Shown here: one piece after another, positions 1-47,985 of the stretch | How the letters are laid out: the number at the start of each line of letters is the position of its first letter | Position numbering within the stretch: position 1 is the stretch's first letter | Assembly: GCA_900552845.1 (NCBI GenBank) | Contig: USBC01000001.1 | Span: forward strand, 1-47,985 | DNA: 47,985 bases | Origin: an uncultured Oscillospiraceae bacterium | Lineage (GTDB): Bacteria; Bacillota; Clostridia; Oscillospirales; Ruminococcaceae | Direction: 5' to 3' | Program-made: the position numbers and the translations under genes | Notes under the pieces: model-generated | What the model saw: only the letters and a program-made list of their open reading frames with translations | What the model was told of the DNA's origin: nothing | Database searches by the model: none

Positions 1-59
1 TTGCCACCGCTTTAATTGTAGACTCCGTAAATGTAATTGTAGAATCGGGCAAATTTCCG

Positions 60-164
60 CTAATATCGTGTCGGTGGGGGGGGGGGGGCGGGCTTGTCGC
101 CGCAGCCAGCCAGCAGACTGACCATCATAACGACTGCCAAGATGATAGCGAGTGTTTTTTTCAT
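60..164 (-). pseudogene. Lipoprotein N-terminus (signal peptide II) ending just after a 13-nt poly-C tract; frameshifted, phase-variable or a sequencing error
   Basis: RBS AAGGAGG at 174-180, ATG at 164. Translation MKKTLAIILAVVMMVSLLAGCGDKPAPPPPPTRY* has a lipobox LAGC. TAG at 62-60. Too short for the ORF track. Confidence 0.65.
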
Positions 165-775
165 TACAGTTTTCCTCCTTAAAAATTAGGTCAACTGAAG
201 GCGAAGTGTTCGCCTCCTTTTACGCTATCATTGTAACGAATTGAAAATGGAAAAACGATAGAAAAAACTTCGCTGATATATAAAAAAACTATTTCTCATT
301 CGATATAGTTGGATATTTTGATATAAAAAAGAGGGTTTGCTTTATAATGAAGGTAGCCCCTGACTGCACATTACCTGCTGCAGCCAAGGGCTACCCTTCA
401 TTCTTGATATCTAACATCTTTGTTTACCTCTCTTTCTACAGAATTATGGCACCACACGCTTTACCGGCTTCTTCGCCCGTACTATATGTAAACACCGCAG
501 TGCGATGGTTCTGCCGTTTATGACGGCGCTCATTAGGCGGTCACAGTTTTCGGGTGCCATCTTCCCCATGCTCCGACGGCTGGGGGTGTCTTTTCAGACC
601 AATTTGTCTTCTCCTCTCTTTCCAATTAAATAATAACAAAACCACATCAAAAAATCTACTGATAATATCCATGAAATTCTGTCCATAAATCTATGCGACT
701 CACCAAAAGTAGTCGTATTTTGTTTGATATATCCATAAAAGTCTAAATAAATCATGAATTCTTTGTTAACCTTAC

Positions 776-804
776 TTGCAATCAGCAGGATCTCATGATA
801 CATT
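776..804 (+). promoter_or_regulatory. Putative sigma-A promoter for the epimerase gene
   Basis: TTGCAA-17 bp-TACATT with an extended -10 TG. Confidence 0.4.
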
Positions 805-856
805 GAAGGTGGAAAAAGCACCTAGCTTTTCGAGCGCTTTCGGAAGGAGGATCTAT

Positions 857-1861
857 ATGTATAACCAATATTTAGTGACCGGCGGGACAGGGTTCCTCGG
901 AAGATCCATTTTACAAAAACTGAGCCATAGCGGTGCAAAGGTACGCACCTTCGTACTGCCTGATGACCCCTATGCGGCGATGATTCCCCCAGATGTTCAG
1001 TCTGTTACCGGTGATCTTTTGGACGACGCTTCGCTGGACCGCTTTTTTGAGGGTGCAGGGGCTGGAACCTGCGTGATTCATTGTGCCGGTATCATTTCCA
1101 TTGCCTCCCACCCCGCGCCGATCCTGCAACGGGTCAATGTGGACGGGACAAAGCGCGTTCTTGACCATTGCAGGACTCATGGCGTGGATAAGCTCATTTA
1201 TGTCAGTTCGGTTCATGCGCTGCCGGAAAAGCCGAAAGGTCAAACCATTACGGAAGACTGCCGTCTTTCTCCTGATTTGGTGGATGGCGGTTATGCCAAA
1301 ACCAAGGCCGTCGCTGCAAATCTGGTTTTTGATGCGGCAAGTCAGGGTCTGAATGCCTGCGTGGTGTACCCCTCCGGCATCATCGGTCCCGGCGACCTTC
1401 AAAGCGGCAGCTTTACCACTATGGCAAAGGACTATCTCTGCGGCAAGCTGCCCCTTGCCGTTCGCGGTGGATACGATTTTGTGGACGTAAGGGACGTCGC
1501 CGCCGGTATTCTTGCCTGCTCAGAGCGCGGTATTCCCGGAGAGGGGTATATTCTTTCCGGGCACTATACCACTATAAAAGGCATGCTGGAGATGGTCGGA
1601 CGCGCGGCAGGTCTGCATCATCGGTCCATCTATCTGCCCTTGGCGATAGCCAAGTTGGCGGCACCGTTCTATGAAAAGAAAACCATTCGAGAGAAAAAGC
1701 CACTATTTTTCACCCCATATTCCATCAGCGTGCTCGGCTCCAACGGGCAGTTTAGCTGCCGGAAAGCATCAAAACAGTTTTCTTACCAAGCGCGCCCCAT
1801 CGAGGAGACCCTGCGAGACATGACTGAATGGCTGCTGCATAACAGCGCATCTTCAAGGTAA
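857..1861 (+). CDS. NAD-dependent epimerase/dehydratase (extended SDR, dihydroflavonol reductase-like)
   Basis: TGGTGFLG Rossmann motif, HCAG, SSVHA and YAKTK (YxxxK). RBS AAGGAGG before ATG 857. Confidence 0.9.
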   Translation: MYNQYLVTGGTGFLGRSILQKLSHSGAKVRTFVLPDDPYAAMIPPDVQSVTGDLLDDASLDRFFEGAGAGTCVIHCAGIISIASHPAPILQRVNVDGTKRVLDHCRTHGVDKLIYVSSVHALPEKPKGQTITEDCRLSPDLVDGGYAKTKAVAANLVFDAASQGLNACVVYPSGIIGPGDLQSGSFTTMAKDYLCGKLPLAVRGGYDFVDVRDVAAGILACSERGIPGEGYILSGHYTTIKGMLEMVGRAAGLHHRSIYLPLAIAKLAAPFYEKKTIREKKPLFFTPYSISVLGSNGQFSCRKASKQFSYQARPIEETLRDMTEWLLHNSASSR

Positions 1862-2063
1862 TTATTTCCATTTGCACTGGGCGTAAGCGGTTCTGAATAC
1901 AGTAATCCGCGTAGCTTCACCTGCTGTTGCACTGCCGGATTGCCAATCACTCCAGCTTCCCCAATCTCCCAACCGCCAATAAGTAGTACAGAGTGCAGGA
2001 AGCTTCACGATATCAAAACAGACGCTGCTCTAAAAAAGCTGCGCCCGAGTGCCGGTTATAGAG

Positions 2064-2108
2064 CAAAAAAATAAAACCGACAATACTTTTGAGGAGTACT
2101 GTCGGTTT

Positions 2109-2109
<1 letters not shown>
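2064..2109 (-). terminator. Intrinsic terminator after the tRNA operon
   Basis: Stem AAAACCGACA...TGTCGGTTTT followed by a T-tract on the minus strand. Confidence 0.7.
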
Positions 2110-2183
<74 letters not shown>

Positions 2184-2190
2184 AAAAAAA

Positions 2191-2266
2191 TGGAGCGGGT
2201 TACGAGGCTCGAACTCGCTACCTCCACCTTGGCAAGGTGGCGCTCTACCAGATGAGCTAAACCCGC
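2191..2266 (-). tRNA. tRNA-Gly(GCC)
   Basis: GCGGGTTTAGCTCATCTGGTAGAGC...TTGCCAA...GTTCGAG...TCCA. Confidence 0.97.
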
Positions 2267-2274
2267 ATATTTTA

Positions 2275-2351
2275 TGGCGACCCGGATGGGGCTCGAACCC
2301 ACGACCTCTAGCGTGACAGGCTAGCGTTCTAACCAGCTGAACTACCGGGCC
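2275..2351 (-). tRNA. tRNA-Asp(GTC)
   Basis: GGCCCGGTAGTTCAGCTGGTTAGAAC...CTGTCAC...GGTTCGAG...GCCA. Confidence 0.97.
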
Positions 2352-2402
2352 ATGTTGTTGTGCCGCCGGTTAATCTGCCGTATCGTATCGGCAACATTAG
2401 TA

Positions 2403-2431
2403 ATTATACGGGAAAGTCGCGTTCTTGTCAA
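2403..2431 (-). promoter_or_regulatory. Consensus sigma-A promoter of the tRNA-Asp-Gly-Cys operon
   Basis: Perfect TTGACA-17 bp-TATAAT. Confidence 0.9.
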
Positions 2432-2470
2432 TCCCCTTTTTCCTCTTTTCCGTAACTTTACTCAAGTTTT

Positions 2471-3220
2471 TTACCGGCGGCGCGCCACATATACCATTCG
2501 CTGTGTCTTGGGAGTAACCGGCTGTCGGTCATAGCCTCCCCAGCGCTCCAGTATCTCAAAATGCTCCGCTTCCAGCATGGCAGTCAGTTCATTATCCTCC
2601 CATGCATATTCACAAAACTGCTCCCCATCGCGGGTGTACTGCTCTCCCGTCTCATGCTGAAAGAAATCGATCTGTATTTCCACCTTATGCCCTTCTGAGC
2701 TGTATTCATTCTGCCATATGCAAAATAAAGCCTCGCTTTCGCGCACGAAGCAATTATTCCCCAGCACCTCACGGTGCTTATAAGGAGTATTTACATCAAA
2801 GAGAAATAGCCCTCCCGGCTCTACAAAGAATTGCAGCCGGTGCAATGCCTTTTGCAGCGCCCTGCTTCCGGAAAGATGGTTGAGACTATCCAAGGTACAG
2901 ACGGCAAGATCCACTGTACCATACAGGTCAAGCTGCTCCAACGGCTGACACAGGTACAGAACCGGCTGAGAAAGCGCTAAATTCTTCTCTGAAGCCTGCA
3001 TCAGCATTTCCGGCGATGCATCTACACCGATGACCTCAAAGCCTCTCTGCGCCAATTCTGTGGCAAGGATACCGGTACCGCAGCAGAGATCCAGTACCAG
3101 TTCCCGCTTGGGGTGGTACTTTGCCAACAGTTCCTCGCAGCGGTCAGCAATCTTTGCGCGATCTACATCGTCGGTCAAGGCATCATAAAAAGCGGAGAAG
3201 GTCTCCTTATAGCTTGCCAT
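2471..3220 (-). CDS. Class I SAM-dependent methyltransferase
   Basis: VLDLCCGTG motif I, GVDASPEML, LFLFDVNT. Start chosen at MASYKETF, overlapping the upstream gene's end. Confidence 0.88.
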   Translation of the reverse strand: MASYKETFSAFYDALTDDVDRAKIADRCEELLAKYHPKRELVLDLCCGTGILATELAQRGFEVIGVDASPEMLMQASEKNLALSQPVLYLCQPLEQLDLYGTVDLAVCTLDSLNHLSGSRALQKALHRLQFFVEPGGLFLFDVNTPYKHREVLGNNCFVRESEALFCIWQNEYSSEGHKVEIQIDFFQHETGEQYTRDGEQFCEYAWEDNELTAMLEAEHFEILERWGGYDRQPVTPKTQRMVYVARRR

Positions 3221-3503
3221 CTGCCTGCTCCAGTCGTCCAAAAATGATATCGTAGCCATTGTCGACATATTTCATCGAACGATTGACTCGGCTGATGGTG
3301 GCGGTGCTGGCGCCGGTCTTTTCTACAATTTTGCTGTAAACGTTCTGCTCCTTGAGGAGCTTTGCAACCTCCAGCCGCTGTGCAATGGCTTTCAGTTCCG
3401 GGCCGGTACACAGGTCGTCAAAAAAGCGTTCGCACTCCTCCTCCGTCTGCAGCATTAGGATCGCGCGGTAAAGGAATATCAAATTGCTGTCAGGTTTTTT
3501 CAT
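3207..3503 (-). CDS. YerC/YecD family TrpR-like HTH protein
   Basis: EECERFFDDLCTGPELKAIAQRLEVAKLL...TGASTATISRVNRS signature. Start could be slightly further upstream. Confidence 0.9.
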   Translation of the reverse strand: MKKPDSNLIFLYRAILMLQTEEECERFFDDLCTGPELKAIAQRLEVAKLLKEQNVYSKIVEKTGASTATISRVNRSMKYVDNGYDIIFGRLEQADGKL

Positions 3504-3595
3504 TTTCCCCTTAAAGCCTCCCTTGTTTTTGATACGCATGTCGGTAATTCTAATATAACACTTTAGAGCATGAAAGTAAACCATAAAAGCAACTT

Positions 3596-3624
3596 TTGCA
3601 TTCTTCTTCCGCTTGTGCTATAAT
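3596..3624 (+). promoter_or_regulatory. Putative sigma-A promoter for the thioesterase
   Basis: TTGCAT-17 bp-TATAAT with extended TG. Confidence 0.6.
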
Positions 3625-3660
3625 GTAATACAGCTTTCACTGCGGAAAGGAACCCACGCC

Positions 3661-4125
3661 ATGGATCTGAATCGCCACACCCCCCAAGAGATGGAAGAAG
3701 CAATACGTCGAAGCATCGAACTGATCGGAGAAAAAGAATGCGGCAGTTTTGATGCTATGCTGGCACCTCGCCTGATTGCGGTAAACCATGAGGGAAAGAG
3801 CTGCACCCTTTCCTACCATATCGCCGACTGGATGAGCAATCCCATCGGCATTGCTCACGGCGGGGTGCTGTGCGCTATTGCAGATCTTTCGATGGGCACG
3901 CTGAGCAAATACTATGCCAAGGCAGCCACCTTTACCCCAACTATCTCCATTCACCTCAATTATCTGCGCCCCGTGCCTTTGGACGGAGAGATTATTGTCG
4001 TTTCATCGATCGACTTTTCCGGTCGCCGATTAAACCAGCTGCACTGCACCATCTACCATGCAGCCAGACCGGATAAGCCCTGCGTCACTGCCACTGCCGC
4101 TTATTTCGTTCCGGACGAATCATAA
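3661..4125 (+). CDS. PaaI family hotdog-fold thioesterase
   Basis: NPIGIAHGGVLCAIAD and LNYLRP motifs. Confidence 0.88.
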   Translation: MDLNRHTPQEMEEAIRRSIELIGEKECGSFDAMLAPRLIAVNHEGKSCTLSYHIADWMSNPIGIAHGGVLCAIADLSMGTLSKYYAKAATFTPTISIHLNYLRPVPLDGEIIVVSSIDFSGRRLNQLHCTIYHAARPDKPCVTATAAYFVPDES

Positions 4126-4143
4126 GTCCCCTTTAATACCCGG

Positions 4144-4188
4144 CAAAAAACCGCCTGCCTCCCTATGATGGGAAAACAGGCGGTTTTG
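4144..4188. terminator. Bidirectional terminator between the thioesterase and rnfB
   Basis: AAAAAACCGCCTG...CAGGCGGTTTT between convergent genes. Confidence 0.75.
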
Positions 4189-4198
4189 TCATACATAA

Positions 4199-4975
4199 TC
4201 AGCCAATGGAAATGACTTTGACGGGGCACTTCTCGGCGCAAGCGCCGCAGTTGGTGCACTTTTCGGGGTCAATGGCAGCAAGAAAATCGGAAACAGTGAT
4301 TGCTCCGGTCGGGCAGACCTTGGTGCACATCATGCAGCCGATACAGCCGGCAGAGCAAACCTTGCGGACAACCGCGCCCTTATCGCGGCTGGAGCAACGC
4401 ACCGCCACATGATTCTTCACGGGAACCATACCGATAAGCAAATGCGGACACGCCTTGGCGCAGGCGCCGCAGCCGGTACATAGTTCCTCGTCTACATGAG
4501 CAACGCCATCTACGATGGAAAGGGCACCGAACTTGCAGACTTTAACACAGTCGCCGTAGCCCAGACAGCCATAGCCGCATGCTTTTTTACCACGGTGCAG
4601 CGAAGCACAGGCGGCACAGGTGGCAGGGCCCTGATAGTCCTCGATCTCTGCGCACTTTTCGCAGGTACCGCTGCAGCGAACCAAAGCCTTGACCGGCTCG
4701 GCATTCTCTGCCTCCACTCCCAGATACTCGCTGATCTGTCCCGCAACGGAAGCACCGCCGGGGGTACAAAGGTTGGGCTTGGCTGCGCCGCTTGCTACGG
4801 CTTTGGCATAGTCATCACAGCCGGCATAGCCGCAGGCACCGCAGTTGGCGCCGGGCAGGAAGCCGCGGATATCCTCTACACGGGTATCGGTAGGAACGGA
4901 GAGGAAACGGGAAGCCACCACCAGCAGAATGGAACAAGCCAAACCGATAGCGCTGACAATAATAACACCAGTCAT
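4199..4975 (-). CDS. rnfB: Rnf complex subunit B (polyferredoxin)
   Basis: N-terminal TM helix, LPGANCGACGYAGC, several CxxCxxCxxxCP motifs. Confidence 0.95.
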   Translation of the reverse strand: MTGVIIVSAIGLACSILLVVASRFLSVPTDTRVEDIRGFLPGANCGACGYAGCDDYAKAVASGAAKPNLCTPGGASVAGQISEYLGVEAENAEPVKALVRCSGTCEKCAEIEDYQGPATCAACASLHRGKKACGYGCLGYGDCVKVCKFGALSIVDGVAHVDEELCTGCGACAKACPHLLIGMVPVKNHVAVRCSSRDKGAVVRKVCSAGCIGCMMCTKVCPTGAITVSDFLAAIDPEKCTNCGACAEKCPVKVISIG

Positions 4976-4990
4976 TGTACTCTCCCCTCC

Positions 4991-5581
4991 TTATTTCAGC
5001 AGACCGTCTACCACACCACCGAAGCCCATGAAAGACATGGAAACGATGAAGGCAGCGATCAAAGTAATAGGCAGACCCTTGAACGATTCGGGAATGTCCA
5101 TATTCTCCATACGGCCACGAACGCCTGCAAACAGCACCATTGCCAACAGGAAGCCGAGACCGGCGCCCAGTGCATTAACCATGGACTGACCGAAGCCGTA
5201 CTTTTCATCAATATTCAGTACCGCTACACCCAGTACGGCGCAGTTGGTGGTGATGAGGGGCAGGTAGATGCCGAGGGATTCATACAGCGGAGGAACGAAC
5301 TTCTTGAGGATCATTTCCACCAGTTGCACCAGTGCGGCAATGACCAGAATGAAAATGATGGTCTGCATATAGCCCAAATCGTATTGATCCAGCAGATAGG
5401 TCTGAATGGGCCATGTGGCAGCAGTTGCCAGCACCATGACGAAAGTCACAGCAAGGCTCATACCCACGGCAGAATCCAGCTTTTTGGAAACACCGAGGAA
5501 CGGGCAGATGCCCAAGGATTTGGAGAGGACGAAGTTCTGCGTCAAAATAGCGGAAAGCAAAATAACGATCATTTCTTTCAT
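4991..5581 (-). CDS. rnfA: Rnf complex subunit A
   Basis: NFVLSKSLGICPFLGVS and LGIYLPLITTNCAVLG. Confidence 0.95.
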   Translation of the reverse strand: MKEMIVILLSAILTQNFVLSKSLGICPFLGVSKKLDSAVGMSLAVTFVMVLATAATWPIQTYLLDQYDLGYMQTIIFILVIAALVQLVEMILKKFVPPLYESLGIYLPLITTNCAVLGVAVLNIDEKYGFGQSMVNALGAGLGFLLAMVLFAGVRGRMENMDIPESFKGLPITLIAAFIVSMSFMGFGGVVDGLLK

Positions 5582-6267
5582 GCTTCACAGCCTCCTTCCT
5601 TCTTTTCAGCCGAGGAACAGCCGCTGCAGCCGCCGGCGCAGGCGCCGCAGGCAGCACAATCCAGCTTCTTCTTGGGCTTATGCTTGGCGAACTTGTTCAT
5701 CACGGCGATGAGAACACCATAGATGAGGAAGCCGCCGGGGGTCAGCTTCATGATTGCAATGGGATCGAACAGGTTAGCGGTCAAGGTAATGCCGCACCAG
5801 GTACCGCTGCCCAGAATCTCACGAATAGTCGCCATGCAGAACAGGGCGAGGGTAAAACCGAGTCCCATGCCGAGACCGTCAAGAGCGGAATCGAGGACAT
5901 TATTCTTGCTGGCAAACATCTCCGCACGCCCCAAGATGATGCAGTTTACAACAATCAGCGGCAGAAAGATGCCGAGGCTTTGATAAAGGCTTTGCGCATA
6001 TGCCTGCAGCAAAAGCTGCACCACCGAAACAAAGCCGGCAATGACGACGATGAAGCAGGGAATGCGCACCTTATTGGGAATGATGTTGCGCAGGAGAGAG
6101 ATAACGATATTGGAGCCGAACAGTACAAAGGTGGCTGCCATTCCCATGCCCAGAGCATTGAGAACCGAGGTGGAGGTAGCGATGGCAGGGCAGGTACCCA
6201 GCACCAGAACCAGTACGGGGTTCTCTTTGATAATACCGTTGGTAAAGGTTTTCAGCTTATTACTCAT
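5578..6267 (-). CDS. rnfE: Rnf complex subunit E, with a Cys-rich C-terminal tail
   Basis: ENPVLVLVLGTCP and LGIFLPLIVVNCIILGRAE. ATG at 6267. Confidence 0.95.
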   Translation of the reverse strand: MSNKLKTFTNGIIKENPVLVLVLGTCPAIATSTSVLNALGMGMAATFVLFGSNIVISLLRNIIPNKVRIPCFIVVIAGFVSVVQLLLQAYAQSLYQSLGIFLPLIVVNCIILGRAEMFASKNNVLDSALDGLGMGLGFTLALFCMATIREILGSGTWCGITLTANLFDPIAIMKLTPGGFLIYGVLIAVMNKFAKHKPKKKLDCAACGACAGGCSGCSSAEKKEGGCEA

Positions 6268-6275
6268 TTGGTTCC

Positions 6276-7223
6276 TCACGCTCCTTTCACAGTTTCATAG
6301 GCGGCAAACGCCAGCTTAACCGCTTCCTTATAGCCATTGGAGGTATAGGTCGCCTTGGTGACCATCGGCAGGTCGCTGTCGGGGGTCTCTGCCGTTACGC
6401 CGATCCACTTCTTGCTGTAGGAGCTCTTGGAGAGCTTGGCACCGTCGATGCCCTCATATTCATTGGGAGTCTCGGTGTGCTGATACAGCTTGGAGGCAAT
6501 GATGGCGCCGTTATTATCAATGGCAACGAGAATATGCAGCTCCCCGCTGAAGCCGGAGGCATGAACATTGAACGCATAGCCCAGCTCGGACTGATAGGCG
6601 CTGTCGGTGCCTTCGGGTGCTGTCTCCAGTTCGGTGTAGCCCTCGCCCAGCATTTCGGCGATAAGCTCGGCTTCAGGATAGACCTTTTCTTCGGTGGGAG
6701 CTTCGATCTCGATGCCCGCCAGCTCGCCGTAGGCAACAAACGCATTACCGACTGCGGCATTAAAGCCCTTGGAGGAGAAGGTGGCGCCGGAGAGGAATTC
6801 AATGCCCTCCAGTGTGAAGTCTTTCCCAACATACTGCTCCTGGAAGTTCGGCTCGGTTTCGATGCGGTCGCCGATGCCGGGAGTCTCGCCGTGCTCCATC
6901 ACCTGTGTACCGGTGACGGTACCGTCGGCGGAGATTCCGACCATAACCGAAATCATACCGGCAAAGCCCTTGCCCTGGCTTTGGAATACATAGCCTGCAC
7001 CATTACCGGCTTTATAGGCTTTAGTGACATTTTCGGCAGTGACGGTCACTTCCTCAAAGTCCGTACCATCCGGCAGAACAGCAAGGAGAGCCTCATTGGC
7101 CTGTGCTGCCTTGGCAGCATCAATCACGGGCTTGGTGAGATTATAGGTACCTGTCAGCGCCGCAGAAACGACCAGGCAGATGGCGGTGAGAACAACGATG
7201 GGTTTCAGCTTTTCCCATTTCAT
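6276..7223 (-). CDS. rnfG: Rnf complex subunit G with two tandem FMN-binding domains
   Basis: N-terminal TM anchor. Domain 1: KGFAG...HGETPGIG...SGATFSS. Domain 2: SGFSG...HTETP...TKATYTS. Lies between rnfD and rnfE. Confidence 0.9.
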   Translation of the reverse strand: MKWEKLKPIVVLTAICLVVSAALTGTYNLTKPVIDAAKAAQANEALLAVLPDGTDFEEVTVTAENVTKAYKAGNGAGYVFQSQGKGFAGMISVMVGISADGTVTGTQVMEHGETPGIGDRIETEPNFQEQYVGKDFTLEGIEFLSGATFSSKGFNAAVGNAFVAYGELAGIEIEAPTEEKVYPEAELIAEMLGEGYTELETAPEGTDSAYQSELGYAFNVHASGFSGELHILVAIDNNGAIIASKLYQHTETPNEYEGIDGAKLSKSSYSKKWIGVTAETPDSDLPMVTKATYTSNGYKEAVKLAFAAYETVKGA

Positions 7224-8173
7224 TTTTCGGCACCTCCCACTCCAAACGGTTTTTTGTGACCCAGCTTATCAATGTGGGGACAGATGATGTTCATCAGCAA
7301 AATGGCAAAGGAAACACCCTCCGGATAACCGCCGGAAGAATTTCGGATCAACATGGTGATGATGCCTGCACCGAGGGCGAAGATGACCTTACCGAGCTCG
7401 GTGGAGGGAGAGGTGGAATAGTCAGTAAGCATAAAAATGCCGCCCAGCAGCACACCGCCGGTGAGAATCATGTAAATGGGATCATAGCCCAGTACAACGC
7501 TCATCAGTGCAATAGTTGCTACATATACCACCGGAATGGTGGGGGTAATAACGCCACGCACCACCAGATAGATAAAACCGATAATCAGTGCGATGGCACA
7601 GGTCTCGCCCAGGCAGCCACCGCGGATACCAAACAGCAGGTTCTTGACTGCAGGCAATCCCTCCACAGCGCCCCCTTTGATGAGTGCCAACGGAGTTGCA
7701 CCGGAGACCGCATCAATGCCGTTGATGTAGGAATTAGCGGTCGGCCAGGTGGTCATCTGCCCTGCAAAGGCGATGAGCAGGAAAATACGGCCGGTAATGG
7801 CGGGATTGGCAAAATTGCAGCCGATGCCGCCGAACAGCTGCTTGACGATAACAATGGCGACAAAGCAGCCGACAATAGCCATCCAGATGGGGAACCCGGC
7901 AGGCAGGTTCATGGCCAGCAGCAGACCGGTCACGGCGGCGCTCAAATCCGAAATGGTATTGGTGCGCTTGGTGATGCGGCGGAACAGGTATTCAAACAGG
8001 ATAGACGCACCAACGCAGACAACCTCCAGCACGAGGGCACGGGTGCCGAATACCAGAACGGACGCCACCACGGCAGGCAGCAGCGCAATGAGAACATCAC
8101 CCATGACGGAGGTGGTGGAAACGCTGCTGCGGATATGCGGTCCCGCAGAGACCAACAGTTTACGATCAGTCAT
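7220..8173 (-). CDS. rnfD: Rnf complex subunit D
   Basis: SAGPHIRS, KQLFGGIGCNFANPA, DAVSGATPL (FMN-Thr), GYPEGVSFAILLMN. Confidence 0.95.
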   Translation of the reverse strand: MTDRKLLVSAGPHIRSSVSTTSVMGDVLIALLPAVVASVLVFGTRALVLEVVCVGASILFEYLFRRITKRTNTISDLSAAVTGLLLAMNLPAGFPIWMAIVGCFVAIVIVKQLFGGIGCNFANPAITGRIFLLIAFAGQMTTWPTANSYINGIDAVSGATPLALIKGGAVEGLPAVKNLLFGIRGGCLGETCAIALIIGFIYLVVRGVITPTIPVVYVATIALMSVVLGYDPIYMILTGGVLLGGIFMLTDYSTSPSTELGKVIFALGAGIITMLIRNSSGGYPEGVSFAILLMNIICPHIDKLGHKKPFGVGGAEK

Positions 8174-8190
8174 TTTATCTCCCCTCCTCC

Positions 8191-9492
8191 TTACTTTCTT
8201 ATCATCTGCTTGCCCATCTGGTTATAGGCGACCAGATGGCGCTTGGCAGGACAGACATAGGCACAGCAGCCGCATTCCATGCACAGATTAACCTTCAATG
8301 CCTTCAGTGCCTCAACGTTCTCGGCATGATAGGCACGGTCCAATGCTGCTGGGCTCAAGCTCAGCGGGCAGGCACGCAGGCAGCGTCCGCAGCGAATACA
8401 GGCAGTCTCTGCCGCCATTTTCGCTTCTTTTTCGTTAAAGACCAAAAGTCCGTTGTTGTTCTTGTGGATAACCGCCTGATCGTCCTGGCAGGAGGTACCC
8501 ATCATGGGACCACCCAGAATGATCTCGGCAGGCTCGCCCTTGTAGCCGCCGCAGAAGTTGATGATGTCCTCCAGCTTGGCACCGATGGGAACCCATACAT
8601 TCTTCGGCTCCGCCACTGCGCCGCCGTCTACCGTTACCAACCGGCTTACCAACGGCATACCGGTCTTGACATACTCCGCCAGCTTGATGATTGTACCGAC
8701 ATTCATCACCAGTACGCCCACATCGCCGGGCAGCTTGCCCTCGGGGATCACACGACCGGTCGCCTCATAAACGATAACCTTTTCAGCGCCCTGCGGATAA
8801 CGGGATTTCAGCTCCAGCACCTCCAGCTTACTGCCGGCTGCCGCAGCGTCCGCTTTAATCTTCTCGATCGCCTTTGGCTTATTGTTTTCTATGCCGATCA
8901 CCGCACGCCCGTTCGGCATATGGCGCAGCAACAAGCTAACGCCCTCCAGCAACAGGTCGGTTTTTTCCATCATAATGCGATAATCGCAGGTAAGATAAGG
9001 CTCACACTCGGCACCGTTGATAACAAGGGTGTCAATTGCTGCGGTCTTCAGCCCAGTCAGCTTGACGCCGGTGGGGAAGCCTGCGCCGCCCAGGCCCATC
9101 AGTCCGCAGGCGCGTGCCGCCTTCAAAACATCTTCCAGCTCATCACCGATGACGGGCGGAGCCAGGGTCTCATCGACCGTCTGCTCGCCGTCGGTAGTAA
9201 TGATAACCGCCTCGTTTTTGGCACCGCGCGCATTATAGATGTGCTCGATTGCCTTTACCTTGCCCGATACGCTGGAATGTATCGGTGCCGAAACCGCTGC
9301 TTCACTGTCGCCGATAAGCTGACCGACCTTAACGGTATCGCCAACTTTTACAACAGGCGTGCAGGGGGCGCCGATGTGCTGAGACATGGAAATCGTGACC
9401 TCCGCCGGTACCGGCATGATCACGCTTTCCAACTCGGCTGTGTTCTTATGGTGCTCCACATGAATACTGGGAAGCGAATGGAACATAGCCAC
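8191..9492 (-). CDS. rnfC: Rnf complex subunit C
   Basis: QHIGAP, GLGGAGFPT, NGAECEPYLTCD, two 4Fe-4S motifs. RBS AGGAGG 7 nt before GTG. Confidence 0.95.
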   Translation of the reverse strand: MAMFHSLPSIHVEHHKNTAELESVIMPVPAEVTISMSQHIGAPCTPVVKVGDTVKVGQLIGDSEAAVSAPIHSSVSGKVKAIEHIYNARGAKNEAVIITTDGEQTVDETLAPPVIGDELEDVLKAARACGLMGLGGAGFPTGVKLTGLKTAAIDTLVINGAECEPYLTCDYRIMMEKTDLLLEGVSLLLRHMPNGRAVIGIENNKPKAIEKIKADAAAAGSKLEVLELKSRYPQGAEKVIVYEATGRVIPEGKLPGDVGVLVMNVGTIIKLAEYVKTGMPLVSRLVTVDGGAVAEPKNVWVPIGAKLEDIINFCGGYKGEPAEIILGGPMMGTSCQDDQAVIHKNNNGLLVFNEKEAKMAAETACIRCGRCLRACPLSLSPAALDRAYHAENVEALKALKVNLCMECGCCAYVCPAKRHLVAYNQMGKQMIRK

Positions 9493-9512
9493 AGGTATCC
9501 CTCCTAATCTTT

Positions 9513-10037
9513 TTATTTCAAGTTTAAGCGGTTCAGGTAAGGCAGCACTACCCGCAGCGCCATACCGGTAATAGCGCCCATCAGCAGTCCTGCCGCCAGA
9601 AGAACCGGAAAGTAATACCAGACATACTGGTTATTGATGATAAAACGTGCCATAACAAGCTGACCGATATTGTGTGCCGCCCCGCCGAACACGCTAAGCA
9701 AGAGATACTGTTCTTTTATCCCCGGCAAAAGGGAGAGCAGCAGCATAATCGTCACTGAGAAAACTCCGCCCGCTGCACTCATTGCGGCAGCCACCGCCCC
9801 GCGGGTCAGCAATACAAACAGTGCCTTCAATATGGCAATTGTGAACCCGCTTACCGGCCCCAGTACAAACAGCGCATACATGGTCACGATATTGGAAAGC
9901 CCCAACCGGATCCCCGGCGGCAGCATAGGCAGGGCAGGCAGCAGCGACTCCAAAAAGCTGAGAGCCATCGCCAACGCAAACAGCAGCCCCATCAGTGCCA
10001 ATCGTTTCACTTTTCGGCTGCGGTTCTGTGCTGCCAT
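9513..10037 (-). CDS. Gx transporter family membrane protein (often annotated heptaprenyl diphosphate synthase component I)
   Basis: LSFLESLLP...PGIRLGLSNIV and AAHNIGQL; hydrophobic; 20 bp upstream of rnfC. Confidence 0.8.
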   Translation of the reverse strand: MAAQNRSRKVKRLALMGLLFALAMALSFLESLLPALPMLPPGIRLGLSNIVTMYALFVLGPVSGFTIAILKALFVLLTRGAVAAAMSAAGGVFSVTIMLLLSLLPGIKEQYLLLSVFGGAAHNIGQLVMARFIINNQYVWYYFPVLLAAGLLMGAITGMALRVVLPYLNRLNLK

Positions 10038-10172
10038 GCGTTCCTCCTCATTCGGTCACCCTATTATTTTAGATGCCTTTCTCTGCTTTTTCAAGCATTC
10101 AATGGTTTTTTCAGCATTTTTAATTATAAAAGAATAGCATCTTCGTTATACGCACCGTTTACAAATCCTACT

Positions 10173-10217
10173 GAAAAGACTGGTGAAGCAGAATGTCTTC
10201 TGCCTTCACCAGTCTCC
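10173..10217 (-). terminator. Terminator after the efp-CD1247 unit
   Basis: Stem AGACTGGTGAAG...CTTCACCAGTCT followed by T residues on the minus strand. Confidence 0.65.
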
Positions 10218-10237
10218 GGTCGGCTTTTTCAGCCGGA

Positions 10238-10714
10238 TCAATCCATGTCGCAGCCGGTGCAGCCTTCGCAGTCGCCTTCGCAGTCCAAGTCGTCTAAGTC
10301 AAACTCCAGCTTCTCGCCGCAGTTGGGGCAGTCGATCTCCCCCTCACACAGCATGCTTTCGTCAACGCAGATCGTATCGCCGCAGGTGGGACATTTCACT
10401 TCGTACAGAGGCTCGTCCTCGTCGTCAAACTCATCATAGTCATCTAAACCATAATCGTCGTCATCATCGAAGGAATCATGGCACTCATCATCGTCCTCGT
10501 ACAGGGCATCTTCTACGTCCTGCAGATCATCATCGATCGCATCAACGACCTCGCCCAACTCCTCTACCGCTTCTTCCAAATCGGTAACGGAGAGCGCCAG
10601 ATCGTCCAGCACCTCGATCACATTCAGCAGGACTTTGCCCTCAGCGGTGGTGTCGGTCAGCTTCAGACCGTCAGCCAAGCCACGCAGATATGCAACTTTT
10701 TCAATAACAGTCAT
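10238..10714 (-). CDS. CD1247 N-terminal domain protein with an acidic linker and zinc ribbon
   Basis: EKVAYLRGLADGL N-terminus, CPTC...CPNC ribbon; typical neighbour downstream of efp in Clostridia. Confidence 0.85.
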   Translation of the reverse strand: MTVIEKVAYLRGLADGLKLTDTTAEGKVLLNVIEVLDDLALSVTDLEEAVEELGEVVDAIDDDLQDVEDALYEDDDECHDSFDDDDDYGLDDYDEFDDEDEPLYEVKCPTCGDTICVDESMLCEGEIDCPNCGEKLEFDLDDLDCEGDCEGCTGCDMD

Positions 10715-10769
10715 TTTAGTACCTCCCTATTCATTTGGGGTCATCGCAATGACAAAACGGAAAGGAGCG

Positions 10770-11327
10770 TTACGCTCTTTCCATGTACTCACCGGTTCTG
10801 GTGTCCACACGGATCATATCGCCCTCATTAATGAACAGAGGAACCTTGATCTCTGCGCCGGTTTCCAGCGTTGCGGGCTTCAGGGTATTGGTGGCGGTAT
10901 TGCCGGCAAAGCCGGGGTCGGTCTTGGTGACCTCCAGTTCCATAAAGAAAGGAGGCTCTACACCGAACACGCTGCCTTTGTAGGAAAGGATCTTGCAAAC
11001 GGTGTTCTCTTTGACAAACTTAAAGTTGTCGCCCAATACGTCCTTGCTGATCGGAACATTCTCATAGGTCTCCTGATCCATGAAATAGTACAGATCGCCA
11101 TCGGAATACAGATATTCCATATCCTTTCTCTCGATGTAGGCGGTCGGATACTTATCAGAGGGATTAAAGGTGCGCTCGGTCACAGCACCGGTGATCACGT
11201 TGCGGATCTTGGTGCGGACAAAAGCAGCGCCCTTGCCGGGTTTAACATGCTGGAACTCAATGATCTGATAGACGTTGCCGTCCATATCGAAGGTCACGCC
11301 GTTCCGGAAATCGCCTGCACTTACCAT
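10770..11327 (-). CDS. efp: Elongation factor P
   Basis: [16 protein letters not shown] and [12 protein letters not shown]. Confidence 0.98.
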
Positions 11328-11409
11328 AATACAAAAACCTCCAAGGATATAATATACGGATTTAACTATCTGATTTTAACATATAATAGCGGTTGATTGC
11401 AAGTGGTTT

Positions 11410-12483
11410 TCACAGGATAATCAATTCTTTGGGGCTGTTTGTCAAATCTTTTGTGCCGTCCGGCGCGATCCAAACCATATCCTCGATGCGCACGCCAAAC
11501 CGTCCTTCCAGATAAATGCCCGGCTCCACAGTAATGACCATGCCCTGACGGCAGGTGATCCCCGGATCAGCGGCAGGCGTAAAGCCCGGCGTCTCATGGA
11601 TCTCAATTCCGACAGAATGACCCAAGCTGTGCCCGAAGCAGCCCTCGTAGCCGGCATTATAGATCAAGTCGCGGGCAGCGGCGTCCACTGCGCGGCAGGA
11701 GGCACCCTCCACAGCCTTTTCGATACCGAGAAGCTGGGCGGCAAGCACGGTATCATACACCTTACGCATCTCGTCAGTCGGCTCACCAATCGCGATGGTG
11801 CGGGTCATGTCGGAGCAGTAGCCGTCCCACAGAGCGCCGTAATCCATTGTGAAAAAGTCACCCTGCTGCAAAGGGCGGTCACCCGGCACGGCATGCGGCT
11901 TGGCGGAGTTGGGCCCACCGGCGGCAATAGTCTCAAACGCCAGACCATCAGCACCCAGACGACGCATGCAGTATTCCAGATATGCGGCGATCTCTTTTTC
12001 AGTTTTACCCGGCTTGATAAAATCGAGGATCTCCCGGAAAGCGGCATCGGTAATTCCCTGCGCCTTGCGGATTGCAGCGATCTCATACTCGTCTTTCAGA
12101 GAACGCATCTCCAGGATTTTATCGTTCAGGGCAGCATCGGTCGAAAAGTCATATTCCGGCAGTCTTTTGCGGTATACCTCCAGCGCGCCGACCGTCACAT
12201 AGCCGGTTTCAATTGCGACGGTTTTCGCACCGTGCTTTTTCAGCAGCGCACCGATCTGTTCATACAGCTTGTCCTGCAGAATAACCTCTGCACCGGTCAC
12301 GGTTGCCTTGGCAATCTCGATATAGCGGAAATCAATAATGAAATAGGCGGCGTCCCGGAATGTCACCAGTGTGCCGTCAGAGGCACCCAATCCGGTAAAA
12401 TAGCGGCGGTTCACCTCGGAGGTGATCAATGCGGCGTCGGCGCCATCCGGCAGCGCCTTCATCAGCTTTTCAATACGGTTCAT
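11410..12483 (-). CDS. Xaa-Pro aminopeptidase (M24)
   Basis: GYCSDMTRT, FGHSLGHSVGIEIHE, EPGIYLEGRFGVRIED. ATG overlaps the upstream stop. Confidence 0.92.
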   Translation of the reverse strand: MNRIEKLMKALPDGADAALITSEVNRRYFTGLGASDGTLVTFRDAAYFIIDFRYIEIAKATVTGAEVILQDKLYEQIGALLKKHGAKTVAIETGYVTVGALEVYRKRLPEYDFSTDAALNDKILEMRSLKDEYEIAAIRKAQGITDAAFREILDFIKPGKTEKEIAAYLEYCMRRLGADGLAFETIAAGGPNSAKPHAVPGDRPLQQGDFFTMDYGALWDGYCSDMTRTIAIGEPTDEMRKVYDTVLAAQLLGIEKAVEGASCRAVDAAARDLIYNAGYEGCFGHSLGHSVGIEIHETPGFTPAADPGITCRQGMVITVEPGIYLEGRFGVRIEDMVWIAPDGTKDLTNSPKELIIL

Positions 12484-13349
12484 GCTTGCTTCTTCCTTTC
12501 TTCTGCTTCTTTGTATAGGTCGCGCATCGTTGCGGCGTCCTCCGCCTGAGTCCCTGCCGATTCGCAAATGATGGTGGGCCGGCTGTCATACTTCACCAGC
12601 ACCTCCGCCAGCGGCGCAAAATACGGACCGTAGGTGGTATCGGCAAAGGTCAGGTGGCGTTTTTCTCCGCCGTTATCGGTGTACTCTATCTGAGAAAAAT
12701 GAGAATGGAAGCACTTCATGCGCTGCTCCCCTATCTCATTTCTCATCGTCAACAAAATACGCTCATAGTCCTCCGCTCCGCGGATACTTCCCAGCGTGCG
12801 GGCATTCAAATGCCCAAAATCAACACAGGGCAACAGGCGGTCGTCCAGCTTGCACAGCTCCATGACCTCCTCCAGCGTGCCCAGCTGGTTAAACTTGCCC
12901 ATAACTTCCGGACATACAATAATATGTCCCAGATGTGCCTCATCCAGCGCTGTCAACGCCCGCTTCATGGTGTCCTTAGCAAGCGAAAGCGCCTCCTCCC
13001 TGCTGATCTTGGCACAGGAGCCGGAATGGACGACAATGCGCCGCGCCCCCATCAGGTCGGCGGCTTCGGCGGATTCCATAATGTATTTGATGCTGTTCAG
13101 CCGTTTTTCCTCCTCCACGCCGGAAAGAGAAATATAGTACGGTGCGTGCAGCGAAAGCTGAATATCCCGCGCCTCGCAGCCCGCTTTCAGCTTCAGCACA
13201 CTTTCGCGGTTGATGCGAACCCCACGCCCACACTGGTACTCATAGGCGTTCAGCCCCATCTTTTCCAGATACTCCGGTATCTGCGGGGTGGATTTGTACC
13301 CCATTGCGGTAAAGCTCTCGGCATTACCGGCAGGGCCTATTCTTATCAT
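12480..13349 (-). CDS. Endonuclease IV-like TIM-barrel protein (AP endonuclease family 2)
   Basis: IRIGPAG, LSLHAPYYISL, EVMGK, DFGHLNAR, HSHFS, GEKRH, IICES. Confidence 0.85.
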   Translation of the reverse strand: MIRIGPAGNAESFTAMGYKSTPQIPEYLEKMGLNAYEYQCGRGVRINRESVLKLKAGCEARDIQLSLHAPYYISLSGVEEEKRLNSIKYIMESAEAADLMGARRIVVHSGSCAKISREEALSLAKDTMKRALTALDEAHLGHIIVCPEVMGKFNQLGTLEEVMELCKLDDRLLPCVDFGHLNARTLGSIRGAEDYERILLTMRNEIGEQRMKCFHSHFSQIEYTDNGGEKRHLTFADTTYGPYFAPLAEVLVKYDSRPTIICESAGTQAEDAATMRDLYKEAEERKKQA

Positions 13350-13855
13350 TTGGTCTCCCTCCTTTTCCTGCGATGGTAACGCCGCAGCAGCGGCTTTTCC
13401 AAGGGGCGCTTGATGCGGTACAGTCCGTACCCCTCCTCCGCATACGGCTCCACCAGTATGGTCATGCAGCCACACAGGTTGCCGCACAGAATATCGGTAA
13501 AAAGCTGATCGCCAATCAATGCAGTCTGCTGCGGACTAACGCCGAATTCCTTCATTTTGGCAAGCGCCACCTTCTTTTTCGGCTTAGCGGCATCGGCAAT
13601 ATAGCCCAGCCCCAATCGGTTGGCAAAGGGCGCCACCCGCAGCTCGTGGTTATTGGAGATAACAAACAGGCGAAGTCCCGCCTGCCGCTGCCGATCCAGC
13701 CATTCCATCACCTCCGGCTTTATTTCCTGACTGTTGTCGCCGGTCAGTGTGTTATCTACATCCAGCAGCAGTGCGCGGATACCGTGCTGTGTAAAAAAAT
13801 CTGTCGGGATCTCCTCGATCCGGTGAAAATCGTACTGTGGGGTCAAAAGCGGCAA
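13346..13855 (-). CDS. yqeG: YqeG family HAD IIIA phosphatase
   Basis: LLDVDNTL, ISNN, AAKP, IGDQLFTDI; TTG start. Confidence 0.9.
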   Translation of the reverse strand: MPLLTPQYDFHRIEEIPTDFFTQHGIRALLLDVDNTLTGDNSQEIKPEVMEWLDRQRQAGLRLFVISNNHELRVAPFANRLGLGYIADAAKPKKKVALAKMKEFGVSPQQTALIGDQLFTDILCGNLCGCMTILVEPYAEEGYGLYRIKRPLEKPLLRRYHRRKRRETK

Positions 13856-13950
13856 GGGGTCACGCTCCTTTTTTGAGGTATTCCGGCACTATTATAGCAA
13901 CATGGCGGCATAAAATAAAGTCCCAAATAAAAAAGTATATGCGCTAAATG

Positions 13951-13986
13951 GAAAAGGCAGACGGGGGAAACCCATCTGCCTTTGTT
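13951..13986 (-). terminator. Terminator after rpsU
   Basis: AAAGGCAGA...TCTGCCTTT inverted repeat. Confidence 0.65.
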
Positions 13987-14008
13987 CCGGTTGCAATAAA
14001 GATCAAGA

Positions 14009-14185
14009 TTACTTGTACTTGCGCTTACGAGCAGCCTCGGACTTTTTCTTGCGCTTAACGGAAGGTTTCTCATAATGCTCGCGCTTGCGGACTTCCGCCA
14101 AAACACCAGATCTGGCGCAGGAACGCTTAAACCGTCTGAGAGCACTATCCAGCGACTCGTTATCTTTTACTCTGATCTCTGCCAT
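14009..14185 (-). CDS. rpsU: 30S ribosomal protein S21
   Basis: Manual translation [58 protein letters not shown] (58 aa, below the ORF-track cutoff); RBS GGAGG. Confidence 0.97.
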
Positions 14186-14246
14186 TTACTATTCCCTCCC
14201 TACGCCTACGGCTGGAGTTATATCCTAATAACAGGATAACACATAG

Positions 14247-14276
14247 ATTATACAATATCGCAATTTACTATGTCAA
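14247..14276 (-). promoter_or_regulatory. Sigma-A promoter of rpsU
   Basis: TTGACA-18 bp-TATAAT. Confidence 0.75.
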
Positions 14277-14317
14277 GAGATTTTTATTGAGCGAAACTCT
14301 ACAGCATGATTATCCGC

Positions 14318-16723
14318 TTATTTCGCCACGATATTGTAGAGCTTCCCCTTAACATAGATTTCTTTGAGAACGGTCTTGCCCTCCAATGCCGCTTTGACGC
14401 TGTCATTTGCCATCACCAAAGACTTCACCGATTCCTCGGTACTATCTGAGGGGATCATCAGACGTGCCTTGATCTTGCCGCTTACCTGCACCGCGATCTC
14501 CACATCGGCGTCCACGCACTTGGCAGGGTCATATTCGGGCCACTTCGTCTTCGCCAGCATCTCCTTGCCGCCGATGGCTTCATTGATCTCCTCGGTAATA
14601 TGCGGTGCAAAGGGATTGAGCAGGGTGATGAAGGTCATCAGCTCTCCGCGGGTCACGCTGCCCTTATCATAGATCTCATTCAGCACACTCATCATTGCGG
14701 CGATGGCGGTATTGCACTTCAGCCCCTCGATATCCTCGCTGACCTTCTTGATCAGCTTATGGAAGCTGCCCTCCAGTTCTGCGGAATAGCCGTCCTCCTG
14801 CGTCATCATGTCGGTCAATGCTGCCACTCGCTCCAGGAATCGCTTACTGCCTTTGATGGACGAGGTGTTCCACGGCGCAGTCTTTTCAAAGTCGCCGATG
14901 AACATTTCGTACATTCTCAGGGTATCAGCACCGTACTGGGCGATAACGTCATCAGGATTGACGACATTGCCGCGGGATTTACTCATCTTCTCACCGTTTT
15001 CGCCCAGTATCATACCGTGGCTGGTACGCTTGGCATACGGCTCCTTGCAGGAGACCACGCCGATATCATACAGGAACTTGTGCCAGAAGCGAGAATACAG
15101 AAGATGCAATGTGGTGTGCTCCATACCGCCGTTATACCAGTCTACCGGCATCCAGTAGTCCAGCGCCTCCTTGGCAGCCAGTGCATTGGCATTGTGCGGG
15201 TCACAGTAGCGCAGGAAATACCACGAGGAGCCCGCCCACTGGGGCATTGTATCGGTCTCCCGCTCGGCAGGTCCGCCGCAGCAGGGACAGGTGGTTTTTA
15301 CCCAGTCAGTCAGCTTTGCCAGCGGGGATTCCCCGTTATCGGTCGGCTCATAGCTTTCCACCTCCGGCAGGCGCAGCGGCAGCTCGCTTTCGGGAATCGC
15401 CACCCAGCCGCACTTGGGGCAGTTCACCAGCGGGATCGGCTCGCCCCAATAGCGCTGCCGAGAGAACACCCAGTCGCGCAGCTTGTAGTTCACCTTTGTC
15501 TCGCCCTTCTTCTGCTCCTCCAGCCACTTAACGATGGCTTTCTTGGCATCTTCCACGGTCATGCCGTCCAAAAATCCGGAGTTGACCATGATGCCGGTGG
15601 CGCAGTCGGTAAAGGCTTCCTTTTCCACATCGCCGCCCTTTACCACCTCAATGATAGGCAGTCCGAATTTCTTGGCAAACTCCCAGTCACGGGTATCATG
15701 TCCGGGTACCGCCATAATAGCGCCGGTACCGTAGCTCATCAAAACATAATCCGAAATGAAGATGGGAATCTCCTTGCCATTGACAGGGTTGATGGCGGCA
15801 ACGCCAGCCAGCCGCACACCGGTCTTGTCCTTTGCCATCTCGGTGCGTTCAAAGTCGGACTTGCGGGCGGAGACCTCCTGATAGGTACGGATCTCCTCCA
15901 TATTTCCGATGCGGTCAGCCCACTTTTCAATATAGGGGTGCTCCGGCGACATAACCATGTAGGTTGCGCCAAATAGCGTATCGGGGCGGGTGGTGTAGAT
16001 TTTCAGCTTATCGCCGCCGGTGGTATCAAACTCCACCTCGGCGCCGGTGGAACGTCCGATCCAGTTGATCTGGGAGGTTTTAACGCGTTCCAGATAGTTC
16101 ACATCGGAAAGGTCATCAATAAGCCGCTGTGCATAGGCGGTGATCTTCAGCATCCACTGGCTCTTTACCTTGTGAATGACCTCACTGCCACAGCGCTCGC
16201 ACACGCCGTTTACCACTTCCTCGTTTGCCAGCACGCACTTGCAGCTGGTACACCAGTTAACGGACATTTCCTTCTTATATGCCAGACCTTTTTTGAAAAG
16301 CTGCAGGAAGATCCACTGGGTCCACTTGTAGTAGGCAGGGTCGGTGGTATTCACTTCCCGGTCCCAATCGAAGGAAAGTCCCAAACTTTGCAGCTGCGCC
16401 TTAAAGTGCGCCACATTCTGCGCCGTTACGATCTCCGGGTGGATGTGGTTCTTGATGGCAAAATTCTCGGTGGGCAAGCCGAAGGCGTCCCAGCCCATGG
16501 GATACAGCACATTATAGCCTTGCATACGGCGTTTTCTTGCCACAATATCCAAGGCGGTGTAGGAACGCGGGTGTCCCACGTGCAGTCCCTGACCGGAGGG
16601 GTACGGAAACTCCACCAGCGCATAATACTTCGGCTTGGTATAGTCATTTTCGGCATGGAATACATGAGATTCCGCCCACTTCTTTTGCCATTTCGGTTCA
16701 ATTTCCTTAAATTCGTGTTTCAA
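14318..16723 (-). CDS. leuS: Leucine--tRNA ligase
   Basis: [13 protein letters not shown] (HIGH), KMSKS and CP1 editing motif TTRPDT. TTG start after RBS GGAGG. Confidence 0.97.
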
Positions 16724-16773
16724 CGGTCTGTCCTCCCTGCCTCGTTCGGCTTTTTTTATCAAGTTTATGGCTG

Positions 16774-17133
16774 TTATTTTGCTTCGTCAATCAGATCCAG
16801 CGGCACACGGGGCGCATCTGCCCACACACGGTCAATGCTGTAAAAATTGCGGGTCTCGGCATAGAAGATATGCACAATGACATCACGGTAATCCATCAGG
16901 ATCCACTGGGCGGAGCTTCGTCCCTCGATGCGCTTTGGCTCGATGCCCTGCCGCCCCAAATAGTCGTCCAGATCCTCGCACAGCGATTTGACCAGCGTGG
17001 TATTACCGGCAGTCGCCACTACAAAATAATCTCCGATGGTCGTCAGCTCCCCGATCTGAATTACCTCCAGATCTGTCGCTTTCTTGCTGTCCAAAAATTT
17101 TGCGATAGAAAGAGCAAGTTCCTTGGAATTCAT
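16774..17133 (-). CDS. rsfS: Ribosome silencing factor
   Basis: LDSKKA...DYFVVATA and [14 protein letters not shown]...[10 protein letters not shown]. Confidence 0.95.
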
Positions 17134-17705
17134 ACTTTTTCCTCCTTGCAGATTTTAACAAATTCGTTGTATGCCTGCCAGCTCTCGCAGCAGACAGCGC
17201 ATTTTTTACGGATCAGCCTGCCGATGGTATAGCACAGTGCATACAGCATTGCTCCGTCCAGAGATTGCTCTGTCCGGCGTCTCATTTCCTCCACATCTGG
17301 GTAGTGCCGCCCCTCCTCGGTCAGATCCGCCAGATACACGATCTTCTCCAGCCGGCTCATGCCGGCGCGCGCCACAGTATGATACCGCACCGCATTTTCA
17401 ATGTCCTTATCGTGCACCCCGTAGCGTCCCAGTATCTCCGCCGCAGCAAAGCCATGGATCAACTGCGGCTGCTCCCGAAAATCAATATCGGTCATTATAG
17501 CACTTTGCCTCATGATTTGCAACGTTTCCTCCAGAGGCATTTCCTTGCAGCAATCGTGCAGGATTCCGGCAACTGCCGCCTTTTCGGGGTCTTCTCCCCA
17601 ACGGCGTGCCAGACGCTCAGCCTCCCGCTCCACCCCCAGGGAGTGCCGGTAGCGTTCCTCGCTCATCAGTGGGCGGATTGCCCTGCGCATTTCTTCACGA
17701 GTCAT
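17130..17705 (-). CDS. yqeK: YqeK HD-domain Ap4A hydrolase
   Basis: RYRHSLGV, GILHDCCK, YHT, YLADLTE; follows nadD. Confidence 0.92.
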   Translation of the reverse strand: MTREEMRRAIRPLMSEERYRHSLGVEREAERLARRWGEDPEKAAVAGILHDCCKEMPLEETLQIMRQSAIMTDIDFREQPQLIHGFAAAEILGRYGVHDKDIENAVRYHTVARAGMSRLEKIVYLADLTEEGRHYPDVEEMRRRTEQSLDGAMLYALCYTIGRLIRKKCAVCCESWQAYNEFVKICKEEKV

Positions 17706-18309
17706 GGCGCTCCCCCTTATACAGTCCATGGGCGGCGATATATTCCTCTACTGCGGGGGGCAGTTCATCGCAATGCTCTCCGGCATGCAGCTTTTCACGT
17801 ATTTCGGTGGAGGAAACCACCCGCACCGCATTATCCAGAAAGATAGTCAGGACGCCTTCTCTTGCCAGCAGGCGTGCGGCGCGGTACAGCGCCTCTTTAT
17901 CGTCCGGCTCCCGGCTGGCAACCGCCAGCGTACACATTCTGCCCAAAGCCCGCCATTCCCGCCACGCAGTAAATGTCAGGTAGTTATCCGTCCCCATGAC
18001 GAGATAAAAATCGTCCTTCGGATACATCTCCCGCATGTGCCTCAAGGTGTCAATGGAATAGCTGACACCGCCGCAGGTCAGTTCATAATCGTCTGCTATG
18101 GCGCCCTGCAGCTCCCTCACTGCCAAACGGCACATTTCCAGCCTATCCTCCCCTGCCGCCAAATCCGGGGTCGCCTTGTGCGGTGGGATAAAGGTCGGAA
18201 TCACATGCAGGCAGTCCAGACGAAGCTGCTTGATTGCCTGACGGCACACCTCCACATGACCCATGTGGATCGGGTTAAAGGTACCGCCGTAAAAACCGAT
18301 TCTTGCCAC
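17695..18309 (-). CDS. nadD: Nicotinate-nucleotide adenylyltransferase
   Basis: GGTFNPIHMGH, PPHK, SSTEIR. Confidence 0.95.
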   Translation of the reverse strand: MARIGFYGGTFNPIHMGHVEVCRQAIKQLRLDCLHVIPTFIPPHKATPDLAAGEDRLEMCRLAVRELQGAIADDYELTCGGVSYSIDTLRHMREMYPKDDFYLVMGTDNYLTFTAWREWRALGRMCTLAVASREPDDKEALYRAARLLAREGVLTIFLDNAVRVVSSTEIREKLHAGEHCDELPPAVEEYIAAHGLYKGERHDS

Positions 18310-18324
18310 TTCTCTCTCCTCCCG

Positions 18325-18615
18325 TTACCGCAGCTCAATGATGGTCTTTTCGGGATTTTTGCGGTATAGTGTCACCTTGCGTCCCACAACCTGCACCACT
18401 TCGGCGCCGGTTGCTTCCGCCAGGATTGCCGCCATCTCCCTGGGAGATTCCGGTGCGGTCTCCAGCACCGTCAGCTTGATCAGTTCACGGGCAGTCAATG
18501 CATCGTCCACCTGCTTTTGCAGGGTATCTCCCATGCCGTTTTTTCCCACCTGCAGAATTGCCTCCACGGTGTTGGCATAGGAGCGCAGCTTAGCTCTTGT
18601 TTTGGAATCCATCAT
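18325..18615 (-). CDS. yhbY: YhbY RNA-binding (CRM domain) protein
   Basis: RAKLRSYA...QVGKNG...ALTARELIK...VQVVG. Confidence 0.93.
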   Translation of the reverse strand: MMDSKTRAKLRSYANTVEAILQVGKNGMGDTLQKQVDDALTARELIKLTVLETAPESPREMAAILAEATGAEVVQVVGRKVTLYRKNPEKTIIELR

Positions 18616-18620
18616 ATTGT

Positions 18621-19214
18621 TTATTCTCCTTCTTTTCTGTCCTTCATCTTCTTATACAGCGCCGTCAGCGCACGTCCGCGGTGACTGATAGCGTCCTTGG
18701 CGGGACCGTCCAGCTCTGCAAAGCTGTGTTCTCCCACCATAAACAAGGGGTCATAGCCAAATCCGTTCTCTCCGTGCAGCCGATGGGCAATGGTTCCCTC
18801 GCAGGTACCCTCACACTGAACAATATCATCTTCTCCGAACACGACGCAGATAGCACAGACAAACCGTGCCGTGCGCTTTTCATCGGGGACATTTTCCATC
18901 TCCCGCAGGAGCTTTTCGTTGTTATCAGCGGAATTGTGCCCTTCGCCGGCATAGCGGGCGGAATATACCCCAGGCGCTCCGTCCAGCGCATCAACGCACA
19001 AGCCGGAGTCATCTGCTACAGTGGGCAGTCCGGTCACACGGTAGATCCCCATTGCCTTGAGATAGGCGTTTTCGGCAAAGGTCGTGCCGGTTTCCTCAAT
19101 TTCAAGGTCCGGACAAATTGTGTCCTGCGGCAGGATCTCCCACCCCAACGGCAAAAGGATCCGGCGGAACTCCTCCACCTTGTGCTTATTTTTACTTGCC
19201 AGTATCAGCTTCAT
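18621..19214 (-). CDS. rdgB: dITP/XTP pyrophosphatase (RdgB/HAM1)
   Basis: ASKNKHK, ADDSGL, PGVYSARY, GFGYDP, ISHRG. Confidence 0.95.
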   Translation of the reverse strand: MKLILASKNKHKVEEFRRILLPLGWEILPQDTICPDLEIEETGTTFAENAYLKAMGIYRVTGLPTVADDSGLCVDALDGAPGVYSARYAGEGHNSADNNEKLLREMENVPDEKRTARFVCAICVVFGEDDIVQCEGTCEGTIAHRLHGENGFGYDPLFMVGEHSFAELDGPAKDAISHRGRALTALYKKMKDRKEGE

Positions 19215-20119
19215 GCTTCTTCCTCGTCCAACAGCAGAGCGCGGGCAAAGTCGGCGGCACTAAACGGTGTCAGATCGCCGATGCTTTCGCCGGTTCCTAC
19301 AAACTTGATGGGCAACCCCAGTTGATCGCGAATGGCAATTGCCACACCGCCCTTGGCAGTGCCGTCCAGCTTGGTCAAAATAATGCCGGTCACACCGCAG
19401 GCAGCAGCAAATTCCCGTGCCTGATTCAAACCGTTTTGTCCGGTGGTGGCGTCCAGCACCAACAGCGTTTCCCTGCTGCAGCCGGGCGCTTCGCGCTCCA
19501 GCACGCGGTCGATCTTTGCCAGCTCCTCCATCAGGTTCTTCTTGGTATGCAGGCGTCCCGCCGTATCGCAGATCAGCACATCGACATTTCTCGCCTTTGC
19601 AGCTGTGATACTGTCATACACCACAGCGGCAGGGTCGGCGCCCTCGGCATGCTTTATCATTTGGCAGCCCACACGGTCAGCCCACACGCCCAGCTGCTCT
19701 CCGGCAGCCGCACGGAAGGTATCCGCTGCGCCCAGCAGCACCTTTTTGCCCTGCCCCTGCAGCCAGTACGCCAGCTTGCCGATGGAAGTGGTCTTTCCCA
19801 CGCCGTTGACGCCCACTACCAGCACTACACTGGGCTTGGTCTCGGTCACCAGCGGCTCATCCGGCTCCATCAGCTCGGTTACGATCTCGCATAGGTTCTC
19901 CCGCAGCTCGGCAGAATCAATGCTCCGGTGCCTGATCCGTTCGCCCAGCTTGGAGCAGATCTTTCCCGCCGTCGTCACACCGACATCGGCAAGGATCAGA
20001 ATCTCCTCCAGCTCCTCCAGCGTGTCGGCGGTAATCTTGCCGGAGAAATTATCCAGTTCCAGGCTCAGGTTCTGTTTTGTTTTCTTTACGCTTTTGCGAA
20101 AAATATCAAAAAATCCCAT
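19211..20119 (-). CDS. ftsY: SRP receptor GTPase FtsY
   Basis: GVNGVGKTT, DTFRAAA, DTAGR, TKLDGTAKGG. Confidence 0.97.
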   Translation of the reverse strand: MGFFDIFRKSVKKTKQNLSLELDNFSGKITADTLEELEEILILADVGVTTAGKICSKLGERIRHRSIDSAELRENLCEIVTELMEPDEPLVTETKPSVVLVVGVNGVGKTTSIGKLAYWLQGQGKKVLLGAADTFRAAAGEQLGVWADRVGCQMIKHAEGADPAAVVYDSITAAKARNVDVLICDTAGRLHTKKNLMEELAKIDRVLEREAPGCSRETLLVLDATTGQNGLNQAREFAAACGVTGIILTKLDGTAKGGVAIAIRDQLGLPIKFVGTGESIGDLTPFSAADFARALLLDEEEA

Positions 20120-20128
20120 TGGTTCTCC

Positions 20129-23100
20129 TTAGCTCAGGCTCTTGCCGAATTTCTTTTCCATCTCCGTCACGTCCAGCCGCAGCAGCTTGGAGATGCCTTC
20201 CTCCTCCATGGTAACGCCGTACAGCACATCGCCCTGCTCCATGGTGCCGCGGCGATGGGTGATTGAGATAAACTGGGTATGATCGGTCATTCGGTGCAGA
20301 TAGGCGGCAAATTTACCGACATTTACATCGTCCAGCGCCGCCTCGATCTCATCAATGAGGACAAACGGTGCAGGATTGACCCGAAGAATGGCAAAATAAA
20401 TGCAGATTGCCACAAATGCCTGCTCGCCGCCGGATAGAGCAGATAGATTTTTTATGATCTTTCCGGGCGGCTGCACGATGATCTCGATGCCCGTTTCCAA
20501 AGGGTCGGTTGCATCGGTCAGGCGCAGCTCGGCGTGTCCGCCGCCGAACAGCTCGCGAAAGATCTCTCCGAAGTGCCGGTTGATGCCGGCAAACCGCTCG
20601 GTAAAGATGGCGCTCATCTGGGCGGAAAGCTCGGTGATCAGGCGGGTCAGCTCTTTCTTGGCGTTTTCGGCGTCATCTATCTGCTCTTTCATAAAGCGAT
20701 AGCGCCCGCTCACTTCCTCGTATTCCTCAATCGCCGCTACATTCACGGCGCCCAACCCGCGGATTCGTCCGCGCAGCTCGGAAAGCCGCTTCTGCGCTGC
20801 CGGAATATCCTCCAGCACGATCGCCTTTTCCGCCGCCTCGCTGCGGGTCAGCTCATATTCCTCCCACATCTTTGTGCTGATGTTGTTTTGCTGATCCTGC
20901 ATATCAGCGCTCTTTTCCTGCAGGCGGATCAGCTCGTTGGCTGCCGCCTCCCGCTTGGAAATAACATCGCTGCTTTCACGGTTCAGGGTATTTCTGCGTG
21001 CCTCCAGCCGGTCGCGCTGCTCGTCCGCCTCTTTAATATCCCGGCGCAGCGTTTCGATTTCGCTGCTTCCACTTTGGGCGCCGGCATTTATTTCCTCTAT
21101 CTCCGCCATGATGGCAGCGTTCTCGGCAATCAAGTGCTCCTGCCGCTGCCGCAGCTCGGCCAGCGCAGCCTCGCCGCCCTTCTGTTGGTTTTCCATCTGC
21201 TCTATGGCAAGACGAGCAGCCTCGCAGTCCTTTTGCCGCGTAATGTCCTCCATCTGCAAAGCCGTTACCGCTTCTGCCGCCGTGCTCAATTCCGCTGCCA
21301 ACGCTTCGTGTGCCGCAATTCCCTCGGCAGCCAGCTTTGTCAGCCGATCTACCTCCTCGGTCAGCTTAACGACCAACTCGCCGCCGGAAATCTTCTGCCG
21401 GCGAAGCTGCTCCACGCGGGCAGTCAGTTCATCATATTCGCGCAGTGCCTGCTCATTCAGACGCTCCGCTTCCTCCACATTGGCGGCAAGTCGTTTCACC
21501 AGCGTTTCGGCAGAGATCAGATCCTCTCTCGCCGTCTTTTCCTCGGCTTCTACGCCGTCCACCGTTGCTTGAATGGTATCGGTCTCCCGGCGCAGCTCGG
21601 TCAGCTGGGCTTCCAGCTCCTCCGCCTGCCCGCTGTATTTCTTTGCCTCGGCAGTCAGTGCATCGATCTCTCCCCTGCGGGAAAGAATGGAAGCGTTTTT
21701 ATTCACAGAGCCGCCGGTCAAGCTGCCGCCGGCATTCACCACCTGACCGTCCAGCGTTACCGCGCGGTAGCGGTAGCCGTACGCCTTGGCAATGGCGGTC
21801 GCCGCATCAATATCCTCGGTCACAACGGTGCGCCCCAGCAGCGAAGCGACCACCTCGCGGTAACGGTCATCGCACTGCACCAGTTCACTGGCAAGGCCCA
21901 CATAGCCGCCCCGCGCCGCCATGTCGTTCTCTTTTATCGGGTTGGAACGGATATTGGTCAGCGGCAGGAAGGTCGCCCGTCCGGCGCCTTTTTCTTTCAG
22001 GTGCATAATGGCACGCTTTGCCGCACCCTCGTCCTGCACCACAATGTTCTGGATCGCTGCGCCCAGTGCAATCTCCACGGCAGTGGCATACCGGTTCTCG
22101 GTCTTAATCAGGCTGGAGACCGGACCGATAATTCCCCGCAGGGCGCCTGCGCCCGCCTGCTTCATTACAAACTTGACGCTGTTATTAAAGCTCTCATAGT
22201 TCTTTTCCAGATCGGAAAGCACCTGTGCGCGCTGCAGCTTCTCGCCAGCCAGCTTTTCGCAGTTTCTCTGCCGGCTTTCCAGCTCGGCTTGTTTATCGCT
22301 TCGGCTTTTCAGCTTGTACAAATATCCGTTTTTACTGTTCTGCAGGCTTTGCAGGCGTTCCCGCAGCTCATCGGCAAATGTCCGGTGTCCGGTCAATTCC
22401 TCCCGCAGGCGGCTTAGGTGTTCATCTTTGTCCTTAGCCTGTCCCCGCAGCGCCTCCAGCCGGATCACGGTCTCGTCCGCCAGCGTTCCGGCAGTCTCGG
22501 CAGAAAGCTCCGCCTTGTGGATCTGTCCCTGCAGTTCCTCCTTCTGCAGCATCAGCGCGCCCTGCTCGGCGGTCAGCCGGTGCTCCTCCTGCCGCTTTTC
22601 CTCCAAAGCCTTCTGGCTCGCCTCCAGCGTCCGGCGGAGCTCCTCAGCCTCTTTTTTGCAGGTCTCATACCCGCTGCGCAGCATCGTCAGCTTTTCCTCC
22701 GTCTCACCGGCAGAAAGCTCGCTGTCCCCCAGTTCCTTTTTCAACTGGGCTATGGCGACGTCATTGTGCTCGATATTGTTCTGCATGACGGCAGTATCTA
22801 CCTTTGCCTGCGAGATCGCGTCCTCATATTCCTTGATGCGACCACGCTTATGCTCGATGTAGAGGTTCGCGTCCTGTGTCTTTTTCTGGATCTCCTCAAT
22901 CTCCCGTTCGATCTCGTCCAGCCGCTTCTGTGCGGTAGTCTTATCGTTGGCGGCAAGCAGAGTCTTATCCTCCAGCTCCGCCAGCTGCCGTCCCAGCTTT
23001 GCCAGCTGCTCCAACCACAGGCTGATCTCCAGCGACCGTTTCTCCTCAGCAAGCACCAGATACTGCTTTGCCTTTTCGCTCTGCGCCTTCAGAGGGCCTA

Positions 23101-23704
23101 CACGGTCCTCCAGTTCGCCCATGATATCGCGCAGCCGCACCAGATTATCCTCTGCCTGCTGCAGCTTTCTTTCCGCCTCGGTCTTGCGGTAGCGAAACTT
23201 GGAAATTCCCGCGGCTTCCTCAAAGATTTCCCGCCGTTGGGTGCTTTTCGCACTTACGATCTCCGCAATCTTTCCCTGCTCAATGACCGAATAGCCGTCC
23301 CGTCCCAAACCGGTATCCATAAAGGTCTCGTTGATATCCCGCAGGCGCACCGGATTATTATTGATACGATATTCGCTTTCACCGCTTCGGTACAACCGGC
23401 GGGTGATAACCACCTCATCGCTGTCAATTTCAATGCTGCGGTCGGTATTATCAATAAACAGGCTCACCCAGGCAAAGCCGGTCGGCTTACGGGAGACAGA
23501 GCCGCCGAAAATGACGTCCTCCATTTTTGCCCCGCGCAGGCTTTTTACCGACTGCTCGCCGAATACCCACTTGATTGCATCGCTGATATTACTTTTTCCG
23601 CTGCCGTTAGGACCTACTATGACGGTGATCCCGTCATCAAAGGTCAGCTTGGTGCGGTCGGGGAAGGATTTGAATCCCTGCATTTCCACCGCTTTCAGCT
23701 TCAT
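20129..23704 (-). CDS. smc: Chromosome segregation protein SMC
   Basis: GFKSF, GPNGSGKSN, coiled coils, hinge GRATFLPL, LSGGE, DEIEAALD. Confidence 0.97.
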   Translation of the reverse strand: MKLKAVEMQGFKSFPDRTKLTFDDGITVIVGPNGSGKSNISDAIKWVFGEQSVKSLRGAKMEDVIFGGSVSRKPTGFAWVSLFIDNTDRSIEIDSDEVVITRRLYRSGESEYRINNNPVRLRDINETFMDTGLGRDGYSVIEQGKIAEIVSAKSTQRREIFEEAAGISKFRYRKTEAERKLQQAEDNLVRLRDIMGELEDRVGPLKAQSEKAKQYLVLAEEKRSLEISLWLEQLAKLGRQLAELEDKTLLAANDKTTAQKRLDEIEREIEEIQKKTQDANLYIEHKRGRIKEYEDAISQAKVDTAVMQNNIEHNDVAIAQLKKELGDSELSAGETEEKLTMLRSGYETCKKEAEELRRTLEASQKALEEKRQEEHRLTAEQGALMLQKEELQGQIHKAELSAETAGTLADETVIRLEALRGQAKDKDEHLSRLREELTGHRTFADELRERLQSLQNSKNGYLYKLKSRSDKQAELESRQRNCEKLAGEKLQRAQVLSDLEKNYESFNNSVKFVMKQAGAGALRGIIGPVSSLIKTENRYATAVEIALGAAIQNIVVQDEGAAKRAIMHLKEKGAGRATFLPLTNIRSNPIKENDMAARGGYVGLASELVQCDDRYREVVASLLGRTVVTEDIDAATAIAKAYGYRYRAVTLDGQVVNAGGSLTGGSVNKNASILSRRGEIDALTAEAKKYSGQAEELEAQLTELRRETDTIQATVDGVEAEEKTAREDLISAETLVKRLAANVEEAERLNEQALREYDELTARVEQLRRQKISGGELVVKLTEEVDRLTKLAAEGIAAHEALAAELSTAAEAVTALQMEDITRQKDCEAARLAIEQMENQQKGGEAALAELRQRQEHLIAENAAIMAEIEEINAGAQSGSSEIETLRRDIKEADEQRDRLEARRNTLNRESSDVISKREAAANELIRLQEKSADMQDQQNNISTKMWEEYELTRSEAAEKAIVLEDIPAAQKRLSELRGRIRGLGAVNVAAIEEYEEVSGRYRFMKEQIDDAENAKKELTRLITELSAQMSAIFTERFAGINRHFGEIFRELFGGGHAELRLTDATDPLETGIEIIVQPPGKIIKNLSALSGGEQAFVAICIYFAILRVNPAPFVLIDEIEAALDDVNVGKFAAYLHRMTDHTQFISITHRRGTMEQGDVLYGVTMEEEGISKLLRLDVTEMEKKFGKSLS

Positions 23705-23897
23705 GGCATCTCCTCCTGATTTTCTCTGTTATCGAAAAGATCGCATACTGACTCACTATAGGGTAATATTATACTCCTTTTTTGTCCGCTTCACAAGAAA
23801 ATCTTTTTTCCCTTATTTGTCGCTGCTGGTTCACAAACAAAAGCAGCCGATACTCCGCGATCTTTTCATCGGAATACCGGCTGTTTTTCTTTTTTCC

Positions 23898-24575
23898 TCA
23901 GCCCTCGCCCATCAGCTTCAGCGCCTCATGTGCGGCTGCCTGCTCTGCGCCTTTTTTGCTGCGGCTCACTCCCCTGCCGATGACATTACTGTTGAGGTGT
24001 ACCTCCACCACAAACTTCTTATCATGGTCGGGGCCCATAGCCGAAACCAACACATACTCCACCCGTTCCTCCGGGTTTTTCTGTATGATCTCCTGCAGAC
24101 GGGTCTTGTAATCCACAAAGGGCGCTGCCTCATGGGTCAGGTCGTTCTCCACAAAAGGCAGCACAAACCGCTGCGCTGCATCTATCCCGCCATCAAGGTA
24201 GATGGCGGCAATCAACGCTTCAAAGGCATCGCTGACGACCGATGGGCGCTCTCGTCCGCCGGTCTGCTCCTCCCCATGTCCCAGCAGCAGCTCCTCACCC
24301 AGCCTTATTCTCTGTGCAAACTCAAAAAGGCTCTTTTCGCACACCAAACTTGCGCGAATCTTGGTCAGATCTCCCTCTGCCAAATGGAACTTATGGAAGA
24401 TGTGATCCGCCACAATGACGGAAAGCACCGCATCTCCGAGAAACTCCATACGTTCATTGCATTCCATTTTCTGCCGGCTTTCATTTGCATAGGAGGAGTG
24501 GGTCAGGGCACGCTCCAAAAGCCCTTTGTTATTAAAGTGGTAGCCGATCCTCACCTGCAAAGCTTCCATGGACAT
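23898..24575 (-). CDS. rnc: Ribonuclease III
   Basis: ALTHSS, NERMEFLGDAVL, C-terminal dsRBD. Confidence 0.97.
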   Translation of the reverse strand: MSMEALQVRIGYHFNNKGLLERALTHSSYANESRQKMECNERMEFLGDAVLSVIVADHIFHKFHLAEGDLTKIRASLVCEKSLFEFAQRIRLGEELLLGHGEEQTGGRERPSVVSDAFEALIAAIYLDGGIDAAQRFVLPFVENDLTHEAAPFVDYKTRLQEIIQKNPEERVEYVLVSAMGPDHDKKFVVEVHLNSNVIGRGVSRSKKGAEQAAAHEALKLMGEG

Positions 24576-24609
24576 AACAGCGCCTCCTTTTTTATTTTTC
24601 GGTCAAAGC

Positions 24610-25614
24610 TTATTCCGTCTCGATGGTCTCAGCGGCAAGCTGGTTTTCCATCTCGCTGATGATTCTGTTCTCACAGCAGCTGATCGCCTGCCGCACGGCA
24701 TTGCAGAAGGCCTTGGCATCACTGCTGCCATGTGCCTTGATGACCGGCTTTCTGGTACCCAGCAGCAAGGCGCCGCCGTATTCGGCGGAATCAAACTTCC
24801 GCTTAAATTCACCCAGATCCTTCTTCACCACAGCAGCCGCCAGCTTGTTGGGGAGCGACTTCATAAAGATACTCTTGATCTCGCTCATAAACAGCTTTGC
24901 CAGCCCCTCGGTGGTTTTCAGAATGACATTGCCGGTAAAGCCATCGCAGACCGCCACATCGCAGCCGCCCAGCGGCACCTCGCGCGCCTCCACATTGCCG
25001 ATAAAGTTATAGCCTGCTTCTTTCATCAAGCCGTAGGCTTCCACCTGCAGCTCGGTGCCCTTGGTCTCCTCCACTCCGATATTTACCAGTCCCACGCGGG
25101 GGTTCGGCATACCCAGAATCCGTTTCATATACACCGAGCCCATCAGCCCGAACTGCCGCAGCATCTCAGGGCGGCAGTCGTGGTTTGCGCCGGAATCTAG
25201 CAGCATAAAGCAGCCGCCCCTGCAGGGCACTACGGTGCCGATGGCAGGGCGCTTCACTCCCTTGATACGCTTGACGATGAGCGTTCCCCCCACCACCAAG
25301 GCGCCGGTGCTGCCTGCGGAAACAAAAGCCTCTCCCTCTCCGTTTGCCAGCATCTGCAAACCGCGCGCCATGCTGCTGTCCTTGTGCTGCTTCATAATGG
25401 CGGTCGGCTCTGCTTCCATCGGAAAGACGTCAGGAGCATCGGCGATTGTCATATCCTCCAGAGAAACGCCCAGCTCTGCCGCCCTTGCACGCAGCTTTTC
25501 GCCGTTGCCGGTCAGCACGATCTCGCACTTCCAACGGTCTGCTGCCATACGGCAGCCCTGCAGTACCGCGTCCGGCGCATTATCGCCGCCGTATGCATCT
25601 ACGATCACTCTCAT
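24610..25614 (-). CDS. plsX: Phosphate acyltransferase PlsX
   Basis: VDAYGGDNAP, SAGSTGA, CDGFTGN, IKAHGSS. Confidence 0.97.
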   Translation of the reverse strand: MRVIVDAYGGDNAPDAVLQGCRMAADRWKCEIVLTGNGEKLRARAAELGVSLEDMTIADAPDVFPMEAEPTAIMKQHKDSSMARGLQMLANGEGEAFVSAGSTGALVVGGTLIVKRIKGVKRPAIGTVVPCRGGCFMLLDSGANHDCRPEMLRQFGLMGSVYMKRILGMPNPRVGLVNIGVEETKGTELQVEAYGLMKEAGYNFIGNVEAREVPLGGCDVAVCDGFTGNVILKTTEGLAKLFMSEIKSIFMKSLPNKLAAAVVKKDLGEFKRKFDSAEYGGALLLGTRKPVIKAHGSSDAKAFCNAVRQAISCCENRIISEMENQLAAETIETE

Positions 25615-26927
25615 CGTTCTTCCCTCGCTTTCAGATAACTGTTCATGGCATCCACCGCACGGTCCGCCATGGCTTGATAGCGTTCCTGCTTGCCCTTTAC
25701 CGGCTCCGTCAGCGGCGGCAGGATCCCCATATTGCTCCCCATCGGCTGAAAATCCTCCACGCTCTCATCGCTGATATACCGGCACAGTGCGCCCATCATC
25801 GTTTCGGGCGGGGGTAGCAGCAGTTTTCTGCCCTGCAGCCGGTCGGCAACGGCATGCGCCGCCAGAATGCCGCTTGCGGCGGATTCAATATACCCTTCTA
25901 CACCGGTCATTTGTCCGGCGAAGCTCACTGTTGGTTCCTTTTTCAACCTGAACCAGCCGTCCAGCAGACGGGGGGAATCCAAAAATGTATTGCGGTGCAT
26001 TACGCCGTAGCGCACAAACTCTGCGTTTTCCAGCCCCGGAATCATCGAAAAGACCCGCTTCTGCTCCGGAAAGAGCAGGTTGGTCTGAAAACCCACAATA
26101 TTATACACGGTGCCGGCGGCATTTTCCCGCCGCAGCTGAATATTTGCCCACGGACGGTGTCCGGTGCGGGGATCTCTCAACCCCACCGGACGCAGCGGAC
26201 CGTACCGCATGGTATCTAACCCGCGCTTTGCCAGCACCTCTATGGGCATACAGCCCTCGTACACCTTAAAGTATTCCTTCTCAAATTCATGCAGCTCCAC
26301 GCTTTTGGCATTCACCAGCGCCTCGTGGAACGCTTCATACTCCTCTTTGTTAAAGGAGCAGTTGATGTAGTCCGCCTCGCCGCGGTCGTAGCGGGTCGCA
26401 AAATACACCCGCTCCATATCAATGGATTCCTTAGTGACAATGGGAGCGGAGGCATCATAGAAGCTCAGGTATTTTTCTCCGCACAGCCGCCCGATGGTCT
26501 CGGAAAGTGCCTCGCTGGTCAGGGGGCCCGTCGCTACGATCACATCTCCCTGCGGCAGCTCAGTCACCTCGCCGGTCACTACCGTTACATTCGGCAGCGC
26601 CCGTATCGCCTTTGTCATCGCATCGCTGAACGCCGTGCGGTCTACCGCCAGTGCGCCGCCGGCGCTCACCGCTGTTTCTTCGGCACAGCGCACCACCAGC
26701 GAATTCATCGCCTTCATCTCGGCTTTCAGCAGCCCCGCAGCGGAATTGAGCCGCATCGCCTTTAAGGAATTGGAGCACACCAGCTCGGCAAAGCCTTCGT
26801 AATGGTGTGCCGGCGAATATTTCTCCGGCTTCATCTCGTACAGCGTCACCGCAATTCCCCGGTTTGCCAGCGCCCATACAGCTTCACAGCCTGCCAGTCC
26901 GGCGCCTATCACAGATACCTTGTTCAT
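25611..26927 (-). CDS. trmFO: FADH2-dependent tRNA m5U54 methyltransferase
   Basis: GAGLAGCEA, AELVCSNS, RYGVMHRN, AGQMTGVEGY. Confidence 0.97.
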   Translation of the reverse strand: MNKVSVIGAGLAGCEAVWALANRGIAVTLYEMKPEKYSPAHHYEGFAELVCSNSLKAMRLNSAAGLLKAEMKAMNSLVVRCAEETAVSAGGALAVDRTAFSDAMTKAIRALPNVTVVTGEVTELPQGDVIVATGPLTSEALSETIGRLCGEKYLSFYDASAPIVTKESIDMERVYFATRYDRGEADYINCSFNKEEYEAFHEALVNAKSVELHEFEKEYFKVYEGCMPIEVLAKRGLDTMRYGPLRPVGLRDPRTGHRPWANIQLRRENAAGTVYNIVGFQTNLLFPEQKRVFSMIPGLENAEFVRYGVMHRNTFLDSPRLLDGWFRLKKEPTVSFAGQMTGVEGYIESAASGILAAHAVADRLQGRKLLLPPPETMMGALCRYISDESVEDFQPMGSNMGILPPLTEPVKGKQERYQAMADRAVDAMNSYLKAREER

Positions 26928-29008
26928 TTCTTTGCACTCGCCTCGTAGCCACAGCCCTCTTTCAGGCAGTGGATCATCTTCACCCGTCCGGTCGTCTTAA
27001 AAAGGCTGCTGCCGCAGCGGGGGCATTTTTCCGCCAATGGAATATCCCATGTCATAAAGCCGCACTTGGGATTATCCTCACAGCCGTAGTAGGTGCGTCC
27101 CGTCTTGGATTTCTTCGCCAGCACCTTTTTGCCGCAGCGGGGACAAGCGCCGGGGGTCTCCTGCTGCAGGGTCTTGGTGTTCTTGCATTCCGGAAAGCCC
27201 GGGCAGGCAAGGAACTTGCCGTACTTGCCGTGACGCACCACCATCTTGCGCCCGCACAGCTCGCACACAATGTCGGTCTCCTCATCGGGGATCTTCATTT
27301 TGGTGCCCTCCATGTTCTTCTCGGCGCTTTGCAGCATATCGGTAAAGTCATCATAGAAGTGGTGCATCATGCCCACCCATTCGGTTTTTCCCTCCTCTAC
27401 CTCGTCCAGCTCACGTTCCATCTCGGCGGTAAATTTCACATCTACTATCTTGCCAAACTGCTCCTTCATCAGGCGGGTCACCGTTTCCCCTACAATGGTG
27501 GGCTTTAGCGCCTTACCGTCCCGCTCCACATAACCGCGCTGCAGTATGGTGGAAAGAGTAGGCGCGTAGGTGCTGGGGCGTCCTATCCCGTTTTCCTCCA
27601 ATTCGCGGATCAGCGTTGCCTCGGTATAGCGGGGGGGCGGCTGGGTAAAGTGCTGCCCCGGCTTCAGTTCCTTTAGGGACAGGGCTTCCCCCTCCTCTAA
27701 AGGCGGCAGACCGGTGCCCTGTTCCTCCTCATTGTCCATCGCCTCGGTATAAAGGCGGGTATAGCCGTCAAACCGCACCGAAAAGCCGGAGGCCTTGAAA
27801 AGGTGTTCGCCGGCGGCAATATCGGTCGAAACGGTATCCTGCAGGCAGGCTGCCATCTGGCTGGCGATAAAGCGCTCCCATATCAGCTTATAAAGCTTAT
27901 ACTGGTCGGAGGTCAGACTGTCCTTGAGCTTCATCGGAGACAAATCGATCATGGTCGGACGGATCGCCTCGTGACCGTCCTGCGCATTGGATTTGGAGCG
28001 GAAGGTACGGGGCTTTGGCAGCGCATAGCTGTCGCCGTAGGTGCGCTTGATGTAATCATGTGCAGCAGAAAGCGCCTCATCGGAAATGCGCAGCGAGTCG
28101 GTTCTCATATAGGTGATTAAACCTACTGCCCCCATATCCGGCAAATTGATGCCCTCATAAAGCTCCTGCGCCACCTTCATGGTGCGCTTTGCCTGAAAGC
28201 CAAATCGACGGGAGGCGTCCTGCTGCAGGGTAGAGGTAATAAAGGGCGGCGCAGGGTTTTTCTGGCGCGTGCCCGTTTTGATGCTTTTGATAATGAACGG
28301 TTCTTTTTCGGCGGAGGTCTTCAGGGCGTTTGCCTGCTCTGCGGTAGAGATCTCGCACTTTTTTCCGCCGGTACCGTAGTATTTTGCCGTAAAAGGCTTC
28401 GCACTTACGCCCTGCTTCGCCAGCAGCGCCTCCAGTGTCCAGTATTCCTCGGGCTGAAAGGCTCGGATCTCGTCCTCGCGGTCAGCAATCAACCGTACCG
28501 CCACCGACTGCACCCGACCGGCAGAAAGCCCCTTGCGGATCTTTTTCCACAGAAAGGGGCTGATCTCATAACCTACAATGCGGTCCAGCACACGGCGCGC
28601 CTGCTGCGCATCTACCAACTGCTGGTCAATGCAGCGGGGGTGTTCCATGCCGTATTTGATGCCGGACTTGGTGATCTCATTAAAGGTCACACGGTTCGGC
28701 TGCTTTTCGTCCAGCTTCAAAAGCTGCGCCAAATGCCAACTGATCGCCTCGCCCTCACGGTCAGGGTCGGTCGCCAGATATACATAATCACTTTTTTTTG
28801 CCTCGGAGCAGAGCTTTTTGATCAGCTCGCCCTTGCCCTTGATGTTCTCATAGTTCGGGGCAAAATCATTTTTTACATCAACGCTCAAACGGGACGCCGG
28901 CAGGTCGCGCACATGTCCCATTGAAGCCATCACTTCATAGTCGGGGCCCAGATATTTCTGAATGGTGTGCGCCTTGGCGGGGGATTCTACGATCACTAAT
29001 TTGGACAA
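26924..29008 (-). CDS. topA: DNA topoisomerase I
   Basis: LVIVESPAKA, ATDPDREGE, SAGRVQS, ITYMRTDS, C-terminal zinc ribbons. Confidence 0.97.
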   Translation of the reverse strand: MSKLVIVESPAKAHTIQKYLGPDYEVMASMGHVRDLPASRLSVDVKNDFAPNYENIKGKGELIKKLCSEAKKSDYVYLATDPDREGEAISWHLAQLLKLDEKQPNRVTFNEITKSGIKYGMEHPRCIDQQLVDAQQARRVLDRIVGYEISPFLWKKIRKGLSAGRVQSVAVRLIADREDEIRAFQPEEYWTLEALLAKQGVSAKPFTAKYYGTGGKKCEISTAEQANALKTSAEKEPFIIKSIKTGTRQKNPAPPFITSTLQQDASRRFGFQAKRTMKVAQELYEGINLPDMGAVGLITYMRTDSLRISDEALSAAHDYIKRTYGDSYALPKPRTFRSKSNAQDGHEAIRPTMIDLSPMKLKDSLTSDQYKLYKLIWERFIASQMAACLQDTVSTDIAAGEHLFKASGFSVRFDGYTRLYTEAMDNEEEQGTGLPPLEEGEALSLKELKPGQHFTQPPPRYTEATLIRELEENGIGRPSTYAPTLSTILQRGYVERDGKALKPTIVGETVTRLMKEQFGKIVDVKFTAEMERELDEVEEGKTEWVGMMHHFYDDFTDMLQSAEKNMEGTKMKIPDEETDIVCELCGRKMVVRHGKYGKFLACPGFPECKNTKTLQQETPGACPRCGKKVLAKKSKTGRTYYGCEDNPKCGFMTWDIPLAEKCPRCGSSLFKTTGRVKMIHCLKEGCGYEASAKK

Positions 29009-29054
29009 ATCTTATCACCTGTATATTCTTAAAATTTCGTTTTCTCTCAGTGGT

Positions 29055-30239
29055 TCACCGGCTGAAGCGGTGTCCCGCATGGATTTTGATGATACCAAAG
29101 ATCTCAAGCTGAGTCAAGACCGAAAGCGTCTCCGGCACCGAAAGTCCCGTAGCAGCTACCACATCATCGGCAGACATCGGCTCACTGCTCAGGGCGTTCA
29201 GCACCGTGCGCTGACTCGTATTCAGCGTCTCCAGTATATCGTCCTCCCGCTGTCTGGGCACCGCTATTGCCGGTTTTTTGCGGCTCGGGGCAGACATTTT
29301 TCCGCATAACGAAAGCTGCTCTGCCACCGGTTCTCCGGTCGGAGCGGCGGCGTGGTACCTCAGCAGGTCATACTCCTCCAGAATGTCCTCGGCATCTCGC
29401 ACCATTACGGCGCCCTCTCGAATCAGCCAGTTGGGAGCGGCGCTCATACGGCTATCCACATTGCCGGGCACGGCAAAGACATCTCTGCCCTCGGTCATCG
29501 CAAAGCCGGCAGTGATCAGCGATCCGCTGCGCCGTTCTCCCTCCATCACCAGCGTTCCGTGGCTCAGTCCCGCTATGATACGGTTACGAATGGGAAAATG
29601 GTAGGCATTCGGCTCCGCATGGGGTGGAAATTCCGTTACCACGGCGCCGCCACTCTGCAGGATTCTCTTCTTCAGTTCACGGTTTGCCGCAGGATAGGTC
29701 ACATCAATGCCGCAGCCCTGCACTGCTATGGTGCGTCCGCCCGCCTCTACCGTGGCATCGTGGCAGCAGGAATCAATGCCGGCAGCCAGACCACTTACTG
29801 TCACTACGCCTTGCCGTGCCAGCCCCGCCGAGATGCTGCGTACCGTCCGGCTGCCGTATTCGGTGCAACGGCGGGTCCCCACTACTGCAATACACAATAT
29901 GTCATTCAGGTCTTCCCAATGACCAGCGACATACAATACCGCCGGCGGACTGTAAATGTTCCGAAGCCGCTCAGGGTACAAATCGTCCTCCGGCGTTAGG
30001 ATCCGAACCCCGTTCTTTTCACAGAATTCCAGTATCTCGCTAGGGTCGAAGCGTCTCGCTTCATTCACCCGCCGCAGCTCCTCTGCATTCACGCCCTGCT
30101 GCCGCAGCAGCCGCTCCTCTGTGCTGAATAGACAGGTGGGCGAGTGCCACTTTTCCAGTGCCTTGGCAGCCTTCACTGTTCCAAAGCCATATGCCATTTG
30201 AAACCGCATCCAGTCTGTGACCGCCATCTCGCTCCCCAC
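29055..30239 (-). CDS. dprA: DNA-processing protein DprA
   Basis: AVVGTR, VSGLAAGID, FPIRNRIIAGLS, SGSLITA, C-terminal winged helix. Start may be ATG 30227. Confidence 0.95.
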   Translation of the reverse strand: MGSEMAVTDWMRFQMAYGFGTVKAAKALEKWHSPTCLFSTEERLLRQQGVNAEELRRVNEARRFDPSEILEFCEKNGVRILTPEDDLYPERLRNIYSPPAVLYVAGHWEDLNDILCIAVVGTRRCTEYGSRTVRSISAGLARQGVVTVSGLAAGIDSCCHDATVEAGGRTIAVQGCGIDVTYPAANRELKKRILQSGGAVVTEFPPHAEPNAYHFPIRNRIIAGLSHGTLVMEGERRSGSLITAGFAMTEGRDVFAVPGNVDSRMSAAPNWLIREGAVMVRDAEDILEEYDLLRYHAAAPTGEPVAEQLSLCGKMSAPSRKKPAIAVPRQREDDILETLNTSQRTVLNALSSEPMSADDVVAATGLSVPETLSVLTQLEIFGIIKIHAGHRFSR

Positions 30240-30358
30240 CTTTCCTTAGTCATTTTTCTTCTATCTTCCGGCGGCACGGCTCCATTTTTTATCGGAGCGA
30301 CCCTCCACTTCGCTTCGGGCACTCCTCGCTCATTCCGCCGCGCCGCCCGCCTTTTCAT

Positions 30359-31162
30359 TCACTTTGGTTCTTGCTCCGGCAGGTATCCCCTACCGCTCAA
30401 CTCCCACATGCACAGAGCCGCTGCAGCCGCCGCATTCAGTGATTCCGCTGTCCCGCGCATCGGGATATATACCTCCCCGCCGCAGGCGGCAATCACCTCT
30501 CGGCTCACGCCGTTGCCCTCATTGCCGATGACGATACCCCGGCATTCCCCTATCGGCAGCCTTTGCAGCGGCAGCGCCTCAGGGGTCAGCGTCGCTGCAT
30601 AGCAGCGTAGTCCCTGTTCTCTCCACGCAGCGATGCTCTCGGCTAAGTTTTCCACCCGCACCGTTTTCTGCCGCCAACCGCTGCCCATCGTGCTGCGAAT
30701 GACCTTGGGTGAAAAAAGATCGGGGCAGTGCGCCGAAAGCACTACTGCGGCGATCCCCATAGCCTCCGCCGTCCGCAGGATCGTCCCCAGATTGCCGGGA
30801 TCCTGCAACTCGTCCAGCAGCAGATAGCTGCCCGCCTGCATCGTCAATGGCTGCGTTTCCGGAATCTCACCCACCGCAAAAATCCCCTGTGGGTGCTCGG
30901 TATCGGAGATATATGCCGCCAGTTCATTGGAGATGGAAAAGCACCGCTGCACCAAGCCCTGCAGTGTAGCCGCTTCGGGATAACGCACGCCGTCATCGCT
31001 TATCAGCAGCGTCCGCAGCACAATACCGCTCTTTGCCGCGTCCAGCACCAGCCGTGTACCCTCAAGCACAAAGCAGCCGGTCTCCTCCCGCCGCTTCCGA
31101 CTGCCGGAAAGCCTGCGGTATTCCTTGATGAGCGCATTTTCGCGCGAGGTCAGCCGTTCCAT
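30359..31162 (-). CDS. TrmH/SpoU family RNA methyltransferase
   Basis: LQDPGNLGTILRTA, IGNEGNGVS, ESLNAA. RBS GGAGG before ATG 31162. Confidence 0.92.
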   Translation of the reverse strand: MERLTSRENALIKEYRRLSGSRKRREETGCFVLEGTRLVLDAAKSGIVLRTLLISDDGVRYPEAATLQGLVQRCFSISNELAAYISDTEHPQGIFAVGEIPETQPLTMQAGSYLLLDELQDPGNLGTILRTAEAMGIAAVVLSAHCPDLFSPKVIRSTMGSGWRQKTVRVENLAESIAAWREQGLRCYAATLTPEALPLQRLPIGECRGIVIGNEGNGVSREVIAACGGEVYIPMRGTAESLNAAAAAALCMWELSGRGYLPEQEPK

Positions 31163-31254
31163 CTTTTTCCTCCCTTTGGAAATGCTCTTTTTTTCTTTAT
31201 ACCCTAAGTCAGCTTCAAATGCAAGAAAATTTTTTGATTGTTTCATTTTCTGAC

Positions 31255-31298
31255 AAAAAAGCCCGCCCGACCTTGCCTTAGCAAAATCGGGCGGAACG
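31255..31298 (-). terminator. Terminator after rplT
   Basis: CCGCCCGA...TCGGGCGG stem followed by TTTTTT on the minus strand. Confidence 0.7.
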
Positions 31299-31307
31299 CT
31301 ATACTTT

Positions 31308-31661
31308 TTACAGAGCAGCCTTTGCCTTTTCGGTCAGTGCGGTAAAGGCAGCAGCATCATTGATCGCCAGCTCGGAGAGCATCTTGCGGTTCAGGTTGAT
31401 GCCGGCTTTCTTCAAGCCGTTCATGAACTGGGAATAGTTCATGCCGTTCAGCTTGCAGGCAGCAGAAATGCGGGTGATCCACAGGCGGCGGAAATCACGC
31501 TTCTTCTGCTTACGACCGATGTAAGCATAGTTGCCGGACTTCATAACAGCCTGTTTCGCCATCTTAAAGCGCTTGCTCTTTGCGCCAAAATAGCCCTTCG
31601 CCATCTTCAGGGTCTTTTTTCTTCTCTTGCGGGTCATCAACGCTCTTTTAATACGAGCCAT
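31308..31661 (-). CDS. rplT: 50S ribosomal protein L20
   Basis: MARIKR...KGYFGAKS...[12 protein letters not shown]. Confidence 0.98.
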
Positions 31662-31709
31662 ATCTTTTTACCTCCGTATCATATCTACTGTAAATGTTGT
31701 TGGTGGGGA

Positions 31710-31907
31710 TCAGGTGTTGGGCATCAGCAGCTTCAGCGCACCGACGTTGGTCTTATCGGCATAGGTGCCCTTGCGCAGATTTCTCTTGCGCTTGGTAGAC
31801 TTCTTGTTCAGGATATGAGACTTGTAGGCTTTGGCTCTCTTGACCTTACCGTTTTTGGTCAGCTTAAAGCGCTTTTTAGCACCGGTGTGGGTTTTCAGCT
31901 TGGGCAT
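31710..31907 (-). CDS. rpmI: 50S ribosomal protein L35
   Basis: [15 protein letters not shown]. Confidence 0.98.
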
Positions 31908-31929
31908 TTTATTTTCCTCCTAAATGTTA

Positions 31930-32460
31930 TTACTGCTTATTGGCAGGGGCGGGCTTCGCATTCATAAACATGATCATACTGCGGCCCTCCAGCTTGGCGG
32001 GCTTCTCCACGTTGCCTGCATCGGCGCACGCCTCGGCAAAGCGTTGCATGATACCGTACCCCAGCTGGGAATGTGCCATCTCACGGCCGCGGAAGCGAAT
32101 CGAAACCTTCACGCGGTTGCCGGAAGCAAGGAACTTCTTGGTCTGGTTTACCTTGGTATCAAAGTCGTGGGTATCAATGTTCAGGGAAAGACGGGTTTCC
32201 TTCACCTCGATGGTTTTCTGGTTCTTCCGGGATTCCTTTTCACGCTTGGCCTGCTCAAACCGGTATTTGCCGTAATCCATAATGCGGCAAACCGGCGGCT
32301 GCGCCTGCGGCGCGATCTTTACGAGATCCAGGCTCTTTTCCTGCGCCATATTGTAGGCATCGCGGGAGGACATAATCCCCAGCTGCTCACCATCAGCACC
32401 GATCACACGGACCTCTTTATCGCGGATCTCTTCATTGATCTGCAGTTCTTTGTTTGCGAT
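31930..32460 (-). CDS. infC: Translation initiation factor IF-3, with a non-canonical ATC start
   Basis: INEEIRDKEVRVI, PPVCRIMDYGK, FRGRE. RBS GGAGGT sits 8 nt before an in-frame ATC at 32460. Confidence 0.95.
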   Translation of the reverse strand: MANKELQINEEIRDKEVRVIGADGEQLGIMSSRDAYNMAQEKSLDLVKIAPQAQPPVCRIMDYGKYRFEQAKREKESRKNQKTIEVKETRLSLNIDTHDFDTKVNQTKKFLASGNRVKVSIRFRGREMAHSQLGYGIMQRFAEACADAGNVEKPAKLEGRSMIMFMNAKPAPANKQ

Positions 32461-32507
32461 TGCAAAGCACCTCCTGACTAAATGGGTTGTGATTCTCCGA
32501 TGTTCTC

Positions 32508-32650
32508 TGTAAATAAAAAGCACGGACATTACATCAATCGTCCGCGCCAAAAGAACGCAAGCCTCCCGTGTGATACGGGCCTTGCCTCTATTGACCATGC
32601 CTGCAACCGATGTGCGGCAGGTGAGAACGATCATGTTCTGCTTTCTTTAC
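32508..32650 (-). ncRNA. L20 leader-like cis-regulatory RNA with terminator
   Basis: Upstream of infC-rpmI-rplT. AAGCAGAAC...GTTCTCACCTG...CAGG resembles the L20 leader; GCGCGGAC...GTCCGTGC-TTTTTATTT terminator. Boundaries approximate. Confidence 0.7.
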
Positions 32651-32656
32651 TCGCTT

Positions 32657-32685
32657 ATCATACCAAATCTCTCTCCCCCTGTCAA
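32657..32685 (-). promoter_or_regulatory. Sigma-A promoter of the infC operon
   Basis: TTGACA-17 bp-TATGAT. Confidence 0.8.
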
Positions 32686-32819
32686 GGGGGGATTTATGTT
32701 TTTCATCGTTTCTCAAAGCACTTTCAAGAAAGGGCTTGACCGAAAGCTGATTTGCAGTCCGCTGTTCGCTTGACCGAAGGGAAATACTGTCTTTGCTTAC
32801 TGGTCCTTCCCGCAGTCCG

Positions 32820-35800
32820 TTACAGCTCCACCTTCACTGCTTTTCCCAGGTGGAACGAGTAAAGGATCGCCTCTGCCACCGGCAGCCCCAACTGCCGCCG
32901 CACCATTGCGGCATACAGCCTGAGCTGCAAAGCGTAACGCTCCGGCAGTTCCTCCGGCTCCTTGATGCGATCGGTCTTGTAGTCCAGCAGTACGGCATGG
33001 TCGCCCTCTATCAGCACGGCGTCCACGGCACCCATCACCAGAGTGGCAGCAGGCACCGTCAGCGTTTCGTCGATTGCCGCCAGTTCCTCCGGCGTAAATT
33101 CCTGCAAAAAGCGCATCTCACGGTAAATGCGGTCAGCGCGCAGCATTCGTTCTCCCAGCGGAGAGTCGATCAGCTTTTTAAGCGTATCCGGCTCCACCAG
33201 ATCGCCGTCCTCCCGGTAAAGATACCCCTCTGTCACCAGTCGGGCAAGCTCACCCTTCGGGTCGTCCCGCAGCGCTGCAAGGTCGGCAAACTGCATGGCA
33301 CGGTGGGCGGCATTGCCCCGCTCCGTCGCCGTTGCCTCCTGCCGGGTCAGGCACTTGGGTCTGCGCCGCAGCAGATATCTTCCTCTTGCAGCACGCTCCG
33401 CCAGTTCACTCACTGCTACCCGTCGGGGCGTCACTGTGTCGGCACGGTAGGGATACTCATACGCCAATGCCGCAGTCAGCTTCTCCAGCTTTTCCTGCTC
33501 CGGCGCAGGCAAAGCCTTCTCCGTCTCATCATGCTGCATGGCAATTGCGTCCTCCTGCTGTTCCCACGGTGTTAAAAGCCGGAGGTCCAGTTCCTCCTCG
33601 CAGCACACCGCACCGCGCAGCCAGTCCCAACTGCTTGTCGCAGCGCAGGCACTCCAGCCGTAGTGCTCCGTTTCAGAGGCGTCGCTCTTTTCCATGCCCT
33701 GCGCCGCCTTACTGCCGGAAGCCACCAGATATAGCTTTTCTCTGGCACGGGTCAGCGCCACATACAAAACCCGCATCTCCTCCTGCAGCCGCAGCTTTTG
33801 GTTTTTGATTTGAACCGCCGTCAATGGCAGCGTTTTATGCTGGCGCATGGTATAGTTGTCCCGCAGCTTGCAGGCAAATCCCAGTTCGCGGTCCATGGCA
33901 ATATCGGTGCTCTCTCTCCCACGGCTGAAGCGCTCCCCGCAGCCCACTAAAAATACCACAGGGAATTCCAGTCCTTTGCTGTGGTGAATGGTCAGAACGC
34001 TGACTGCGTCTCCCTGCGCAGGGGCAGCGCTTTGCAGATGCAGTCCCCGATCCGCCATGCGGCGCAGGTATTCGGCAAAATCGCTTTCTCCCCGTCCCTC
34101 CGCCTCATGCTCGGCGGCGTGCATCTGTAAAAGACGCAGGTTGGCGACTGCCGCCTCGCCCTCCGGCAGCACACGGCACTTATCGGCAAATCCGGTCACC
34201 TCACAAATCTCCCGGATCATATCGGCAGCGGACAGCTCCTGCAGCCTGCCGCGTAACAGCGCATAGTCCCTTAGGAAGTCCCCGAATTTTGCATTCTCAG
34301 GTGTTTTTTCCAGCAGGTTGCGGTACAGTCGCTCCCGCCGTCCGGCTTGACGCAGCACCGCCAGATCATCACTGGTAAAGCCATACATCGGGCTGGTCAG
34401 TACCTCGGCAAGCTCCATATCCAGCATCGGGTTTGCCAGCACCGCCAGATAGGAAAGGACGATCTTTACCTCTCTTGTCTCCAGCAGGTTCTCATTCTTG
34501 GTGCTGCGCGCCCCAACGCCCCGTTCCAGCAGGGCATCTATGTAGATCTGATCGCGGTTTTTGGCGTTCCGCATCAGAATACAAATATCCCCCGGTCGTA
34601 CCGGTCGGCGCGCGCCGTTCTCCTCTACCGTAAAACCCTCCCGCAGCAGCCGTACGATTTCCCGTGCCACCTCGGCAGCCTCGGCGCGGCGGTAGTCATC
34701 GGCACGGGTAGAGCTGTCTCCCGTAATGACCATCGCCGTCACCGGTCTCGGTACTCCGTAATCATACGGCAGAGAAGCCACCAGCTCGTCCTCCGGCAGG
34801 TATTCCATGCCGGCAGCAGCCTGTGTCATAATCTGCCGGAACAACCGGTTGATAAAGCCTGTGATCTCCCGGCGGGTGCGGAAGTTGGCGTTCAGCGCTA
34901 TCTTGGCAGGAAACACCTTGTCGTCCACAGGAAAATAATCGGCACGCTTTTCCAAAAAGTTTTCGGGGCATGCCTCACGGAAGCTGTAAATGCTCTGCTT
35001 GACATCGCCCACCATAAAGCGGCTCGCCCCGCCTGCCGTCAGCGCTCTGAAAACCTGCTCCTGCAAAAAGCTGGTGTCCTGATATTCGTCCAGCATGATC
35101 TCGGTATAGCGGCTTCCCAGCGTCTTTGCCAATGCCGTCGGCGTTCCGTCCGGCTGTACCAGCAGCGCCAGGGTATAGTGCTCCAGATCGCTGTAATCCA
35201 GTCGTCTGCGCTCCCGCTTGGCAGCAATATAGCGGGTGTCAAATTCCAGCATCAACTCCCGCAGCCGTTCCATCAGCGGCGAAAGCGCCGTCTGGTCGGC
35301 ACGGTACTGCGCTGCGTCCATCAGGTAAATATCGGTTTTCAACTCCCGTACCATAACCACCGCCGACCGGCGCAGCTGCCGGATCTTTTCCTTGGCTGCA
35401 AGGTCGATCCACTTTTTACGGGGGAAATCCGGAAAGCTCGCCTGCAAAATCCGCTCGGTCTGGGTATCCCAGTCGTCCTCCGAAACGCTTTGCATCAGGC
35501 GCTGCAGCATGGCAAGGTCGTCCCGCAGCAGCGTGCCGATGATATCCCGCAGCAGCTCGTCCTCGCTTCCTGCCAGAAGCGTCCGGCATTCCCCGATGAG
35601 ATTGACGGCATGCTGCAGGGTCTCAGAGGCGGAAAGCCGCAGCATGTCGCACCACGCCGTTTCCTCCAGCGGCGTTTCGGCGTCGGCTTTAATGTGCTCC
35701 TGCGCCCAGCTGCGGTAAAAGGGGTGGTTGCGCAAAAAGTCGTAAAGCTGCAAAAGCGCCTGCGTCACCCCATAGTCGCTGCGGCTGCCGGAAAACAACT

Positions 35801-36281
35801 CCATGAGCCGCATGAAGTCCGGATCGCCTTTTTCGTACTCCTCGTCCAGCAGCGCCTCCAGCACCGCCGACTGTATCAGTTCATTTTCTCCCTCCCTGCC
35901 CAGCTTCATATCGCCGGGCAGCCCCAGCTCCTGAAAATTCTCCCGGATCAGCCGGTAGCAGAAGGCATGTATCGTGCAAATTTCGGCATTGCCCAGCAAA
36001 AGGCTCTGGCGGCGCAGTGCCCTATTTTCCGGCTCCTGCTCCATCTTTTCATACAGCCTTTGGGCAATACGCTGCCGCATCTCCTCTGCAGCGGCATTGG
36101 AAAAGGTCACAATGAGCAGCCGGTCAATATCCACCGGCGCTTCCCAGTCGGTAATGAGGTTCAGCACGCGCTCGGTCAGTACGGCGGTTTTTCCGCTGCC
36201 TGCCGCCGCCGACACCAGCAGATCACCGCCCCGTGTACGGATCGCCTGGCTTTGAGGCCTTGTCCATTTTCGCTCGCTCAT
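32820..36281 (-). CDS. addA: ATP-dependent helicase/nuclease subunit A
   Basis: SAAAGSGKT, DEYQD, VGDVKQSIYSFR, TIHHSKGLEF, YVALTRA, C-terminal GAVD...DYKT nuclease. Confidence 0.93.
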   Translation of the reverse strand: MSERKWTRPQSQAIRTRGGDLLVSAAAGSGKTAVLTERVLNLITDWEAPVDIDRLLIVTFSNAAAEEMRQRIAQRLYEKMEQEPENRALRRQSLLLGNAEICTIHAFCYRLIRENFQELGLPGDMKLGREGENELIQSAVLEALLDEEYEKGDPDFMRLMELFSGSRSDYGVTQALLQLYDFLRNHPFYRSWAQEHIKADAETPLEETAWCDMLRLSASETLQHAVNLIGECRTLLAGSEDELLRDIIGTLLRDDLAMLQRLMQSVSEDDWDTQTERILQASFPDFPRKKWIDLAAKEKIRQLRRSAVVMVRELKTDIYLMDAAQYRADQTALSPLMERLRELMLEFDTRYIAAKRERRRLDYSDLEHYTLALLVQPDGTPTALAKTLGSRYTEIMLDEYQDTSFLQEQVFRALTAGGASRFMVGDVKQSIYSFREACPENFLEKRADYFPVDDKVFPAKIALNANFRTRREITGFINRLFRQIMTQAAAGMEYLPEDELVASLPYDYGVPRPVTAMVITGDSSTRADDYRRAEAAEVAREIVRLLREGFTVEENGARRPVRPGDICILMRNAKNRDQIYIDALLERGVGARSTKNENLLETREVKIVLSYLAVLANPMLDMELAEVLTSPMYGFTSDDLAVLRQAGRRERLYRNLLEKTPENAKFGDFLRDYALLRGRLQELSAADMIREICEVTGFADKCRVLPEGEAAVANLRLLQMHAAEHEAEGRGESDFAEYLRRMADRGLHLQSAAPAQGDAVSVLTIHHSKGLEFPVVFLVGCGERFSRGRESTDIAMDRELGFACKLRDNYTMRQHKTLPLTAVQIKNQKLRLQEEMRVLYVALTRAREKLYLVASGSKAAQGMEKSDASETEHYGWSACAATSSWDWLRGAVCCEEELDLRLLTPWEQQEDAIAMQHDETEKALPAPEQEKLEKLTAALAYEYPYRADTVTPRRVAVSELAERAARGRYLLRRRPKCLTRQEATATERGNAAHRAMQFADLAALRDDPKGELARLVTEGYLYREDGDLVEPDTLKKLIDSPLGERMLRADRIYREMRFLQEFTPEELAAIDETLTVPAATLVMGAVDAVLIEGDHAVLLDYKTDRIKEPEELPERYALQLRLYAAMVRRQLGLPVAEAILYSFHLGKAVKVEL

Positions 36282-39200
36282 TGTCCTTCCTCCTCTCCGC
36301 CCAGCTCCCTATGGCAGCCATCGGGCTTATTGTTGTTGCAAAGCCCCGCATAGGGACAGTAGCCGCAGGGGTCGTTTCCTCCGCCCCGTGCCGGTAAGGG
36401 CGCCACCTTACCGGCAAGCAGCTCGGTCCCCATTCCGGTTATATTATCGTAAACGGTCTCCCGCAGCTTTTCAAAGGCCTCGCGGCTGTAAACCCGCGAT
36501 GCCTTGGAAAGTTCGCCCTTCTGGGTCAGTGCCGCCGGGATATATACCCCCGCCAACTCCTGCTCCATGGCGCGCAGCACCGTTTCGTCCTCCAGCAGCA
36601 TGCCCTTCATGCGCAGCGCCTTGCTAATGGCTTCCTCCACCCCCTCCTCGGGGAGATCCGCAGTGGTATTTACCGCCTCCAGCCGGCTGGGGAGGTACAA
36701 TACGCCGGCAGGCTGCGGTGTGCCGAAGCGGTGTCCCTCATCGCCGCAGGCGGCGTAGAGGTAGATGAGCATCTGCATATTCAGTCCGTAGGACACCTCT
36801 TCAAATTTGAATTCCTTGGTGCCGGATTTGTAGTCGATGACCCGCAGGTAGTCGCCGTCCGTCCCGTGGTACAGGTCAACACGGTCGATGGAACCGCGCA
36901 GCAAAATCGGGGTACCGTCCTCCGCCGCAAGGCGGGGGGACGCCACCTCTCCGCCCTCCCCGACCGAGACCTCGGTAGCGGCGGTAAAGAACTCGCTCTG
37001 GGCAAATTCGGCAGCAAGGTGCCGCACAATAACTCCCAGCATCAGCCGCAGGCGGTCAAACTGGTAGCGAAATCGAGCTGTAACGGCATCAGGGTTCGGT
37101 ATCATTCGGTCAATGTACTCCCGAAGATAACGCCGAATGCCGCCGTCCAACTCGTCATCGGTAAGAGTGGACAGGCCATCGCTGCCGTAGCAGTTTACCA
37201 TCTGCTGAAAGACATAGTGAATCGCGGAACCGGATTCAAACGGGGAAAATTCGACTCGCTGGCGCGGGCGGAGCCGCAGCATTTTATCACAGAAAAAGAA
37301 ATAGGGACACTGGTAGAACCGGTCGATGGCGGTAGGAGCAAGCCGAAGCTCCCGACCCAGCAGGGCGCGGGCATTTTCGGGGGTAATGCCGGCTGCCGGA
37401 AGATCGGCGGCGGCACGGGTCAGCGCCTTGGGATAGTCCCCCTCACCCAGCCGCTCCAAAAGCGCCGACAGCAGCGCCTCCTCCTCGGGGCGGCGCCCCA
37501 GTGCGGCAGCGCAGCGGCTCTTGGCGGTCGTTCGGTTCACCACCCAAAAATCGAGCGGCATCTGTTCTGTCGGCTCCGCTGTAATGTTCAAGGGGCGAAT
37601 CGTCCGCAAAAGATAGCTTGCCGGTGCCAAAGCAGTATCCCCTGCAATGCTGCGGCGGGCATAGGTAATATAAAGCCGCTGGGCAGGGGCGGTAAGCGCC
37701 GAGTACAGCACAAACTGCTCCCGCAGGGCGCTTTCCGTTCCGATGACCGGCAGCTCGGTGCCGCGGGCATTCAATTCCTCCCTTTCGCGGGCGGAAAAAA
37801 GTCCTGCCGTTTTTCCGACAGCGGGGAACACGCCCTCATTGACGCCGAGGACGAAAACCGCACGGGGCGACTGCAGGCGCACCCGGTCGCTTTCCGCCAG
37901 AAGGACATGATCGACAGTATTGGGCACGCTGCCCAGATCAATGCGGGAAAGCGCCAGCCGGAACAGGTCGCTCCACTCCCGTGCCGAAAGAGTTTTCCCG
38001 GTGTAAAAATCGCTCATCAGGTCCAGCACATCGACAATGCAGTTCCATTGGCGGTCGATTGCTTCCCGCTCCGCCATCTCGCAGCCGGCAGTCAGGTGGG
38101 TCAATGCATCGGCGGCGGCAACATAGCGGTACACCGCCGTGGCAAAGCCGACACCGTCAGCGCTTCGCAACGCCTGCCGCAGTACCTCCAGCGGCTCCAT
38201 GACTATCCTGCGGGCAGCCTCAATTTTGGCAAGCTCTGCAGCATAGTCCTCCGCCGCAGCGTCGGATAACCCCTCCGGATTGGCAGTGAAGGAGCGCAGC
38301 CAGTCTTCCCCGCCGATATTCCACACAAAGCAGTAATTCTCCAGTTGACCCGCCTGCTGGGGATCCAGCCCCGAAGCGGCGGAGCGTGCAAGCCGCAGTA
38401 CCGCAGCGGTCTTTATGCCGCCGACTGCCGCCTCCAATGCAGTGAGGATATAAAACGGCAGCGGAGCAAGCAGGATATTCTGCTTTTCGCCGCAGAAATA
38501 GGGCAGTTGATATTCCTCCAGTACCGTTTTGGCGTTGCGGTACCGCTCCATATCCCGGCACAGTATAACGCAGTCCCGATAGCGGCAGCCCTCCTGCCGC
38601 ACCAGCCGGCTGATCTCCGCTGCGGCAAAGCGCATCTCCTCGTAGACTGTCGGCGCTTCAATGAGCCGCAGGGCGTCCCCCGTTACCGGAGCGACGGTTC
38701 CGGGATCGGTAAATGCCTGCCGCAGCGCAGCAAGATCGGGGCTGTTTTTGTGGCGTTCATCGCCGGTTAGGAAAAGCGGCTCCTCGCATGCGCACCTGTG
38801 CGCCCCCGCATACGCGCGCAGGCGCAGGAGGAATTTTTTTTGATAAAGGAAGATGTCCTCACCGGGGTCGAGAGAGGGGCAGGTCATCGAGAGGGTGAGC
38901 TGCGAAGCGGAGAGAAGCATCTGCTCCAAAAGGGCGCGCTCACTGACCGAAAAATAGTCGAAGCTGTCAACCCAGATATGTTTGCCAGCGAACCAGTCCT
39001 TTTCGGCGGCACGCTGCAGGGCGAGGGTCAGCTCGTCCAACGGGTCGTGAAAGCGCTGTTCCACCAGCGCAGCAAACGCCTCATAGATAAGGGACATATC
39101 CCGCAGCTTTTCGCCCAAAGCGCCGACGGTCTGCTCTGCCAGCTCCGCTACGCCCTGCGGCGTGATACCGGCACGCTTGAAATCCGCCACAGTTTGCAGC

Positions 39201-39556
39201 ATATCGCTCAAAAAGCCGGTATAACCTGCCTGACGACGGTAAATACCGAGCTGTTCCTGTACCTCATCAATGGCTTCCCGCATCAAAAGGGCACGGCTGA
39301 CCTCATCAAGGGGGCGGCTGGTCAGACCGCCGCACTCCCGAAAGATATTTTCCGCAAGCCGCGGAAAGCTGAGCAGTGTGATATACTGCTGTTCCTCGCC
39401 GGTAAACAGGGCGCTGACACGGCGCTCCATCTCAAAGGAGGCATGCTCCGGCACCAACAGCAGGACGCTCTGCTGCCGTGCGGCGGCTTCTCTTATCTGG
39501 CGCAGCACCTCGGTGGTTTTTCCGGCACCGGCTTCGCCTAAAATCATTCGCAGCAT
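36278..39556 (-). CDS. addB: ATP-dependent helicase/nuclease subunit B
   Basis: GEAGAGKT, CPY, GSIDRVD...IDYKSG, C-terminal CGYCPYAGLC Fe-S staple. ATG 39556 after RBS AAAGGAG. Confidence 0.92.
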   Translation of the reverse strand: MLRMILGEAGAGKTTEVLRQIREAAARQQSVLLLVPEHASFEMERRVSALFTGEEQQYITLLSFPRLAENIFRECGGLTSRPLDEVSRALLMREAIDEVQEQLGIYRRQAGYTGFLSDMLQTVADFKRAGITPQGVAELAEQTVGALGEKLRDMSLIYEAFAALVEQRFHDPLDELTLALQRAAEKDWFAGKHIWVDSFDYFSVSERALLEQMLLSASQLTLSMTCPSLDPGEDIFLYQKKFLLRLRAYAGAHRCACEEPLFLTGDERHKNSPDLAALRQAFTDPGTVAPVTGDALRLIEAPTVYEEMRFAAAEISRLVRQEGCRYRDCVILCRDMERYRNAKTVLEEYQLPYFCGEKQNILLAPLPFYILTALEAAVGGIKTAAVLRLARSAASGLDPQQAGQLENYCFVWNIGGEDWLRSFTANPEGLSDAAAEDYAAELAKIEAARRIVMEPLEVLRQALRSADGVGFATAVYRYVAAADALTHLTAGCEMAEREAIDRQWNCIVDVLDLMSDFYTGKTLSAREWSDLFRLALSRIDLGSVPNTVDHVLLAESDRVRLQSPRAVFVLGVNEGVFPAVGKTAGLFSAREREELNARGTELPVIGTESALREQFVLYSALTAPAQRLYITYARRSIAGDTALAPASYLLRTIRPLNITAEPTEQMPLDFWVVNRTTAKSRCAAALGRRPEEEALLSALLERLGEGDYPKALTRAAADLPAAGITPENARALLGRELRLAPTAIDRFYQCPYFFFCDKMLRLRPRQRVEFSPFESGSAIHYVFQQMVNCYGSDGLSTLTDDELDGGIRRYLREYIDRMIPNPDAVTARFRYQFDRLRLMLGVIVRHLAAEFAQSEFFTAATEVSVGEGGEVASPRLAAEDGTPILLRGSIDRVDLYHGTDGDYLRVIDYKSGTKEFKFEEVSYGLNMQMLIYLYAACGDEGHRFGTPQPAGVLYLPSRLEAVNTTADLPEEGVEEAISKALRMKGMLLEDETVLRAMEQELAGVYIPAALTQKGELSKASRVYSREAFEKLRETVYDNITGMGTELLAGKVAPLPARGGGNDPCGYCPYAGLCNNNKPDGCHRELGGEEEGQ

Positions 39557-39622
39557 AGGAAAACTCCTTTCAGGGGTGGTTCGATGGAGAGAGCTAAGGG
39601 AACACTGGAAGGAACCGGAAAG

Positions 39623-39711
39623 ACCGCCCGCAGGGCGCGCCGCCGCAGGCGGCGCAGAGGGCGGCAAAGCCGCCCCAAGCGCCCCGCAGGGGCGCTTGCC
39701 CTGCGGGCGGT
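39623..39711. repeat. GC-rich four-way-junction palindromic element (REP/MITE-like) in the addB leader
   Basis: Perfect 14-bp outer stem enclosing three perfect hairpins of 8, 7 and 9 bp with 3-nt loops. Confidence 0.75.
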
Positions 39712-39872
39712 GGGGTAAAAAGCTATGCGCCCCTTGACCGTTCCTGTGAATAATACAATTCTTAAATTTAATTGTAGCACACAATTTGCCGCAGGTACAG
39801 CCTTTGGAAAAGAAAAAACGAACAAATTTTCTTTTTTGTGATATTTCAGCCATTTTTCTGTCATTTTCTGCG

Positions 39873-39925
39873 CAAAACGCCGCCTGCATACCCAAAGGTG
39901 ATGGGAAGCAGGCGGCGGGCTTTTG
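39873..39925 (-). terminator. Terminator after spo0A
   Basis: CGCCGCCTGC...GCAGGCGGCG stem with T residues on both sides. Confidence 0.7.
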
Positions 39926-39940
39926 GTTCGGAGAAAAGTA

Positions 39941-40723
39941 TTATGCAAGAGAGAAATTGACGCCCTTGTAGCGCAGGCGGATCTTATCTGCAATCATGGC
40001 AATGAACTCCGAATTGGTCGGTTTTCCGCGAAGATTGTGAATGGTGTATCCGAAGTAGGAATTCAGAATATCCACATCACCGCGGTCCCATGCGACCTCG
40101 ATTGCATGGCGAATGGCTCGTTCCACACGGGAGGCGGTCGTTTCATTCTTTTTGGCGATCGCCGGATACAGCTCCTTCGTCACTCCGTTAATGATCTCCG
40201 GCTGGCGTACCGTCATAATGATTCCGTCGCGGATATACTGATAGCCCTTGATATGTGCCGGTATTCCGATTTGAAGGATCATCTCGGTGACCACCGTTTC
40301 AAGATCCACCGGCTGATCAGCCGGACGGGATACCACTCCGGTCCGACTTTGACCGTACATCATTTCTACACGGTCGGCAAGGACGTCGGGATCAAAGGGC
40401 TTGACAAAGTGATAAACGGCACCGGCACGGATCAGCTGCCCCGAAAGTCCGGTGCTGTCCACGCTGCTCATGGTGAAGATCGCCGGTCGGAGCCCGCACT
40501 CCCCGCGGGCTACTGCCGTCAGCACGCCAAGGGCGTCCAGACTGCTTAAAAAGGCTTCCATCAGCACCACGCGGGGCTTATATTCCCGAATCAGCTCCAA
40601 CAGCTGTCTGCCGTCCTTGCGGCATGCCAGCACCTCAAAACCCTTTTCCTCCAACGCTTTCTTGCAGCTATTGCAGAATTCGCCGGCATCATCGGCAATC
40701 AACAAATAATTTCGGTTATTCAT
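39941..40723 (-). CDS. spo0A: Sporulation master regulator Spo0A, with Glu at the phosphoacceptor position
   Basis: C-terminal GIPAHIKGYQY, TKELYPAIAK, TTASRVERAIRHAIEVAW, KPTNSEFIAMIADKIRL; N-terminal receiver domain. Confidence 0.96.
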   Translation of the reverse strand: MNNRNYLLIADDAGEFCNSCKKALEEKGFEVLACRKDGRQLLELIREYKPRVVLMEAFLSSLDALGVLTAVARGECGLRPAIFTMSSVDSTGLSGQLIRAGAVYHFVKPFDPDVLADRVEMMYGQSRTGVVSRPADQPVDLETVVTEMILQIGIPAHIKGYQYIRDGIIMTVRQPEIINGVTKELYPAIAKKNETTASRVERAIRHAIEVAWDRGDVDILNSYFGYTIHNLRGKPTNSEFIAMIADKIRLRYKGVNFSLA

Positions 40724-40759
40724 CTTACTCCTCCTCTTTTCTTGTTCTTCGTTGTTTTG

Positions 40760-40788
40760 ATATTACCATATATTGTAAAAGAATTCAA
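40760..40788 (-). promoter_or_regulatory. Putative sigma-A-type promoter of spo0A
   Basis: TTGAAT-17 bp-TAATAT with extended TG. Confidence 0.45.
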
Positions 40789-40959
40789 CACATATTTCTC
40801 ATTTTTTTGAAAATTTTATCGCCATGTTTTACCAATTTTAGATGTGTTGCGCCAATTACTGCACCGTTTTTGCATCATTTCAGGGAGGTTTGTGATGAAT
40901 TATTATAAAAACGGGATATTATTCCATTTTCGGCCGAATCAATGCCTGCTCCTCGGGAA

Positions 40960-41271
40960 TCAAGTGTATCTTGCCACATATTCCGCCGGTGGCGGGATCG
41001 TTTCCGCACGGCGGTAGACCGATCCGTCGCGGGTGCGCTCCAGCAGGCAGGTATCATACAGCGCCCGCCGCAGTGTAGCCGGGTCACGAAAGGTCGTCCA
41101 GTTATTCAGCAGGTCATTGATCTCACCTTCGGTATATTGTCTGCCCGTTTCCATCTTTTGGGACAGATAGTAGAGGGCAAGCAGCTTCTTTTTTCGTTTG
41201 ACGGGCAGCGCTGTCAATTGCCCCTTTTCGTTCAAAAAGGGCTTCAGCTCCGGAATATCACAATTTGGCAC
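40960..41271 (-). CDS. DUF2087 family small protein (winged-helix-like)
   Basis: GQLTALPVKRKKK...YTEGEINDLL...DPATLRRAL...LLERTRDGSVY; RBS GGAGG before GTG. Confidence 0.8.
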   Translation of the reverse strand: MPNCDIPELKPFLNEKGQLTALPVKRKKKLLALYYLSQKMETGRQYTEGEINDLLNNWTTFRDPATLRRALYDTCLLERTRDGSVYRRAETIPPPAEYVARYT

Positions 41272-41408
41272 GGGATATCGCCTCCTTTTGATAAATTATA
41301 GCACGGTTCGATGGATATTCCAACATGAAGACATAGGCTTTTCGTAGACAATCCCCTGCTTTTTGCGTATAATAGGAGACAGTTATGCTAAGGAAATGAG
41401 GTCTTGCC

Positions 41409-42416
41409 ATGAAAAAAATACTGATGCTGGGTACCGGCGGCACCATTGCCTCTGAGATCACCGAAAACGGACTTTCCCCACAGCTGACCACCGAACAGAT
41501 CCTGCACTACTGCCCCGATATTTCCGGCTTTTGCCGAGTGGACTGCCGGCAGCTTTGCAATTTGGACAGCACCAACATTGCACCGGAGCACTGGCAGCAG
41601 ATGGCAAACGCCATACGGGAGAACTACGACCGCTATGACGGCTTTGTGCTGACCCACGGCACCGATACCATGGCATATACTGCCGCTGCGCTCAGCTATC
41701 TGATCCAATACAGCAAAAAGCCCATTGTGCTGACCGGCAGCCAAAAGCCCATCAATCTGGAGATCACCGACAGCAAGACCAATCTGGTAGACGCCTTCCA
41801 CTATGCCGCCAGCGAGGACGCCCATGGCGTCTCCATTGTCTTTAACGGGCGGGTCATTCTGGGAACCCGTGCCCGCAAAACCCATTCCAAAAGCTTTCAG
41901 GCTTTTTCCAGCATCAATTATCCGGAGCTGGCAGTCATTCAGGACGGGCGGCTGCTCTCCTATATCACACAGGAATACCGCAAGCAGCCGGTTTTCGGTT
42001 CACGGCTGGATCCTGCCGTTGGGCTGATCAAACTGGTCCCCGGTTTGGAGGCGGACTTTCTTGCTTTTATGCTGGAGCGGAAGGACGGCGTAGTGATTGA
42101 GAGCTTCGGCGTAGGCGGGATTCCCTCCGCCGGCAGGCACAGCTATTATGAGGTCATCGGTGATGCGATGGCAAAGGGCAAAACGGTGGTGATGACCACA
42201 CAGGTGCCCAATGAGGGAAGCGACCTGCTGCTGTACCATGTGGGCAACCGGCTGAAAACCAATGTTGATGTGCTGGAGGCCTATGACATGACGACCGAAG
42301 CCGCTGTGACCAAGCTGATGTGGATATTGGGGCAGACCCGCGAACGGCGGGAGATTGAGCGGCTGTTCTACCGTCCGGTAAGCCATGATATTCTGATGAC
42401 AGCGGGAGAAAAATAA
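41409..42416 (+). CDS. ansA: L-asparaginase type I (cytoplasmic)
   Basis: TGGTIAS, DSTN, HGTDTMAY, LTGSQ; no signal peptide. Confidence 0.92.
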   Translation: MKKILMLGTGGTIASEITENGLSPQLTTEQILHYCPDISGFCRVDCRQLCNLDSTNIAPEHWQQMANAIRENYDRYDGFVLTHGTDTMAYTAAALSYLIQYSKKPIVLTGSQKPINLEITDSKTNLVDAFHYAASEDAHGVSIVFNGRVILGTRARKTHSKSFQAFSSINYPELAVIQDGRLLSYITQEYRKQPVFGSRLDPAVGLIKLVPGLEADFLAFMLERKDGVVIESFGVGGIPSAGRHSYYEVIGDAMAKGKTVVMTTQVPNEGSDLLLYHVGNRLKTNVDVLEAYDMTTEAAVTKLMWILGQTRERREIERLFYRPVSHDILMTAGEK

Positions 42417-42440
42417 TACTCTCCCCCCTATAAGCAATGC

Positions 42441-42479
42441 TCCCCCGCCGTTTTGCAGCAAACGGACGGGGGAAAAAAT
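42441..42479. terminator. Terminator between the convergent asparaginase and mgtE genes
   Basis: TCCCCCG-CCGTTT...AAACGG-A-CGGGGGA stem. Confidence 0.65.
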
Positions 42480-42502
42480 ATTTTGCACGAAAGTCGGTGC
42501 TT

Positions 42503-43855
42503 TTACACCAGACGGTCGGAGAGATACCACAAAGCAAAGTTGAAGTAGACCAGAATGGAGAAGGCATCGGTGATGGTGGTGATGAGCGGCGACGCCATGA
42601 TGGCAGGGTCGAGCTTCAAAATCTTTGCCAGAATGGGAAGAATGCAGCCCAGTGACTTTGCCATACAGATGGTGAGCAGCAGTGTGCCGGAAACCACCAG
42701 CGCCACCTGCGGATCGCGATACTGAATGATGATGCGGATAAAATTGACGGTGCACAGCGCCACGCTGCACAGCAGTGCAACTCTTATTTCCTTCCACCAT
42801 GCTTTGGTGAAGTCCTTGGGAGAAATCTCGTCCAGCGCAAGGCCACGAATGATCATGGTAGACGCCTGACTGCCGCAGTTACCGCCGGTATCCATGATCT
42901 GCGGGATAAAGGTAACCAAAAGCGGAATGCTGACAAACGCCGCCTCGTAGTATTCCAGCATGGCACCGGTGACCATTGCGGAGATCATCAGCACCATCAG
43001 CCAAATAATTCGGTGCTTTGCCAGTGTGATGACCGGTGTGCGAAGGTAGGTATCATCACTGGGGGTCATACCTGCCATCTTTTCAAAGTCTTCGGTGTTC
43101 TCGTCTTGAATGACATCGACGGCGTCATCGATGGTGATGATACCGACGATACGGTTTTCGCTATCCACGACCGGCATGGCAAGCATATCATACCGGCTGA
43201 ACATCTTGGCGATCTCCTCCTGATCGTCGTGGGTATGCACATGAATGGGGTTGGTGTCCATCAGGGTATCAATGATGGTCTCCGGTGCGGTGAGCAGCAT
43301 TTCCCGCACTGTAACAACGCCCAGAAGCTCCTTACGGGCAGAGGTGACATAGCAGGTATAGATCGTCTCTTTATCCACGCCGTGCTCTCTGATGATCTCG
43401 AATGCCTTGGCAACGGTGATGCCGCTGCGGAAATAGACATACTCATTGGTCATCAAGCTTCCGGCGGAATCCTCGGGGTACTTGAGATACTGATTGATCA
43501 GCTTACGGTTGGCGGGCGTTGTGTTCTGCATGACGCGCTTGACGACATTAGCGGGCATTTCCTCCACCAGATCCACATAGTCGTCCATAAACAGATCGTC
43601 CAGAATATGCTGAAGCTCGGTATCGGTAAGCGTGCGGACAATCTTTTCCTGAATTTCCGGCTCCATGTAGGAGAATACCTCTGCGGCAGTCTCCTTGGGC
43701 AGCAGACGGAACAGACGGTTGAACTGGTCGGCGTCCTCCTCATTTTCCAGCTCCTCAAAGAGCTTGGCGAGGTCGGCTTCCTCCATCTGACCGATAAGCT
43801 GCTTGACGGCGGAGTACTTTTTCTCCTCCAGCAGTTCCAAAATTTCTTCGTTCAT
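42503..43855 (-). CDS. mgtE: Magnesium transporter MgtE
   Basis: N domain, CBS pair (YPEDSAGSLMT, GIITIDD), TM motifs GGNCGSQ and DPAIMASPLITTITD. Confidence 0.97.
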   Translation of the reverse strand: MNEEILELLEEKKYSAVKQLIGQMEEADLAKLFEELENEEDADQFNRLFRLLPKETAAEVFSYMEPEIQEKIVRTLTDTELQHILDDLFMDDYVDLVEEMPANVVKRVMQNTTPANRKLINQYLKYPEDSAGSLMTNEYVYFRSGITVAKAFEIIREHGVDKETIYTCYVTSARKELLGVVTVREMLLTAPETIIDTLMDTNPIHVHTHDDQEEIAKMFSRYDMLAMPVVDSENRIVGIITIDDAVDVIQDENTEDFEKMAGMTPSDDTYLRTPVITLAKHRIIWLMVLMISAMVTGAMLEYYEAAFVSIPLLVTFIPQIMDTGGNCGSQASTMIIRGLALDEISPKDFTKAWWKEIRVALLCSVALCTVNFIRIIIQYRDPQVALVVSGTLLLTICMAKSLGCILPILAKILKLDPAIMASPLITTITDAFSILVYFNFALWYLSDRLV

Positions 43856-43867
43856 CGGCGAACCTCC

Positions 43868-43948
43868 TTATGCAGGCAGGGCGCCAAAAAACAACGCCGT
43901 GCCCGTTACTATGAATATGTTGCAACTGGGATACGGACCAGCGTCCAT
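43868..43948 (-). CDS. Putative 26-aa leader peptide upstream of mgtE (MDAGPYPSCNIFIVTGTALFFGALPA)
   Basis: AGGAGG 7 nt before ATG 43948; its TAA stop overlaps the mgtE RBS (TAAGGAGG). Confidence 0.6.
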   Translation of the reverse strand: MDAGPYPSCNIFIVTGTALFFGALPA

Positions 43949-44011
43949 TTCGGAACCTCCTTTTTGAACCAATTTGGGGGAGAACGGCATCTGCCTTATC
44001 CCTTAACAAAT

Positions 44012-44040
44012 ATTGTACTCGTTTTTGGTCTAAACCGCAA
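44012..44040 (-). promoter_or_regulatory. Putative sigma-A promoter of the mgtE leader
   Basis: TTGCGG-17 bp-TACAAT. Confidence 0.55.
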
Positions 44041-44100
44041 CCGCAAAAAAGAAATTTTCCCTGCAAAATTTGCAGGAGCCCAATTCTTATCGAGCGACCG

Positions 44101-44157
44101 CTTAAACAAATCTTAAGACGACGGCTGATTGTTTCTTAATGGGCAAAACGGTAGACT
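44101..44157 (+). promoter_or_regulatory. CTTAA direct repeats (OmpR-type boxes) and -10 element upstream of the GT2-TCS unit
   Basis: CTTAAA 44101, CTTAAG 44112, CTTAAT 44135, then TAGACT 44152-44157; no clear -35. Confidence 0.5.
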
Positions 44158-44199
44158 GATGATGTACCATGAAACCCCGAGCCTATGGAGGGAAAGACG

Positions 44200-45441
44200 A
44201 TGAAAGTTACCTTGGAAGCGATCAATCAGGCGATCGCAGCGCTGTTCTTTATCTGCTACGCCTATCAGTTTGTGTATATCCCCATCGCACTATTCAAGAA
44301 GAAAAAGCGGCTGCCTGCCGCGGCACCCCACCGTTATGCGGTGCTGATTGCCGCCCGCAACGAGGAAGCGGTCATCGGCGACCTATTGGACAGCCTGCAC
44401 CGGCAGGACTATGATATGTCGCTGGTGACGGTCTTTGTCATCGCCGATAACTGCACCGACCGCACCGCCGCCATTGCCGCCGAAAAGGGCGCCGTGGTTT
44501 ATACCCGGGAAAACCGCCGGCAGGTAGGCAAGGGCTATGCCTTGGAGGCACTGCTGGCGCATATCCGCTCTGACTACCCCGACGGCTATGACGCCTACCT
44601 TGTTTTTGACGCCGACAACCTGCTGGCGCCGGATTTCATTACCCGTATGAACGAAAGCTATGCCGCAGGCAATGAGATCATCACCTGCTACCGCAACAGC
44701 AAAAACTACGGCAGCAACTGGATCAGCGCCGGCTATGCCCTGTGGTTCCTGCGGGAAAGCCGCTACCTGAATGGGGCGCGGGAGGCGATCGGCAGCAGCT
44801 GTGCCGTTTCCGGCACCGGCTTTCTGTTCTCGCAGAAGATCTTAAATGAGTGCGGGGGGTGGAGCTTCCATCTGCTGGTGGAGGACATTGAATTTTCCAT
44901 TCACAATATCTTAAAGGGACACCGCATTGCCATCTGTGAGGACGCCGTTGTTTACGATGAGCAGCCCACCGATTTTGCACAGTCCTGCCGCCAGCGGCTG
45001 CGCTGGTCGCGCGGGTATTTGCAGGTCTTCGGCAAATATGGCACAGGGCTGCTTACCGGTGCTGCACGCGGGAAGTGGAGCTGCGTCGATATGGCTATGG
45101 CAATCATGCCCGCCATCATACTGACCTCCATCAGCATTCTGGTCAGTGTGGCGCTGTCGGTGCTGGGAATTTTGAGCGGCATGGGGCTGCTGCCCGCACT
45201 GGTTTCCTTGGGCAAGGCGCTGCTGAGCATGTACCTGATGCTGTTTGTCATCGGTGCAATCACCACCATCACCGAATGGAAAAAGATAGACGCCTCGGCG
45301 CTGCGCAAGGTGCTTTCGGTATTCACCTTTCCCCTGTTTATGTTTACCTATATTCCTATCAGCTTTGCGGCACTGTTTATTAAGGTGGAATGGAAGCCTA
45401 TCCGTCACAGCATTACCGTAAAGGAGCTGAGCAAGGGCTGA
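44200..45441 (+). CDS. Family 2 glycosyltransferase, membrane-bound, with D,D,D,QxxRW motif
   Basis: IAARNEE, ADNCTD, FDADN, VED, QRLRWSRG; N- and C-terminal TM helices. Confidence 0.9.
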   Translation: MKVTLEAINQAIAALFFICYAYQFVYIPIALFKKKKRLPAAAPHRYAVLIAARNEEAVIGDLLDSLHRQDYDMSLVTVFVIADNCTDRTAAIAAEKGAVVYTRENRRQVGKGYALEALLAHIRSDYPDGYDAYLVFDADNLLAPDFITRMNESYAAGNEIITCYRNSKNYGSNWISAGYALWFLRESRYLNGAREAIGSSCAVSGTGFLFSQKILNECGGWSFHLLVEDIEFSIHNILKGHRIAICEDAVVYDEQPTDFAQSCRQRLRWSRGYLQVFGKYGTGLLTGAARGKWSCVDMAMAIMPAIILTSISILVSVALSVLGILSGMGLLPALVSLGKALLSMYLMLFVIGAITTITEWKKIDASALRKVLSVFTFPLFMFTYIPISFAALFIKVEWKPIRHSITVKELSKG

Positions 45442-45520
45442 AATTCCGAGCATTTGCCCTTGTACCGAGAGGAGAAAATGCGTATGATAGAGGCAGAACA
45501 AAAACGAGAGGACGAGGAAG

Positions 45521-46216
45521 ATGTATAACATTATCGTGTGCGATGATGAACAGGATATCGTTTCAGCGCTGGAAATTTACCTGACGGCAGAGGGCTACCA
45601 TGTGCTGCGGGCGGAAAACGGCAGGGAGGCGCTGGCGCTTGTCCAAAGGGAGGACGCCCACCTGATGCTGCTGGACGTGATGATGCCGCAGATGGACGGA
45701 CTGGAGACGCTTTCCAAGCTGCGGGAGTTTTCCAATATTCCCGTGATACTGCTGACCGCCAAAAGCGAGGATACCGATAAAATTCTGGGGCTGAACATTG
45801 GCGCAGACGACTATATCACCAAGCCCTTTAACCCCGTGGAGGTGCTGGCGCGGGTGCGCAGCCAACTGCGGCGGTACCTGCAGCTGGGCGGCGGTGCGGT
45901 GCGTCCGGCAAGCGTTGTCATCGGCGGGATAGAGCTGGACGATAACGCCAAAACCGTAACGGTGGACGGCGATCCGGTGACGCTGACCCCCAAGGAATAT
46001 GATATCCTGCGCTTTTTGATGCAGAATGCCGGAACGGTATTCACGCCGGCGGAAATTTACCGGCGGGTGTGGGACGACATTCCCTTAAACGCCGCCGGAA
46101 GCATTGCGGTGCATATCCGGCATTTAAGAGAGAAAATCGAGATCAATCCCGCCGAGCCTCGGTACATCAAGGTGGTGTGGGGCAAGGGCTACAAAATGGA
46201 GGTGAACCCTGCATGA
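45521..46216 (+). CDS. OmpR/PhoB family response regulator
   Basis: CDDE, LLDVMMPQMDG, LTAK, DDYITKPF, VHIRHLREKIE...VWGKGYK. Confidence 0.95.
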   Translation: MYNIIVCDDEQDIVSALEIYLTAEGYHVLRAENGREALALVQREDAHLMLLDVMMPQMDGLETLSKLREFSNIPVILLTAKSEDTDKILGLNIGADDYITKPFNPVEVLARVRSQLRRYLQLGGGAVRPASVVIGGIELDDNAKTVTVDGDPVTLTPKEYDILRFLMQNAGTVFTPAEIYRRVWDDIPLNAAGSIAVHIRHLREKIEINPAEPRYIKVVWGKGYKMEVNPA

Positions 46217-47985
46217 AGCGCTTTTTGGATAAGACATGGGCAAAGGTTGCTGCCTTTATTCTGTTCTTTGTTTTTCTGGGGCTTTCGATTGCCGGCGGTG
46301 TGGGAATCTACTTTCTTGCCGCAAATGATGTCTACCTTGCCGGCAGCGAGGCAAGCCGGCAGATCCTGTATGATGGTCAGGCAAGCGATGTGATGACCAC
46401 GGTGATTGACGGACTGTATAACTGCAGTGATAAGGAAGCGCTGCGGGACTGGCTGCTGGAACGGTGCCCGCCGGAGAACGGCTACGGCATTACCGTGACC
46501 AATACCGCCACCGGCGAGGAGTTCTCGACTGCCCTGCCAAAGGACGCCAAGATCATTTATACTGCCCACCGAAGAACCGTTTTTTCCGGAACGGAGCTGA
46601 ACGTGACCATAGAGCTGCAGGAGGGCTTTATCCCCCGCACCTATGAATATCGGCTGTCGTTGTGGCTGATGGATATAAAGGACATTATTATCCCGCTGAC
46701 GGTGCTGTTTGTGGTGCTGGCGCTGTTCTGCTTCTTCTGGCAGATGGCTGCCGCCGGTCACTGGCAGGGATTTGAGGGCATTCACCTGACATGGTTCGAT
46801 AAGATCCCGCTGGATCTGATGGCGGTCGGTATTCTCATTCCCGCCCTCGCTATTTTCGGGGAATACTATTTATACAGTTCCGGCTTGTTGACGGCGCTGT
46901 GGGGAACAGCTATTCTCTGTTTTGTTTATCTGTTTATCATCTCCTTTGTCACCCGCTGCAAGGCAGGAACGGTGCTGAAGAACAATGTCGTCTGGTATGC
47001 CATTAGGCTGCTGTGGCGGATCGTCAAAAGCATATGGGGCTGGCTCCTTCATCTGGTACGCTCCATTCCGCTGATCTGGCGGACGGCACTGGTGATTGCT
47101 GCCATATGCCTGTTTATCCTTATCACCGGCAGTTACAATTCGATGTTGTCGCTGCCCATGGTTCTGCTGTATCTGCTGCTGATGATGTTCGCGCTTTATG
47201 TTGCCATTGGATTTGCTACCCTGCAGCGCGGCTCCAAGGCATTGGCGGAGGGTGATTACAGCAAGCCGGTGGATACGCGCTTTTTGCGGGGTGATCTGAA
47301 GCGGTGCGGCGAGAACCTAAATAAAGTGCAGCAGGGCGTGCAGCGTGCCGTAGATGAGCGGCTGCGCAGCGAACGCATGAAAACCGAGCTGATCACCAAT
47401 GTATCGCATGATATCAAAACGCCGCTGACCAGCATTGTGAACTATGTGGATCTGCTGAAAAAGGAGCCGATCGAAAACCCCAAGGCGCAGGAATACCTGG
47501 AGGTGCTGGACCGGCAGAGCAAGCGGCTGAAAAAGCTGACAGAGGATCTGGTGGAGGCAAGCAAGGCTTCCAGCGGGGTGATCCCGGTGGACTGCCAGCC
47601 CACCAATGTGAATGTGCTGCTTTCCCAACTGGAAGGCGAATATGAGGAGCGGCTGCAAAAGGCGGAGCTGACGATGATCGTCCACCCTGCCGCAGGCGAC
47701 CCTGTGGTGCTGGCAGACGGCAAGCTGCTGAGCCGTGTAATGGATAACCTGATGAACAACATCGTGAAATATGCCATGCCCGGCACCCGCGTTTACGCCG
47801 CTGCCGCCGCCGACGAGCAGGAAACGACCATCAGCATTAAAAATGTTTCCCGCAACGAGCTGAATGTTTCCGCCGACGAGCTGATGGAGCGCTTTGTGCG
47901 CGGGGACAGCAGCCGCCACACCGAGGGCAGCGGACTGGGGCTTTCCATTGCCCGCAGTCTGGTGGAGCTACAGGGCGGTCGGTTT
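46213..47985 (+). CDS. Membrane sensor histidine kinase, truncated by the window edge
   Basis: ATG overlaps the regulator stop; multiple TM segments; in-frame TELITNVSHDIKTPLT (H box), NLMNNIVKY (N box), GSGLGLSIA (G box). No stop inside the window, so absent from the ORF track. Confidence 0.93.
   Translation, partial: MKRFLDKTWAKVAAFILFFVFLGLSIAGGVGIYFLAANDVYLAGSEASRQILYDGQASDVMTTVIDGLYNCSDKEALRDWLLERCPPENGYGITVTNTATGEEFSTALPKDAKIIYTAHRRTVFSGTELNVTIELQEGFIPRTYEYRLSLWLMDIKDIIIPLTVLFVVLALFCFFWQMAAAGHWQGFEGIHLTWFDKIPLDLMAVGILIPALAIFGEYYLYSSGLLTALWGTAILCFVYLFIISFVTRCKAGTVLKNNVVWYAIRLLWRIVKSIWGWLLHLVRSIPLIWRTALVIAAICLFILITGSYNSMLSLPMVLLYLLLMMFALYVAIGFATLQRGSKALAEGDYSKPVDTRFLRGDLKRCGENLNKVQQGVQRAVDERLRSERMKTELITNVSHDIKTPLTSIVNYVDLLKKEPIENPKAQEYLEVLDRQSKRLKKLTEDLVEASKASSGVIPVDCQPTNVNVLLSQLEGEYEERLQKAELTMIVHPAAGDPVVLADGKLLSRVMDNLMNNIVKYAMPGTRVYAAAAADEQETTISIKNVSRNELNVSADELMERFVRGDSSRHTEGSGLGLSIARSLVELQGGRF

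What the first reader, a model, noticed from the sequence alone, without database searches (positions are those of the whole stretch)
40540..40723. Spo0A with Glu in place of the phosphoacceptor Asp (E56)
Seen: beta-3 of the receiver domain reads KPRVVLM-E-AFLSSLDALGVL, with codon GAA at 40558-40556 (residue 56). Known: Spo0A normally has PDV(L/V)xL-D-IIMPHLDG, where Asp56 (B. subtilis numbering) is the phosphorylation site. The acidic pair (ADD), the Ser/Thr position and KPF are retained and the DNA-binding domain is canonical, but the following MP has become LS. Inference: a phosphorylation-independent or pseudo-receiver Spo0A, either constitutive, controlled by abundance or a partner, or inactive. 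This bears on how Clostridia lacking a phosphorelay start sporulation.
Basis: partly seen in the sequence, partly recalled or inferred. Interest (0 to 1): 0.75.

Follow-up and report, generated by a model that had tools for sequence, protein, structure and literature searches.

The report
Spo0A with glutamate at phosphorylation site
An uncultured gut-type Clostridia bacterium carries an intact, well-conserved copy of the sporulation master regulator Spo0A in which the aspartate that normally receives the activating phosphate is a glutamate, so the protein probably works without the usual phosphorylation signal.

Summary
ORF 39941-40723 (-) encodes a 260-aa Spo0A (TIGR02875 259.5 bits, cutoff 200). 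Its codon 56, GAA at 40558-40556, puts Glu where the solved Spo0A receiver has the phospho-acceptor Asp, and the AlphaFold2 model places it at the end of strand beta-3.

It is not an error. An identical protein heads a 121-member cluster. Glu is shared by all 9 distinct lineages of the window's clade (68-83% identical), which keep DD, S/T and K-P, and whose receiver is as conserved as in Asp-type relatives.

The gene sits in the ancestral slot: spo0A-addB-addA, as in two Asp-type loci. The spoIVB gene that precedes spo0A in those loci is absent here.

Non-Asp acceptors are common among relatives: 12 of 80 species loci and 64 of 309 pooled sequences. The tree needs at least 24 Glu changes and shows one supported reversion to Asp.

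Best reading: a functional Spo0A ortholog with an aspartate-less receiver that acts without Asp phosphorylation. Glu may serve as a built-in partial mimic, with activity set by abundance or partners. That mechanism is inferred, not shown.

Whether this organism sporulates cannot be told from 48 kb. A 2015 census supplement counted 7 of 391 Asp-less REC-Spo0A_C proteins; I found no study of them.

The parts
39941..40723 (-). spo0A coding sequence, 260 codons plus stop (protein P0001)
   Evidence: ORF list and translation. Pfam Response_reg 43.6 bits plus Spo0A_C 149 bits. NCBIfam TIGR02875 259.5 bits against a cutoff of 200.
40556..40558 (-). Codon 56, GAA = Glu, at the phospho-acceptor position
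   Evidence: Read. Aligned to the acceptor Asp of 1dz3/1qmp. Last residue of strand beta-3 in the model.
40346..40708 (-). Receiver domain, residues 6-126: beta1 6-10, beta3 52-56, beta4 81-86, beta5 104-107, alpha5 112-126
   Evidence: AF2 secondary structure and pLDDT. Foldseek match to 1qmp_D, TM (target) 0.84.
40688..40693 (-). Codons 11-12, the Asp-Asp acidic pair of the receiver pocket, retained
   Evidence: DD in 14 of 14 rows of the window's clade.
40466..40468 (-). Codon 86, Ser at the conserved Thr/Ser position, retained
   Evidence: S or T in 14 of 14 clade rows.
40397..40402 (-). Codons 108-109, the conserved Lys-Pro of the receiver pocket, retained
   Evidence: K-P in 14 of 14 clade rows.
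40544..40549 (-). Codons 59-60, Leu-Ser where most relatives have Met-Pro (beta3-alpha3 loop)
   Evidence: M in 104 of 121 and P in 66 of 121. The Asp-type outgroup P0018 already has A-F-L-S.
39968..40303 (-). Spo0A DNA-binding / trans-activation domain, residues 141-252
   Evidence: phmmer to 1lq1_A, E 7.9e-42, with the stretch TTASRVERAIRHAIEVAW identical in the printed alignment. Foldseek to 1lq1 chains, TM 0.92-0.95.
39874..39925 (-). Stem-loop followed by a U run just after the spo0A stop codon: probable intrinsic terminator, which would make spo0A monocistronic
   Evidence: RNA fold of 39860-39945 (-): -34.3 kcal/mol, z -5.49, 0 of 200 shuffles as stable.
40728..40788 (-). Possible own promoter (TTGAAT, 17 nt, TAATAT at 40788-40760) and a strong ribosome-binding site (GAGGAGGAG, 40736-40728)
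   Evidence: Read by eye. The promoter matches 8 of 12 consensus positions, below the scan's threshold, and was not reported. This is a weak inference.
40960..41271 (-). DUF2087 gene in the place where relatives carry spoIVB
   Evidence: Pfam PF09860, 82.6 bits. tblastn with SpoIVB of L001 finds nothing in the window, best E 3.1.
32820..39553 (-). addB (about 36278-39553) and addA (32820-36281) directly downstream: the synteny anchor for positional orthology
   Evidence: NCBIfam TIGR02773 and TIGR02785. The same spo0A-addB-addA order occurs in L001 and L013, which are Asp-type with spoIVB upstream, and spo0A-addB in L006.

Best explanation
This is the positional ortholog of spo0A in an uncultured Oscillospiraceae-like Clostridia bacterium. 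Its receiver has become an aspartate-less (pseudo-) receiver through one third-base change (GAY to GAA).

Shown:
- The protein is a full Spo0A by sequence, fold and locus.
- Glu occupies the acceptor site.
- The change is fixed in a diverged clade.
- The receiver, including the other pocket residues, is still under constraint.

From established receiver-domain chemistry: histidine kinases and phosphotransferases transfer the phosphoryl group to the beta-3 Asp. A Glu there is not a known substrate, so the usual kinase-to-Spo0A signal cannot work at this site.

Inferred: the protein works without phosphorylation. The longer acidic side chain, together with S86 and K108, biases the receiver toward the active, dimer-competent state as a built-in partial phosphomimic. 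It then binds 0A-type boxes through an unchanged recognition helix. The amount of activity would be set by how much protein is made (the gene has its own probable terminator and possibly its own promoter) or by protein partners, not by a kinase.

What it regulates, sporulation or a post-sporulation regulon, is open.
For: 1. Identity: TIGR02875 259.5 bits against a cutoff of 200; Spo0A_C 149 bits; model TM 0.92-0.95 to the Spo0A-DNA complex 1lq1 and 0.84 to the receiver 1qmp; recognition-helix stretch identical to B. subtilis in the printed alignment.

2. Glu at the acceptor.

3. Not an error: a 100%-identical cluster representative with 121 members.

4. Fixed and ancestral in the clade. The IQ-TREE clade of 10 rows has SH-aLRT 98, and 9 of the 10 carry Glu. 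The one Asp row (P0012) is nested behind branches at 96 and 99. A tree keeping the 9 Glu rows together without it is rejected (p-AU 0.0008) (FastTree view).

5. Constraint:
- DD, S/T, H-F and K-P are unchanged in 14 of 14 clade rows.
- At DNA-binding-domain identity 0.85-0.90, receiver identity is 0.665 in 26 clade pairs against 0.499 (sd 0.080) in 1423 Asp-Asp pairs.
- In another Glu lineage with unsaturated dS (L056/L068), the receiver has dN/dS 0.040 at dS 0.705.

6. Positional orthology: spo0A-addB-addA as in the Asp-type loci L001 and L013.

7. Specific to Spo0A: the OmpR-type regulator at 45521-46213 in the same window has an ordinary DD...D...T...K receiver.

8. Literature (passages seen). 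Glu is the commonest replacement of the acceptor Asp in aspartate-less receivers (26%) and can give phosphate-independent activation (PMC4395418). It may do so by engaging the conserved T and K (PMC12632262).
Against: - There is no experiment. Phosphomimicry by Glu is unproven here.
- PMC4395418 states that Asp-to-Glu alone is often insufficient and names Spo0A, citing Green et al. 1991 (passage seen; the cited paper itself is not held).
- The supported Glu-to-Asp reversion in P0012 could mean a phosphorylatable site is still useful in this lineage. That would argue the pocket is kept for phosphorylation rather than for the Glu.
- Pocket conservation may partly be inertia. In the pooled sample only 126 of 245 Asp-type rows have the other four pocket positions intact, against 25 of 47 Glu-type rows, so the pocket is loose across this group whatever the acceptor.
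- The receiver-versus-DNA-binding-domain comparison uses non-independent pairs. It would look the same if the DNA-binding domain had sped up.
- A second, canonical spo0A elsewhere in the genome cannot be excluded. Clostridial genomes with 2-3 spo0A copies exist: 11 of 118 genomes and three homologs in F. duncaniae.
Confidence: 0.55

Rival explanations
1. Locked-off or merely structural receiver in an organism that has lost sporulation. Spo0A survives as a low-activity or differently regulated DNA-binding protein for non-sporulation genes. Glu is simply a tolerated, charge-conserving replacement once kinase input became useless.
For: - spoIVB is absent from its usual place although the syntenic Asp-type loci L001 and L013 have it.
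- No other sporulation family appears among 41 large and 19 small ORFs of the window.
- spo0A is retained in many non-spore-formers: 40 of 104 non-spore-formers in the preprint read, and F. duncaniae.
- Asp-to-Glu alone is said to be insufficient for Spo0A activation.
- Other non-acidic residues (N, S, A, P, C, G, Y; 17 of 309) occur at the site in relatives.
Against: - A useless site should drift. In this clade it is Glu in 9 of 9 distinct lineages, and the only change is back to Asp.
- The whole pocket is invariant in 14 of 14 rows.
- The receiver is no less conserved than in Asp-type relatives.
- Three Glu-type loci (L012, L056, L068) sit right behind an intact SpoIVB ORF.
Confidence: 0.27
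2. A second-copy paralog. A canonical Asp-type Spo0A elsewhere in the genome runs sporulation, and this Glu copy modulates it, for example by competing for 0A boxes or forming mixed dimers.
For: - Multiple spo0A copies are documented in Clostridia: 10 genomes with two copies and one with three, of 118.
- F. duncaniae has three homologs.
- Only 48 kb of the genome is visible.
Against: - The gene occupies the ancestral spo0A position next to addB-addA, as in loci where spo0A follows spoIVB.
- It scores above the Spo0A equivalog cutoff.
- Its clade branches among ordinary single-hit Spo0A sequences.
- No locus of 80 had a second hit within 6 kb.
Confidence: 0.1
3. The Glu is itself the regulated residue, through methyl-esterification or an unusual phosphorylation, so the switch is kept but uses different chemistry.
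For: PMC4395418 raises Glu methylation or phosphorylation as conceivable modifications of such receivers (passage). The pocket is conserved.
Against: The same passage says no example is known in bacterial signalling. No methyltransferase or kinase gene lies beside spo0A; the one methyltransferase in the window, at 2474-3268, is 37 kb away.
Confidence: 0.04
4. Sequencing or assembly error, or a decaying gene.
For: It is a single-base difference from an Asp codon.
Against: - An identical representative stands for 121 member sequences.
- Eight further lineages at 68-83% identity carry Glu.
- The reading frame is intact with a ribosome-binding site and a terminator.
- Constraint statistics argue against decay.
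Confidence: 0.01

Closest known systems
Canonical Spo0A of Bacillus and Geobacillus (PDB 1qmp/1dz3 receiver, 1lq1/1fc3 DNA-binding domain) and of C. difficile
   Same: - Two-domain architecture and an equivalog-level HMM score.
- DNA-binding domain 57-59% identical over the aligned part, with the same fold.
- Receiver fold, DD pair, S/T, K-P.
- An orphan gene with no adjacent kinase.
   Different: - Glu instead of the phosphorylated Asp.
- L-S-S instead of M-P-H after it. In C. difficile, M59A and H61A lower sporulation and P60A is unstable (passages).
- No spoIVB upstream.
Aspartate-less receivers / pseudo-receivers with Glu at the acceptor position, e.g. ChxR of Chlamydia trachomatis, plant pseudo-response regulators, fungal Rim15p
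   Same: - Recognised as a receiver but lacking the acceptor Asp.
- Glu is the commonest replacement.
- A DNA-binding output.
- ChxR is reported to dimerise and bind DNA without phosphorylation (PMC4395418 passages; PMC3960148 abstract in the listing; PMC12632262 passages).
   Different: - Those proteins belong to other output families (OmpR-type, CCT, kinase).
- Aspartate-less receivers as a class often lose the second acidic residue (kept in 29%) and the Lys (70% basic). This clade keeps all of them.
The 7 Asp-less proteins of architecture Response_reg~Spo0A_C counted among 391 in the 2015 ALR census
   Same: Same architecture, same defect, same phylum (supplementary file 6, row 40 of PMC4395418).
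   Different: Only a count in a table. No sequences, residues, clades, loci or function are given in what I could see, so I cannot tell whether any belongs to this clade.
Engineered Asp-to-Glu phosphomimics in response regulators (NtrC and others)
   Same: The same substitution at the same position, giving partial phosphate-independent activity (statements and reference list of PMC4395418; PMC12632262).
   Different: Those are laboratory mutants. Here the change is natural, fixed and old. For Spo0A itself the 2015 paper says Glu alone was not enough.
Spo0A homologs of non-spore-forming Oscillospiraceae (Faecalibacterium, Gemmiger, Subdoligranulum)
   Same: Same family and order. The receiver is degenerate in other ways: the first acidic residue is S or T and the T/S position is G in L023, L037, L055, L074, L075 and L080. 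The proteins are expressed in F. duncaniae (passage).
   Different: Those keep Asp at the acceptor, except the Gemmiger MAG L057, which has Glu. The window's protein keeps everything except the Asp.

Membership tests
Spo0A (NCBIfam TIGR02875, Pfam PF08769) | N-terminal receiver plus C-terminal Spo0A_C domain | tested here: met
   PF00072 at residues 8-119 (43.6 bits) and PF08769 at residues 145-248 (149 bits).
Spo0A (NCBIfam TIGR02875, Pfam PF08769) | Full-length score above the curated equivalog cutoff | tested here: met
   259.5 bits against 200, covering 7-253 of 260 residues.
Spo0A (NCBIfam TIGR02875, Pfam PF08769) | DNA-binding domain with the fold and recognition helix of the Spo0A-DNA complex | tested here: met
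   phmmer to 1lq1_A, E 7.9e-42, with an identical recognition-helix stretch. Foldseek TM 0.92-0.95, rmsd 1.1-1.5 A.
Spo0A (NCBIfam TIGR02875, Pfam PF08769) | Phosphorylatable Asp at the end of beta-3 (Asp56 in B. subtilis numbering) | tested here: not met
   Glu, codon GAA at 40558-40556. No Asp at residues 55 or 57.
Spo0A (NCBIfam TIGR02875, Pfam PF08769) | Other receiver pocket residues (acidic pair, Thr/Ser, Lys) | tested here: met
   D11, D12, S86, K108.
Spo0A (NCBIfam TIGR02875, Pfam PF08769) | Usual neighbourhood: spoIVB immediately upstream | tested here: not met
   A DUF2087 gene lies upstream and there is no SpoIVB similarity anywhere in the window. SpoIVB was the nearest upstream ORF in 35 of 77 related loci examined. 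The downstream addB-addA synteny with L001 and L013 is met.
Spo0A (NCBIfam TIGR02875, Pfam PF08769) | Binds 0A boxes and switches on sporulation | not testable with these tools
   Only 48 kb is seen and it holds no other sporulation gene. TGTCGAA occurs 0 times and TGNCGAA 30 times against 28.9 expected, which is uninformative.
Aspartate-less receiver / pseudo-receiver response regulators | Detected as a receiver domain by the Pfam model | tested here: met
   PF00072 43.6 bits against a gathering score of 30.2. (beta-alpha)5 fold in the model.
Aspartate-less receiver / pseudo-receiver response regulators | Lacks the acceptor Asp (or another residue needed for phosphotransfer) | tested here: met
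   E56.
Aspartate-less receiver / pseudo-receiver response regulators | Acts without Asp phosphorylation | not testable with these tools
   Needs Phos-tag or 32P assays and activity assays.
Classical paired two-component regulator | Cognate histidine kinase gene adjacent | tested here: not met
   The neighbours are addB and DUF2087. The only kinase in the window (46069-47985) is paired with its own OmpR-type regulator.

The most novel reading that the evidence does not exclude
In gut and rumen Oscillospiraceae-like Clostridia, the acceptor residue of the sporulation master regulator behaves as an evolutionary toggle. Single third-base changes flip Spo0A between a kinase-gated form (Asp) and a kinase-independent, abundance-gated form (Glu), with the pocket kept ready for either state.

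- The tree needs at least 24 Glu changes among 309 sequences.
- It shows one statistically supported reversion.
- In three species the Glu form sits directly behind an intact spoIVB.

If some of these Glu-type organisms still make spores, endospore formation can be launched without any phosphorylation of Spo0A. The field takes Spo0A phosphorylation to be universal (passages).
Probability: 0.2. Interest if true: 0.85.

Novelty: new member of a known kind. Interest (0 to 1): 0.55.

Why it matters
**The textbook view.** Spo0A is presented as activated by phosphorylation of one conserved Asp in every endospore former. Reviews and mutagenesis studies state this (passages).

**What is new here.** This is a natural Spo0A ortholog, maintained by selection, that cannot use that Asp. 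It comes with a family-wide pattern: 12 of 80 species-level loci and 64 of 309 pooled relatives lack the Asp. That gives a concrete natural system for asking what Spo0A does without kinase input.

**Practical consequence.** Presence of spo0A is used as a first marker of sporulation potential in genomes and MAGs (passages). The acceptor residue is not checked in those workflows as far as the passages show.

**Limits on novelty.** Receivers with Glu at this site are a well-described class. Seven Asp-less REC-Spo0A_C proteins were already counted in a 2015 supplementary table.

**Literature coverage.** Eight full-text searches found no paper that describes or studies them.

Tried and rejected
- **Error or pseudogene:** rejected.
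- **Another Asp as acceptor:** none is adjacent. D63 is near-invariant in Asp-type proteins too.
- **L-S loop as part of the Asp-to-Glu event:** rejected. The Asp-type outgroup P0018 already has A-F-L-S, and a second Glu clade keeps V-F-M-P.
- **Link between acceptor state and spoIVB adjacency:** no clear link. SpoIVB lies upstream in 31 of 65 Asp-type, 3 of 9 Glu-type, 1 of 2 Asn-type and 0 of 1 Pro-type loci. Three of the 80 loci had no upstream ORF in range. 'Absent' is a soft call because only the longest ORF ending within 1.2 kb upstream was scanned. The L056 and L068 SpoIVB scores (303.7 and 302.4) fall just under the cutoff of 305.25.
- **0A boxes:** TGTCGAA occurs 0 times. The expectation is 4.7 by dinucleotide shuffles but only about 0.7 by a maximal-order Markov estimate. 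TGNCGAA occurs 30 times against 28.9 expected. Uninformative.
- **Sigma-H-like promoter upstream of spo0A:** the best match is 14 of 15, but 7 of 200 shuffles reach that score and the site lies inside the DUF2087 ORF. Not convincing.
- **Flanks of the Glu-type locus L012:** 8 flanking ORFs gave nothing but one weak ParA-like hit.
- **Clade-specific substitutions** (K21, R35, Y48, G74, C76, Q96, S102, V107, M121 and others): no interpretable pattern.
- **ESM Atlas**: only Spo0A clusters and no structure; nothing added.
- **Organism name:** the LeuRS search listed 120 proteins, all at 95-100% identity, and the only organism name among them was 'Clostridiales bacterium'.
- **Complex prediction** was not used. 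A receiver homodimer would be expected to pass by likeness to solved Spo0A and receiver dimers, and it could not tell Glu from Asp.
- **Closed or not held:**
  - Paper reading closed, so the supplements of PMC12632262 were not seen.
  - bioRxiv supplements were closed (Tables S1-S2 and Fig. S3 of the sporulation-gene preprint); these may list spo0A paralogs relevant here.
Full report
**1. The observation**

The window has an ORF at 39941-40723 on the minus strand (260 codons). Reading the strand directly, codon 56 is GAA at 40558-40556, in the context K-P-R-V-V-L-M-E-A-F-L-S-S-L-D-A-L-G-V-L.

Family and structure checks:
- Pfam finds a receiver domain (43.6 bits) and Spo0A_C (149 bits).
- The NCBIfam Spo0A equivalog TIGR02875 scores 259.5 bits against a cutoff of 200.
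- Against PDB sequences, the C-terminal half matches the Spo0A DNA-binding domains 1lq1 and 1fc3 at E about 1e-41.
- The N-terminal half aligns to the Spo0A receiver 1dz3/1qmp, with E56 opposite the acceptor Asp.
- An AlphaFold2 model built on 64 aligned relatives (mean pLDDT 88.1) gives a regular receiver fold with E56 as the last residue of strand beta-3.
- That model superposes on 1lq1 chains (TM 0.92-0.95) and on the phosphorylated receiver 1qmp (TM 0.84).

D11-D12, S86 and K108-P109 are in place.

**2. Not an artefact, and fixed in a clade**

- The protein search returned a 100%-identical representative standing for 121 member sequences, and closer relatives at 67-83% identity.
- Among the query and its 120 best hits, the acceptor column holds D 92, E 28 and a gap in 1.
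- On a FastTree tree, and on an IQ-TREE tree of 39 rows with the acceptor column removed, the window's protein falls in a clade of 10 rows (SH-aLRT 98). Nine of them carry Glu.
- The tenth, P0012 (70% identical), has Asp and is nested behind branches with support 96 and 99.
- A tree that keeps the nine Glu rows together without P0012 is rejected (log-likelihood 42.9 lower, p-AU 0.0008). Caveat: I named that group after seeing the first tree.

So Glu is ancestral to the clade and P0012 looks like a reversion.

The nearest Asp-type outgroup, P0018 (63% identical), already reads M-D-A-F-L-S. The L-S loop therefore predates the Asp-to-Glu change and is not part of it.

**3. Constraint**

- All 14 rows of the clade keep DD, S or T, H-F and K-P.
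- At matched identity of the DNA-binding domain, the receiver is more alike within the clade than among Asp-type pairs. At 0.85-0.90 it is 0.665 in 26 pairs against 0.499 (sd 0.080) in 1423 pairs. At 0.80-0.85 it is 0.652 in 9 pairs against 0.417 in 3047 pairs. The pairs are not independent, and the test measures a ratio between the two domains.
- I have DNA only for other Glu lineages. The one pair with unsaturated synonymous divergence, L056/L068, gives receiver dN/dS 0.040 (dS 0.705, 120 codons).
- The three more distant Glu-Glu pairs give 0.07-0.10 with saturated dS. Four Asp-Asp pairs give 0.03-0.08, and a fifth was too saturated to give a value.

This does not look like decay.

**4. Locus and surroundings**

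The window is a housekeeping stretch of a Clostridia chromosome. It carries rnfCDGEAB, efp, leuS, smc, ftsY, rnc, plsX, trmFO, topA, dprA, rplT-rpmI-infC and addA-addB. After spo0A come a DUF2087 gene, an asparaginase, mgtE, a glycosyltransferase, and an OmpR-type regulator with its kinase. That regulator has an ordinary DD...D...T...K receiver.

spo0A is followed by a strong stem-loop with a U run (-34.3 kcal/mol, z -5.5). It is preceded by a good ribosome-binding site and a weak sigma-70-like promoter read by eye. It is probably transcribed alone.

Neighbours in relatives:
- In three related loci the same addB (L001, L006, L013) and addA (L001, L013) follow spo0A.
- In L001 and L013 an intact SpoIVB gene precedes it.
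- In the window SpoIVB is missing: tblastn finds nothing (best E 3.1).

The gene is therefore the positional ortholog of spo0A in a locus that has lost spoIVB.

No other sporulation family was found among 41 large and 19 small ORFs. From 48 kb this says little about the whole genome.

The organism is common in public assemblies. All 120 listed LeuRS hits are 95-100% identical, and the only organism name among them is 'Clostridiales bacterium'.

**5. A wider pattern**

Acceptor residues in the three samples:
The codons are GAT/GAC against GAA/GAG, so each Asp/Glu change is one third-base step.
- The query plus 150 representatives of 50%-identity clusters: D 92, E 18, N 4, S 4, A 2, one each of P, C, G and Y, and 27 with no residue there, being fragments or lacking the receiver.
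- Pooled sample: of 347 rows from the three overlapping samples, 309 covered both domains. They hold D 245, E 47, N 6, S 4, P 2, A 2, and C, G, Y 1 each.

On a FastTree tree the acceptor state needs at least 36 Asp/non-Asp changes and 24 Glu/other changes. Tree error inflates such counts, and some rows are duplicates between samples.

Three Glu-type loci (L012, L056, L068) and one Asn-type locus (L002) lie directly behind a SpoIVB ORF. SpoIVB adjacency does not separate Asp from Glu types (31 of 65 against 3 of 9).

All nine Glu-type loci are from uncultured MAGs, so no phenotype is known.

The pocket is loose in this group generally. Only 126 of 245 Asp-type rows keep both acidic residues, S/T and K.

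**6. Mechanism**

What is shown is an intact Spo0A with Glu at the acceptor, kept by selection. It follows from receiver-domain chemistry that the normal phosphotransfer to the beta-3 Asp cannot take place.

The rest is inference. Glu is the commonest natural replacement at this site. In several regulators it acts as a partial phosphomimic, possibly by engaging the conserved Thr/Ser and Lys (passages of PMC4395418 and PMC12632262). Those residues are exactly the ones kept in this clade.

I therefore favour a phosphorylation-independent Spo0A whose output depends on its abundance or on partners (confidence 0.55).

Against this:
- The 2015 paper says Glu alone was not enough for Spo0A, citing a 1991 study that I could not read.
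- The reversion in P0012 may mean that a phosphorylatable site is still of use.
- In C. difficile, changes next to the site (M59A, H61A) lower sporulation, and this protein differs there.

Rivals:
- A tolerated change in a regulator that no longer needs kinase input, in an organism that has lost sporulation (0.27).
- A modulating paralog beside a canonical copy (0.10). Multiple copies are documented, but the synteny argues against it.
- A modified Glu (0.04).
- Error or decay (0.01).

**7. Comparison with what is known, and novelty**

By sequence, fold and locus this is Spo0A. It fails the family's functional hallmark, the acceptor Asp, and so belongs with the aspartate-less or pseudo-receiver regulators, a described class in which Glu is the usual replacement.

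A supplementary table of the 2015 census lists 7 Asp-less proteins among 391 with the architecture Response_reg~Spo0A_C. The main text mentions Spo0A only in the passage on engineered Asp-to-Glu mutants and in its reference list.

Eight full-text searches found no description of natural Asp-less Spo0A. Neither did the passages I read in these papers:
- two surveys of sporulation genes;
- the Spo0 pathway evolution paper;
- the clostridial kinase review;
- two papers that use spo0A as a marker.

I file it as a new member of a known kind. The parts that appear new are the clade-level fixation, the positional orthology, the retained pocket and the repeated Asp/Glu switching.

**8. What stayed unchecked**

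- The rest of this genome: a second spo0A, sigma factors, kinases.
- The member sequences of the 121-member cluster.
- Metagenome and viral contig collections (closed).

Noticed in passing
window 1-47985: Strong avoidance of some short palindromes. GGCC occurs 34 times against about 278 expected, ACGT 28 against 79 and CGCG 140 against 281, while GATC is as expected at 247 against 236 (maximal-order Markov estimate). This may reflect restriction-modification pressure.
   Followed up: no
window 36278-39895 (-): The listed AddB ORF starts at a TTG at 39895, but similarity to AddB begins at its residue 115 (about 39553). The extra 114 codons run across the spo0A terminator hairpin. The true start is probably near 39553, which leaves a non-coding gap of about 390 bp.
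   Followed up: partly
window 45521-47985 (+): An OmpR/VanR-like response regulator with a fully canonical receiver, followed by a histidine kinase that runs off the window end. This shows that ordinary two-component signalling exists in this genome.
   Followed up: partly
window 9516-12567 (-): Downstream of the Xaa-Pro aminopeptidase and efp come a CD1247-N-terminal / zinc-ribbon protein, a Hpre_diP_synt_I membrane protein and the rnf operon. In B. subtilis the spoIIIA operon lies next to efp (recalled, not tested); no such operon is here.
   Followed up: no
proteins P0024, P0029, P0036, P0049 (Glu) and P0047 (Asp): A second Glu-type Spo0A clade keeps the V-F-M-P loop and also holds a nested Asp-type member. 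This is a possible second reversion, with weak support of 82.
   Followed up: partly
loci L023, L037, L055, L074, L075, L080: Spo0A of Faecalibacterium, Gemmiger and Subdoligranulum keeps the acceptor Asp but has S or T in place of the first acidic residue and G at the Thr/Ser position. This is a different way for the same receiver to degenerate.
   Followed up: no
window 2109-2351 (-), 3210-3584 (-), 31713-31907 (-): A tRNA-Cys/Gly/Asp cluster, a small Trp-repressor-family (PF01371) protein, and rpmI between infC and rplT. All ordinary.
   Followed up: yes

Follow-up and report, generated by a model that had tools for sequence, protein, structure and literature searches.

In Firmicutes, the control of the magnesium channel gene mgtE belongs to the biology of the M-box (ykoK), an Mg2+ riboswitch. 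In the antibiotic-responsive ermC and cat leaders, a ribosome held within approximately the first 10 codons of a short leader ORF reshapes a hairpin near the Shine-Dalgarno (SD) sequence of the regulated gene, the SD being sequestered in a clear 1:2/3:4 scheme. A leader ORF also precedes the enterobacterial Mg2+ uptake gene mgtA: translation of this leader, MgtL, is described as aborting within MEPDPT, an effect that grows at low Mg2+, with an N-terminal position, D, E or P, and small residues favoring such Mg2+-sensitive abortion and bulky residues opposing it (10.1101/2021.02.02.429294). Further enterobacterial ORFs located before Mg2+ transport genes are MgtP and MgtM of mgtCBR and the corA leader (PMC3641672, PMC11552253). 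In Mycobacterium tuberculosis, the M-box-controlled uORF rv1805A is reported to lie between an M-box and Mg2+-related genes (PMC12810186), and the "mgtE motif" is an RNA restricted to Thioalkalivibrio (PMC11109978). Our literature search found no description of a Firmicute mgtE leader peptide; hence, the family presented below is apparently undescribed.

The window analyzed here is the whole of a 47,985-nt stretch of DNA from an uncultured Oscillospiraceae bacterium; except where stated otherwise, the features discussed lie on its minus strand. The gene proposed to be regulated is mgtE (42503..43855), which codes for a 450-residue protein with Pfam matches to MgtE_N, to CBS (two domains) and to the transmembrane domain of MgtE (E-values from 2.5e-36 to 1.7e-18). 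Upstream of it, an AGGAGG SD (43956..43961) is followed after a 7-nt spacer by the ATG (43948-43946) of a 26-codon ORF. The initial annotation had claimed precisely this arrangement, and it was confirmed on the minus strand. The complete leader ORF (uORF; 43868..43948) consists of 26 sense codons, MDAGPYPSCNIFIVTGTALFFGALPA, and a TAA stop (43870-43868), and its start lies 93 nt from that of mgtE. The claim that this stop forms part of the mgtE ribosome-binding site is equally borne out: TAA runs directly into GGAGG (43867-43863), which is separated by 7 nt from the mgtE ATG at 43855. The two initiation regions indeed have AGGAGGTTC in common, as had been pointed out. Prolines are found at codons 5, 7 and 25, ATA codons at positions 11 and 13, and the C-terminal half of the translated peptide is hydrophobic. 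All the Pro and ATA codons highlighted earlier are present, but neither the ATA codons nor Pro25 show conservation, and they were dropped as features. A 40-codon reading from an ATG at 43990 was also rejected, as it lacks a comparable SD and does not recur in relatives.

The gene upstream of mgtE, coding for a family-2 glycosyltransferase, starts at 44185 on the plus strand and is divergent; hence, the mgtE promoter and leader sit in the 330-nt spacer. A putative -35 element, TTGCGG (44035..44040), was picked out by conservation alone, and a putative -10 element, TACAAT (44012..44017), by the conserved GAGTACAAT. The combination TTGCGG-17 nt-TACAAT is kept in the same-genus loci L002 and L004-L007, with L008 showing TTGCCA-17 nt-TACAAT. 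A consensus promoter scan reported no site at this putative promoter, because its -35 matches the consensus at just three of six positions. The location of the candidate -10 would place the transcript start near 44005 and thus give a leader of about 150 nt. Five RNA runs contain small parts of the window; the reads of four of them fall only on pieces of mgtE and the neighboring gene, with none between 43716 and 44163. Just upstream of the putative promoter is a near-perfect palindrome, TCCTGCAAATTTTGCAGGG, with a T-rich run (44059-44077), which the scanner flagged as terminator-like. A similar but base-changed version occurs in L002, and it is absent in L004-L008; either an operator or a stray terminator is conceivable.

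Querying 61 related genomes with the MgtE protein recovered eight loci whose products are 79-100% identical; seven of these have the full leader, with the eighth (L003) being cut by a contig end. The uORF and its SD are kept in all seven, with 26 codons in six of them and 25 in L005, which has an in-frame deletion of 3 nt, and alignment shows that AAAAAGGAGG at the uORF SD is common to all of them. Pairwise comparison of the six 26-codon copies revealed 22 synonymous versus five non-synonymous differences in codons 2-10, as opposed to 18 synonymous versus 138 non-synonymous differences in codons 11-26. Therefore, selection acts at the peptide level on the N-terminus and not on the rest. Codons 1-10 (MDAGPYPSCN; 43919..43948) constitute the conserved, putative sensor part of the uORF. 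The fast-evolving codons 11-26 nevertheless retain the reading frame, a hairpin (see below) and the overlap of stop and SD, and the frame-0 stop is found at nt 78 (nt 75 in L005) in all nine clade leaders checked. Being kept in 7/7 leaders of the genus as well as in many distant genomes, the 26-codon uORF is more than a chance ORF, and we infer that it is translated.

This pattern of conservation bears directly on whether the uORF codes for a small protein acting in trans on MgtE, in the manner of MgtR, MgtS or MgtU. The initial annotation had raised an MgtS/MgtR-like membrane peptide as an alternative, and both the hydrophobic C-terminal half in the window and the position of the uORF next to a transporter gene would suit such a role. 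However, it is this very half that is least conserved, as the counts given above indicate: it varies in sequence and hydrophobicity, with L008 having KKAKRPVPSASLL, and in length, with the uORF ranging from 12 to 53 codons and its shortest relatives ending at codon 12. A MgtR/MgtS-like product is unlikely because the hydrophobic half is not conserved. A constitutive uORF that senses nothing is likewise at odds with the strong conservation of the eight N-terminal residues across loci whose MgtE proteins are just 53-65% identical. Accordingly, we regard a trans-acting small protein or a uORF without sensing as very unlikely explanations.

Beyond the genus, we scanned the contigs of species-representative genomes with a degenerate DNA pattern for M-D-A-G-P-Y-P in which all wobble positions were left free. 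This matched at least 120 stretches, 80 of which were listed, most of them being chance matches in unrelated phyla; 22 of the listed hits were selected for having either an SD with a short ORF or mgtE downstream. Among the matches listed, 20 of these 22 lie 90-165 nt upstream of mgtE, in 19 loci with MgtE proteins 53-99% identical to that of the window, and in 17 of the 20 the uORF starts 90-116 nt ahead of the mgtE start codon (six of the 20 had escaped the regular expression for the SD). The recorded hosts are Oscillospiraceae, Christensenellaceae/Christensenella, Clostridiales/Eubacteriales, Candidatus Alloruminococcus and an Angelakisella sp. MAG, the last (L162) having the MgtE that is 99% identical to the window's. 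Across 23 MDAGPYP leaders, Asp is encoded by GAC or GAT, Ala by three codons, Gly by four, each Pro by four and Tyr by both; thus, every wobble position of D, A, G, P, Y and P varies. Together with the seven genus leaders, this bears out the expectation that the ribosome-binding site and ATG would open a conserved frame with synonymous variation. Codon 8 is AGT in 22 of the 23, though it lay outside the scanned pattern. A version of the pattern extended by AGT gave 119 stretches in metagenomes, 80 of them listed; 72 of these 80 have mgtE within 400 nt and collapse to 20 distinct leaders. On one Oscillospiraceae contig (L135), mgtE occurs as a tandem pair, and a separate MDAGPYPS leader precedes each copy (1205-1350 and 2699-2848, minus strand). 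Two same-genus genomes have a cobalamin riboswitch lying a few kb away from their mgtE leader (L152, 5484-5660; L165, 6866-7044); these are unrelated to the leader.

The 3' half of the uORF forms a GC-rich hairpin of 13 pairs (43873..43905) that ends 2 nt before the TAA; its predicted energy is -19.3 kcal/mol (z -3.1), with one of 200 shuffles being as good. In an alignment of 10 leaders of the window's clade (eight distinct rows), 89.4% of the cells of the 13 pairs are paired, as against 34-53% when the 3' partner is slid, and five pairs have changed on both sides, a result matched by one of 500 shuffles. The hairpin therefore covaries; in L008 its arms are wholly different in sequence and still pair. 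An earlier RNAalifold run on mixed clades yielded a consensus of only nine pairs because of register shifts and was replaced by the clade-only alignment. A 5'-proximal stem-loop (43978..44002; -10.2 kcal/mol, z -1.9, a fold equaled by 12 of 200 shuffles) has, by eye, a counterpart of different sequence at the same position in the same-genus loci and may stabilize the mRNA. The 150-nt leader as a whole is not unusually structured (z -0.94), and the scanner flagged nothing terminator-like between the window's uORF and mgtE.

As in translationally coupled ORF pairs, where the upstream stop abuts or overlaps the downstream SD, the stop of the uORF in the window is fused to the mgtE SD as TAAGGAGG (43863..43870). 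This raises the prospect that mgtE translation depends mainly on ribosomes that complete the uORF, open the hairpin and start again 12 nt beyond the TAA, with the N-terminal motif gating throughput; mgtE expression would then fall if early elongation fails, or rise if stalling occurs only at high Mg2+. The invariance of TAAGGAGG in all 10 aligned clade leaders, the preservation of the frame through 16 fast-evolving codons, including the 3-nt deletion in L005, and the uORFs of L104, L108, L134 and L166, which end 1-5 nt before the mgtE SD, are all in line with such positive coupling. On the other hand, some MDAGPYPS leaders stop after 12 codons or 36-63 nt before mgtE; therefore, the position of the stop is not required family-wide. 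Moreover, mgtE has a strong SD of its own at ideal spacing, and positive coupling combined with an MgtL-like abortion would lower the importer just when Mg2+ is scarce. We hence consider positive coupling unlikely as the primary explanation.

To place these leaders in a wider setting, we collected mgtE upstream regions from the 60 best-scoring places of a search for MgtE across the window's order, in which 162 of 301 sampled genomes have an orthologue (E<=1e-80), and 30 from the search of related genomes. A uORF with an SD, an ATG, GTG or TTG start and the N-terminus M-D-[AVTSGP]-[GSACD] is present in 49 of 87 such regions (at least 300 nt each); the same search found none in the 87 reverse complements and a mean of 0.54 (maximum 2) in 50 mononucleotide shuffles. 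The common form is a sister type, MDAG-[GS]-S-x-G-T...G-R-[SR], which precedes mgtE across the order; this subfamily is larger than the MDAGPYPS one and is without proline. The 47 listed order-wide uORFs start with ATG (42), GTG (4) or TTG (1), and their codons 3 and 4 use all GCN and GGN codons. A strict DNA pattern for the sister type matched 54 of 301 genomes, versus four hits for the reversed pattern. Of 30 strict-pattern loci, 16 have mgtE directly downstream, and the other 14, mostly inside long ORFs, looked like chance hits. When extended to the phylum, the strict pattern matched five of 401 genomes versus four reversed-control hits; two of the five are real leaders located before mgtE: L242 belongs to a different order of the same class, and L244 to the same phylum but not to the class. 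Among the more divergent cases, L080 has a GTG-started M-D-P-Y-P-S-R-K... uORF without Ala-Gly 126 nt before mgtE and bridges both subtypes. L028, L029 and L030 code for distant MgtE paralogues (25-28% identical to the window's) and have SD-led MDGSS.. or MDGGSS.. uORFs 330-360 nt upstream.

We define the MDAG family by an SD at 6-12 nt from an ATG, GTG or TTG, an M-D-A-G N-terminus, and location on the same strand at most about 260 nt before mgtE and not before other genes. The uORF of the window displays the SD, start and motif, the linkage to mgtE and selection confined to the N-terminus; judged by its sequence, it is the MDAGPYPS variant of a large, mgtE-specific family of leader peptides in Clostridia.

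The sister type also shows constraints at the level of nucleotides. Its stretch from the SD to codon 4 pairs with a downstream arm inside the uORF: the native combination averages -23.8 kcal/mol versus -18.9 kcal/mol for non-native ones, with the native arm being in the top tenth in 20 of 37 cases. By a crude finder, 12 of 40 sister-type leaders have a T-run following either this helix or a hairpin further on, as against terminator-like hairpins in none of the seven genus leaders. CGA makes up 37 of 77 Arg codons in the sister type versus one of 18 in the window's mgtE, and AGY 110 of 123 Ser codons versus eight of 20. In 31 of 40 leaders CGA encodes the first Arg, with AGN coming next in 22 (e.g., L047, L052, L033 and L040). 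This bias possibly comes from slow wobble decoding or from RNA contacts. Both the preference for the native arm and the fixation of nucleotides, including the AGT at codon 8 of the MDAGPYP leaders, might be expected of a structured, riboswitch-like RNA with an incidental open frame. Such an RNA would, however, not account for the three-period variation, in which codons 2-7 sample every synonymous wobble base but stay fixed at positions 1 and 2, or for the correctly spaced SD and the use of ATG, GTG or TTG as starts; it also has no match in Rfam. We therefore hold it to be highly improbable, though the near-invariant CGA and AGY of the sister type do point to codon- or RNA-level constraints outside the model proposed below.

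The statement that the leader lacks a recognizable M-box holds up: a scan of 43500-44500 on the minus strand matched no Rfam family at E<=10. The M-box model (RF00380) also found nothing in the window's assembly (81.6% complete), while matching the Bacillus subtilis and Lactococcus lactis controls, and it found none in the 19 genomic MDAGPYPS loci, each covered for up to 8 kb. In the sampled genomes of this major gut order, we detected the M-box in 11 of 78 related loci scanned, compared with the leader uORF in the 49 of 87 upstream regions noted above. Three of these 11 loci have the M-box alone; in the other eight (L041, L047, L049, L052, L054, L057, L059 and L010), a complete M-box, an MDAG-type uORF and mgtE follow one another in series. 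Since tandem elements often read different signals, the latter loci raise the alternative that the leader provides a second input to mgtE by sensing something other than Mg2+, such as another cation, a polyamine, general translation capacity or a compound that targets the ribosome. In keeping with this, the 8-15 conserved residues at the N-terminus are nearer to short arrest peptides than to codon-counting attenuators. Yet the strict-pattern loci link the uORF to mgtE only, and in most genomes it occupies the place that the M-box has in relatives. A non-Mg2+ signal thus appears quite unlikely to us.

Taken as a whole, the best explanation we can offer is that the uORF is a translated, cis-acting leader peptide with the ribosome on its first 8-10 codons as the sensor, a reading that we give an even chance of being right. 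That the uORF has some regulatory role is likely; that Mg2+ is the signal falls just short of an even chance. Under this model, the ribosome reading codons 1-8 or 1-10 would act as the sensor, with the remaining frame carrying no peptide information and merely taking the ribosome through the hairpin to a stop on the mgtE SD. At low Mg2+, early elongation over Asp, small residues and Pro would be slowed or aborted, following the MgtL/IRD precedent, and fewer ribosomes would get as far as the stop fused to the SD. A ribosome that dwells on codons 2-9 would also block the pairing of that stretch with the 5' arm of the hairpin; the hairpin could then form and keep its pyrimidine-rich 3' arm, CCCUGCCU, off the SD, thereby allowing mgtE initiation. 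With ample Mg2+, ribosomes would traverse the whole frame, open the hairpin and cover the SD, leaving mgtE expression low. This direction, with slow early elongation raising mgtE, is put forward tentatively, and we would lean against it if pressed: a stop overlapping an SD usually signifies positive coupling, and the direction would therefore reverse.

Folding predictions give the model a mixed reception. When nt 9-37 are masked as a stand-in for a paused ribosome, the predicted accessibility of the mgtE start region rises in five of six genus leaders. Across clades, ribosome-masking simulations revealed no consistent on/off switch: the SD-proximal hairpin forms in every simulated scenario in several of them, L008 goes the opposite way, and the predicted sequestration of the SD in the window is weak. 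In the window, codons 2-6 can form 13 bp with the 5' arm of the hairpin (-20.9 kcal/mol); across leaders, the native pairing at -19.9 kcal/mol is no better than the non-native at -18.7 kcal/mol, only three of 20 are in the top tenth, and the covariation test for this pairing was negative.

The N-terminus of the uORF combines D2, P5 and P7 with small A, G and S residues; given a single acidic residue, the bulky Tyr and the non-adjacent prolines, MDAGPYPS is not a textbook IRD or EF-P motif. Both MDAGPYPS and MDAGGSSGT match the description of MgtL/IRD abortion only loosely. One N-terminal motif is coupled to several outputs, namely the stop/SD overlap of the window's clade, hairpins that contain the mgtE SD in other MDAGPYPS clades (e.g., CUGCCC...GGGCAG) and terminator-like structures, which suggests a modular sensor with exchangeable expression platforms. 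In its widest form, our proposal is that a ribosome-based Mg2+ sensor arose in gut Clostridia independently of MgtL. An N-terminus of Asp with small residues or Pro, read via wobble codons that are slow to decode (AGU in the window, CGA-AGN in the sister type), would make the first 10-15 elongation steps dependent on Mg2+ and act through interchangeable platforms (terminator, SD hairpin or stop/SD overlap), replacing the M-box in most of the lineages examined and backing it up in others. We find this possible but on balance doubtful. If the peptide is the sensor, ribosome-based control of Mg2+ uptake would have been invented a second time, independently, and with a short, defined motif amenable to direct tests in vitro. 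Moreover, functional ORFs of 12-50 codons such as these are absent from public protein sets, to judge from an exact look-up of seven leader peptides, none of which occurs among 15 billion public protein sequences.

How, then, does this leader relate to the described systems? It differs from trp-type attenuators in that no terminator-like site lies before mgtE in the window, the frame contains no run of codons for a sensed amino acid, and the gene downstream is not one for amino acids. It also differs from MgtR, MgtS and MgtU in lacking a conserved hydrophobic helix, with its C-terminal half varying in sequence, charge and length. The MgtP/MgtM and corA leaders use transcription attenuation and have different peptides. 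With the rv1805A locus, the related loci share the tandem of an M-box and a conserved small ORF; there, however, the ORF is a regulated product with a paralogue elsewhere, while here the N-terminus alone is conserved and most loci are without an M-box. The M-box (RF00380) itself likewise controls mgtE in Firmicutes and takes the same leader position in the 11 related loci; in contrast, the element described here is a coding frame that stands in tandem with an M-box in eight loci, with no M-box match in the window, its assembly or the 19 MDAGPYPS loci.

The comparison with MgtL, which the initial annotation had taken as its model, holds in part. On the side of likeness, both are short leader ORFs before a Mg2+ uptake gene, with the information residing in the first residues, acidic ones and Pro. 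A conserved, mgtE-specific uORF with an acidic, Pro- and small-residue-containing N-terminus and no M-box speaks for MgtL-like control; kinship with MgtL in sequence or architecture did not materialize. The sequences are unrelated, the spacing of the prolines differs and the sister type has none, the target is the MgtE channel and not a P-type ATPase, and the host belongs to a Gram-positive-type Clostridia lineage. The window also has no evident terminator or Rho-type leader, and the stop of its uORF is instead fused to the SD of the regulated gene. The broader idea behind that comparison, a translation-based control element, is well supported by the comparative evidence from the leaders. In its layout, the locus resembles the ermC and cat attenuators: although its SD sequestration is weak in the window and its gene is a Mg2+ channel, it shares with them a short, SD-led leader ORF and, farther along, a hairpin close to the regulated gene's SD.
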